Positions 1-64,000 of a stretch of DNA of 64,000 bases are shown here, piece after piece. The number at the start of each line of letters is the position of its first letter. The stretch's first letter is position 1. Under the pieces are notes generated by a model, which did no database searches, was not told the origin of the DNA, and saw only the letters and a program-made list of their open reading frames with translations. The position numbers and the translations under genes are program-made. The stretch is taken from positions 504,638-568,637 of the forward strand of contig NMRA01000125.1 in the NCBI GenBank assembly GCA_002633005.1, written 5' to 3'. The DNA is from Phoronis australis. Lineage: Eukaryota > Animalia > Phoronida.

Positions 1-3000
1 GACGACACCGTGTACATTGAATGTTAAGATTCTATGCAATGCACAGACGTTGACAGGTCAGTGGCATTTTAAAATCTTCAATTTACACAATTTTCTGTAA
101 AACCCCATTGTGTGGAGCTGCTGAAGGTATAGCCTGCTACTTTTATTTGTAAGCGGTTTATGTTTGAATAGAGTTTCAAGTGACAAACACTTGAACTTAT
201 TTTTTCACAGTAACGTTATGTCAGAAAACCTTGATTACTAACTACTTATTGTATAGGACCATGTTAACAAGTGTGTACATTTAACCCAAATATCTACAAA
301 ACTATAGAATTTAACAGAGCAGAGTATTATTTTCTGAAAGTATAAATCCTGCCGCTAGTCGGGTAACATAACCTTGTTATAGCTAAAGTGAAAGGTGCAT
401 TCGTAGTAAAACAACAGGATCAATAAAATGGTCAAATTTTGTGTGATATAAATATTCAAGACAAATGCTCTATCAGTTTGTTAAATTTATCATTTCATGT
501 TTGTTTTATGCAACTGTAATTTGTTTTTCATGAAATTAAGTCCCATTTTTGATAGCTCCTCAAGCCAAGTGGAGCCATTTAATAAAGACAATTCATTTTC
601 GGCTTTATGTAACTTAATTTTTACACAAATCACATAAGTGCTAGTTTTTGATAGCCCCCCCATTCAAATGTGGAACATCTTAAAAACAATTCCTAGCAGC
701 ATTTTGTAGAACAGTGTATAAAGTATAGTATCTGATAGTTTCATGAGAATCCGATTATCCGTTTCTGAGATATGATGTTCTGAAGTTTGCCAAATTTGGA
801 CATTTTTCTAGGGTCTGGTCCTACATAACTTTATGTCAAAATTTTATGTTTCTTTGACTGGTGCAGTGCACAATAAATGTTATCCTTCCTGTTATTTTTA
901 AGGTTTCCACATAATTACCAGTGCACGACGTGTTGAAGTGTCCAGCAATGCTCAAGGGTACCTGTGCACACAGACTGGAGAGAGCTGTGGAAATGGGCTG
1001 TATTCTACAAGATGGAGCAGCAGATCTCATTTTCAGCACTTACAGTTAAAGGTGGGTATTAGATCTAAATGTAAAACTGTACTAGGTGATTCTGTAGATG
1101 TCAGTGTTACCTGTGTGTCACTGTTACCTGTATGTCCCTTCAGCACAGCTAGTTTGCCATTATGTTGTTGGCAGGGCGAAGCCTGGATTTCTGGGGGACG
1201 GCTCTGTGCGCTTTGCTGGGTGGTTAGTCGCCACTTGCCGTTCTTCAAATATTGGAGCACGTCTTTTTTACTGTCTATTGAACAATTTTGCATTTAGTCG
1301 TACATGCAAATGTATGGGCATTTAGTTACGCAAAGAATAAATTGATAAAGTCTTGTTCATTGCAGTTTGTTTCATTGACTGACAAGACACGTTTTGATAT
1401 TCATGGCATGCAATTAGATGTCAAAGTGGACCCAGCTTCAATGATGCCTGCCAGCATGTCAACTGTACAGATGGATAAAGTTAATGAGATGATGAGAGAC
1501 ATGGGCCTGGAGGGATCACAGAGTGCAGACGGCCTGAGGAAGGCTTTGGAGCTGGCTGAAACAGTACATGTAAGTTAGAGACACAGGGCCTGTTGCCAAC
1601 CATACTGCTTTTGGCCATGAAAAGGCTAACCCATCAGCTCCAATATTGAGTTGAATCTTCACCAACGATTTGTCTATTCAAAGTCCGAAATCACTTCTGA
1701 TCCGAGCATGGTACAATTTGAGACCAATTTTGTAGTGGCAAGTTTAATTATTACATTCACAATTCAGTGTCTTGCCACCAAGAATTGGCCAAGTGATGTA
1801 GAACAGCTTTAAAGCTGGTCATGTTTTTTATGTCCAGTTCTGGTCTCTTTCATCTTGGCCATGAAATGATCAGATTTGGGATTCAAAAAGCATGTGTCAG
1901 GGTTTGTTGACTTATCCTGGTTGACCTTTTAAACAAGGTATGTAGAGTAACTTTGACATTTGTTATTGATTCAATGGTAAATGTTGACCCTTGTCCTGCT
2001 AAGCCTCTATTCAGACAACTTTCCCTGTGTGCTAAGTAGGTCACCACTGCTGTTGTGCATTGGGCTGTTATGAAGGTCACTCATATTAATGACCTAACAT
2101 TTTTAAATTGGAAATTTGAAGGGGTAATGCCTACTTCACATAAATGTAGTCTGCACAAAAGTTGTTCAGAATTTAATGGAGATTTTCACCATATATCTAT
2201 AGCCTTGGTGTAAATAATTCTATAAACTTTCAAACTGAACAGCCTTTGTTTTTATCTGTTTTCACATATGAGAACATTATAGCTGACACTCACAAACTGC
2301 AATAAGCATTTTTAAAAGGGAATTCATGGGACTTGCATGTTTAATAAAGCAGATTTATTGTCTGTAACATCACATCTACAAACAAGAATGTACAGTGTAT
2401 AACATACCTCAACTTTGCACTATAACAAAATTTATGACTGGTACATTCGCTTGCTAAAGTCTGTTTTGAAGTTCACCTTGATGTGCAAAAACTGGAAACA
2501 TGGGTGGGGACACAAAGCTATTCTGTGAAAAAGTCACAAAAATATGTAGTTCTGAATGAGTTCCATCATGTTTCAGAGGCTCTGTATTATGCCTGAAGGG
2601 CGTGAGCCAAGCATCATTGTAGGACACTAAGTTCAGCTTCAGGGACCGGTAACTCCTCCAAAATTGCACTGAGATTCGAATTGATAGAATCTGTATTACT
2701 TGTGACTGTTGTATTAGTTTCGCAGTCACTGTCAACGTCACTTTCGAGTGCCAATTCCAGCTCGTTTTCACTATCTAAGTCCACGAACACTTCCTCAAGA
2801 AACTGGTCAACAGTCTTCTTGCCACGTTTGGCACCAGCCAAGATAAAACTTGCGTAAACTTTCAAATATCTCGATAACAACTCACCACAGCCATATGTTG
2901 TAAATCAGAAAAATGTACAGGAAACTATGAACTGTGGAATGCGCACACATATATAAACAGCATACAATTTCTGAATGAAAAACACCAGTGTCCTGGGGTG

Positions 3001-6000
3001 AGTTCACCCTCCTTGCGTAGTCTAGCTGCAGCTTATTATAGGCGATTGAGTACACCCGACGCATTTCAATAAGATAATTGGCTTGTCGGCTGACCTCGCC
3101 TAGCGCAGGATAAGGATTAAAGATGTAACACCAAAAATCAAAGCTAAGCCACTTTGAAAATTGTGTCATTGTGTCATCTGCCTGTTGATAAAAGTTTAGT
3201 TTAGTGGTGCATTCTATACAAGTATTTGAAGTTGTGTCTTGCCGTGCAGCATTAAGTTGTTTTTAAGCCAGTGTCAGGTAAATGGGTATTTATTTTACAG
3301 CTTTTTGAAACCATGCATTTCATGCATATATTGTTTTAGAAATACACGAATGTGTAAATTTGCATTTTAGAAACAGGCGCAATGTAACAATATGACTGCT
3401 GGATTGGCTGCCATGACGACAGAATGCTCTGGCACTCAGGCGGCTGGTGGAAACAGTGCGTCGGGCCTCCAGATGGCCGGAATGTTGAACTCAGTTATGT
3501 CAGGTGAGTTATGAATGAATCAATGAATGCAGCGTTTGGTGATGTGCAAGAATGCCTGAAATTTCTGATAATGAGCCCCGAGGCGTGTGTTCGAACAGTG
3601 CAATAGTTTTACCTTTCTTGCTTATAAGTAAAAGTGTGGGTGTGCTTGTGTGTACTTTAGAAATAGTGGGATTATAATTAACGACAATGTGCTTGCAACA
3701 TTGGTATGGAATGAGGACATATTTGTTATGAAGAGAGTTGATAGTCAGGGCCCTCGATGGTTTGGGGCTCAGTACTGGCCTCATTACCCTCTGAAAATGT
3801 TTTGAAATGAAATTACCCTCACCAGTCCCCAAAATCACCCTCATATGATTTGCCCTTTAAGTTAAAATTATTTCTACAAAATGTTGGAGGTATAGCCATT
3901 TATTTTGCCAATGGGGGGGGGGAGTGTGGAATTAACTAGTGCTGCCTGGTGGAGGATTTTTCCAGCAACCTAGAAATTCCTAGTTTATTTTGTAGATAAG
4001 CAAAAATGTCCTGAAATAAATGATTTCTAGTTTCTTATCAATTCTTGTTGTGGGTTTGTCACACTCCGACACGGTTTATTTTGGGAACCCTACATAATGT
4101 AGAAAGTATATTAAAAAGTGTGGCCCTGAAAGCAAGCCTGTGGTAGAACTTTCTTTTTCGAAAAATTGAGGCTCGAATTTAATGGCATGTCATATGTCAT
4201 GAGTGTTGTCCTGTCTGGCTAACGAAACTATGCTTTTCTTTCAAGCAACCATAATAAATTATTTTTATCATGTGATTCGTGTACTGAACAGTGTCTTAAA
4301 GGAACTCAAATGGAAACATTCAGTTCAACAGGCTGTGGAATGTGGCAGTGTCATATGTCTCAAAAATAATTTGTAAGAAAAGTTTGGTTTGTATAGCACA
4401 GCCATCACCAAACAGGATTTGGTAAAATTTCAAAGACTTGAAACAATGTAATTTAACATCAAGAAGTAGAAAAAATGCAAATTTTGTAGAATTTTTAGTG
4501 TACTTAAAAGGTGGAATGCTTGTTAAAGTTACTATGAATAGCATCAGTATTCCCATACCCGAGGTGCCAACTTGTTTTATAGTGTTGGGTATACCACAAG
4601 TGACCTCTGGTGAGGAACAGCTGATGTACTTGAAGCTTCAGGACTTGTGCACTCGGCTAGGCCAGCAGAAGCTACAACAGGATCAACCAGTTGAGGGAGC
4701 CACGCACCAGCCTGTCTGTGACCAACTATCCAGGTACTATGTGTACTGCACATAATGTGGTCTCTCTCAAATAAACCAGCTTTTCATGGTGTTCGTTTTT
4801 AGTGTTTTGTGCAGGATGGACACAAAAAGAGCACGCAATAATCACATAATATCAGGAAGAGATAACCAGGAAGGGACAACTAGCTAAACCGCCGTTTTTG
4901 GCCTCCTTCCCCGGACTAATTTCAAGACTTAAGTTTCGTTTAAAAGGAAACAGATGATTTTATCAGAGAGATTAAAGNGTATTTCGCAGTTTTTGTTGTC
5001 GAGTCGGGTGTCGCTGTGGTAACATGGGTTCCAGTGTCTCACCTTGTTAAAAAAATTAGCTGCCTCAAGGTTTGTCACTGATTTGTGAAAGCAACTATAA
5101 ATCTGCATTCCTTAAAAGTAATTAACATTTGATTTAAACCAGTTACTGCCATAAAACTGATTTCAAATCTATTCCCAATTCAGATGAAATTGTTTTTGAG
5201 CTTGGAAAAACCAGACAGTTCATTATTTAATTCCAAACTCAGTGCCTATGATAATGACCTGCCGTGACAGGCTGAGCCTGGTCTTGGGCAATGACAAACC
5301 TCTTCTTTGACTAGGAACAATTACAAACCTATGTCATTGTTGTTAGTGGTCTAAATCACGGGACAGCTGATAAAAAACCTCCAATTATTGCCTTAGTTGT
5401 AAAGTGATTTGGCGTGTCCATCCTTGACTATCATTATGAGACGTGCATGTATTTCATTGGGCTGTCTTGGCTTGCTTTGTTTTTTCGTACGTCAGTAGAA
5501 TTATTCCTAAACCAGACAAGTTCGCTTTAGCTTGTCAAGTCTGTAGCATGGAACATCTTTGGAATTGAAAGGTGGTATTTTTGGAGCCTTAAGCCATGTT
5601 GAACTTGTTGCATCATATTTTAAACGTGCTGGTTTTCAGGAATTCAAGTCTGACTGTGCAGTCTCACTTTAAAGATGCTCCGTTTCTATTCAATTAAAAT
5701 CTTCACATTAAAATTAATTTGACCACAAATCAATCTAGTTTTAAGGGAGCGTTCACTTATTGCCTCATCCTAAGTTTGTCACTTTTTATCCCCTCTGTCA
5801 CCACCCATCATCCTGATATAACCCCCCTTCCATCTTCTAATTACGTTATCACAGCCAAACCCCGCCTGTTTAGGCAGTGATGGAGTGGGTCTGTAGTTTG
5901 GGTACTTGCTTATAAAGTAAGCCTAATGAAATATCAAGTCTTGGAAGCATGAAACAGTGGGTCATGGTTTTGGAATTGGTCAATTGTACTAGAAGGTGAA

Positions 6001-6558
6001 CCAGTTTCCCAACGACATGTACCGTGATGGAGATATTCTAATAAACCACACAATGACATCACCATGAGTGCAACCCCCTCCCTCATCATCTTTCCAAACC
6101 TCGTCCCCCCTGGAGTGATGATGTGATATGTGAGTGCTCTCTAATCAAATATTTATTTTCATGTGCACAGTGAAACTATGGAATTTTCAAACTTAATGTT
6201 TGAATAACAGGCGATGCCACAGCAAAATAGCCACCACATTGGATTGGCATTCCAGTTCACACACTGTAATTTATGCAATGTTTCCATTTTATTGATGTCA
6301 TTTTTAAATTTTGGTTTAAAAAGTGCATGGCCCTTTAAATGTGCTTTCAGCTTGCCAGCAGATGTAGGCGAGACCAGCAGCACAAAAGCTGTGGAGGAGT
6401 TACAAACGTCTACAGCAAAGGAACTAAGTGCAATGGAGAAGCGTATTATGAGTGCGGTTGATGAAAAAGTAGACAAACTGGAGCAGAAGCTCTCAAAAAA
6501 ACTAGACATGTTGCTAGAGGCCGTATGTAAAAGCCAGCACTACATGGGCCTAGACTGA
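1..6558 (+). CDS. C10orf88: C10orf88/PAAT (DUF4506-type) homologue, 5' end outside the window; 6 exons
   Basis: Phase-consistent GT-AG exons <1-56, 903-1051, 1366-1569, 3371-3503, 4583-4733, 6351-6558 (TGA). The spliced protein has GFHIITSARRVEV..YLCTQTG, KFVSL, VQMDKVNEMMRDMG, LQDLCTRL and a C-terminal coiled coil KELSAMEKRIMSAVDEKVDKLEQKLSKKLDMLLEAV. These match, in order, blocks I recall from vertebrate C10orf88 (SARNMEVY, IDLDKVQTIMESMG, MEKKLMDYIDQRI). AATAAA near 6843. Confidence 0.85.
330..835. mobile_element. Arm of a dispersed non-autonomous DNA transposon family (family X), in intron 1 of the C10orf88 fragment
   Basis: Shares blocks (aaaacaacaggatcaata, tagtttttgatagccc, gcattttgt, ccaaatttggacattt) with 7887-8750, 8865-9610 and, reverse-complemented, 48378-48600. 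Boundaries approximate. Confidence 0.6.
5745..6141. mobile_element. PIF/Harbinger-like MITE
   Basis: Imperfect terminal inverted repeats GGGAGCGTTCACTTAT / ATATGTGAGTGCTCTC flanked by TAA on both sides (5742-5744 and 6142-6144); no ORF. Confidence 0.55.
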
Positions 6559-7442
6559 ATGTGGCGGGAATATTTGTTAGCTTTTTTTTAAAGTTGAGTT
6601 TTGCATTTCCCCTCGAGGACCAAAGTGTTGGCCTGTTTCACTTAACATCACCAATGCGTGCCAATGCCCCCTTACCGGTCTTCCTGTTAAATCTGGATGC
6701 TGTTTTGTTGATTCTGAAGAGTCGTTTCTGGTTTATTGTGTAGAGAAACGGAGTGTTTCAGTGATCTGTGATTGTAAAGAAATGTAACTTAACATCATGT
6801 TTATATAGAATGTAATTTTACTCTAGTTTTGTTTATGGATGTAATAAACATACTCTGTCACACTTCCCCTCATTTCATTGTTGCAGTTAAAAACAAGTCT
6901 CTTTTTACCTCTTGTCACAATACATTTACTACATTTAGCCTTTTTACTTATACTTGGTGACATTGTTTGTATATACAACATACCCTGTAAGACAAAAAGA
7001 AAACAACTCCATCAGTTTTTAATATATATTACATAAAATAAGGTATTCGTAGCAGAACCAACCTGCATTCCACAACGTTTGACAATAGCTAACACACCGC
7101 CGAGAACTCTGAAAGCAGGAAAGCAACTTCCACTTATCAAATCTCAAAACTCTGTTATATGGGGTGAGCTGACGAAGATGGCACTTATTTCATCCACAGA
7201 CACTTGGCAAAGTTTGCTTTTTTGCAAGACCAATTTATTAACTCTTTGCACAACAGCACCTGACTTGGTAATTGACGGCAGGGGTATTGAGCAATTAAAT
7301 GCCACTTTAATTATCCATCCATATCACCAGTGAAATGTAGGTGGCGCTGTACATTTTCCATCAAGCAGTCCTATCATTTTCCAATGACGCGTGTATTTCA
7401 AAAAGTAGTGGCACCAGAAAATAACTTATTGTTTGCCAGTCT

Positions 7443-10400
7443 TCAGGTAGTTGAAAACAACTTGTGAATTATCTCTTGGTGAGTTGCTGGTTGAGGTAAG
7501 GACCTCGAATGATGAGCCACTGCAACAGAACATTTTCATATTTCAAAACAGCTCAAAATGCAACGATGACTAGATCATGTTCGCACCTTGCTTGTACTTT
7601 GGATTTAGAAAAGTAAATGCACCTACTGTTTTCCTCTTTCACTATATTTGACTTTATACTTAGAAAGGAACAAAATTTTAAATTATTCCACAGATCACAA
7701 GAATGACGCTAAATAACTGACTTATAAGTAGAACTTTATCTAAGACCCTAGCTGGATTGATTTGGTAAATGCAGAAGCAAATTTTCAATTACAGAATGTG
7801 GTTCTAGGTGAAAACAATTTTTATCACAGGACAACTTTTCCCACTGACACAAACTTCAAATTTATGTTTGGTGAGTTACATTTTAAAAAAGATTATGTAG
7901 GAATATATCTCAGAAATGGTTGATGGGATTCGCATAAAACTAAGACACTGCTCCAGAAAATGCTGTTCGTAATTGTTATAGAAATGTTCTACTGTTTCAC
8001 AAGGGGCTATTAAAAATACGAGTCAAGAAAAAATTTTAGAGCTGCAGAAATCGAAAACAAAATATTTAGAAAACCGTAACAGCATTTTTGATATTTTATC
8101 TTTAACGTTTACATCATATTATTATGTTGGATCATGTTATTATTGATCCTGTTGTTTTGCTATGAATGTACCTTTCTTTTTTGCTAAATTTTCCTAAAAA
8201 GCATGGTCACGTAACCTAATTAATGGCAGATTGGTATAGAGTCAAAAATCAAATTCTACAAAATTTCTGCTTTTAGACAGTCACTATACTTTTGCCGAGT
8301 TAGGGATAAGTAGGACCTTATCGATCAGACTGTACATTCAGCCAAATGAAATACAATACAGTATAAATTCTGGAAAGTTTTATTTTTGACTTTGAACACA
8401 CCTGCCACTAATTAGGTCACATGACCTTGCTTTTTAGGAAATGTTAAGGAAAAAAGAAAGGAACATTGTTCATAGCAAAACAACAGGATCATTAACATGA
8501 CAAAATTTCCAAAGATATCTAATGGTCTACGATATAATCTCAAAAATGCTGTTTCATTTTCGGTTTATGTAACTTTTTTCATTAATCATATAAGTCCTAG
8601 TTTTTAATAGCCCTCATACAAAAAAGGAACATTTTAAAAACAATTCTCAATAGCATTTTGTAAAATGGTGCATAAACTATAAACTTCTCTGATAGGATAT
8701 TCCAAATTTGGCAAAAATTGGACATTTTACATTGTCCCAAATAACCTTGAAATTCAGCTTTCTAAATATTTTACTATTTGCACAGACTTGTCACTAAGGT
8801 CCTACATTTCCTTCACATACGGTCCTACATTTCCTTCACATACGGTCCTACATTTCCTTCACANTTAGAGCTGCAGAAATCGAAAACAAAATATTTAGAA
8901 AACCGTAACAGCATTTTTGATATTTTATCTTTAACGTTTATATCATATTATTATTATTATTATTATTATGTTGAATCATGTTATTATTGATCCTGTTGTT
9001 TTGCTATGAACGTACCTTTCTCTAAATTTTCCTAAAAAGCATGGTCACGTAACCTAATTAATGGCAGATTGGTATAGAGTCAAAAATCAAATTCTACAAA
9101 ATTTCTGCTCCTAGACAGTCACTATACTTTTGCCGAGTTAGGGATAAGTAGGACCTTATCGATCAGACTGTACATTCAGCCAAATGAAATATCTACAATA
9201 CAGTATAAATTCTGGAAAGTTTTATTTTTGACTTTGAACCAACCTGCCACTAATAAGGTCACATGACCTTGCTTTTTAGGAAATGTTAAGGAAAAAAGAA
9301 AGGAACATTGTTCATAGCAAAACAACAGGATCATTAACACGACAAAATTTCCGAAGATATCTAATGGTCTACGATATAATCTCAAAAATGCTGTTTCATT
9401 TTCGGTTTATGTAACTTTTTTCATTAATCATATAAGTCCTAGTTTTTAATAGCCCTCATGCAAAAAAGGAACATTTTAAAAACAATTTCCCATAGCATTT
9501 TGTAAAATGGTGCATAAACTTTGAACCAAGCATCTGAAAGTTTCATGTGGATCTAATCATCCACTTCTCTGATAGGATATTCCAAATTTGGCAAAAATTG
9601 GACATTTTACATTGTCCCAAATAACCTTGAAATTCAGTTTTTTTGTAAATATTTTAGTATTTGCACAGACTTGTCACTAAGGTCCTACATTTCCTTCACA
9701 TCATACTCTAAATGATATTTACAACTTACAAATCTGAGTTGGATTCATGTTGCCTCTCTCGCTTTGCTTCTCCAAGACTGTTCTAACTCTTGATACTGAA
9801 AAAGTTTTTACAAAATTCAAATCAAAGCAATCACTTTGTCAATGATATTGTAAATATTTCCACCTGATAGTTTTCTAACCAGAAAATTTTTCTAATGCGC
9901 CTCATTTATGACACACTAGTCTTGTCCATTTTGTCGGCAACAGTTGCTTTGCAATAGAATGCATATAAACATGCCCCCCCCAAAAAAAAAACAACACAGA
10001 AAAATAATGAACCTACCAGCAACTGAGAAAAAATCCTGATTCATACAATCAGGTCATGCGACAGGCATACTGTAACTCTCACCAGATTCAAACGGCTTTG
10101 AAGCAAATTACATTCCGGCATCCACAGTAGAGTTTTGAAAATAAATTCGACAGGCTTCAACAGAACTCGTCNATGAACCTACCAGCAACTGAGAAAAAAT
10201 CCTGATTCATACAATCAGGTCATGCGACAGGCATACTGTAACTCTCACCAGATTCAAACAGCTTTGAAGCAAATTACATTCCGGCATCCACAGTAGAGTT
10301 TTGAAAATAAATTCGACAGGCTTCAACAGAACTCGTCATAATTTAAAACGGTCTATAGTTGAAAAGAAATGAATGTTTAGATGAATTTATGAGTAAAGAA

Positions 10401-13400
10401 ACTGAGCAGAATTTCCATGTTGTCCAGTTTATTTTGAAAACCACTGTCAGTTAAAAACAGAATAACTTTTCACCTAAAGTTTGCAAATTATTCTTAGGTG
10501 ATTTTAATAGTGTTACTGTTTTCTTGAAATTTTCGTCATAATTTCTGCTAAACTTCAGACATGGGTTTTGTCCATTTTAACAAGACCAACACAAAGTATT
10601 GAAATGAGTGCACTAATCCACTGCAAACAGTAATTATGCTTCTAGGGGTGTTTACATACATAAAATGGCCACTATATGGTGTAGAAAACATTGAACCCAT
10701 GTGAAAACGGAAAAGCATTGTTATCTCCCTCATACGAAATTATTTGGCACAGTTTAAAATCTGAAGGAACTCCATAATCCAAGGATACAGAGGCAAATGT
10801 AAAAGTTGACAATAGACGGTACAGCAGCAGTTGGATCCATTCAGTTGTCAACTTCATTGGGTTATACTCGCTAAACAATTCACAAAGATCCAGCAAGAAA
10901 TGTAGGAGATGTAGCTGTAGATGCAAAAAAATGCCACTAGGGGGCACCAACACAGTCGAACCAAATTGCATGAAAAACCATCAAGGAACTGTGAAGATGC
11001 AAAGCAAAACAAATTGCCACTGAGGCCACAGAGACAGTTAAGATCTGTCCAAAAGTTGTGGTCAGCCATAGTCCTACTGATAGGAAAACATTTGCCAAAT
11101 TTCACTCCAGAAAGCGTTTAGCAGATACAGCAAGAAGACCAGACAGAGCTGACGGCAAATGCTCCCATATGAGAACGCATAAAAATCAGTAGTATTGAAT
11201 AATGTGCACTGTACCAAGGGACTCTGTTCTTTTTATCTCTGCATTCATCTGGTCACAAGTCTGAGTCTCCATCAATGCCTCGACTTGCTGTAGTTTACCC
11301 GCAAAAGCCTGGAGTGAGAAATGTGTGCATCATAGGCTGTGTTCGGCAGACGTAAGAATCTCTTGAATGCAAGACTTCGCAGTGCATTATGACCGATCAC
11401 ATGTGACCACACTTGGCTTTTTTCGTGAGTCTCTTAAGTCTACGGAACACAGCTCAGGATAATAGGAATCCGGTTTAAAAGACATCCAACGGCAATCTTA
11501 ATGTAAAACAATTAATTACAATTAATCATTATTAAAAATCTTAATTTGGCATAAGGAAATAATACACTGAGAAAACATGATTTTAAAATTTGTTTTGACT
11601 GTTAAGTTTGCCACGACTACTTACATTAAAATAAGTCACTCATCATCCTATTATGAATGTTACTAGTAAGATTTTGAAGAAAAACATTTCCAGGGAGACT
11701 CCACGAGATGGTTGTTAAATACAAAAAAATATAACAGGGAAATCTGTATGATAAAAGTAAAAAACAACATTTCTCAAATTACTAAATAAATTAATGTACT
11801 ATTGAAAAATCTCTAAGATTTTTTTAAAGTCACAAGGATTTTGTTTGTAGTGAAATTCATGACTTTTGATTAATCCATAAGGATTGACATGTAACAATTC
11901 CCCGGATGTCAGTAAAATGCATCCAAACATAACTCGTGTACAACTCCTAATTTTTAGTGAACTGCACACTCACATACTAAAAACTAAGTATGGCAAAACT
12001 TCACCAATTTTGGACAAACAATTGCCAAAATGGATCTTTTTTCAATTTTCAATTCTTTCAAAACATTCTCTGATAGTAGACAAAGCTTAAACACCAAAAT
12101 GTATAAATTTGATGCTGTATATCTTTTATAGAGAAAAGGAGAACATAAATTTCACTTGTCTGCCATATTGTGTCATAAATTGGGGAGATTTTACCGGATG
12201 TTTTTGCAACACTGAGACACAGAGTTCCAGTCTTATGACCTTTGAACTTCATGCAACTTATGACTTTTGAACTTCAATGCAGTTTCTGACAAAAAACAAT
12301 TCAAGTTGCCCTATCAGTGATCGCGAGGCAGCAACGCATCAGTTAGTGAGTTTTTGCCCTGGGATTTCCCACAATTTTCTGAAAGATGTTTGTAATTTAA
12401 CAACTAAGTTTGATAGCGATGCACCACAATTTTGTGGAAAGTCTGTCATAGGCTACAAATACATCCCAGAGTGTAAATTTGATGAATCCTAGCTTCCAAT
12501 TTCACCTTTTTCAGAGACTGGGTTTCAACCGCCTTAGGCTACAATAAGTGCCCCAATCCCAAAACCTAGGGGGCTTATTAGGGCGAATACAGTAGTCTAA
12601 CTTCAAAAAATGGAGCTTTTGCTTAAACATCTCCTCCTGACAGAAGTTTAAAATTTTGGAGCCAAAAAATTTCAACAAATTTACAAGTACTACTTTACAT
12701 AATTTTCACAAGTGATGAAATTGGTCAACTTTTTATGAAAACTACAATGACAAGTGACAACATTTTTTGTCCAAGCAAGGCATCAAAAGAAGCTGAAAGC
12801 CAACCTTGCGCTTTGCACTCTTTATTTTCTCTTCTTGCAGTTGAGCAGTAAGGTGAACTAGTTGTCTTTTCAACAATGCATACCTGGAAATTTTCGAAAA
12901 ACAACATTAAGTGTCCTACATACTGAGAAAAATCAAAAAACAATTCAGAGAAGCATAGGTTGAAAGTGAGAGGAGAAACAGAGGAGAGGGGGGGAGGGAG
13001 ATGGGGGAGGTAGGCAGGTAGGGAAGTAGAGAGGGAGGGAGAGAGGAGGGAGGGAGGGGGAGAGGCAGGGAGGGATGGAGGGAGAGGGAGGGACGAGGCG
13101 AGGAAGGGAGGGAGCGGAGGAAGGGAGGGAGGGAGACAGAGAGAGAGGAAGCAGGGAGGGAGAGGAGGGAATAAATCTAGCATCAATGTACTGTAGGACA
13201 GGACAATGACCAAAATTAAAATTGTTTACAAACATTGTCTCATGAGCTTGAGTTAAGAGCCACAATTTTTAAATTCTTTATGGTTTATAGGGTTTCCTCA
13301 AATGAACAGTGTTAACTTTGCAATTATTAAGCAGAAACAGGGGTTAATGAAAAACAGGACCATTTATTTTAGCGTGACATTAGATTGATTAGATCAGCTA

Positions 13401-16400
13401 CAAAGAAAACTTGACTAACGGTTCCATTAACACCATAAATTATCTTTTAGCTACAGAGCATAATATATTGGTCCACACTCCATGTTGGTGTTGCAGGTAC
13501 ATTTTCGATTGCGTTTTTGAAAATATGTCTGGGCTTATATTTGCATGACAAGATTAAAAACAAGAGCAACATGTCGCATTGAAATGCACCCATGACTGCA
13601 CCACAAACAAAATGCTTCTAAGGCTGTTTATTATTATCCTAAAATGTTAGGAGGATGGTACAGAATACATCAAACCCGTCTCAAAATGGAACAGTGTCGT
13701 TGTCTCTCTAATACCAAACTAGTTGGCTGCCAATTTTCGCAAAGGAACTCTACAGATACAGAGGCAAACCTAAAAAAATCAAACTGCAACTAGAAGGCAA
13801 AGCTTCAGCAGGATTCGTCTATCAGATGTCAAGTTCATTGGAATTACTTGTCAAATTTCACAAAGATCCTATAATGGGTGTAGGAGATACAGCTGCAGAT
13901 GTAAAAATGTCACTAGGTGCTCCCCAGTAGTTGGGTATGACTAAAAATCAATGTCAGTCATGCTCTTGACAGTAGTAACACTATCTGCCAATTTTCATAA
14001 TGATCCTCAGCGCGATTTGGCAGATACCAAGGCAGATGACACAAAAATAATGAAAATGGCCACTAGACGGCCGTGATGTCATCTCCATGCCAAATTTCAC
14101 AAAAAAATCATCAAGGAACTCTTAAGATACAAAGGCAAACATAAAAAACATCAAAATTGCTACTGGGGTGGAAGTTGGATCGTTCCAAAACTCCTCGCCG
14201 TCCGTAATCTCCACCATAGGAACTCCCGAGCCAAATTTCACAAAGTTCCTTCAAAGGGTTAGGGAGACAGTCGCGGACGCAAAAAACAAAACTACTATCA
14301 GGAGGCTTCACAACAGATGGACCCATCAACATCAGTCATATTGTTTTCGTCAGGGACACATCTGCCAATTTTTACGATCCTACGAGCGGCTTAGCAGATA
14401 GAGAGGTGAACCAAAAGCACGGAATAAATAAAATTTACAACTAGGTGGCACAGAATCCGTCCAAATACGGAAATGCATCGACATCTCCTTAATAGAAAAC
14501 TAATTACAATTCATCAACAAATGCTGAGGATACAAAAGCGACCATAAAAAACTAAAGTTGCCACTAGGGGGCACAACAGTAGTCACAGCACTCTGAAACT
14601 AGTTATCATCCATCATAACAACACATCTGGCAAATGTTATTGACATCCTGCAAGGGGTTTAAGTTATGCAGCAGTGGGTGCTGGATATGAAGCATCCGAC
14701 GCCTAGACAAAGATCGCCACAATACGCACCCACAAAAAATAAATGTCCTGAGAAAGAAGCCATTTTCCAAATACACGACCAGGGGCTTACTACCACAAAT
14801 TCCCAATACCTTTCTGTTGCACTCTTGAAATCGTCGCTGTCTGATTCCGACACATCCCAGGCATCTGGGTAGCTATCCAAGCATTCCTGTAAATCCCTGC
14901 TAGTATTCAAGTCTGGCAAGTGAGTATCAGGACGGACCTCAAATCGCCTCAGCCTGTCCAGTCTCTCCAGCAAATTTCGAATCTTGGTTTGACTGTGGCG
15001 CAAACTCAATTCCAGATCCATCTCATGGTTCACTAATAGGAAATAAAGTTTTTGTATCAAGTACGGTATGCATTGTGACCACCAAATTTAAACAGTTTAC
15101 TTGGAGCCTGCCACTCGATCGGTCAACTTTGGCCCAGGACTCAGAGATCTGTATCTGAAAACTCAGACTTCCAAGACAAACTTTGGGTGAACTCCTTCTC
15201 AAAGCAATCAAGTCCTGCTACAAAAAAATAATTTGTTTTCAAAGTTGAACCCACTTAGGTAGTGGTCACCCAAGTTTTTCGTACATTAGTAGCGCTGAAC
15301 ATGTGAGTGACTGTGAAAGTAATTGATAGACTTTGTAGAATAACAGAGAAGTGTGTTCATTTTACCTTGTCAATGGGACTGTTAAAGGAGACCTTTCATT
15401 CCAGTCACTCTTGAAGTCTTAAATTACCAGCCACAAAAAGAGCACATTGTGATCAATATCTAACAAATATTTAGTTAAAACTTACATTTTGAAATCATCT
15501 TGGAGACGATGCTGCGTGGAAGTTTATTTTTTGTTTGATCATGATCTTTCTCTGAAATTGACAATTGACTTCAATGAAACCACTGCAGAACTGCTGAAGT
15601 GTGTTTAAAGCTACATGCACAATGTGCATGTCGTCTATCAATAGACCAACGTTTGATTTAGACTATTTGCTGTTATAAATAAAACCAATCCCAAGTTGTT
15701 GCTAATTCAGACCAAAAGTGACCACACAGATTTGGAAGGAGTGGAATTTCTTTTTTGCTTGCTGGAGACTACTATGCACATTGAGTGGGCTTGACACGGC
15801 TGGTCACTGTAGGCACTGACAACATCATGGCTGGAGACTAATATGCACATTGAGTTGGCTTGACACGGCTGGTCACTGTAGGCACTGACAACAACATGGC
15901 TGATCACATATGTTGGTTTTCAAGGTCAAATACCAGCTACAGTTATGCGCATTGGCCACAAAATACCCTTTGACAGGTTGGTATATAGCTGCATTAAGAT
16001 TTGTCCAAAAATGTTGCCCAATCTGACTGCATAACATTCTCATGTTTGAATACATTTGACTTTTTTTCAAAAATACAGCACAGAAGCATAATTTTGCTTA
16101 AGTTTATACTCGCCTGTTAGTTCTTTTTGTCATTATTTCTAAAATACACTTTCACTAAATTAATGAGATTTTCAATCCACAAGTCTCATCTCTGAATCCC
16201 AGCTGCTACACGCACACTGCAATTTGTAATAAAGCAGGCACACATTACCACAAAATCCACTTAATTTTCTTGCCAAATGCTTGCATTCAGAGCCACTATT
16301 TTTTGCAGATTCAGTTGTGGACTCTCTTTTAGAAATCCTCGCAGGAAATAGCAGGAAACAAATCAGGTTGTGTGTCTGACCCTAACTGTCCAACTGATAT

Positions 16401-19400
16401 GACATTTCTGTTTACTGTTGCCTGTATTCCAGTGTTCAATCATCACTTTGTTGATAAATGAATAAATTCATTTCGACCCTCTGCTTTCTCCTCAGCACTA
16501 TGACGAATTTCTTCCTTGTCATTGCTACATATCACTCAGTGGACCTTGCGTCGCACAGGCAATCTGTGACCAACACACTCCTCTGAACTATCTCGTACTG
16601 ACTGGTTTCTTTGGGACTATCTAAGAGCGAGAGTAAAAAGCGACAATCTGCAAACAATAGAGGCTCTGAATGCAAAGATTCGTCTGGAATTTTGGAAGAC
16701 GTTTTTGGTTGCATTATCACAACCTGCAATGTGTGTGCAGCAACAGTGGTTCAAGGATGAGCTACATGAACTGAAAATTCATTACATTGTCAAATGGCGA
16801 GTACCAAGTGAGAATTTCATCCTTCTGTAACATATTTGTCAATAAAAGTATCCAAGCACAAAAATAGTGTACAATTAGAATAGGCAACATATTTTTGACC
16901 CATCCTGCAATTTAAAATATCTACCCGATCATTTCAATCAACTGCTCCACAGTCCTCTACAGAAGTTTGACCCAAATCTGTATATATGTACTCTTGCCAT
17001 CACCTTAAGAATAAATATTTTATTCAAATACAAATGAGATGCTGATTATTTTCCAAGTATACGTAACTATACCTTTCAAGTGACGAATGTATTCAGTTGC
17101 TTCATTGTCAAGAGCAAACGGTGTACGCGACAGAAGCACGTGATCTTGCACAAAGTTCCAGTCATGCATGTGAGCCTCAACATCGCACGTCGACACACGC
17201 TGACCTAGAATGTCAGTACGTAAAAAGAATGAGGTACAAAACGAGGTGAAAGAGGATGGGATAAAGATTGTTTACAACGTGGAAGAGCCAAAACAGCGCC
17301 ACCAAGTAGAGAAAGGCTGCAAAGAGCCAAAAATTCAAGACATAAAATATTAGGGATGTGTAACAGAGATGGTTTTCGATAGCAAAAAAAAACCTACTCT
17401 TTAACTAGAATCAAACTTAAAAATGAGTGAGTTTGAATATCTCAAAATAGTTACATGACAATAATAGTAAGTCCATCACTGTTTATAAAAACCTAACTTT
17501 AGGCTGCTGTTAACAGAAAAGACCAATACACTATGGAAGCACAAGAACAAGGTCCAAAAGAACGGCTCGCGAAATCGAGGCTGTTAATCTATCACCACTA
17601 GGGCACGCGCGCCCTCTAGGTGATGTAAATTTTCTGAATAGCCCCATTGACACCAGTTTTATTATGAATGCACCTTTATAGTTTCATTTTTGCTAATTTT
17701 TACAAAATTCGTGCTGACAAGAACCAATTATTGGCATATTGGTCCACACTTAACATTCATGGTCTACAGGCTTTTTCTTTTGAAAAACATAATTTTTTTA
17801 CAGAAAGTTCAATTCCTACAATTTTCTAGTCATTTGGCGAAATGCACACTTTACTGATCAGGCACTACATTAACCTTAAATTCAAAGTGTAGGATAACAC
17901 TAACGTTTAGATGGCAAGCTGACATCCCCCGATGCTTTCCGTTTGATGAACTGCAGTGCATTCTGCCTTGAACGACCTTCGACCTCACTGCTTTCCTCAA
18001 CATCAGAGTCATCCTTGGACGACCTTGACACACTACTTGATGACGCCTTTTTTCTCGGAGTTACAGCTTTTTTTCTCAAAGATTTCGGTATACTTATGCT
18101 CGCCTCTTCGGCCAACGAGCCTGTTTCGCCCATTTCATTCACACTATCACCTACAGAGGCCACTAGTGTATCAATATTTTTGGAATGTCTCATTCCACTG
18201 TTATTATTCGTTGCACTTACACGACTTTGTTTCAAGCCGTCTGACATTTTCGCCATGCTGACTTTAGCTGATGAAGGCTCAGTCGTGTTACGCCGCCTGC
18301 CCTTGGTTAAAGAACTAGTTTGATCCACCTTGGCTCCAGCACGACGACCACTCAGCACTGCTGCAGCCGAGACATTGAATCTCTTCCGATCAGGTAATGC
18401 TACCTTCTCAGCGCTACGTTCCAATTCCCTAGACAGAGTTGCCGGCTGCTCTTCCCCACTTATGTTAGCAAACAGTTTCTCAGGTGCTTTCCTGACTGAT
18501 ACGGCTCCTGACGAAAGAGAAGTGGAAACACTTTCAGTCGGCTTCGAAAAACTGTGAATCGCCTTTTTCGAGCTTTCCAGCAAAGACTGGGAACGCTTTC
18601 CCTCAGTTGTGACTCCGCTAACTGTAAGCCTCTTTTTCACTGTTGTGACCTTATTGCTGGTAGTGTTGACCTCCTCCCATTCTTGATCTGTGTCATCACC
18701 ACTGGCAGAGGTCACAGACGGGGACAACCCCTCTTGATGGGAAGAGGACAATGAGAACTTTTTGCGAGAACTTCGTTCATTCACAGGAACTGCAACACCA
18801 GATGCCTGACTTTTCAGTGATTCATCCTCAGACTCCTAGAGTGAATAAAAAATTATTCATTTTATTTGACAGAAGAAACATTTACAGTACATCATCATTC
18901 AAATGTGGTTCAAAATCTGTGCACATTCTGGGCTCATCGACTCATGAATCCATAGGGGGTAATCGAACAATTCTCTTCTCAGCTAGGACCATAAACCCTT
19001 TATTAAGCTATGTTTAGGTACACAGTCAAACTGGGACAGAGGTGTGATTAAGAGCAGGGTTCACAAAGAACTGCTTTCACTGACCTTGCATGTCAATTTC
19101 AAAAGGTATGAACCACACCCATTATTTACAATCACCTGCCAAATTTTAAGCCACTATGTGGACTAGTTACACCCTCCAAGCCCAAAATGCACCTGAAGTC
19201 CCCAAAGGATTTAAAGTGTACTGCCTTTAAACCTGGATTTCGTCCAGTTCATCTGGTTGAAAATAAAATTAAGTTTTTACTCCCATAAAACTGGTCTCAT
19301 ATTTGTTACTGTTATCAGATAGTATTTTGGTTACTAAAAAGAACATCAGCAGCTAAAGAAAAAGCTTCAGAATTTATTGGAGATGACCAACCCTAAAATT

Positions 19401-22400
19401 GCCCACGTAGGCATCGCCTGTGACTTGAGCAGTTAACTAAGGAATCCTATCATGGTAGACAACATTATGAGACCGAATTTAAGAGAGTAAATGCGCAACT
19501 TCAAGTTATGTTTTTAACCCACTAAACAGAGTGAAATGCAAAGACTAAAAATTCCCTTATCAGGTTTCAAGAACAGTGCCGCATCAAGAACAGTTTTGTT
19601 TCTATATCATTACTTATTTATTATCATCTCCTCTTTGGCTAATGACATTTTTGTATTTAAGTATCTAACAAAAACGGAGCCCTTATTTCACTGAAGATGA
19701 AGAAGGGACATTGTCCTTTAGTTAAGGATCGTTACATTAAAGGATTCCAATTTCCTTACTCAATTCTATTGAGCAATCGACAGTTTGTTCTCAAAGCCAG
19801 ACACTAAGTTAGTTAATGAATATAAACCTGCATAAGAAAAGACAATCCACAAATATGCAGCAAATTTAGAGAACTTGGTTGAGTTCCTATACGGACTATT
19901 TCACGCAGTCGGACACAGTCTCAACAGATTTACCACTTTATATTGGTGATTAGTTTAGTTCGATGAGTGAATACTAGATGGAGTTAGTAGTGGGTAGACT
20001 GGGACTTCAAATGTAGTTGACTAAATCATTCAATTAAGACAAACCTCTGACACATCTTTTTCATTTGACTTTTGTTGACTGGCAGAGGATTTTGGAGTAG
20101 TCCCTTGGGTGGGAATCTCTGGAGATTCCGTTCTCCTCAGTGCAACTGAAAATTAAAGAAGACCACTCATGGACCCGTGAAATATTCAGATTCAGGGATT
20201 TTCAAGAAGTCTTCAAAACAAAGTTCATTCAACACTTTATAGGACATTAAACTATTAACTAAAGCCCCTCTGATGATCTCCACTAAAATAACTAATTCTT
20301 TATCAGCATTGAAAGTAGAGATGTACTCACTAAACAACACAGTGTTTCAAGTAGAAAACATGCCATTGAAATTTAGAGTCATTTTAGGACCAGCTTCAAA
20401 TTCTATGACAATATAGGAAAGAAAGCAGACAAGAGAACAATTTAGTACTGTAAGTGTACAAGTTTTAGATTATGTAAAGTAGTTCATATACTCACAGACT
20501 GTGGTCTTGCTGTTCCAGACATTTCCAACTGCACTCTCTAATAATCTTATACCAATGAATGGTGGGTTGCTGGTGTTTCCCACAATTATACTACTTCCAG
20601 GTCGCAGAACAGTGAGAAACACTGACAATATATCATTTGTTGACAAAGGACTGTAGAGTGCAGTTTGAAATGTATGAAACAACTTCAAATAACAAAAACG
20701 CATTGTTTATTGACTTAAGAACAAGTTTACTGCCTTAAACTCCTAAAGAGTGACACAAGACTTTAAACCAATTATGAAATAAATGCATTGCTCATAAATT
20801 AAGACTACTAATTTTTGCTTTTGTTATAAACTTACTTGAAATCTAATGGGGTGAAACAAAGTTACATGTTAAAGAACTGTCCTTCAGTTTTGAATGCTTT
20901 GTGCAAAATGACCTGAGAATTGAACATGATACGTGACTTTGAAAAACAACTGACAACAGTAGCCGTGAAACGGAGACGAACTCGCGTCTACCTTGTTCGA
21001 GTTCCTCTTTATCAGACGATGGCACAATCTCATCTGCTGCCTGACGTCTTCTGCTACTGCTAGCACCCTGGTGTTCTGCAGGTGACTGAACGTGTTTCAT
21101 GGGGGACTTGAGGGCAGAGAAGAGCTTATGTTTTCCTTATGTAATGGCAACAAGGGCAATATTTCAGATTAAGAAGGGTTTCATGAAACAGAACTAAGAC
21201 ATCACAAGTTGTTCTTACGCGAGATTCACTGTAAGAATTATTGCTTACAGAAGATCTGAATAAAACAAGTCGCTTGCCCAGTGTTTACATATAAATTAAA
21301 TTGTTTAATCTCCTTGGAATTCATTATCTGTCAGATGATTACACAAGATCGATAACCAGTGATGTCTTCTGTCACTACTAGTGCTTTGTGAAAGACAAGC
21401 TGGAGATTAGTAAAAGGCATCCCAGATCAGACCAAATAATGTTCGTTGAACAATTTCACTGATGCAGGAGCAATAGCAACTTTTTGGGATACTGTGCACT
21501 GCTGCCATGCATGTCACTATTTAACATTAAAATTAGTTAGCCATTTGTCATACTGATGCCATAGTGGAATGCAATGCAGAAACAGATTACATGCCAAAAA
21601 TAGTCAGGCAAAATACTGTTTCCCAGGCCAAGACGGGTCACCATGGCAACTGTGCTTGCGCTCAGCTGTCATGACGAGAAATTCTGGACATTTATTTTTA
21701 GTGCGAGCTCTAATAAACAAACTGGAGAAGCTGAGTGAGGAGCAATAGAACATATTTTGCTCAGGAGTGTGTGTACCATTTAGGGATGTCGGAATTGAAA
21801 TTCCATATCTGAGTATATGATGCCAGGATACCTCGGGCTGCCTTTCAGCACATCGAAGCCATTTAGTAACATACACATCGAAGCTATGACATTGCAACTG
21901 AACATACCGATGCTTTTTAGAAGTACGAAAATGACACAGTCTTACATCAGGAAAAAGAGTACCATTGGCCGTAGAGCCGTTACAAAGAATCAGTACTCTA
22001 CTCATAGATAGTTGAGACTCTAACTGGCAGAAAAAGCCCCACTCAGCTCATATGTTTCTGAGAAGCTGTAAATTATTTGGAACTGGACTTAAATCCATAA
22101 AGTTTATAGCCAAATCGATTACCTGACTTAGAAGAGGCACTTCCAGCAACAGGAACAGAAGAAAATTGGTCAAACCCTGAAAATACATCAGAAGGTTACC
22201 CCTAACACACAAAGAAGCTCAACTAACAACTTAGAAAAATACAGTTGCATTTTGCATCTTCTTCAATCAAATGACAGAAGAAATTGCTGCCTCATGAATC
22301 AAAAAGTACAAAAAAATGTTTTGAAAGTTCACACTCAGACTTGCAGCAAGATTTTTTGCAAACCACTGTATCTCAAACATTACACAACAATGTCTTAAAA

Positions 22401-25400
22401 ATGTACCCCCCCCCCCGAACAAGTCAATTGAATTTCGTGATTGGCTGCACCGCTGTCAATGACCCACTATACAAAGCACTCACGGTACTAGTAACTAATT
22501 CAAAGTAATTTAGTGATTACAGCAACAATGACAGGACAGTGCGTCAAAAACTAAAAGTTGAATTTATTATTTGTAAAACTTTTGAAAAAAGATTTTTTGC
22601 CAAAAATTAACCAAGTGCATGACATGCTTAGAGTGAACTTAAAAATTTGTATTTGAATCAGGAAACGTGATTGGTTGAATTTCGAGTCTGAATCTGAGTT
22701 GAGTTTTAGTTCAGAGAGTAGATCCTTGTCCCAGAACCAAAACTAATTGTGCTTTCTGGCCTAACACTGACATTCCATCTCATGAAAAGTTTACATTTAA
22801 GGATCAAATTAACTTACAAACAGTATTATAGTTTTCCTAAAAATCAATTCAGCAAAATAAATCACAACTTCCAGTCATCCCAGAAACGTACTAAATCTTA
22901 ATAAACTTACCATTAATCTTCACAAAAATTATAAAAGTTTTTAAAACTGTGTGTTTAGAAGGCCTGCTCTGGAGACGTGGGTGCTTGTTTTTCCCAACTA
23001 ATCATAAGTTCTCTGTTAAAATAGATTTTCTGTTTAAATTAATTGTCAAAAAGACTGAAAAAGTGGAGGTTTGACACCCAGGTTAGAGGTGAACGAGATA
23101 GCTTCAAGCAATTCTGTTGTTGTCTTACCATCAGATACAAAGCGCCGATCTGCCGTGGACCTTTTCCTGGAGTTGAGAAGCTCAGGTGGTACAGCCATGG
23201 ACAGGCGTGTACTTTCAGCCCATGGGATCAGTTGAGATATGTTGCTTGAAAGACGGCCCTGGATAAAAAATAACTCGCAGTCAGCAAGATTATCTGAGCA
23301 CCAAGATCTGTCTTCTAGATAAAGTTATTTTAAAAACATATGTGATGCATACGTGATTGTACCCCAGTTTACCAGAGTAATTTCAATGAGTTTATAACTA
23401 CATTTGAGAGGTAATACCACAGTGTTTGAATCTCATCAGGTTTGTCAAGGTGAGCAGGTGGTACAATGTTATAATAAACTCTTGGCAAAAATCATTGCCA
23501 AAATTGCCTTTTATAAACTCCCCAAGGATGTCAAACATTGTTGTGGATTTCCACAGTTTTTCAAAATATTCTCAGATGGTAGCTATTGCATAAAACTCGT
23601 GTCCTAAATTGGTGAGATTTTACACTGTTCTCCGGTAAAGCCTAACAACAGAAGTTAACACATGGTTAGACAATGGCAACATGACATGTGACACTAGTGG
23701 TTTAAAGTTGCTGGACACTAGATCGACAAATTCAGGCAATTAAAATTCATAAATGAATTTCTTGTATATGTGAACCATGATACTTGATAGGGGCACAAAA
23801 AATCTCCAAAGTTGAATATCCTTGTATTTTCCAACAATAATCGATGAAAAATTTAATAGGTGTTAACCCAGACATCTATGGTCATAAGACTGCCTACTTC
23901 TGTCAAAGTTAATTTTGTTGATTAAAATAGATGTTTATTGAAAAAAAATCAAAACTGCGAAAACTTGTAAAATGTTTCTAGCTTCAATGCCAGATAATTC
24001 AAAATCAATCAAAAATGATAAAAATGATTCAGCTACTTTAACTTTCATGAAATGGACCACCAGGGGAGGTAACGCAAAGTACCGGTAAATAAATGGATAT
24101 GATAATCAACTCAGCTCAAGTTCCCTTTAACATTGTGCAGAATCCCCCTCTATTTGTTGAATGACTGGCTGAGGTTCACTCTAAGTTTACAACCTTCCAA
24201 AAACTTGGCTACTCACTGTCCTGCTTGTGTTGGTAGACTGCCTGGGATTCACTCTCTGCCTCAATCTCTCCATCAACGTTTGTGATAGTGAGACGTCTGC
24301 CATATCTTGAGGCTTAGCTGAGCCTGGAAATCAAATCAGATTGGAGCACAAAGATGCCACAATGACAAACAACATAACTCGCTAAACTGAGGTTTACTTG
24401 TGGAAAAGTTAGTAGCAATCAGTCAAACCAATTTGTTTAATTCACACTAATCTTAGAAGAATTGTACAGAGCTAAAATGCGCACTCACGGTCCATTCACC
24501 CAAGATGGGCGGTTGGGCATCATTGCTATCCAACAGTGATGTCCGTATTAGTTTGGACTTTGACATGGATGTCGTATTTGGACATCAATGAAAGCAAATA
24601 CCGTGCAGATGTCAGACTTTCAAATGCCAAATTGTTATTAGGAAATTATGAACTGTGTTGACGCCAGACTTAACCAGACTACATATACACCAACGACTTC
24701 TAAATGTCTGATTTTTAACATTAAATGGGGGCTGGGAGCACTGACATCTGGTTGATCATGGATTCTACCATTGTTGGGCGCCAATGTAGAAAATTTCACA
24801 TGCCCACAACTGGTATTGACTGCCAGTGTATGATTGTATACAAACCATTTGACCAAGAGGTAATTGCCACTTGAGAAGTGATTTAGAAAGGCTTAATACC
24901 ACTACAGACAAGCCCAAGTCATGAGTCAAAACTAGTGTAAGTTTCAGTTTCATGTTGCAGTGTGGCAGACCAAGATGCGAGTTTAAATGAAATGGAACAG
25001 AACTGGAAGTCTGGAACCTGGCACCATGTCTGAGACTCCTAGAGAATGAAAACACCAAACTTACATTAAAAACATAACATGGTTCCAGACCATAATTAAA
25101 GCCACTGAAATGGAACCTGGAATGAAATAATACAAGAGCATACCTCTAGTATACACCATAGTGTCTCCCCTGGGTTTTGAAATGACCATGTGGATGAATG
25201 GTCCAAGTAGGATGCAAAGCTCGTTGCGATACGCAAGTATAGGAAATGGGATCCTCCTATAACTTGGGATTCGAAAGGAACGGGGTGGTGAACGGTTACA
25301 GTGGATGTTTAGCCCGGTGCAACAACGAAGTGTCATTATGTGATCTCCTTGTATGAAGATTTATTATTAATCTTACAGATTTCACGTTCACAAATTAAAG

Positions 25401-28400
25401 TTGCATTAGGAACTGGGCACACCAGACTAATCGTTGAATGAATTCTCTGGCTCTTAGCAAGTAGGTAGAACGAAAAAATATTTGAACATCTTTAGACCTG
25501 ATTAATTCACTTGTATAACTTTTATCTATTCTTGCTCAACATACATCAGTTGGATCAGCGTTAGCTGGCACAGCAGACGATTTCTTCATCCATACAATGC
25601 AGAGGACTAATAAGACAACTAGACTGGTCTAGGGTTCATTAAAGGCGAAGGCAACCTTTATTCATGTCATTTTTAGCAAAAAATAAGGTTTGTTGGCTAT
25701 CCCAGACATATTTTACACTTAATTGAAATTTTTCACAATTTAATTAATTACTCGCCCTCTACTCCAGAAGTGACGTTTTGGGAGGCAAGAATTTCACGCC
25801 AATTTGGCTCTGCATGGAGTTTATTGTGAGGATCTGTACTACTTTTGTTTTCGGGCTGTTTTTCTAAAATTGTCATCACCACTTCCCATCGACGAGTTTT
25901 CTACGACAAACTAGGTTGTTAGAGAACCCAATTACATTGGATTTAGGGATTTTTTAGTTTGTATTAATCTGAAAATGACTGGAGTCGGCGACCCATATCA
26001 CATTGACAGTAGTGACGTGAGTAACGGAGACATTATTCATATAGCAGTGGTGACGAGGAATTTTTTCACGGACAGTCAGTGGGTAGGTATACTTTGTATG
26101 TTTGAGAGCGAGTATAATGAGGCAGAGTACGCACAGGCACAACTGTCCCACTTGTCCGAGTGTACCGCAACACACTCCCACTGGATGGTGACCTGAGCAC
26201 CCAAAATGCTTACATCCCACAGTGTGACTCCCTCGGCGCCACACACCTGGCACCTTCTAAATAGCTCCAATACTTTAGACAAGTCCACAGTAAACTTATC
26301 AAAGTTTGGCTCACCGATCTGTTCATTGGACGAGGAACTGTCCTCTTCACCGGGTGACGAACTGGGCCTATATTCACTCCCACTACTCAACATCGCTGCA
26401 GGGCTGCTTACAGGCTGTGTTACAAACAACAGCACAGGGCGAATCACTGCTAGTTCCCAGAATTGCACGCTCTGTACCTTCGGAGGCACCGGTGACAGTA
26501 GATGAAGTGCCTCCAGTCACTGTAGTGGACATAGATCGCGAAGCTTCTCGCTTCAAAAATGCACTTCTCGGGGGTGGCGACGAAGCACTGCCGGGAATCA
26601 ACAGCTACAGTATCGTACCCTACTTCAGGCGTTGTTTCACAGGGACCTTCAACAATTCAGCGTACATATCCCTCTCGTAATCTGACGGCAAAAAATGCTT
26701 GCCACACACTCGGTAACCCTCCACTGCTTTGAACGTTGCGTTGACAGGTAACGCTGCGTTCTTCACACGAGCAAGCCAAGTTCAGCGAAGTGTGTCATCC
26801 TTTGGAAAGCAATGCAAAGCCTGGTATTCCCAAAGCGCGCGTGAGACGATAATGAGTACATCCCGGTACGCAGCAACAGTGTGGCATGTTGTCTGACTCG
26901 TAAACAAAAGCAAACGACGACCGAACTTATCACAACCGAGGTAGAACAATGACCGACTCGACAGCTCTCAGTCAGACTATATGAAAAGAAATTGGCGTGA
27001 TATTCTTGCCTCCAAAAACATCACTGCTGTAGTAGGGCACGAGTAATTAATAAAATTACGAAAAGCTGTAATTAAGTGAAAAATATGTCTGGGGTAACCA
27101 ACGAACCTTATTTTCGCTAAAAAAGACATGAAAAAAGGTTGCCTTACCCTTTAAGCTATTAACAATTTCGTGCAATATCATTCACATTGTTGCATGGCCT
27201 CATTTGTAAATCTGGAATGAATAAAAATTCTAAGCATTTCTCCACCCACTTCATCACAGTTAACTGGCGCTTCACCATTTTAAAAAAGTTAATATCAAGG
27301 TCATTTGTTGACTGTTGCCTGCTTCCTTGACTGTATCCAATTGCTGTGCATTGTCGAATAACCAGGCAGTACCGCAAGTCGGCCAGTTCACTCAGCAAAC
27401 GCAAGCAAAGAATGGGATAAAATGATTAGGTTTGACAAGGGGAAAAGTTCAAAATCCGCTTTTCCTGTTCAATCCACAAACATTGACAGTAGCCATTAAC
27501 TAGTGTATTGCAATATATTTTTACCAGCAATTTTTGCGAAGTGTTGAAGTTTTCCAGTCGGGATTAGATGTGTGGCGGTCAATTTCCGCAAGATTACGAG
27601 TGGCAGGGCCAAAAAGGAGCATGAAAGGACACCCAGATTTTAACACGCATGGGAACACTGCAGCACATTAGTAAAGTAAAGAATGCCATTACAAAGATAC
27701 ATACGTCAGAAGCTGTGCCGGAAGTCAGATAAATACGCGTGAGAAGTCTGGCGGGTTCGCAATGACTGACTACTGCCTGACTTTCAATTAGGGTAATTCA
27801 TTGTCTGAGCCCAATTGAAGAACAAGCAGAAGGTAATCACGAGTCACCTAGGAGTGAGACTGAGAACTTTGCCAGAATTCTGGAGAATTTATTATAAGAT
27901 CTTTATGATGGTGTAAGCAGTACTCCTACTTTACTTAAAGGTGTACACTAGAGATTGAAAAAATTAAGCTCCCACAGCAGAATGGCTAGCTAGGCGACAC
28001 TGGTCGGATATAGTGAGCCTGATTTTGAGAACCAGGCAATAACTAAACAACGAGCCTGTTATTTAGAGGATGAAATTGGTTCTCTAAATCACAGTTCACT
28101 ATACTAATGGGATCTTATTTTGATCAGTTAAAATCTAAACTACTATCTATCGTAAATGAAGGAGGATATACTAGATGCTTCGGAAGTCTGGTGAGATCTC
28201 GCCACTGCATGACCTGTATCAATCATTACCTTCATGCCTGACCAAAGTTAAGCAACAGCCAATCACAGTGATTGATACCAATGTAATGGCAAGATTGCAT
28301 TAAACATTGCCAGAATTCAGGTGCATCACCGGACATCCAGCACATCTATGCTAGCCTACACAATATTCCCTTCTTTACTTATAGGGTGTGCCGTGAATAG

Positions 28401-28708
28401 GTTCTGACAGATTGTAACAAGCTCCCGCCCAGTGTGGTGGCAGGGCCAGCAATAGCCTTGGTACAAAGAAAGCTGTAATATAACGGCGAGCGGTTGATGA
28501 GAGTGCCTGAGCTCGAATGACAATCAACACGTCACAGGCTCGACAGAGTTGGTTTAGAAAGTAGGCCTACCAGGCTGGCAGGCTAGAGACGTTCACTTGA
28601 GCTCACTATACAAGGTATAAGCTGTGACATCGCGTATAAAGAATCATGTGGGTCACTTTCATGGCAAATACCTTGAAAACTTTGCTTGTTCGCTTTCTTT
28701 TTCGCCAT
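7443..28708 (-). CDS. 14-exon, 746-aa protein: about 500-aa S/K/R/E-rich disordered N-terminus plus C-terminal Fta4/Nkp1-like (kinetochore CCAN/Sim4 complex) domain
   Basis: Exons in transcript order: 28708-28672, 24323-24217, 23258-23129, 22176-22123, 21135-20992, 20145-20045, 18835-17905, 17204-17073, 15551-15486, 15032-14810, 12883-12805, 11308-11215, 9795-9730, 7519-7443 (TGA). All junctions are GT-AG and phase-consistent, giving 2241 nt open. C-terminal motifs: FVQDHVLLSRTPF, LPRSIVSKMISKLN, HSQTKIRNLLERLDRL, DLQECLDSYPDAW, ERYALLKRQLVHL, MNAEIKRTESLVSRV. ATTAAA on the minus strand near 7020. The gene structure is well supported; the family call is by eye. Confidence 0.75.
7887..8750. 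mobile_element. Palindromic (foldback) MITE of family X in the last intron of the Fta4-like gene
   Basis: Left arm (about 7890-8230) is the degenerate reverse complement of the right arm (about 8400-8750), e.g. gatcctgttgttttgctatgaa versus ttcatagcaaaacaacaggatc. Confidence 0.6.
8036..9701. repeat. About 0.8-kb near-identical direct duplication across a single N (probably two alleles assembled in tandem)
   Basis: 8036-8863 is repeated at 8865-9701. The copies differ by SNPs, a (TAT)n expansion near 8946 and an indel near 9520. A single N lies at 8864, preceded by three copies of ggtcctacatttccttcaca(tac). Confidence 0.8.
10007..10337. repeat. About 165-bp direct duplication across a single N (likely assembly overlap)
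   Basis: atgaacctaccagc...cagaactcgtc occurs at about 10007-10171 and again at 10173-10337, with N at 10172 and one visible substitution. Confidence 0.8.
10700..11135. repeat. Degenerate tandem repeat block, unit about 120-130 bp
   Basis: Recurring motifs gatacagaggcaaa, ccactagggggcac, gccaaatttcac and aagatcc; same family as 13700-14720. Confidence 0.55.
12965..13170. repeat. Purine-rich (GA/GGGA) low-complexity tract
   Basis: About 200 bp almost entirely G/A (gggagggagagaggaggg...). It explains the spurious Pro/Ser/Leu ORFs at 12725-13265. Confidence 0.9.
13700..14720. repeat. Degenerate tandem repeat array (roughly 8 units of about 125 bp) carrying CTCF-like motifs
   Basis: Periodic gccaa(a)ttt(t)c, gatac(a)gaggcaaac and (c/a)actag(g/a)(g/t)ggc blocks near 13790, 13911, 14060, 14160, 14440 and 14560. 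Confidence 0.6.
15759..15902. repeat. Tandem duplication, about 69-bp unit x2
   Basis: gctggagacta(c/a)tatgcacattgagt(g/t)ggcttgacacggctggtcactgtaggcactgacaaca(t/a)catg occurs twice. Confidence 0.9.
17564..17652 (+). mobile_element. Fragment of a Kolobok-like terminus, shared with 59196-59280
   Basis: ggctcgcgaaatcgaggctgttaatcta...gcgcgccctctag...gtaaatttt...aatagccccatt is the reverse complement of 59196-59275, which ends in CCCT followed by TTAA. Confidence 0.5.
25643..27150 (-). mobile_element. Non-autonomous Kolobok DNA transposon (internal-deletion derivative) in intron 1 of the Fta4-like gene
   Basis: TTAA at 25639-25642 and 27151-27154, AGG...CCT termini and about 160-bp imperfect TIRs. 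The minus strand from ATG 26887 encodes a disrupted THAP domain (MPHCCCVPGC..FP..WLARVKN..VCGKHF) and then a Kolobok-type Cys/His region (LLELFRRCQVC...IQWEC...HSDKWD). The plus strand from 25975 encodes the start of a convergent second ORF (..MFESEYNEAEYAQAQ). Confidence 0.85.
26143..26887 (-). pseudogene. THAP-domain Kolobok transposase N-terminal remnant
   Basis: THAP C2CH signature with a frameshift near 26820 and several in-frame stops; truncated before any DDE core. Confidence 0.8.
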
Positions 28709-28749
28709 GAAGACAAAGAAAACCAGAATTTAAGTAGACACAAAAGTGC

Positions 28750-28841
28750 TTCAAATTCTGAAGTGCGCGGGCAATTACCGATTGATAAGTGGTGACCCCT
28801 GGTGTAGATCACCGGCAATAGGCCACCAATCGAAAAATTGG
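28750..28841 (-). promoter_or_regulatory. Putative cell-cycle promoter module: CHR + E2F/CDE-like site + CCAAT boxes
   Basis: On the coding strand, TTGCCCGCGC (28774-28765) is followed by TTTGAA (28755-28750) about 40 nt upstream of the ATG. CCAAT at 28826-28830 and ATTGG at 28837-28841. Confidence 0.45.
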
Positions 28842-30584
28842 TTAACAAGGCTTACTTCTAGATAGTGAAAATTCGGTTTCTATTTCTTCGCTGTTTAGTC
28901 TTATTTTTGTTACAGGTTATTAATTGAACTAGACTTTATTGTACGTGGGTTTCACGTTCGTGACTAAGAAAATTAAAGTACCTAATGAACCTGCGTTCCG
29001 CGAATCAATTTTAAACCACCTATAAAATTGATCACAATTCAGTGTTACTTACTCGGTGAGAAATGATTTCTTATCTTGTAAAGAACTAAAATTTTGTAAT
29101 TCCTTGAGATCATGCTCGGCGCATAAAGGGGCACGCGGTGACAATATCTTCACAAATCTGTCTTAACATTAAAAGTTGAACAAAAATTTCCCTTTTATCG
29201 GTCTTGCCGTGAATAATACGCATACATGTACAAGGAAGTCACGCATTTCTAAAGATATGCGGGAATTTTCACCGCTCGTCCTTCTGAGCAGCTCAGTTGT
29301 ACCAGGATCAAAGAGAGCGCGGTGCCGGAATCAGGTACAGTTGTGATGATCGACCGCATTGCCCGATGCGAGCAAGACCCAATTACAAAATTATCCGACC
29401 ATGAACTGTATTAGACATCTCTGACTGTATATAATGGAGAATTTTCAAAATACGTTAAGCACTAATTTTCGTTATAAACGAACACCACGACGGTATTCCG
29501 AAGCTGAAAAAAAGTAACCAAGTACGGTTTTCGATTTTTAAAAATCGATGAACTAATAATCTAAAAACTACAACCATTGGGTACGATTGAAGATAAACTA
29601 CCGCGCGTATTGATATACTCGGTGGTTATACAAACGCTGATCAGAGTTAACAGTATCACATGGATTCATTTTTTACTATTATTTCAATCTCGTTTAATGT
29701 TTTTGACCAGGAAACGGTTGTTGTGCCCACTTTTCATTTTTTATTACTGACAAAGAACTAGTATAGTAGTCAGTGCCACCGAAATTGTCCAGAGATTCCA
29801 AATCTTCAGTTTGGTTATCACCATATTTGCGCATTTGTATATATTTTATGATTTGAGTTCTAATAAAGATTAAACTTTAATGACACGTGAAATGTTTAGT
29901 GTTCGTGTAATGTGGTAAGTTTGGGGATGGGCTCACAATGGTTAAGTTTAGCTGGCGATCAAAATCTACCACTGTTTTGGTACTTCAAGTTCAATACTTA
30001 GATAAAAAGTTATCAACCCGTTCCCGGTAAAAAAAAACAAGTGGACAGAAGCATTAAAAATTAAATAAAGAAAACCAATATGAAACATATCGTTCCTTTG
30101 GGAAGTGGTCTTTTGTGAAGATAAACACTAGTTAACCTTTTTAGTCATATTGTAATATTTATAATATACCAAGTTAAAACTACTCTCCAGAGTTGCAGGC
30201 TGTAACTCTGCAAATGTCAGAGAAAACCAAATTGGGGATACTAACAACAACCATTGTTGAGACAGTAATGCTAGCAATTACCTTTCCACTTCATTAGCTC
30301 AGATCTACATCAATACAAAGGGCGTGCTGAATAGGCATCGTAAAGGTTGACTGGGGCTTAGGGAGTCAGAGCGGTCATCAGTGTAAGCGAGAAATTCTCC
30401 ACTTGGTTGTATTATTTTAAGCGTCTTTACCCCGTGCTTTGTTTAGCTTGAAGCGCATTTTTATTTGGATCTCAACCCTACTCAAATGTGTTAATGGGGA
30501 ATCTCTCGAGACCATGCTCTGCCCAAAAAGTGACACGCCGTGATAACCCAACTTGTCAGATTGCACCCGCTCAACCAAAACCAA

Positions 30585-32537
30585 ATGGAAGGCAATATTT
30601 TTCATGTCATTTTTAGCAAAAATACGGTTAATTGATTATCCCTGACATATTTTTCTCTTAATTACAGTTTTTCGCAATTTGATTAATAATTCGTCCTCTA
30701 ATCCGGAATTGACGTTTTGAGATGCAAGAATTTCGCGCCAAATTCTTTATATTGTCCAACTGTGAGAGCTGTCGAGTCAGTCATTGTTCTACCTCGGTTG
30801 TGATAAGTTCGGTCGTCATTTGCGTTTGTTTAAAGGCGAAGGCAAACTTTTTCCATGTCATTTTGAGCTAAAATAAGGTTGGTTGGTTATCCTAGACATA
30901 TTTTCCACTTAATTACAGCTTTTCGTAATTTTATAAATTACTCGTCCGCTACTCCGGAAGTGACGTTTTAGGTGGCAAGCGTTTCCCGCCATTTGGTTTT
31001 GCGTTGACTTTACCGTGCGAATCTGTTCTATTCTACTTTTGTTTTGTGCTGTTTTTCAAAAATTGTCGCCACCACTTTCCATCGGTGAGTATTCTGCGGC
31101 AAGATAGGTTAGTAGCGAACTCAACTACGTTGGATTTAGGGATTGTTTAGTGTGTTGTAAGCTGAAAATGGCTGGAGTCGGTGACCCGTATCAATGTGAC
31201 AGTAGTGTTAGTGACGGAGACCTTGTTCACAGCAGTGGTGACGAGGAATTTTTTCACGGACATCCAATGGGGGGGGTACATGTTTGAGCCCGAGTGTAAC
31301 GAGGCAGAGTAAGCACAGGCACAGGCAGTTGTTGAGAGAAACGAGGCGGCTACTGAGGACAGACGTGGTGACACATCTTGGNNNNNNNNNNNNNNNNNNN
31401 NNNNNNNNNNNNNNNNNNNNNNNNNNNNNNNNNNNNNNNNNNNNNNNNNNNNNNNNNNNNNNNNNNNNNNNNNNNNNNNNNNNNNNNNNNNNNNNNNNNN
31501 NNNNNNNNNNNNNNNNNNNNNNNNNNNNNNNNNNNNNNNNNNNNNNNNNNNNNNNNNNNNNNNNNNNNNNNNNNNNNNNNNNNNNNNNNNNGTGAGCCGA
31601 TAATTAGTACATCCTGGTACGCAGCAACAGTGTGGCATGTTTACTGACTAGATATGAAAGCAAACGACGACGGAACTTAACACAACCGAGGTAGAACAAT
31701 GACTGACTCGGCAGCTCTCACAGTCAGACTATATGAAAAGAAATTGGCGCGAAATGTTTGCCTCCTAAAACGTCACTTCCGGAGTAGCGGACGCGTAATT
31801 AATAAAATTACGAAAAGCTGTAATTAAGTGGAAATATGTCTAGGATAACCAACCAACCTTATTTTAGCTCAAAATGACATGGAAAAAGGTTGCCTTCGCC
31901 TTTAAGAGTCAGTCAACATACCACACTGTTGCTGGGTACCGCGGTAAACTCATTATCGCCCAGACCCTGTAAGCAGCCCTGCTGCGATGTTGAGTAGGCT
32001 AGTGGGAGTGAATACAGGCCCAATTAGACACCGAGTGAACTGGACAGTTCGTCGTCCAATGAAAAGATCGGTGAGCCAAACTTTGATAAGTTATTGTGGA
32101 CTTGTCTAAAATATTGGAGCTATTTAGACGGTGTCAGGTGTGTGGCGAGGGAGTCACGCGGCCGGATGTAAGCAGTTTGTGTAATCAGGTAACCATCCAG
32201 TGGGAGTGTGCCGTGGGATACTCGGACAAGTGGGACAGATGTTACTCTGTCCGTGAGACGATAGTGAGTACATCCCGGCACGAAGCAACACTGTAGATGT
32301 TGACTGACTCGTAAACAAAAGCAAACGACGACCGAACGTAGAGCGATGACTGACTCGGCAGCTCTCACAGACGGTCTAGGAGAAACTGGCTCGAAGTTCT
32401 TGCCTCCCAAAACGTCTCACTTCCGGAGTAGCAGACGAGTAATTGTTTAAATTACAAAAAGCTTTAATTAACTGAAAAATATGTCTGGGATTATTTATTT
32501 TTGCTAAAAATGACATGAAGAAAGGTTTCCTTTGCCC
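30585..32537. mobile_element. Older Kolobok derivative of the same family with THAP-side ends at both termini; interrupted by a nested copy
   Basis: The left end (30585-30833, resuming at 31906) is TIR plus THAP leader on +. The right end (about 32250-32537) is THAP start plus TIR on -, ending CCC followed by TTAA. 32040-32240 repeats the DLSKILELFRRCQVC...QWEC..DKWD block on +. Confidence 0.7.
30834..31901 (-). mobile_element. Younger Kolobok derivative nested in an older copy; contains a gap
   Basis: TTAA at 30830-30833 and 31902-31905; near-perfect TIRs AGGCGAAGGCAAAC / GGTTGCCTTCGCCT. THAP start MPHCCCVPGCTNYRL at 31638 (-). KolX-like start MAGVGDPY...GGYMFEPEC..*..RRGDTSW at 31168 (+). 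Ns at 31382-31591. Confidence 0.85.
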
Positions 32538-33368
32538 TTAAGTCACTAAGTTGTAATTTGCATATTTTGTGAAAACGGTGTTTATACATATCAAACATCG
32601 AGTCAATACAATGTGAAGTACTCCGGCTAAGTCTGTTGTAAAAGATCTAATTCAGAAACGAACTTCCGTAGAAATCGGAAAAGTTACACATTGATCTATT
32701 GAGGGACGTGTCGCGAACAACCCTGATGGAAGCTGAAACTTGCATTTCGTTCTTTATTTAAATGGCTAAAAACAAAAATCGAAGTAGGTTTTTCAAATTC
32801 ATGAAATCGGTGGCATAACATTCTTCACCACGATCGATAGGATTCTAAAGTAAGAACAGACTCGTCAGCGGCTCAAAAATCGCTTCAGAATGTTTTGAAG
32901 TTGGTCCACCCTGAAATTATAGATTTGAAAATGACGCACTGCCTTAGTGTGCTTTGAGTTGTAGGCTCATTCGGCAATAATGCACTGAATAGATAAGCGT
33001 AGTAAAATTTTCAAACCCCGACTCGACATTGACAGCTAAGCACCGGTAAAAATTATGAACAGACTGAGCGCGCGTTTCGGTGCGGAATTAAAGTTCGATT
33101 TGTGACGTACATGAATAGGCAGTATATTGAACCAGAGTTTTTTAGTAGTATATAATACAAAATGAAATTGAATCCATTTCTAGCTTAGGATAAACAAACA
33201 AACAAACAAAAACAAAAAAGAACACAATTAAATGACCCAATTTCAGACACCTGTCCCCAAAAAACTATAGCGTATGGTACCTAAAATTATACATGCGAAA
33301 CAGCAGAATCTCTGACTGATTCCTTTACACGTCTCCACTGCTTGCTTGTATTTGTATTCCAAGGCCTT

Positions 33369-34039
33369 TCAGACACTTGTCTCGTGTTCTTGGTTCATGT
33401 AAACGAGAATCTCTGACAATTCGTCAGGACTCCTACGTCGCTCGTGTACATCTTGTTGATGAGAAATTAAATCAAGCTTCACCTGCTCAAGCGTGCTGTT
33501 GACGTATTTCGATACTTGGTCCTTGAGCTGACCGGAACTAACGTTAGAGAGTGTCTCCGGTAATTTTAATCCGCTATTTGGGCTCTTTGCTCCTGATCTA
33601 GAGTCCCCAATCAAAAAGCTGCCTTCCGAATCCATACATTGGGAATCGAGTTTGGTTCGAATTGACTGAGCGGCATCTTCACCGATTGACGAATGACTCA
33701 ACGGATGTTGAGCAACTCCAAGCTTACCATCAGATGCATCGTCAAGAACATGAGATGAATCTGTCCTTGTGTGGGCACTGGTCGCAGGGGTATTTACGGG
33801 AGCGCCCGCCGTCCTTACGCTTGTCGTCTTACCTACGCTGCGGCTCTCTACATCGGTTTCTTCTAAATATTCCCCGGCTGAGCCTGCATAATGCTGACCT
33901 TTCTGAACAGAGCTTCCTGTGTCTTTCCGTGAACCCGTTTTACTCTTCGGATCAAAACAACCGCAACAAGAGAGGAAGAGTGCAGAAGAAATCAACACCG
34001 CAGTGGACAGCATCACAATGACGATTGTGAATTCGGAAC
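33369..34039 (-). CDS. Orphan single-pass membrane/signal-anchor protein with a Cys cluster and disordered tail (terminal exon)
   Basis: Open exon after acceptor ttacag at 34040: (G)SEFTIVIVMLSTAVLISSALFLSCCGCFDPKSK followed by about 190 aa of S/T/D/E-rich sequence. The start is either ATG 34013 or an upstream phase-1 micro-exon such as 37494-37482 (MTKT-G, then gtaagt). Confidence 0.6.
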
Positions 34040-35232
34040 CTGTAATATGTTGTAAGGGTAAGGTAAATCACGATACTAGTTGAATTTACATGCATTCAGC
34101 TTGAAGGTAATATTGCTACTAAAGACAGAAGGAGCCGATTCAGTTTTCAGTGAAACGATGATACGAAGCCGAAATGAGAGATTATGCTGATGGAGGAATG
34201 TGTGAGCAAACTGTCTATAGTGGAGATTTTAACAACAACGTATTACCGCCTTTACACAACTAAAAAGGGATGCTGCAGGTTTAATCATGGTCTTTTATTC
34301 AAGAGCTCCTGAAAGCTTCTTCAAAAATTTTCACCTCAGCCAACTTCATCTCAAGTTTTTAGTACAGAGTTTACGAGAAAAGTTAATGAATTCAAAGCAG
34401 ACGAAAAATAGCAGTAAATCATTCCAATGTTTGCCATAAAGATATCTTTCATAAGTTTGCTGATTTTTTACGAAGCAAAATTTTGTCAACTTTTCTGAAA
34501 GCTACTGTACGCAGGTATAGAAGTTTTTTGTTTGTCTTGAATTGTCCTTTTGCATATCATGCATGTAATTAAAAAGTTAAAAAAAACGCGTTAATTCAGT
34601 TTGTGGACGCGTGCAGCATTTCGCTTATTTTGCCTTCGTAGAGTCATGGCAGTTTACCCACAATGCTCCGGTTCTCAACTTTCGTGTTTGTCCGACTGTG
34701 AGTCTAAAATTCTACCTGCGGTGTTCGTTGTTCTGTTTACATTCCTTGTTCATTGGCCTATAATCAGTCATAAAATTCAAAATCCAATAACCTGGACTTC
34801 ATTGTGGTCAGAGTGGTGCCTTTAAACCGCTTAAAACTACCATTTCCCTTGTTTTGACAAATGACTACATTGACAGCATCATTGAACTTAGTAACAGTGC
34901 TTATCACAGCCGTGAATTTAATATCCCATAAACGAGAAAATAGAAAAAAAAGTTTTTAAATGAAAGTTTCTTAACTCCACAGAAACGAGTGTGACGTATG
35001 AACGTACTCCGCGCCAGTGTGTCATGTCCACCAACTTCCACAGATGTTTTTTATATAAACTTGTGCCATATCCGCGCTTCTTTGGTGTCCCGCGGGAATG
35101 TGAAGAGCCAGAGCGTGCTCAAACACCACCAACCTCGCCATTTTTTTATTATGTGACAAGGCACGGGAAAACAATCAGCAATATCTGACAATTTTTCACA
35201 CTAAACACAACGGAGGACAACTAATACTGTGA

Positions 35233-35313
35233 CTGATTGGTTATCTCTATTCCACGTAGTATGTTGTATCAACCAATAAATGCTCGCAACTCGAGATCAG
35301 TGAATTGACGTCA
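35233..35313. promoter_or_regulatory. Two CCAAT boxes and a full CRE (TGACGTCA) upstream of the 33.4-kb membrane-protein exon
   Basis: ATTGG near 35236, CCAAT near 35273 and TGACGTCA at 35306-35313, in a locally CpG-richer stretch. Confidence 0.3.
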
Positions 35314-37773
35314 GACAGTTTTGCCAGTGTGATCTGATTTGACGGGTTTGGCTTTCGCTGGTTTTGATATGGGTAATGTGAAGCACTTCAACGTATTTTA
35401 AGAATCAAATTAATCGTTCTAAGTAGATTTTGAAAGGTACGTTGCAACTTCAGATCCGCACGGAGCAGTAGTTCTTTGTGTTAGGTTGTTGTGAACACGT
35501 AGAGTCCCCGACTTTACAGAAAAAAATGACTTAGCCCGCTCCTCTTAACTAAAAGGACAGCTGCTTTTCAAACGTCATTAGTTATTCTTGAAATTTTTAG
35601 CGACAAACATTCATAAAACAAGAAAAGTGACCGTCACCGAGTCTACTGTCCAGTTTGACGAAGGTCCTGTTCTCACCTAGCGTCCAATGCAGAACATCAC
35701 TTTCCATGACGTCTACCTTATGCTAAGATACCCAAGTATCATCGTTTGTGGAATTCATAGTTCGATTCACGTGATTGCGTTTCCTCTACTGCGAATGTTA
35801 TGTAAAAGCGTAATACACAGTACAACAGCTGAGATGATGCAATGATTTGTCAGCGTCACTATGTCGTCATGACCATTGGGAATTTTTACGGTTCTTCGTT
35901 TGAATAGTTTGAATGACGAACACTTTGAGATGTGGTTATCTTACACAATTCGCGTGCATAGATTTTGATTATTGCCGATGCGAGAATTTCCGATATTTCC
36001 TCATAAGTGACGTAAAACAGGAACCTTAAAAAGCTCAATGTACATGTATTGAAATTCACTACTTGCACAGTTTGGAGGTGCTGAAAAAAATTATTGTTGT
36101 GCATTGTTGTTTAGGACACATTGCCTTGTTTTAGCATTCATTTTAACAACACAAACGTGAACGAGCGCGTGTTCGAAACATGCAGGTCCATTGTAGTTTG
36201 GACACAACATCTCGTTTTCACGTATAATGGCGAATTCGTGCAAATAGTAAATTACGACGTTTCGTTGGATCTAAATCCAACGTTTCTACTTCATGTTAAA
36301 GACACCCTCTCTAGTGATTCGCATAGTATAAGTAAAAACATTCTGGAAAAGCTCGCCGTTATTTTTTCGCGATTATTCTAGCTCCTACTCAGGGTGTACT
36401 ATCAAAATTGGAATCCCCATGTAAAACAGATATCCTGCAGTCGAAAACGAACCCCAGCACCTTCAAAACATCTAAGCAGCCCGAAAAACACGAACTCTGT
36501 CCTTTAAAACACGAACCCAGGGCGGATCGGACAGGAAACCCGGACATTTTTTCAAATTTTCTGTGATGATGTTGGAAGCCTCAAACTTAGAGTTAAAGCA
36601 TCTTCAAGTAGTTTCCATTTTTCTGCATTTGTTTGTTAAAAATTGTCAAATTTTATCGGTAAAACACTTGTCTTTGGGCGAATTTCAACATAATCTATAC
36701 TCTCAACACATTGTTACCTCGGTGAATATTTAGTTATTTTCAGATTATTCCATAGTTTTTGCAAAAAATATTTTCAAACATGAAAAACAAAAATATTATT
36801 TCTACTTTCGAGTGCCATTGTTGATTAATTCCTTTGAATATCTTTACCATTGGCCACATTTAGGGTTCGTACGAGTTTTGTGTCGAAAATGATCTGCTCA
36901 ACCGTACATGTATACACTAAATGTCGTCACGTGGTGTTGGGGAAAAGCACTGCATGTTGCTGGCTATGGGAGCCCCCAAGGTACGTCATTAGTGTAAAGG
37001 TCACCAATTTACAGATATTTTGCTTTCACATTTACAAGTTGTCAATGAATACAACTGCACTTTGCTTAGCGTACATGATATTTAAGTTCAAATAGCATTG
37101 CCATTTACATGTAGTTCCTGCTATACATTAGCATAGTTAGAAGTATGCAAATACATCTTTAAGTTGTGAAGACGATCTTTCCCAGAACAGTTAGTGACCA
37201 TGAAACTCAAAACATTCTCAACACAAATTCGACGTTAGGGAACGCTGACTTAATTCAACCTCTGCACTGAGTCTTTGAAATCGTTTTGACCAGCGCTATA
37301 ATGGGTATCCTACTTCATGTCACCATTAAGGTTGTCATCGTCGGCTGGATATTTGATATTTCAATTGGGAGCTGTATTTTGCCAATCGGAAAAGCAGCTT
37401 TTGGCAAATGAATTTTTGGATATTGAAAAAAGCTTGCAAACAAACCAATAGACACAGCAAGCTGTTGAGGAATTAACTTACCAGTCTTGGTCATACATGT
37501 ACACCGTTAACTTTGAAAGAACCCGTTTGAGCAACATTGGTACTGTTTTTGATTGATTGCGTTGATTTTTCAAATGGACTATCCCGATGGTGGCAATCTG
37601 AAGGTTCTCTGTGGATCCAGTAGGTCGTTTCGTCTTCTGGTAACGAACCCTAATGCATGACATCATTTGTAAATGTCTCAGTATTTAACGTGTTTGTGAA
37701 TGAAAAATTTTCAACAGTTTTTTTACTTGCCTTTAGAATTTTGCTCACATAATGTGGAGCACTCGGGTAACTC

Positions 37774-38075
37774 CAGTGGCGGACTTAAGGAGGGGGGGGG
37801 CAGGGGTCCTTACCCCCCTAAAATTCTATCAGATACCATTTGGGAGTTCGGTTGCGAAATGTTGACTAGCACACGCGAGCAACCAGGGAGACAATAAACA
37901 ATGCATACGCCCTGAACAAACCCCGTTTACCCTTTTTATGTCAAAAGATCCGTAAACATAGAAATTCGAGACCTCTGCGTCCGTGCATTTTAGGCTGGGG
38001 ATGCGCGCATCTGCCGAAATTCTGCTTATTCCTGTGCCCTGCCCCCCCTAACTCAAAATCCTGGATCCGTCCCTG
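37774..38075. mobile_element. hAT-like MITE with 5-bp target-site duplication
   Basis: Termini CAGTGGCGGA / TCCGTCCCTG with subterminal G and C runs; AACTC duplicated at 37769-37773 and 38076-38080. Confidence 0.8.
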
Positions 38076-38688
38076 AACTCAATGACAGAATATACATGTA
38101 CATGTAATGGCTCATTAGAAAAATGTTGAGACTTGTTTTTAAGAAACTGGTTTGTTCCCCGGAGCTACACTGTAGTGAAATAACACTATATATTTAGTTT
38201 TGGCTTTTTCCAAGTCCTCTTCAAACTATTGCCTTTGTTTTCTTTTCTGTCGACCGCTGTTGTGTGTTCCATTTTTTCCTAAATGCAGAGGGAAGTATAT
38301 CTAAACATCCAACATAATTGTTGAGACAACAATTTCGTAAGATGGCAATTCAACCCTCCGCCGAATCTTGTGTTACATTTTAAATTCACCCGATGAGAAG
38401 TCCGATCATTCTCAGCCAAGTTCTACGATAGACCACCGGTGTAATGTCAGAAAGGTGGGCCAGTGACTTGGTCTTATTTGTCGTCGTGTTCAAGGTGTCT
38501 TTGGTGAACCAAAGAAAGTCTCCAGCTAAATTAGTTGTGACGTACTTCTTGTTTTCCACTGTTTATTATTATTCCATATGTTTTAATGAATATTCTCGCA
38601 TTTGAACACATACACCCATATGTTTTTGATTGTCTAAATTATATCAAACCTTTAGGGTTTGTGTACACGTAAGTACAGATATCCGTCC

Positions 38689-39449
38689 CAGTGGCGGATC
38701 TAGGATATCACAAGGGGGGGGCAACCTGTTGTCTGAAAACATTTGTGTAAAGCACGATTAGATGCTCATGGCACCGAATGGGGGGAGGTAGGGAGGGGGG
38801 TTNNNNNNNNNNNNNNNNNNNNNNNNNNNNNNNNNNNNNNNNNNNNNNNNNNNNNNNNNNNNNNNNNNNNNNNNNNNNNNNNNNNNNNNNNNNNNNNNNN
38901 NNNNNNNNNNNNNNNNNNNNNNNNNNNNNNNNNNNNNNNNNNNNNNNNNNNNNNNNNNNNNNNNNNNNNNNNNNNNNNNNNNNNNNNNNNNNNNNNNNNN
39001 NNNNNNNNNNNNNNNNNNNNNNNNNNNNNNNNNNNNNNNNNNNNNNNNNNNNNNNNNNNNNNNNNNNNNNNNNNNNNNNNNNNNNNNNNNNNNNNNNNNN
39101 NNNNNNNNNNNNNNNNNNNNNNNNNNNNNNNNNNNNNNNNNNNNNNNNNNNNNNNNNNNNNNNNNNNNNNNNNNNNNNNNNNNNNNNNNNNNNNNNNNNN
39201 NNNNNNNNNNNNNNNNNNNNNNNNNNNNNNNNNNNNNNNNNNNNNNNNNNNNNNNNNNNNNNNNNNNNNNNNNNNNNNNNNNNNNNNNNNNNNNNNNNNN
39301 NNNNNNNNNNNNNNNNNNNNNNNNNNNNNNNNNNNNNNNNNNNNNNNNNNNNNNNNNNNNNNNNNNNCTACGCTCTTGCTGTTTTATTTTTTTCCGGCAG
39401 CCAAGGGGGGGGGGGGCGGGCCCCCTGGCCCCCCCTAAATCCGCCTATT
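38689..39449. mobile_element. hAT-like MITE with 5-bp target-site duplication, containing a gap (38803-39367)
   Basis: Termini CAGTGGCGGATCTAGG / CCTAAATCCGCCTATT; CGTCC duplicated at 38684-38688 and 39450-39454. Confidence 0.75.
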
Positions 39450-41284
39450 CGTCCTTTGGAGTGCTAACATAAAGCATTTCAAAAATATGGCCGACATGGC
39501 ATTATCATGTCATGTATCGTAGAAGCGACCTCAAGGGAGTTCTGTACGGGAGCCAGCTGGTAGCACGGCTGGAGTCCCTAAAGGATTGTTAGGAGTTCCC
39601 TTCTTCTCCCAACATATGCTTAAGTACAGTATTTGTGAAAAATAAAGTCATAAATTAAATATATGTAACTCCCTACCGAACTACGAATATACAGGGTATT
39701 CAAACTAGAGGAGCGCTAGCCCTGGCTTAGTTACAAAACGATCATCCTAACGCATTTTTTTCTATTTAGCAGCCAAAAACAAAAAATAAATTAAGCCAAT
39801 GAGACACTTAAGCTCACAAAATTTACCCCATAATATTCCTTTCCATGACAAGGCTTGATGTCCATGCATTACCGAACAGAGCACAGAAAATCTAAGCGAC
39901 TGAAGATAACGCTTTATAACTACAAAACTGGAAATTCAAAAATGGCGCATACATGAATTGCATCGTGACTTGAGTTGCCAGCACAATCGGCAACAATGCA
40001 AGATCAGATAAGAGTGGTAGAGTTTCAAATCGGCCCAAAACACTTTGGTTAAGAATTCAATGATTGGCAGCCGAACATCAGGGAACCCTTGTTTAATTTT
40101 CAAATATCCAAACAAAAGCTTGATTAGCAGATACAGTGTGTACGATATTCAAACTTTCACAAATCTCCTTCAAGCAACGACCGTTTGATTACATGTGTAA
40201 ATCTGCTCTAAAACGAAATACGCCTGGTCGCTAGATGGCAGTACCGTGTACATGTAGCTTAATGGATAATCCGCCGACACTGGGAACAAGACACAACCAG
40301 TTCCATAACAATAAACAACCTAAATCATGTTTCCACCAACTGTACACTCTTTAACGAATGTTTAATATTGTTCATAATTTCACAAAACCAACAATGTTCA
40401 TATCACCCAAACCCGGCTGTATCTCTTTATCGTAGTTGTAACTGTCATCTAATCGTTTCCGTTAACACCGACTGAGTTATTTAACTGTTTTTTTTTAGTT
40501 TCTAGTCGTCAATGCTATCGCTTTCCGATTCACCCAACTTTGGTGGCACTCAATAGTTTTTTGAGCCACGGTTGAATTTGCCTGCTCCAATTTCGTTAAG
40601 ATTGGCTCCGATTGAGTTGGCATTTGACTTTGGAATCAGTTGCAAGGTTTTTGATATCTTTAATTCATATTGTTGTTATTTTTAGATTTTGTACATCCAG
40701 TGAAACAGGCTGTTGGAGCAGCCAGCACCCGGTGTTCAAGCCCCAAATCAACAAATACTTTCGAGTGTTACCTTAGTGCCGCGGTGCGCCATTGTTTCCA
40801 AAACGTCTCGACAGCAACGCCACATGCAGAGTCATGACTTTTCGTGTTACCAATGGTTATAACCCCTCGGTATCAGAGGGTCATAACCGCGCTAAGTTAC
40901 TGCACTACCTTTAAAACCTTAAAAGTGATCATACTCTAGTTTCAAATCGGTTTTAATATTTATAACCACTTAAGTGTGAACAGTGCATGAGACATTAGAT
41001 TGTTTGTTATCTTTCCGGATTGTAAGAAAAGTGTATCCATTGTATGAAAGAATTGCATTGCTATCTATTAATCTAGCTCGCTTTATTAATATCACTATGA
41101 ATGCTTACACAGTTTGTCAGCATGAAAACAAATGTTCAGTTGATTCACTCGAAAGGCGCATGAACTATGGAACAATTTTGTGTAGCGATTTAGTTTACCT
41201 ATCAGAATGTTTTGGTTATGGTTGTGTGATGCGATCATTGTGTACTTGTTAGTTCTGTACTAAATGGGCAGGCATCTACGAATC

Positions 41285-41815
41285 TTAAACGTCAGAGGTG
41301 TTGTACTGTTCGCTTTGCTTTGTGACTGCACTGTTCGCAGACTCTACTTCTATTGAGGTGTGGCCGTCGCTGATTTTATCCGAGTCGACAGGATAGGTAG
41401 TGGCACTAGTAGCGGCCGGAAGCTGATCTGCTTTGTCTGACATACGGCACTGTGAGTTGTTTTCCGTTCTATTAGCTTCTTCGACGCCCTCAGTGGCGTT
41501 TTGCTGCTCTTCGTTCTCGGCCAACGTCTCGTCCTTCCCATCCGCTGCAGATGGTTGAGCGGCGGTATCCGCTGCTGCCTCGGGAACATCGACTTGTATG
41601 GTCTTGGAGGGGACTTTGGTGGGTACTTCATTTGCGGTCTTTCCCTTGCTTTTACCACAGGGAAAACAACAAACCAGTGCGAAAAATAACACGACGGGTA
41701 CCACAAGAGAGCATGCGCCAGTCAGTAGTATGAAGCCTGTAATAAGCCCAAGTACATAGGTGTGAGCAATGGCGGGTTGATATGTGGATGTGTTTTTGTT
41801 ACGAAAACAAGCCAT
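41285..41815 (-). CDS. Orphan 176-aa membrane protein: N-terminal hydrophobic segment, CCFPC cluster, basic patch, acidic disordered tail
   Basis: Single ORF with strong Kozak context (gccATGg); YVLGLITGFILLTGACSLVVPVVLFFALVCCFPCGKSKGK followed by an E/A/T/S-rich tail; GC-rich relative to its flanks. Confidence 0.7.
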   Translation of the reverse strand: MACFRNKNTSTYQPAIAHTYVLGLITGFILLTGACSLVVPVVLFFALVCCFPCGKSKGKTANEVPTKVPSKTIQVDVPEAAADTAAQPSAADGKDETLAENEEQQNATEGVEEANRTENNSQCRMSDKADQLPAATSATTYPVDSDKISDGHTSIEVESANSAVTKQSEQYNTSDV

Positions 41816-42809
41816 GGCACCTTTTTATTTCAAATGTCGTTTACACTTTTGTAGACTTTTCATTTCACTAACGTAGAGCAGAAATTTGACAAGGCAAAAT
41901 TGTACGTGATTGACGGAGAAAAAGTTGAAAATAACTCGACTTGATTTTTTAAACAATCACATTTTATACCTCATTCGATATTCGCTCAAAAGCGTATCTT
42001 GAATAGGGTATGCAATGCGTCTGTCTTCTTGGTCTCGTGAAAAAAAACTGCTTACAACATGTCTGTTGTGAAATTCATATCTCGTTGGAACTGGTAGAGT
42101 TGGTGTTTGTGAGTCAGAACCACCTTCTGTAGAGCAAGTGTCACAGAAACCACGGCTTGGTGGTTTTAGCTATGTAGGACTACTCGAAACTCGACTCTAA
42201 CATTGACCAATTGCACGGCGTGCTTCGAGTGCGCCTTCCAAGTCCCGAATCTGAGTATGAATCGAACGTTGGTTTGGAGATTGGGCCCTGATTTTCCGGC
42301 AAATATTTCTTGAGTTGCATTCAATTAAATCTGACCTTAACAATACCATACCATACCTATGCCTCCTGTCTCTATCATTTTTATGATCGTTCCAGCAATC
42401 CCAGTTACCAGAATCGAGTGTGTTTCCTGTGGACCTTTTTGGGTTCAGCTGACGTCACATCGTTTGTTTCATACTATGTTTTTACGTCACATGCACGTTA
42501 AGGATTCGCCATTATGACGATTGAGTTACAGACTGCATGAAAATAAAATTCTAGATTTACTTACAATTTGAAAACGACTACTTGACATGCAGAGAATCTA
42601 AAATTTTCTTCAACAGAGAAAAAATAATATCATACCACTAATGAAGAGCAAATGAAGAAATGCAGTTCAGATGATTCACACAACCGCTTGCTGAAAACTC
42701 ATAGCATGATACAATTAGCCACTGAGCTCTGCTGAATAACACCCACCACGAGCTTTTGCAGGTCTAATTGCAGGGGGAGCTAAGGGGGGAGGGGAGAGCG
42801 TAAGGAGCC

Positions 42810-45110
42810 CAGTTGAAGGAACTGAATGTCAAACTGGCGTAATATCTGCTGGTTCAAGCAGTGTAAAAATGACCAGTTGTCGATTTGGGCAACTGAACGA
42901 AGGACTACTAGAAAAAAAGTTTGATTACGGGAGTATTTGGAAGGAATTACAGACATCGACGGTGTCCTAATAAGGTGTCTCTTTACAACAACTTGACTTT
43001 GATGGTTTAATCAGTGTGAGGTATAATTACCAAAAAGCTTAAGGCGTATGAAGGACCTATGGGATGGCCACCGTCTCTAATGCCAGTTGAGACGTTGATA
43101 CTGTCTAACATGACTGCTGCGAAGCACGTTTAAAGGAACGATAAGCTTGAAACCTCGTCTACATAGAGCCAAGCTTGAGTGAAACAATGCATTTATTGGG
43201 CGACCGACACTCGATAAGCGGTAAAGTATCCATGATTAGAAGCGGGCTGTCTGTTGGCTTAAAGGAGAATGCCTCCCAAAAACAACCTATTTTGTATCAA
43301 TTTAGATCGAGTAGTTCCACTCGATAACGGCACGTTCCGTTGCGTTACCTGACACCAGACGGCAAACGGAGGTGTTGAAATTATCCAATGGCGTCATTGG
43401 TTTCACACGCAGTCTGTTTAGCAGTTCACAATACGGAGTTACTGGTGTCAGCTTATCGCTTGACTTCATCGTTTAATACCAATAAATCATCAAACACTTC
43501 GATGTAAAACCCTTAAAAATACACCGAGTTCTTACAAAAACGTGTTGTCTTATTTCGCTGTTACGGATTTATTGATATTTGGACACACCGTATCCTATGA
43601 GGCCAATTTACTAAGGTCCGCAGCAGGAGTCTGTGTTGTTTAGCCTTGTGATTTTTTGAGTTCTAAACACACAAAACGATTGTTATCCCTGCCAGTGGCT
43701 CGGAACCCGATCAGGCCCGTCGCCGCCGCCAGGACAGACACGGTTATAAACCAGGTTAAGTTGGAAACTAAACCTCCAGTCACGAAAAGGACTATAATAG
43801 TGAGCCAAAGAAGTAATGTGCAAGTAATTATTTATGTGAATTAGCCACGAAACTGAAAATCTACTTACTTGTCGAGGGCCGCGAAGTCGGGTTCCTCTTC
43901 CACAGACCGTCAGGGAAAAGGTTGTACAGTAACCGTGACAACGATTGGAATAATGTATTTGTATTTGTAAATAAAGACTGCCCTAACATGTGACCATAGC
44001 ATATAAATTCGAGTAATTGTTTCACAACAGCTTTCTGTCAGCAAACACTGAATTAGCATGCGCTCACACGGCCTCGGTGCCCTGTCAATTACCTTTATTA
44101 CCGGCATCAAAAGCCGGTATGCAGCGGTTTATTCATTGCTGGCTTCTCAATATTTGCAGTCACGAGTACTGCAAAGGCATTACAAATTGTATCTAATGAG
44201 GCAGACTTTGTTTCAGTTTTATTTAAGCATTGGTTAGGATGAGAATAATTCATTTTGAAACAGAACGCAGAACAATAAACGTCTACACGGCAACTCGCCC
44301 GGCACCAATCCCGACTTAGTTATGAGCTCATCTGACGAAGACTTCACGAGTCGGATCGTTAAGTGTCACAGGCTGTCAGTTCGAACCGGAATACACTGAT
44401 CAAGAAATATTAGAGAGGCGCCGTCAACATGCACAGGCAACGCAACGTATGGATAGTTCTTTGGTAAGCCGGAATTCGTCAGAGAAATCACTGCCGACGA
44501 AATGCCGGCCACATACACGGAGATGTTTCTCGGCCTCATACTTGCTATTAACAGAGTACCTTTCATTCTTCACTAACGCGAGCCACTTCCTAAGCATTTC
44601 GGGCTCTTGAGGAAGTCGAAAAAACGATATACCCTCTTTCTTCGCAGCTTCACTAGTTCTGACAAGCGGAAACGATGCACCGCGATATAGCGGCAACCAC
44701 TCTGCAGACGAACCACTGACGACGCTGCGTCGTTTCTCACTTTCCTCACAGGTTAACACGACACCTTTCGGCAAGGTGAGGTAGATCGTATAAGAAGCGA
44801 TGTGGATATAGACCGAATAAGATAGTAACAAAGACTAATTAAATCTTGTGGCAATCTCCTTTAACAAGCGCCGAGCCACGTAAGGCGGCACTATCAGCTG
44901 TGGAAGTAGAATACATCGCACCGACGTCGGCAGTCCAGGAAGTTGTCTGGACGCGTCGTTTACTTCAAAGTCTTGGAGACGAAAACACCGGAGACAATTG
45001 TTACAGAACCCTGTCATGCATTCTATGACAAACATATTGATATCCGATACTAAATATTCAAAAGGCTGTGGCTGAAGGAACCGTCATGCCACGATATTGT
45101 CCATCAAACC
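42810..45110 (+). mobile_element. Degenerate Ty1/copia pol remnant (RT end and RNase H), split by a Kolobok insertion
   Basis: Frameshifted motifs FKQCKND (about 42855), MTAAKH..KGT (43110), AVCWL joined to NKR across the insertion, AALSAVEVEYIAPTSAVQEVVWTRRLLQSLG (44884-44977), NPVMH, KHIDIRY and AVAEGTV..YCP, which are typical copia RNase H motifs. Confidence 0.8.
43263..44860 (-). mobile_element. Second-family non-autonomous Kolobok element with a THAP remnant
   Basis: TTAA at 43259-43262 and 44861-44864; 11-bp TIR AGGAGAATGCC / GGCAATCTCCT with one mismatch. The minus strand at about 44700-44430 encodes RCIVSAC (frameshift) GISFFRLP..KWLALVKN..RVCGRHF..SDF, a THAP domain. Confidence 0.8.
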
Positions 45111-46277
45111 GTGTATGAGTAAATTTAATCATCATTTATTTGCAACTCACCATACCACAAGCTGAAATCGTCAATTTACAACGTATGAAGGAAATGGCAT
45201 GTTTATGACAATTAATAACCAAACCTGTGCGCGAGTACCACTTACTAAGAGTCGTTACAAAACATTTTGAGAACAAAAATGAATTTAACGAGCTCGAACG
45301 AGCCCCCCATTAAGCGAAGTGGGCAAAAAGGTCCACCCCAGAGAAACAAAAAGTCCGAGAAAACGAGACAAAAGTTCACTAAAAAACACGCAAACGCACG
45401 GTTCACGGACCTGAAGGGTGGTAACCGTTTTTTTTTTAGGCCCCCAACTTTTTTGTCAGCAAAAGGTCCACATCGACAGAAATTCGAGCCCCCCATTTTC
45501 AAGGCTGGGTGAGCGCATGACAATACAATTATGCTTCAATTTTTGTATCTGACCAAGGTTATGCAAAACAAAAACTACATGCGATTATAATCCTAGAGCA
45601 TACAGATTAGAAATTAGTCTAGTATGGTAAAACATCGGCAACAGAGACTTTCAGGGGTGAAGGATTTTGAGAACCAATTTAATGTCTGTAATACAGTTGA
45701 ACAAACTTTAGGTTTTCTGAAGCGGGACTTCTGTATACTATTACTGGTAGTTACTATTACTCGGAACAATCTGATCAAATGGCATCGTTTTCGAGATCTC
45801 CACCAGACTAGCCAACAGAGTCTGTCAGTGATCTGAACACAAGCAGCTGTCGTTCCGGATGCCAAGCATGTCTAGTAGGGTATGATAGGACCGTTGCCCA
45901 TTATACTTAACAATGTTAAACAACTTAAACGCGCCGTTTCGCGAAACAATTTGCGATGGAAGTCGAGGTTTTTGATAGTTATCATCTGAAGTGGCGTAGC
46001 GTTTCGCGGGGCGCCGACAACGATAGGCAAATAGTTGAACTTCGTATCGAATGAGCATGGCTATAAGCGTGAGATTTTGAAAAAAATAGCATTTTCTACC
46101 AATAATACATACGATTAGTGTCGAAGGCAAACCTATCACGGTAAGAACTTTACCGGAAAAATCTAAATCCAGCATTTGCTTTCTTAAAGACGGTGGGTAA
46201 TGTGGAATCCATGAGATTTGCAGGCATAATATAATCCGTGAGGTGAGACTTGCACGTATTTCAACTGTGACCTTTGT

Positions 46278-48747
46278 TCACGGTGTGTGCAGCTGGACGG
46301 GCACAGTAGCTGACACGTGGGCCAATCCACCTCCACTTGGCACATATTGCGACGCAACCCAGTTCGGCTTGTTTGGTCCTTTGTAGCCAATCACAGCTAG
46401 AGCAGCTGAAATGGAATGCTTTTTCCGTACTGTTTCGGTTGTAAACTCCACAAAATAATCTACTAGAAAGTATTCTCAAATAAAGGTCTTCGATTCATCG
46501 ATTTCTGAAAGTACCCATTTATTTAATCGGTAGTGAAATAAAGTGGGTCCGTCGGTTACGGTATACATGTATTGCGTTCGTGAGACTAAAAGACGATAAG
46601 CTGAACAGACAAACGATGGTGCCATTTCATGAGATTTTTCTTGGTAAAATTACTTCACTGTGAAAGACAAACGTACAACTACATATTAGATTACCTCTAA
46701 ATCCAATATTAAACGTGCGACCAGTCAAGTCCTTGAGAACTTCTAAAGTTTTGAGGGCGTTGCTTGATGGTTCGTCATACGTTCCTATCACTACAATGGA
46801 CCTGCGAAAATATGGAGATGAAACTGGGGCGCCAATACTGAAGGTAAAATATGAGTTAGATTATTACCCTCTATGTTTGAAAAGAAATTGATGCGCTCAG
46901 TTGTGAAGATTAGAAAAAATGACCTGTTTTGTCGTGTGAGTACAGCAAGTTTTAGAATAGATCATAAACATGACGCATACAACTGCTTGCACGAACTGGC
47001 TGCAGAGTATACAAAATGTAGTTGAAAACCACCGATACACCTCGGCCAATTTCAAAACTTCAAATTTCCCTCTGAGATAAACGTTATCCAGGGCATGTGG
47101 GACTTCAATCATAGTACAAGTCATGCGACTTTCATCTGGAGAATGATTGACTGTAAACTTAAATTTCGCACATGCGCAGTTACCGTTCACCTCCGAGGGT
47201 AAATTTGAGACAACGAAAATGCCGGAGGTGTTCAGTGATTGAAGTCATGAAAACCTTGAAACGTTTAAGTCTACAGTAGTATACAACAGTTCTCTAAATT
47301 TAAGCACTACAGTTAATTTAGGTTTCGGACAAAATGTGGCAAAAATGTAATTTTATAAGGGTAGCGTTCCTGAGCTAAAAACGTTCAATGGAAGATGTGC
47401 CCAAACACTCTCGAATGCAGTCTTGGACTGCCTTGGAATCCTTGAGCGCTAGTAGCGGTTATAAACCCGCCTTCCGATCATCCTCAGTTTTGATTTGTTG
47501 CTGAATTGTTCTCAATTTTTTCATTACCCAAACGAGAAATGATTTCCAGTATTGGACATTCATGCTCATGGCTTAGAATAACACCCAGTGACAAAACAAA
47601 TTAGTTAACTGTCAATCACTCCCAAGTCCAGAGGTAAACTTCTATGATTCATGAGGTTTACTTTTTTCCGTAAGCCATAAGTAAATCCCAACGTACGTCA
47701 GTGAAAATTTGCCGGCATTATGATAACAAAAATTTTAAGACCAGGTTGAAATCTCCCGTTAGCATTACGTGGGATCTGTTGGTGGCGCTGAACGCTTGCC
47801 CACCAAAGACGTAACCGCCGTCTGGCGTAGTGAAATTCAATTTGGCACGGGTAATACTTTAACACACTACAGTGATGTTTCGTCAGTGCTTTTCATGGAG
47901 GACCAACGAATATACCGTAATTTCGAGCCAGTGCCCAGGCAGTACTGCTCTGCAAGAGATATTCTGTCGGTTAAACTACTCAAAAAGGGGGACAAGAACA
48001 AGTTGAAGGAATTTTTAACATAATGGTTAGTGGCCTTGTTGCGCTTGAACTTTGATATCCTCTTGATCTCAATATCGCGTATGCGCGAACTTCGAATACC
48101 AGAGGAAATCCAAATTCAATATTCAGAAGAAGTTGTTTACGTACCCATCCGGTATGGTTTGATACCACTGATGCAAGGCTTGGTCATCGGATGGTCTGCC
48201 ATAAAGATCAAACTGTCGGAAATCGGTCTCTTCACCTGTTCCATTCAACACCATGACACTGTACGACCTGTAGGCCACACTGTGAGCCACGGAGTTGCCA
48301 ACCTTGACAACAATGAGACATTAAACCATCAGATAATTAGAGCCATCAAAGAATTTCAGCGAATGAAACGTTACTAAAGGTTACATAGGACCTTAAAAAT
48401 GTTCAAATTTGGCAAACTTTGCAACTTCATTCCTCAGAAATGACCAGCTGGATTCATACAAAACATCCAGATACTTTGCTTTATGCCCTGTTGCTCAACA
48501 TCTTTTAGGAATTGTTCTAAAAATTTTCCGCTTTTGCATGAGTCGCTGTCAAAAATAAGAGTTTCATGATCCACATGGGAAACTCAAAAGCTGTATAAAA
48601 CGCATAATAAACGCAAACATGCAAAAGAAGAGAATCAGTTTGCAAAAATTCATATCACCTTGATTACTGGGAGGTAATTATAAACAGCCGATCCACTATT
48701 TATGAAGTCAGTTTTGCCAACTCCTTCTACGGAAATCTCTATTAATC
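46278..48747 (-). CDS. ILEI/PANDER (FAM3, GG-type lectin fold) domain, last four exons of a gene
   Basis: Phase-consistent exons 48747-48659, 48302-48145, 46801-46695 and 46405-46278 (TGA) give LIEISVEGVGKTD..PVIK VGN..RSYSVMVLNGTGEETDFRQFDLY..LHQWYQTIPDG SIVVIGTYDEP..LKDLTGRTFNIGFR AALAVIGYKGPNKPNWV, the characteristic ILEI motif series. Confidence 0.85.
48378..48600. mobile_element. Terminal fragment of family X DNA transposon in an ILEI intron
   Basis: aggttacataggacc..aaaatgttcaaatttggcaaacttt is the reverse complement of about 780-830. Confidence 0.5.
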
Positions 48748-50590
48748 CTGTAATTGCAAAAGAATCATTAGAACCACCGAATGCGAAAATTGTAAACCAT
48801 CCTAAAAAGCCACACAAATATCATATAAAAATCTATTCACGGCCATAGGCGGATTTTGCGTATGAATGGCAGAAAAGACCAAAAAAAAAACGCCGTTGGC
48901 ATTCCGATTTTAGGCCGTAAGCTGGCATTTTCTGTCGAAGATTGTGGTTGCCCTTTTAAGCTTTCCTAGATCGGCCAGAGCATACCATATTGGAAATTGA
49001 TTACCAGTCCTAGACAGACTGATCAGGGTATCGACAACGCAGTGTCAAAATGGCATGTATTGGGACTTTTCAACCCTTCTAAGGCAGGGCTATTATAAAT
49101 CAATCGCCAGTGATCTTTTTATTCGCTTTGAAATCAAAAATCACTCGCCATGCATGTGTACTATGCACACGGAAATCTTGAGATCAGGGGTAACTTAATA
49201 ACATATATAAAACAGAAATTTGCTCGTACACTCCGCAAAACTTTTTCTGAAAAATAATAAATATTAATTGAGCAAAATGAAAAATCTCTGAGAATATAGA
49301 CACAACTGCTAAATAGCGATGATAATTACGTGGCTATGCACTTTTCAGCAATTGTGAGTGGAGTTAACTTAAAAACCAGTTTTGTCTTTAAAAGTTTTAA
49401 GTCACTATCGTGAACCAGACTTAGACTGAAGGCAGTCACGTGGTCTCAAGAGTGAAGGCAGTCACGTGGCCTCAAGACCCACTTCACAATTGGTGAAAAA
49501 AGGTTTAGCCAAAAATATTGAGCACGTCACAATCTAGAAATAACTTACATAAATTATCTCAGCAACTTCCATTTATGTGCATATTCTCAAGTACTTTGGA
49601 CTTTTGTACAAGTACGATTTATTTTTTTTCAGAAATATTTGTGTGGAGCTTATAAGACCAAGGTTCTCTCATAAGTCTCAATTCACTTTTCACGAAACGA
49701 ACCCCAGGTCTGAGTTCCGTGGACTCAAATTCTCGCGAAGGAAGTCAGTGTGGCCATAAACTACATGTATAGATCGGGACTGCGAATTCTCGTCAGAGCG
49801 AGTTAAGCGAAATGCGGACCAAGGGACATCAGCACTGATGATGAGAGGGCGGTGCGGTCGGAAAGAACCAAACTTCCGGTTTTCCGAATGTTGCAGCCGA
49901 CGACTGTCCCACGTTTAAAGATCTGGTTAAGTAAATAGTCGAACTGTTTAATTTTTGTATTTTTTAAGTCTTGTAAAAATAAAATACGTATATTGTTCTC
50001 TTCCATGTCATTTAAAAACATTCACAGGATAATTCAATCATGTTATTAGTTATTAGTGCCAGAAATATCTTCAGCTGATTTCCCGCGTTCACACTCGCAT
50101 CAGCTGATTTTTTGCTACAAGTAGTATTAGTGTTTGTTTAAATTCAGTACCGTACGAATCAACTCATAAACATTAGTACAAGTATTAACCGACGAAAATG
50201 AATTAGTAAAAATATCACAAGTCCATACTTGTTGCCAGTAATTAACATGTTTAATGTTCTATTCAGTTTGCGTGGTAATCGTCAGCAAAATCTCATCATA
50301 AAAAGATTCTCGACAACTTTTCACCCTTGGACAAATTCCCTGAAACAGGCTTCAGCTTTACAAATAGAATAGCTTCAGTTGTGACATGCACAAGTCACCC
50401 TCTGTCCTTAACAGACGCCAGCTTGTTGTAGAGAAGCGTATTTTCTGAAGTAGCTAATTTCAAAGAGTTGAGAAATGAAACCTTATCTGGAATACAAAGC
50501 GAAACATGTCTGCTACTTTACTTGGTTATAACCGAACCTAACATATAACTAGGAATATCTTGATCCGTTTCAGTAACAAACGATGTAAGC

Positions 50591-50748
50591 CAGGGGCGAA
50601 TCTAGGATTTTGAGTTAGGGGGGGCCACGGCAGCATATTAGCCAGGATTTTGCCCGACAGACATTCGCACCTCCGAACTGCCTAATGGAATCTGGGAGAA
50701 TTTTAGGGGGGACACGGTCCCCTTGGCCCCCCTCTAAATCCGCCACTG
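50591..50748. mobile_element. 158-bp hAT-like MITE with 5-bp target-site duplication
   Basis: Termini CAGGGGCGAATCTAGG / CTAAATCCGCCACTG; TAAGC duplicated at 50586-50590 and 50749-50753. Same family as 37774-38075, in the opposite orientation. Confidence 0.8.
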
Positions 50749-50808
50749 TAAGCACATGCTAAGTTGATTGTTTGCTGGTCGGATGTACTGCCGCCGCGTG
50801 TCCATGTC

Positions 50809-50879
50809 CATGAGCGGCGCACCCGATAGGGGACTGAGGGGCTATAGCCCCGAATAATTTCGGTGCTGCGCCGCCCATG
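50809..50879. mobile_element. 71-bp mini-MITE
   Basis: TIR CATGAGCGGCGCA / TGCGCCGCCCATG; the internal gggctatagcccc...gtgctgcgccgcc is shared with 54296-54336. Confidence 0.5.
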
Positions 50880-51754
50880 TCATGAGAGACGAAGTAGGAA
50901 AAATTGTATATGCGATTCAACTATGAAAGGTTGTGATATTGAATTTTTGCTTTCCTCACTGCCATAACCCTGGGTCATGCAGGAACTGACGCCTGACGCG
51001 ATCGAGAGATCAGCCTGCCATTTATCGGCCATTGGGAACTAATGAAACGTCGTGTTCAACAAAACTTCTCTCAAAGACCCCAAAAATGTGATAATCACTT
51101 TTGGCTAGGGACAGGCATTCAGCATTTCTAGAACTCCAAAGCAATGTTATGAAGGGTATGTCGCAATGCTTTGCACGTGAATCCTAAACTCACTTGTTGA
51201 AAGCTTGTAGTCGACCCAAGCACGATTGATTCCAACAGGTCGAGTGTTTGTAGAAGTTACTCGCATTATGTAGTCTGCTCCGTTATCCAATCCTAGTAAT
51301 AGTTCTGTTTGTTTATCGCCATCCCCAATATCCGAAATATTTGACTTGTGTAAACTGAAAAATTCAATTGTTAATAGACGTTAGGAAATCGTGTAATGGT
51401 TTGAGAACACCGAAGGAGAAGTAGGGGAAATGTAGCAATTGGCAATGACGTCAACTGCGTTTCTAGTCACATGAATGTCAATACTTATTACCGATTGTGC
51501 GCGTGTTTACGCCCCTCCTGGTGCAATTGAAGTGATGTGTTTCTCATATTTTTTGAAGAATGTTACTCATGCACACCTACTTTTCATATATAGTCGTTAG
51601 CCTACAAACGTACAAGTCTCAATGTCTCACGCAGCGCCATCTTGGAAACTAACATTACAGCGTTCTGTCGTTCAGTAACTTTTCTAGACTTGAGGTGCTG
51701 AACATGCGATAACATCTGGCTCTTTTGTTAACTGCCCAGCTCAGTCTTTTGTCC

Positions 51755-52800
51755 CGTATGAGAACAAGCAGGCCAATTATCTCCCAGGCTTCAAATGAAA
51801 CGTATGGTGGTTGCACGCTATTACCGAATGAGTATGAACACAGTCAAACCCAGTGCGTCCGTTTGGACAGAATAGATTGTCTTAACTTCTGTTGTAGTTG
51901 GGTGATTTTGGTGATTCAAAAACAGAACATGATCAGCATTTGACGAGAAACTCAAAAATGCTATTGGTTTAAGCTCAGATATGTTAAAACTTAACTTTCC
52001 TTTTTATCAGCCCAGCCCAGTCAGTCTAGATACGATCTGATCGGAGATTATAGCAATTATCAAACAAAAGAGCGCAGGCCCTCCAAACATATAAATACCA
52101 GAATGGAGTTAATCAGTCGTGTAAGATATTGGCTACGGGGGTAAACTTCAGAACTTGTTGTTCGGCTATAGAATCGAACAAGTTGGGAGCAACGGGATGT
52201 CGCCGTCATGATGTTTTGGTTTATGTTTGGCATCGCGTTAATTCGACACAGTTCGTCATTTTTCACATGACGTTTTATGTTCATACTATAAGTAGCAATG
52301 TACACGACAACACCACACGACACGGAAATTGACGAACTTTGTATGCAAGGGGTCGGATTTTATAGTTAAAAAAACCCTTGCTGGCGGACTTCAAAACCGA
52401 ATGGCAGGTGGCATTACGGCGTTTACCCGTTGCTCCCAACTTATTTGATTCTATAGCCTGACAACAAGTTGGGAAGATGACCCCGACTGATTAACTCCAT
52501 TCTGGCCTTTATGGTTGGAGTGCTCTAATCTCAAATAAGATCGTATCTCAGTAGCCTGATTGGGCTGTGATGTTAAAAATATATGTTATGTTATAACATA
52601 TTTGAACATAAACCAATAGCATTTCTGAAATCCTCATCAAATGGTGACCATGTTTAGTTTTTGAATCGCCAAAATCGCCCACCTACAACTGAATATACGA
52701 CAATCAATCCTTTCCGAACGTACCAACTCGCTTTGACTGTGTTCACACGTGGTCTGTAATACGCCTGGTAGATAATATTGGCCTGCCTGTCGTCATAGAC
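51755..52800. mobile_element. About 1-kb foldback element (long degenerate inverted repeat)
   Basis: About 51755-52210 is the reverse complement of about 52412-52800 (e.g. ccagaatggagttaatcagtcg / cgactgattaactccattctgg; aagttgggagcaacggg / cccgttgctcccaactt), with a spacer of about 200 bp. Confidence 0.75.
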
Positions 52801-53333
52801 CCTATTCACGCCGACAGGAGGCGCGTTCCAAAACGAGGCTCGCTACGATAGCTCTGAGGGCTTATCCGCGTGGTTGTACTCCGCGTTGCTCGAACAGCTA
52901 GAAAAAATACGGACACTCTGTTTTACAATCCCTAAGGACGTTGGGATTCGGAAGCGTGGGACCTTGCCATACGCCGCGACGAAGGAAAATATGTCCGTGT
53001 AAAATTTATAACTATTTTCGAATCATAATTTGTCACATCTCGGACTTGATGCCGCCTTAGCAACGAGGACCGGAGAATATTCGGCCAGCCAGGCTGTGTT
53101 TTCATGACTATGGGTTGAAGCGCGATGTATTTTTCTTTACAAAAAGGACAGGGCCCTCAATCCCTCAATTTTGGGGCCAAATATCGGCCCTATTCCCCTC
53201 TCAAAAATATTGAAAAATCACGCGAAATTCCCGGCCACGAGGCCTAAAAATTCCCTTTGTGATTGAAAATTTCTTTCCAATGGTTAAAATCACCTGTGAC
53301 CACAGAGGTGACAATTTGGAAAAAGTACAAAAT

Positions 53334-54336
53334 CACAGGCGGCTTTAAGGGGGGGGGGGCAGGGGCCCGACCCCCCTCGTTGACTGCCGCAAGCAAAATA
53401 AACCAGCAAAACGTGAAGCGCCGGGATGAAATCCTGAGTTCGAGCTAGAACCCGGGTAGCGGGCGACGGGGAAAACACGTTCCGTTTTATTTTCTTTAGT
53501 CCAACGACAGATTTCCTGAGCAGAAGGTATACATCCTCGGCGCCCGCAACTTCCGGGCCGCTTGCGTGCATACAATCGCGCTTTGCCCGCNNNNNNNNNN
53601 NNNNNNNNNNNNNNNNNNNNNNNNNNNNNNNNNNNNNNNNNNNNNNNNNNNNNNNNNNNNNNNNNNNNNNNNNNNNNNNNNNNNNNNNNNNNNNNNNNNN
53701 NNNNNNNNNNNNNNNNNNNNNNNNNNNNNNNNNNNNNNNNNNNNNNNNNNNNNNNNNNNNNNNNNNNNNNNNNNNNNNNNNNNNNNNNNNNNNNNNNNNN
53801 NNNNNNNNNNNNNNNNNNNNNNNNNNNNNNNNNNNNNNNNNNNNNNNNNNNNNNNNNNNNNNNNNNNNNNNNNNNNNNNNNNNNNNNNNNNNNNNNNNNN
53901 NNNNNNNNNNNNNNNNNNNNNNNNNNNNNNNNNNNNNNNNNNNNNNNNNNNNNNNNNNNNNNNNNNNNNNNNNNNNNNNNNNNNNNNNNNNNNNNNNNNN
54001 NNNNNNNNNNNNNNNNNNNNNNNNNNNNNNNNNNNNNNNNNNNNNNNNNNNNNNNNNNNNNNNNNNNNNNNNNNNNNNNNNNNNNNNNNNNNNNNNNNNN
54101 NNNNNNNNNNNNNNNNNNNNNNNNNNNNNNNNNNNNNNNNNNNNNNNNNNNNNNNNNNNNNNNNNNNNNNNNNNNNNNNNNNNNNNNNNNNNNNNNNNNN
54201 NNNNNNNNNNNNNNNNNNNNNNNNNNNNNNNNNNNNNNNNNNNNNNNNNNNNNNNNNNNNNNNNNNNNNNNNNNNNNNNNNNNNNNNNNNNNNNNGAGGG
54301 CTATAGCCCCACTTTTTCAGTGCTGCGCCGCCTGTG
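53334..54336. mobile_element. G-run MITE containing a gap (53591-54295)
   Basis: TIR CACAGGCGGC / GCCGCCTGTG; flanks AAAAT and AAAAG (4 of 5 match). Confidence 0.55.
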
Positions 54337-55663
54337 AAAAGGTACGAAAAATAAGCAATAGATGTCCCTTGAATGATTCGACACATTTAAAGCGAGTCTC
54401 AGAGGAAGACTGGCCGTCGTGTTTGATCTCCGGCCAATTTGTTATAGCACCGGCCATCGTGTTTTGGGTCCAGACAACTATTTTTTTTAGGAGAGGCCAT
54501 CGCGTTTTAAGGTCCTGACAACAAGCTTGATCACCTTCCATTTGGTTTTGCAATTCAGCCGACTGGTGTGAAGTCCGGGCAAGTGGTTTTGATCGTCCGA
54601 CCAAGTGTTGATTCCCCTTGATGTCGAACAATCTACATTGTATTTGTTCTTGTCTCTTAATAAGCCGTGGCGGCGTTCCTAATTGCGCATGACTAAACCA
54701 TGGTCCGAAGTGAGTTCATTGATTGCTTCAACGGAAAATTATAACCACATGCTTTGTTCAAGTTTTAGTTTTGGATTTCGATTTGATCTGATTAGCAATG
54801 CGAGGAGACCTGAAAGCGGGTGTTTGTAGTGTGTGTGTTTTCAACTCTCAGCACTTTTCGGTTAAAAACCCACGTTCTGTCAAAAAACTAAGTTTTGATG
54901 AAGACCACTTACCGTAATTAATTTGGTCTCAAATTGTTTCTAAGCCAAAATAGGTTTCATTTCCGGGCTCGGCAAGTACACACAGCTCGTCATATTGCGA
55001 GAGACACAGCTCTTCATGGTGATTTGTGTAGAGTTTTTACTCGATATTGTAGCTCGAATTTAGGGGTCATCAAGTGCGAAATTAGACTAGCAACTCATAA
55101 TGTACTCTAGCGCAAAGTGATAGCCACTCTTGTCTTGAGTACGAACAAAAGTAGAAGTTAATTGCCAAAGTTGTCTCTTCTTACATTTCACATAAAAATT
55201 GGAACCCGAGCCCACTAGGCAGGTAAGGATTGGTTGTGTTGTATTATATCTTGAGGTTCCTACCCACTAATTTTCAGACATTTTGCGTACTTACAACATA
55301 CTTTAAAGGGAGATTGTCGGTGAGAAAAGTGAGTTGTCTGAGATCAGCCTCTGTCTGAGTAGATCCACAAAACTCACTTCTGCGTATTGACTCTACGCTG
55401 AAGACCCATGTACTACTGTTGTTAAAGTTCACGTTGACACTGAATTTCTAGAGAGCGTAGGCCTAAACATGAAGTCCAAACAACATATTTCCAAACCGAC
55501 CACTTGTAGGTTTTTTAATTCAGCAGAAAAATGGAACAAAACCGCTATCACCTCGTGGAAAACCAACATGAAGTATTATGAGTGACGTTTCCGTACGTTT
55601 TAGCCCCTGCCTGTTGCATTCAAGCACCTTTGCAATCTTGCGACGCAGTGCACATTCTCTTAC

Positions 55664-56348
55664 CTGAAACTGGCGTCTGCTATTTTCTTGTACTCAACCG
55701 TAAAAGCCTGTTTGAATCCACTATCAAATCCTGCCACCCAACTTATAGAGACCACTGTCCCGTTCCACGTGACCGAGACGTCTTTCGGAGCTTGAGGAGG
55801 ACCTGGAACAGAAACACTGTCTGATTCCTGAAACAAGGGCGGAAGACCCAGAAATTACATTTATAAAGTCAAGTAACATTTTTAGACATCTGGAAGCAAG
55901 AAAACAGACAAACGATACATTTAGAACCGAGACGTAAACCGAAGCAAACAATTTTTAGCAGTGAATTAGATGCTATATACTGATTACCAATGCCTAAATC
56001 AATCCACACCCAGTCCGTTGTGTTGTTGACTATTGTTATATTCTCCGGATCATCCAGAACGTGTCTACTATTTGCGAAACATTTGTTAGACAACTCATTG
56101 TGATTAACTGAAGAACAATCGCCCTGGGTGTTGTACTGCATGAGACATAGGTGAATGCATTCGGACTCTCTCTTGTTCTCGTAAACGGTCCCTCGCCACG
56201 AAAGGTCGCTCAGTTTCCTTCCACGATTCTTTACTGTAAAAATGCTCGCCAGTGTTTGATGGTGTCGTCGAATTTCCGATGTAGCGTCGACAAATGAAAT
56301 CAAAGACAACCCAAACAAAATTAAAACAGTTCCTAATAAGCGTTTCAT
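55664..56348 (-). CDS. Signal peptide + PAN/Apple domain exon followed by a fibronectin type III exon; probable 5' part of the ILEI-domain gene
   Basis: Exon 56348-55988: MKRLLGTVLILFGLSLISFVDA then ECIHLCL..DCSSVNH..KCFANS (PAN pattern CxxxC..CxSxN..C), with a phase-1 donor. Exon 55802-55664: GPPQAPKDVSVT..VSISWVAGFDSGFKQAFTVEYKK (FN3). A further exon may start at 55439. Confidence 0.75.
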
Positions 56349-57338
56349 CTTCAAGTAAGGAAACCTTTACTGGCAGCCATAACATCAATTAATATTTTAC
56401 GCAACAACGGGTTGTTACGTTATGCACATAAATGTTTAATACATGTAGATTAATGCAAAGAGTTTAGATCGCACCAGTCCAGCAAACACTAGCCTACATG
56501 TATAATCGCAAGTTGATTGCAACTCTCAGCCACCGATATTTAGAGAGAATGGGAAATACGGATGTCCTTTACTACAGATCGATAGACACGTGCAAATATA
56601 CAACGCAACCGATCGAAGAAATTAGCCATTATTTCCAAAGCCAAACTCACATGAACAATAAAATTGCATTTACATGTATCTAGAGAACTGCACAAGATTA
56701 TACAGGATCTTATGGACATGTCTGTGCATTTAGCAAGTATCTAGAAAAGCACAGATTTTGACTCAGTAAATGTATACATTTTTTGAAAGTACAAAACCTG
56801 TAGAATTTCATTCTTGGCTTTTTACTAATCGGTTATTAATCGGGTCACGTGACCTTGTCTTTGTATTAAAACTTTTTAGCCTCTCTCACCCCATTATTGA
56901 TAATGGCAGTCGAACAAAACAGTCATCAATGGGGCATATACATATACACGTACGATTTCGCAAGGGGAGCAACCACAGTTTTCGAAGTTAAAATGTTCAC
57001 AAGGGGTGCATCGTAGTTAGGGCGGTGCGATGTAATTATACGAGCGATTCAGCTCCCCGTTTACATTTAAGATGTTTGCTGCAGAAAACTTTCAAATCCA
57101 AAGGGTATTATTGAATACACCAGTAAGTATGTCACAAAACGTAAATGTGGACTGATCGAGTGAGGAGTTGCATTTTGCTCGCACAATCTGTGTTTACGCG
57201 CATCAGGTTTTCGTTCAACCAGCGACCTGCTCGTTCGTGGCTAGGACCTAGTTCGTGGGAAGTAGCAGCTATTCGCCCTAACGATAATGACGCCACCTTG
57301 GAAAGATAAAAATACACGGCACACAACATCTCGCTAAC

Positions 57339-60300
57339 ATGGCGATTCCGATGTTTATGGTCTTTTTCGTTTTGACTTGGAGTTGCTTTGCTCAGGTAAA
57401 ACAAAGTATATATACGTTTATATGTTTCAGCCTGACAGATGTGATGCTTTATAAACCAATACATTTTCATCATACTTGCACACTGAAATGCCAGTTACAA
57501 AAATTACGCAAGTCAGCTGACCCTTATTTCTGGCAGTGTAAAACAGTACATGTAGCTTCTCAATCTGCTTGGTTCTCAGTAAAGTTTTCACACACCATCG
57601 CTATCAGTGCGCGATGATTCCGTTATATATTTCTTTGGATATTCTTGCATTAGTAGAAATATTAGCTCTGCGCCCACGTACGTGTAACAGTCGCTGAATT
57701 TCAATACCTCCGCTGTTCCTTGTGAAGACGTTCGCAGATCGAGAGCAACCTGTGTTGTAACAGAAGCTCGAAATTGGCTGGTAAAATTGTGAAACAATAG
57801 TCCTTCCACTAGAAATGCATGCAGCTGTGACGTCACACAAGAACCTTTCCATACCAGCGACAGGCCTGTGCACCACGCCTGTTTCCTTCCCATGTTTCAT
57901 AGGCCCGACGAAGAATGGAGGTCTGCAATTGCAACAACCAGCATGTTGAAGTTTGCAGAGCCATTGGTCATGAAATACAACCAATGCATTTATGATCGGT
58001 AATTTCATCAAAGACACATTAGCACATCTTACAGTGCAATTTTAAGGATCATTATCGGCCGAAAAAAGTGATTTCTTGAGATCAGACTTAGCACGGAATC
58101 GAACCACGACCTCTGCGGTCTCGGTCAAAGGCCTGCTACGGAAGCTACACCCCACTCGCTACGTACATGCAGCATAGCATTTTAGGGACATTTAAATATG
58201 CATAGTCTCATTAAATTGGGAATGTGCAAATGAAGTACCAATTTACAAACAACCCTGCGTCCTCCAATGTGCTGGAAACCATGCGAGAACCAGTTACCAC
58301 TACAATCTAGTGAAAGTCGTTTTTCATGTAAATGAGTATGGTATTATTTCATGGTTACCCTAGTGAAACAAGGCACAGTTTTTATTATTTGTTTATTTCA
58401 CTATCAAAACAAACGATTGCGTAATATTTGAATTACCAGGTTTTTTGTATGTTCACACTTGTTTTCAAGTGTATCAGTCGTGGTGTTTTTCTTTAAAACC
58501 GCAATTTATTTACAAATTGTTTTTTCCTGATTACACTTGCACACACTGTTCTCCAGGAAGTCACTAGGTGGCACTTGTTACAAATTTAAATATTACCGGT
58601 TTTAATGAGACATAGTATCTTTGATTAGCAAAGTAACAAGCCTTTATTTCTGCGAATGTCTGGCAGACAACGGCTAGAGCGGGCGGACTGTAATAAAATC
58701 ATTGTTTCCTTCCGATAATGTCGACTGGTCTTATATCTTTATCTCTAAACACAAATTCTCTTCACTAAAATCTACCAAATATTTATTTTTGTGAAGTATA
58801 TCCTTGGTGTTTGAGCATATATCACTAAAAATCATCTTAAGCAACCGACCAATAAATAAATCTGCAAGTTTACATGAGAATTTGTTTACACGTAAACGCA
58901 GATGAAAAATTAAAATGTTCAAAATTGTCGAAAGTCGAAAATCTGGAAATTGTAGGCAACGATTTGGCACGCATTAAATGACGCTTTCGTTGATAAATTT
59001 TTCATTCCTGTTTAATAATACGAGGGTTTCAATTAGAAATTTCATTTGTCTTGGAAGCAGGAAAATGCGTTGCTACATCAGAATCGTTTTAGAAATGTCT
59101 GGCTGATTCTAAAAGTCATGTCCGAAAACATTGCACGGATGAAATACGTATACTACTTTCGTAGTTGCAGCACACAGCACAACAGTAAAATACCGCTGTA
59201 ATGGGGCTATTTGGAAAATTTACATTAACTAGAGGGCGCGCGTGTATAGATTAACAGCCTCGATTTCGCGAGCCCTTTAAATACATGGTGAAATGGCTTG
59301 TAGGTGTGCAAACTGAATCTGAGATTGCGTGAACAGGGTTCTTCTATGAGAGAAAGTAAGCACGCCCTTATACAAAGGTAAGGATTGTGATTATTTTAAC
59401 GACTATTCCATGTTTATTCTACCGATGCCAGTTAACTGATATACTCGCCGATGTCGACTTCGCGACAGTCTCCAGTCGGGTTAATCTTTGTTGTGATGTG
59501 TGTTACGATACTTGACTTTGCACTCGAGATCTTTTCGTACATCAAAGCCGTTATTATTATTTGGAATGATTTCAAACAGGCTTATCAGTGACAGTTACAT
59601 CAATGAATGCTGAATGTTTAACTCGATATGGGTTAGTGAGATTACAATCAAAGCCCAATGCCATGGCAAGGGTACGTAAATATCCATTAGACTATTTGTT
59701 TACTCCCTATCCTATGTCTTCCGGAAATTTATTACACGTTGAAATGAAATTCTATCATGTCTGTTTTCACGTGACCTTTGGTTTTTAGGTTTGAGGGATT
59801 GTACCGTGCAGAGGAGATATGCATCGCTTCTGCATCGACCCTGAATGGACAAAAATTGGTTTTAAACAATTGACTGCAGCTACCCAGCAAGATCTTCCCA
59901 TCCAGTGTAGCTCTGTTGTTAAATCCTACTTTCTTCATCGGAGACAACGAACAAGCTTTGTTACTCCTTTCTCTTCCCACAGCATTTCCACACACCATTA
60001 GTCAGTGCTGCATTGCGCGATGTACATGTCAGTGGCCATGGTGAAATGTGAATCTCAGTACGAAAGTACCATAAGACAACGTGTTGTTTGTGTATGAAGA
60101 GGAACTATATCTACTGCTACACAAGTCAGCCTCGTTGGTGAGGATACCCTTTCAAAGGCAATAAGTCATGTGTGGACAATAGCTTATTTCCTTTCCTGGA
60201 AGAAACATGGTGGATTGAAGCTAAAGAAGACGTAGTGACACTCTGGTCTAGTTCAGGGTCAGATTTTGGGCACAAAACGAGTCAAATGATATGCTGTTGT

Positions 60301-63300
60301 GTTTACCTTCAAGGATCTAATTGAGGCTGAATGAGGTTACCTGGAGGAAATCCACGTGCCAAAACTGGACCTTTTTTACCAGCGCTTATATAGGCTATTG
60401 AAACTAGATCTCTGTGAAATGAAAACCAAAAGCATCTGGTATAAATACCTGTCCTTTCTCACAGCGTGACATTAACATTTCCTTTCAGAAGAAAGGCTTT
60501 ATACTAATGGTAAAAACTTTTCAATTTGGTACACATTATGGGGAAATGACATTCAGTGACTATATCGATTGTCTTATTGTCAGTAGAAAGCCCGCTAATG
60601 TTACACTTTGATGATCGAATAAATTTTTCATCAACAGCTAATTTGTCATTAATTATGTCCTCAGTTTTAAAGCCCCATACAGTGCAGTGGTGCTTATTCT
60701 TTATAAAGCTGAAATCATTAGCGACTACGCTTGCGAATTGTCGTTTTCCTGTTGACCTCTAGAAATGTGCAGTGATCAAAATGAAGTATTCCCTTTGTTT
60801 GCATTTGATTTGTTTGTGTGTGTAATTATTTTTAGAGTTTTCTTAAGAAGGCCTTTGAACAACTTTAAGTTTTGTGATAACTTGTCCACAACAAAAGTTC
60901 CACATGCAAGAAAAGTATATAAAGAAACAACATTGTTAAAAACAATTGTAATTTTCCCACGCAATGGAGTCCATAATCAGGCATTTCAAAGGCTGAATTT
61001 CTGAATAAGGTTCAAATCTCTCGGGTTATTGCTGAAGGATTATTTTTCACTTTGTCTAAAGGTAAAGTAGATGGTCAGGCGGCTGGTTTCAGTCGTTTTC
61101 TCTCACCTGTAACAGGATAGTCAGAGAAATATTAGCAAATTATAAAAGAAAACACAAGACAAAACTACTTTAGTAAGGCAGAACATACTTGACGTTTCAT
61201 CTTCATGTTTATATGCAGAAAATCTTTGTATCCAAGTCTTATTTAAGATCTGAATTAAACTATGTGAAACAGGCTAAAACTGATTTAATAATGTGTATTT
61301 TATTTTTCATGACACCTAAAATGAGCATCTGACCTCAAGTAAAATTCATTCTAGGTGTCAATTTTTATTCCAATGCAATGTTATGACGACTACTGAATAG
61401 CTTATTCATGTAAATTCGGTAACTAATCTGGTAGTCCTGGGGGTGGGGTCCGCTGTGAAATAAGGAAACTCACTCTTCTAGAGAATTTTATTGGACATAG
61501 CATAGCTTTGAAGAGAAACTGCTGTGAAAAAGGCACCCCTGACTTCTGAGCGTCACGTACCACACACCTCTTATATTGGGCGCATTCCCACCCTTGGAGG
61601 ACAATATGTAAGTATGTGCTGCTAGCCTACCCGGCATCCCGGCGAGTCCTGGGTGAGTTTCCGAAAAGAAACACTTAGTTCCATTCAATAAACCCGTTAT
61701 TCAGTGGGTAACTGGTGGGGATAACATCACCGAACGATGTCGGTAGAAACTTGATTGCTAAAAACTTACCAAGTAATCTTATGTAGTCTCCCAAAGGGGC
61801 TTCGGCATCCGCACACTTTTTCTCAGTTGGTTGACCCTTTTGACCGCAATGCTCCACGGATGTAGTAACCTTAGGCCTTTTCGTAATTTGTGACCACCTG
61901 GTGAAGACTTGCACCACGGAAAATAGTAATAATAAGGCTTTGCGCGACGACGTATTTTGCTAACATTCCGTCTTTTTCCCAGCTGTTTACATGCAGACAG
62001 CCACGCATGCGCAATTCAATCACCACTAGTACAGCAGCGACACCGCGAGGAGAATTCTCCGAATAGCCCCATTGGATGGTCAAACACAGTTAATACAGGA
62101 AAGAAAATGTTGAAGAAAGCAAGGCACCAACAATTAACAGAACTGCAGACAATTGCTTGACAGATTTTGCAGCATTGTGGGTAATTAAATACTACTAGAT
62201 TCAAGGGTCGCTGTGTAATCCGAGACAAACTTGCCCTTTTGTATTGCAGATGGAGATTGACAACTTAGCAGACGCCACGAACAGTTTTGCTGTGGACATG
62301 TACCATCAAGTCACACATGTGTCAGGCAACGACATGAATGTATTTTTCTCACCACTGAGTGTCCAAGTGCTTCTTGGTATGATGTACGAGGGCTCTGACA
62401 GCGAAACGCGAAAGCAGATTGGGAAAGCAACTCACTTAAACACGGTGAAACAACTTGAAGCCTCCTTCCGGAACCTCAATTCAGTATTACAGACTCCGAA
62501 TGAAAACTACACCTTAGAAACGGCTAACAGGTTGTACGTGAGCGACCGGTACCACTTCCTGAAAAGCTACAAGGACACCATGAATGACGTCTTCAGGGCT
62601 GATGCTGTTCTTTCCGACTTTTCTGGCGATTCAGATTATGCTCGTAAAAATATCAACGAATGGGTGAAGCATAAAACAAAGGGAAGGATCACAGATCTGA
62701 TTCCAGATAAAGGAGTAGATTCTTCTACGATAATGGTTCTGGTGAATGCTCTCTTCTTTAAGGGAGTCTGGAACTCTAAATTTTCACATAAGGAAACCTC
62801 AGTCCAACCATTCTTCACCCCTCAAAACAACAATGTAAAAATCGACATGATGTATCAGATTGGTTATTTCAAATCTCTTGTTCAGAAGAGCCACACCGCT
62901 CTTGAACTCCCATATAAGGGAAGCGACGTCAGTATGTATGTCCTTCTTCCGATCAGATCTAAAGACGGTCTCGCGAAACTGGAATCTTTGTTAGCGTATG
63001 ACTATATCAAAAGTATCACTGCATTAATTCGTCACCGAGAAGCCGGTAAAGTATTCCTCACGTTACCCAAGTTCGAAATAAACAACAGACGCAAACTGAA
63101 AGAAATTCTTTCGCAAATGGGCGTTGATGATCTATTCTCCAAGGAGACATGCGACTTGTCGGGCGTGGGTGGAACGCGTGACCTCTACGTGACTGAAGTA
63201 TTCCACCAAGCGGACATTTCAGTCGATGAAGACGGAAGCGAGGCAGCTGCAGCGACAGGGTCTGGTGCCAATACAGCAGTGTTCATACCACCTGTTGAGT

Positions 63301-63395
63301 TTAAGGCCGATCACCCATTCGTGTTTTTTATCTACGACAATGTTTTCGACACGATTCTTTTTATGGGCAGATTCACCGGTCCGGAATACAACTAA
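57339..63395 (+). CDS. Secreted serpin (inhibitory-type hinge): signal-peptide exon plus a single-exon serpin domain
   Basis: Exon 62250-63395 after acceptor ttgcag encodes NVFFSPLSV, INEWVKHKTKGRITDL, LVNALFFKGVW, LELPY, LPKF, EDGSEAAAAT and FKADHPFVFFI..ILFMGRF. The candidate phase-0 first exon is 57339-57395 (MAIPMFMVFFVLTWSCFAQ, then gtaaaa). The serpin identity is certain; the exon-1 link is inferred. Confidence 0.9.
58085..58156 (-). mobile_element. tRNA-derived SINE head or degenerate tRNA-like sequence
   Basis: The minus strand has GTGTAGCT (A-box-like) and GGTTCGATTCC (B-box) at tRNA-like spacing, but no pairing acceptor stem. Confidence 0.45.
59196..59280 (-). mobile_element. Kolobok-like terminus
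   Basis: Ends ...ttcgcgagcCCT followed by TTAA; homologous to 17564-17652. The partner end was not found. Confidence 0.45.
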
Positions 63396-63483
63396 GCGAG
63401 AAATTTGAAACTAAACAACGCATAGCACTGCATTTACATGTAACTGGAATTAGTCTATTAGTCCGTTATAACTATGCGCATGA

Positions 63484-63545
63484 CAGGTGCGGATCCAGAA
63501 TATTAGTTAAGGGGGGGGGGGGGTCAGACTATTAGCCAGGATTAT
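63484..63545. mobile_element. Truncated end of the 5-bp-TSD MITE family downstream of the serpin
   Basis: CAGGTGCGGATCCAGAAT..GTTAA-G-run..ATTAGCCAGGATT resembles 50591-50650. Confidence 0.55.
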
Positions 63546-64000
63546 GGCTTCATACCTACCTACTGAGGACTTAAGTATTATGAATATATGCACGAGTGCG
63601 CAGTAGCTTGGTAGAAAACTAGGTAGAGTAAACGAGCTGATTTTTCCATTGCGCTCTATGAAGAGCTTACAATAAAACGATGATTTCTCTTAAAATAACC
63701 AGTAAATGGCGAAAACAGAACTTGAAAACACATCTGTGCCACCAGTGAGTGAATGCTGCGGGGTTGTATTGCACAGAGACACCTTTCAGATTTCTCATGC
63801 AGTTAGATTTTATCCCTCGAATTCCGGCTTCGGTGGTCAACCTTGTGAGAGCAATCACGGAAAGTCATAATCTCGGTTGACATGAAAATATCAGCAATTT
63901 TTTGCATGAAACTGCGTATTCTAATTTTAAGTTAATAAATACATAGTTCGCCAACACCTTGTTCGTTAATGAAAAATGCATAAATTCATGACCAAAAGGT

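What the first reader, a model, noticed from the sequence alone, without database searches (positions are those of the whole stretch)
7443..17204. Animal gene with a Fta4/Nkp1-like kinetochore domain spread over seven small exons
Seen: splicing exons 17204-7443 gives about 245 aa with six blocks in order: FVQDHVLLSRTPF, LPRSIVSKMISKLN, HSQTKIRNLLERLDRL, DLQECLDSYPDAW, ERYALLKRQLVHL, MNAEIKRTESLVSRV. These line up in the same order with the fungal Fta4 pattern as I recall it (FIxxQVRILSQPL, LPxxVVxxVLxKVN, YSxQATRHVAEQIDxL, IxxLPxxW, ERYxxLxxRLxEL, LEAELERMRxLLARV). Established: S. pombe Fta4 is the orthologue of budding-yeast Nkp1, which pairs with Nkp2/Cnl2 in the CCAN; vertebrate CCAN has no Nkp1/2 and carries CENP-R on CENP-OPQU. 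Inference: this invertebrate retains an Nkp1-containing, yeast-like inner kinetochore. Only one of these exons appears in the ORF track. Nkp1/2 homologues outside fungi have been proposed in phylogenomic work, so novelty for animals needs checking.
Basis: partly seen in the sequence, partly recalled or inferred. Interest (0 to 1): 0.85.

Follow-up and report, generated by a model that had tools for sequence, protein, structure and literature searches.

The report
Long-tailed Nkp1 kinetochore gene in animal
This invertebrate has a transcribed, many-exon gene that is very likely its copy of Nkp1/Fta4, a chromosome-attachment protein known from yeasts and lost in vertebrates; two other animals were already scored as having it, and what stands out here is a predicted floppy tail of about 480 residues that the fungal copies examined lack.

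Summary
Seven minus-strand exons (17204-7443) with GT-AG introns and matching phases give 245 codons, the end of a 13-exon, 727-residue model. Stranded RNA reads cover the exons tested and show five junctions. A profile of fungal Fta4 matches the spliced part collinearly (25 bits; 0 of 3000 shuffles reach it; genomic exon order ranks first of 720), at only 12-21% identity. Independently, two introns sit in the same codon and phase as in fungal Fta4 genes. It is therefore very likely an Nkp1/Fta4 orthologue. That animals have Nkp1 is not new: a 2019 table (PMC6823300, Table S1) scores Nkp1 and Nkp2 present in Saccoglossus and Nematostella, 2 of 20 animals, though reviews still treat the pair as yeast-specific. 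The unusual feature is a 482-residue Ser/Lys-rich N-terminal extension, joined by RNA reads, where fungal copies have little or none. Partners (Nkp2, CENP-O/P/Q/U, CENP-R) could not be searched, no animal relative was retrieved, and the spliced protein could not be folded or scanned against Pfam. Verdict: real, a variant of a known family, moderate interest.

The parts
24217..24303 (-). Predicted first coding exon (ATG at 24303), aa 1-29; short basic, probably helical N-terminal segment
   Evidence: Open frame and GT donor; RNA depth in the bin, junction not listed
23129..23258 (-). Predicted exon 2, aa 30-72
   Evidence: AG/GT and phase fit; low RNA depth in the bin, junctions not listed
22123..22176 (-). 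Exon 3 (54 nt), aa 73-90
   Evidence: RNA joint to 21135 with 54 letters on the short side
20992..21135 (-). Exon 4, aa 91-138
   Evidence: RNA joints on both sides
20045..20145 (-). Exon 5, aa 139-172
   Evidence: RNA joints on both sides
17905..18835 (-). Large exon 6, aa 173-483; Ser/Lys/Thr-rich, low in hydrophobic residues, predicted disordered
   Evidence: RNA joint upstream, 3 reads joining it to exon A; composition; no Pfam hit
17073..17204 (-). Exon A, aa 483-526: first head helix, F500 to P511 in register with the fungal FLxxQxxLLSQPL block
   Evidence: Global alignment; weak, outside the local HMM match; RNA depth
15486..15551 (-). Exon B, aa 527-548: start of the second head helix
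   Evidence: HMM match; RNA depth of 1-2 reads
15033..15485 (-). Phase-1 intron in the codon between K and N, same codon and phase as intron 1 of fungal Fta4 genes
   Evidence: 8 of 30 fungal upstream models carry it; DNA seen
14810..15032 (-). Exon C, aa 549-622: N550, R567, E571, D574, L576 helix, then the P604/W607 linker
   Evidence: Ungapped register with the fungal QAxRHVAEQID helix; RNA depth
12884..14809 (-). Phase-2 intron in the R codon before Y624, same codon and phase as intron 3 of fungal Fta4 genes; holds repeat elements
   Evidence: L006, L014, L016, probably also L001 and L029; junction in 12 reads
12805..12883 (-). Exon D, aa 623-649: start of the long coiled-coil helix
   Evidence: Best-scoring single exon, 6.1 bits; letters seen in RNA loose ends
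11215..11308 (-). Exon E, aa 650-680; lacks the fungal QxNLxxxxG block, keeps E673 and L680
   Evidence: splice sites and phase only, no RNA laid
9730..9795 (-). Exon F, aa 681-702
   Evidence: Within the HMM match; splice sites and phase only
7443..7519 (-). Exon G, aa 703-727 and stop; short terminal amphipathic segment aligned with the last fungal helix
   Evidence: Global alignment; weakest exon assignment, no RNA laid

Best explanation
This is a transcribed, spliced animal gene whose last 245 codons very likely encode an Nkp1/Fta4 orthologue, predicted to work as an accessory subunit of the inner kinetochore and to carry a probably disordered 482-residue N-terminal tail. By analogy with the yeast structure (inferred, not tested), the two helices of exons A-C would pair with an Nkp2 hairpin to form a four-helix head. 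The P/W linker of exon C would cross the CENP-O RWD surface. The long helices of exons D-F would join CENP-U, CENP-Q and Nkp2 in a four-chain coil, bracing the CENP-OPQU pillar where vertebrates have only the short CENP-R cap. The tail would project from the head as a phosphorylation-regulated docking arm, the role that CENP-U/Q tails play elsewhere; this last step rests on composition and analogy alone.
For: Shown: gene structure and transcription. A profile of 20 diverse fungal Fta4 models scores the full model at 24.2 bits, pairwise E 1.1e-9, aa 523-698 collinear, and the C-terminal part at 25.0 bits against 0.4 reversed. 0 of 1000 residue, 0 of 1000 7-residue-block and 0 of 1000 14-residue-block shuffles reach it, and the genomic exon order ranks 1 of 720. 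hhalign gives probability 83%, E 9e-6, 162 columns. Two of four fungal intron positions coincide in codon and phase with window introns; chance is 4e-4 if uniform, 0.01-0.04 if few sites are usable. The seeds are Pfam FTA4 members. From papers: fta4 = Nkp1 and the subunit layout (PMC6407923). In the part of Table S1 read, all 14 species scored Nkp1-positive have CENP-O/P/Q/U and 13 of 14 have Nkp2.
Against: Identity is only 12-21%. Only 13 of 38 columns that are 90% conserved in the fungal set are identical, and the QxNLxxxxG block is missing. With the narrower profile of 119 proteins the score is 15-19 bits, no better than the 16.8 bits an unrelated PDB coiled coil gets from a similar narrow profile; 6 of 720 exon orders reach the real score with it. 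No single exon hits FTA4 in Pfam (0 of 8). No animal relative was retrieved. Profiles of CENP-U, CENP-Q, Mis12, Nnf1 and Nkp2 could not be run on the spliced protein. Partners and localisation are untested. The long tail is foreign to the fungal family. Five of the 8 loci with the first shared intron are near-identical, so about four lineages, not eight, support it.
Confidence: 0.75

Rival explanations
1. It is a true Nkp1 descendant but no longer a kinetochore subunit: the domain has diverged and, with its new tail, serves another nuclear role.
For: Loss of most fungal invariant residues, including QxNLxxxxG; 482-residue extension; partners not shown in this genome; Nkp1 is dispensable in budding yeast (PMC6407923).
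Against: All helical blocks are kept in order over the full fungal length. In the published table Nkp1 never occurs without CENP-O/P/Q/U (14 of 14 in the part read). PMC6601020 reports no Mis12/NANO homologues outside the kinetochore.
Confidence: 0.1
2. It is another Mis12/NANO-family subunit (CENP-U, CENP-Q, Dsn1 or Mis12) that cross-matches the Fta4 profile; a long disordered N-terminus followed by a helical domain is the CENP-U/Q/Dsn1 layout.
For: The tailed architecture; Pfam's own description of FTA4 adds 'or CENP-50' (CENP-50 = CENP-U is recalled); the eight subunits are proposed homologues.
Against: Two intron positions are shared specifically with Fta4 genes. PMC6601020 found no sequence similarity of CENP-U, CENP-Q or Dsn1 to the other subunits and only marginal Nkp1-Mis12 similarity, whereas this protein matches Fta4 end to end. 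No exon hit a CENP-U, CENP-Q or Mis12 model at E up to 10, though none hit FTA4 either.
Confidence: 0.06
3. The working protein is a short, fungal-sized Nkp1 starting at M493 in exon A, and the tailed form is a minor transcript.
For: M493 lies just before the first conserved block and would give 235 aa, the fungal size; a few minus-strand reads in one run lie just upstream of exon A (17239-17432).
Against: Three reads join the large exon to exon A in frame; the upstream exons are as deeply covered as the domain exons and form one open frame; the upstream reads also fit unspliced pre-mRNA.
Confidence: 0.06
4. It is an unrelated coiled-coil protein and the likeness is chance.
Against: Block shuffles that keep heptads never reach the score (0 of 2000); the order of exons matters; two introns coincide, and they played no part in the alignment.
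Confidence: 0.03

Closest known systems
Fta4 / Nkp1 (Pfam PF13093 FTA4; S. pombe fta4, S. cerevisiae Nkp1)
   Same: Same order and spacing of blocks over about 245 aa, N/R/E/D/L/P/Y/L/L/E/L landmarks kept, two introns in the same codon and phase.
   Different: 12-21% identity, QxNLxxxxG block absent, and a 482-residue N-terminal extension; among 139 fungal sequences the median extension is 0 and the longest 91 (that set was length-limited).
Animal and choanoflagellate Nkp1 scored in PMC6823300 Table S1 (Saccoglossus kowalevskii, Nematostella vectensis, Salpingoeca rosetta)
   Same: Presumably the same orthologous group: Nkp1 retained outside fungi.
   Different: Presence calls only; the sequences were not among the two supplementary files held, so I could not see whether they have the tail, nor whether this window's species is one of them. 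No functional study was found.
CENP-U / CENP-Q (Ame1 / Okp1)
   Same: Long disordered N-terminal arm before a helical head and coiled coil; Ame1 uses a short basic N-terminal helix to bind the Mis12 complex (PMC4137059).
   Different: The folded part matches Fta4 by profile and introns; similarity to CENP-U/Q profiles could not be tested on the spliced protein.
Vertebrate CENP-R
   Same: Caps the same pillar of the CCAN; positions roughly equal Nkp1/2 helices (PMC9235857).
   Different: CENP-R contributes only two helices and does not run the length of the pillar; PMC9463443 calls it no structural or functional homologue of Nkp1/2. This protein has the full Nkp1 length.

Membership tests
Nkp1/Fta4 (PF13093) | Collinear profile match to the family over most of its length | tested here: met
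   Home-built profile, 24.2 bits, pairwise E 1.1e-9, aa 523-698; 0 of 3000 shuffles
Nkp1/Fta4 (PF13093) | Score above Pfam's gathering cut-off (24.8 bits) with Pfam's own model | not testable with these tools
   Only single exons could be scanned; 0 of 8 hit FTA4
Nkp1/Fta4 (PF13093) | Shared intron positions with family genes | tested here: met
   2 of 4 fungal positions coincide in codon and phase
Nkp1/Fta4 (PF13093) | Residues nearly invariant in filamentous ascomycetes, including QxNLxxxxG | tested here: not met
   13 of 38 columns identical; the QxNLxxxxG block is absent. The reference set is narrow, so this marks the ascomycete subfamily, not necessarily the whole orthologous group
Nkp1/Fta4 (PF13093) | Best reciprocal match among the Mis12/NANO subunits | not testable with these tools
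   No CENP-U, CENP-Q, Mis12, Nnf1 or Nkp2 sequences were held to build rival profiles
Nkp1/Fta4 (PF13093) | Helical hairpin head plus long coiled coil, superposable on yeast Nkp1 | tested here: inconclusive
   The spliced protein was not folded. A fungal member's model is all-helical but gave no significant match even to yeast Nkp1; best Z 5.8, Mis12 chain Z 5.4, rmsd 30.1, 173 aligned
Nkp1/Fta4 (PF13093) | Heterodimer with Nkp2, bound to CENP-OPQU at centromeres | not testable with these tools
   No genome held; needs experiment
'Mis12 subtype' of Mis12/NANO (PMC6601020) | No long disordered N-terminal tail | tested here: not met
   482-residue low-complexity extension joined by RNA reads. 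The paper names the tail as a criterion; that the Mis12/Nkp1 type is the tailless one is my reading from known structures
CENP-U / CENP-Q | Match to the CENP-U or CENP-Q Pfam domain | tested here: inconclusive
   0 of 8 single exons hit, but the test also missed FTA4
CENP-R | Short two-helix core, no extended coiled coil | tested here: not met
   The aligned helical part spans about 245 aa, the length of Fta4; no CENP-R Pfam hit

The most novel reading that the evidence does not exclude
Non-vertebrate animals keep the full ancestral four-chain Nkp1-CENP-U-Nkp2-CENP-Q pillar, and their Nkp1 has gained a long phospho-regulated arm whose basic N-terminal helix recruits the Mis12 complex or binds microtubules: a further inner-to-outer kinetochore linker route that vertebrates lost when the pair was replaced by CENP-R.
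Probability: 0.12. Interest if true: 0.8.

Novelty: new variant of a known kind. Interest (0 to 1): 0.42.

Why it matters
Reviews describe Nkp1/Nkp2 as the yeast alternative to vertebrate CENP-R, and structural papers disagree on whether CENP-R is related to them. Animal Nkp1 has so far been only a 1 in a supplementary table, as far as eight literature searches showed. An RNA-supported animal gene model with intron positions shared with fungi is independent evidence that the gene came down vertically from the animal-fungal ancestor and was lost on the way to vertebrates. It gives a reagent to ask whether Nkp1/2 and CENP-R ever coexist and whether CENP-R is a shrunken Nkp subunit. If the tail is conserved and functional, it breaks the tailed/tailless division of Mis12/NANO subunits.

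Tried and rejected
No whole genome is held. Run search: no RNA holder listed; four runs were offered by species label. Run X3 and contig set X4 gave no reads on 14620-17500. Pfam on single exons: 0 of 8 relevant, one weak EB1 hit at E 0.15 rejected. Word search with exon C among longer proteins: 0 of 67 candidates scored. Representative search with exon C: 5 hits with 5-8 short repeated stretches each; 4 of 5 are TPR-repeat proteins, all rejected. PDB sequence search with exon C: one chance hit. The Atlas could not read exon C; with two fungal members it listed only ascomycete Fta4 and Nkp2 clusters. Search of proteins of 476-2000 aa with a mixed alignment in which exons A and B were misaligned: 0 of 7993 scored; weak evidence. 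A 50-sequence Fta4 profile did not find yeast Nkp1 in the PDB, and fold searches with a fungal model were not significant. Exact look-up of the serpin found nothing, so the animal lineage stays undetermined. Motif scan of the model: no S[ST]P, RVxF or KEN; two full CDK sites and seven [RK][RK]x[ST] sites, unremarkable for this composition and without conservation data (patterns recalled). Literature searches; none returned a study of animal Nkp1. Earlier scan notes hold no Nkp1, Fta4, Nkp2 or Cnl2. No complex prediction was run.
Full report
Observation. Seven exons, 17204-17073, 15551-15486, 15032-14810, 12883-12805, 11308-11215, 9795-9730 and 7519-7443, have AG acceptors, GT donors and matching phases, and give 245 codons ending in TGA. 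Six upstream exons continue the frame to an ATG at 24303, for 727 aa with no internal stop. Residues 1-482 are Ser/Lys/Thr-rich and poor in hydrophobic residues (about 18% Ser in the first 500 residues), which predicts disorder. Neighbours fit an animal genome: a PAAT-like gene converging from the left, THAP elements, a PAN domain and a serpin (4 of 13 frames scanned gave these). The lineage was not determined.

Transcription. Four runs were laid. In X1 and X2 depth is low (a few reads), strand-specific for the minus strand and almost confined to exons; X3 and X4 gave nothing on 14620-17500. Three upstream joints are listed with GT-AG ends (where 7 further joints were not shown). Loose ends give the exact letters of the large exon behind exon A (3 reads) and of exon D behind exon C (6 reads in each of two runs). 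A/B and B/C did not reach the listing limit, but bin depths equal 1 and 2 reads stopping at the predicted edges. D/E, E/F, F/G and the first two junctions rest on splice sites and phase only.

Family test. Single exons gave nothing useful in Pfam, the PDB or the large protein collections. I therefore fetched real family members. A degenerate motif scan of metagenomes gave 42 loci; 41 are Fta4-like, and one (L002) is an unrelated enzyme by my recognition and was dropped. The two tested are Pfam FTA4 at E about 1e-67 to 1e-69, and one retrieved 246 relatives, of which 120 were listed, all FTA4. After removing 8 duplicates, 33 loci were spliced by script. A profile of 119 of the listed proteins scores the model at 15.2 bits. 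A profile of the 20 locus models longer than 185 aa (L035 left out for a retained intron; L001 and L029 finished by hand) scores it at 24.2 bits, pairwise E 1.1e-9, collinear over aa 523-698. That E-value is for one comparison; at the size of the big collection it would be about 6, which explains the empty searches. Controls on the C-terminal part (25.0 bits): reversed 0.4; 0 of 1000 residue shuffles, 0 of 1000 7-residue and 0 of 1000 14-residue block shuffles reach it (maxima 7.8, 10.0, 16.6); the genomic order of exons A-F is first of 720; the best of 1591 window frames is the one holding exon D. With the narrow profile 6 of 720 orders reach the real 18.7 bits, and a similar narrow profile gives an unrelated PDB coiled coil 16.8 bits, so the narrow score alone would not convince. 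A global alignment places all seven exons along the fungal length at 12-21% identity, with 13 of 38 highly conserved columns identical; the fungal QxNLxxxxG block is missing.

Intron evidence. The alignments were made without intron information. They put the window's B/C intron (phase 1, in the codon between K and N) on intron 1 of 8 of 30 fungal upstream models, about four lineages because five loci are near-identical; from that N to the D of the RHVAEQID helix the register is ungapped. They put the C/D intron (phase 2, in the R codon before Y) on an intron of L006, L014 and L016, 3 of 27 automatic downstream models, several of them cut short. L001 and L029 can be modelled the same way, though the splice-site score preferred other acceptors in 4 of 5 loci of that group. 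Two other fungal positions, near the DL motif, have no match. Two of four coinciding has probability 4e-4 under uniform placement and 0.01-0.04 if only a fifth to a tenth of sites are usable. Profile and introns together make orthology to Fta4 very likely (about 0.9, my estimate).

Mechanism. PMC6407923 (passages) lists fta4 as Nkp1 and describes an Nkp1-Nkp2 four-helix head, an Nkp1 segment crossing the Mcm21 RWD domain and a four-chain C-terminal coil with Ame1 and Okp1; the pair stabilises COMA and is not essential. PMC12606422 (passages) shows a FTA4-domain protein of Candida co-purifying with Mcm21 and needed for Cse4 localisation. A model of a fungal member has the expected helices, but fold searches were not significant. 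Mapping this layout onto exons A-G is inference. The tail's role is more speculative: PMC4137059 (passages) shows a short basic N-terminal helix of Ame1 binding the Mtw1 complex, and residues 1-29 here are short, basic and plausibly helical, but no conservation or binding test was possible.

What is known. PMC6823300 (passages; supplementary file 2, part 1 of 4) scores Nkp1 and Nkp2 present in Saccoglossus and Nematostella, 2 of 20 animals, and in Salpingoeca; absent in five vertebrates, Ciona, Branchiostoma and Strongylocentrotus. Its sequence file was not among the files held, so whether those proteins have the tail is unseen, and this bears directly on novelty. PMC6601020 (passages of text and SI; Fig. 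S4 not visible) places Nkp1 in opisthokonts and uses a long disordered N-terminal tail as one criterion to split Mis12/NANO subunits. PMC9252888 and PMC7614391 (passages) treat CENP-R and Nkp1/2 as functional alternatives. PMC9235857 allows a distant relationship, PMC9463443 denies it, and bioRxiv 10.1101/2022.01.07.475394 says CENP-R partly substitutes (passages). Eight searches (listings only) returned no study of an animal Nkp1; subscription papers are not covered.

Verdict. The gene is real and very likely Nkp1/Fta4. Its presence in an animal is already on record. The additions here are an RNA-supported model, intron evidence for descent from the animal-fungal ancestor, and a 482-residue tail absent from the 139 fungal sequences compared (longest extension 91 aa; most of that set was limited to 473 aa, and a search above 476 aa found nothing). 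New variant of a known kind; interest 0.42.

Noticed in passing
window 1282-6555 (+): PAAT-like (C10orf88) gene fragments, converging tail to tail with this gene; Pfam PF14958 at E 9e-5, below the cut-off, on one frame.
   Followed up: partly
window 62250-63392 (+): Intronless serpin, 381 aa, Pfam E 3e-110; exact sequence not in the collection.
   Followed up: partly
window 8036-9701 and 10007-10339: Near-tandem duplications of about 840 and 166 bases, each around a single N (8864, 10172), probably assembly overlaps; no exon is duplicated.
   Followed up: partly
window 17239-17432: A few minus-strand reads in run X2 inside the intron just upstream of exon A: retained intron or an alternative start that would give a fungal-sized protein from M493.
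   Followed up: partly
window 25600-26900, 31200-31650, 44427-44834: THAP-type transposon remnants; Pfam THAP E 2e-9 at 44427-44834; the 26 kb copy lies just upstream of the gene and collects many reads of other copies.
   Followed up: no
window 13740-14620: Repeat elements inside the C/D intron draw deep, strand-biased reads from other copies, over 1000 at 14545-14585.
   Followed up: no
window 55872-56366 (-): PAN/apple domain fragment, Pfam E 0.0015.
   Followed up: no
L035:628-1437 (-) and L036:583-1458 (-): Fungal Fta4 genes whose single intron has no in-frame stop, so the collection holds a read-through form (P0006, 270 aa) next to a spliced relative (P0007, 248 aa).
   Followed up: partly
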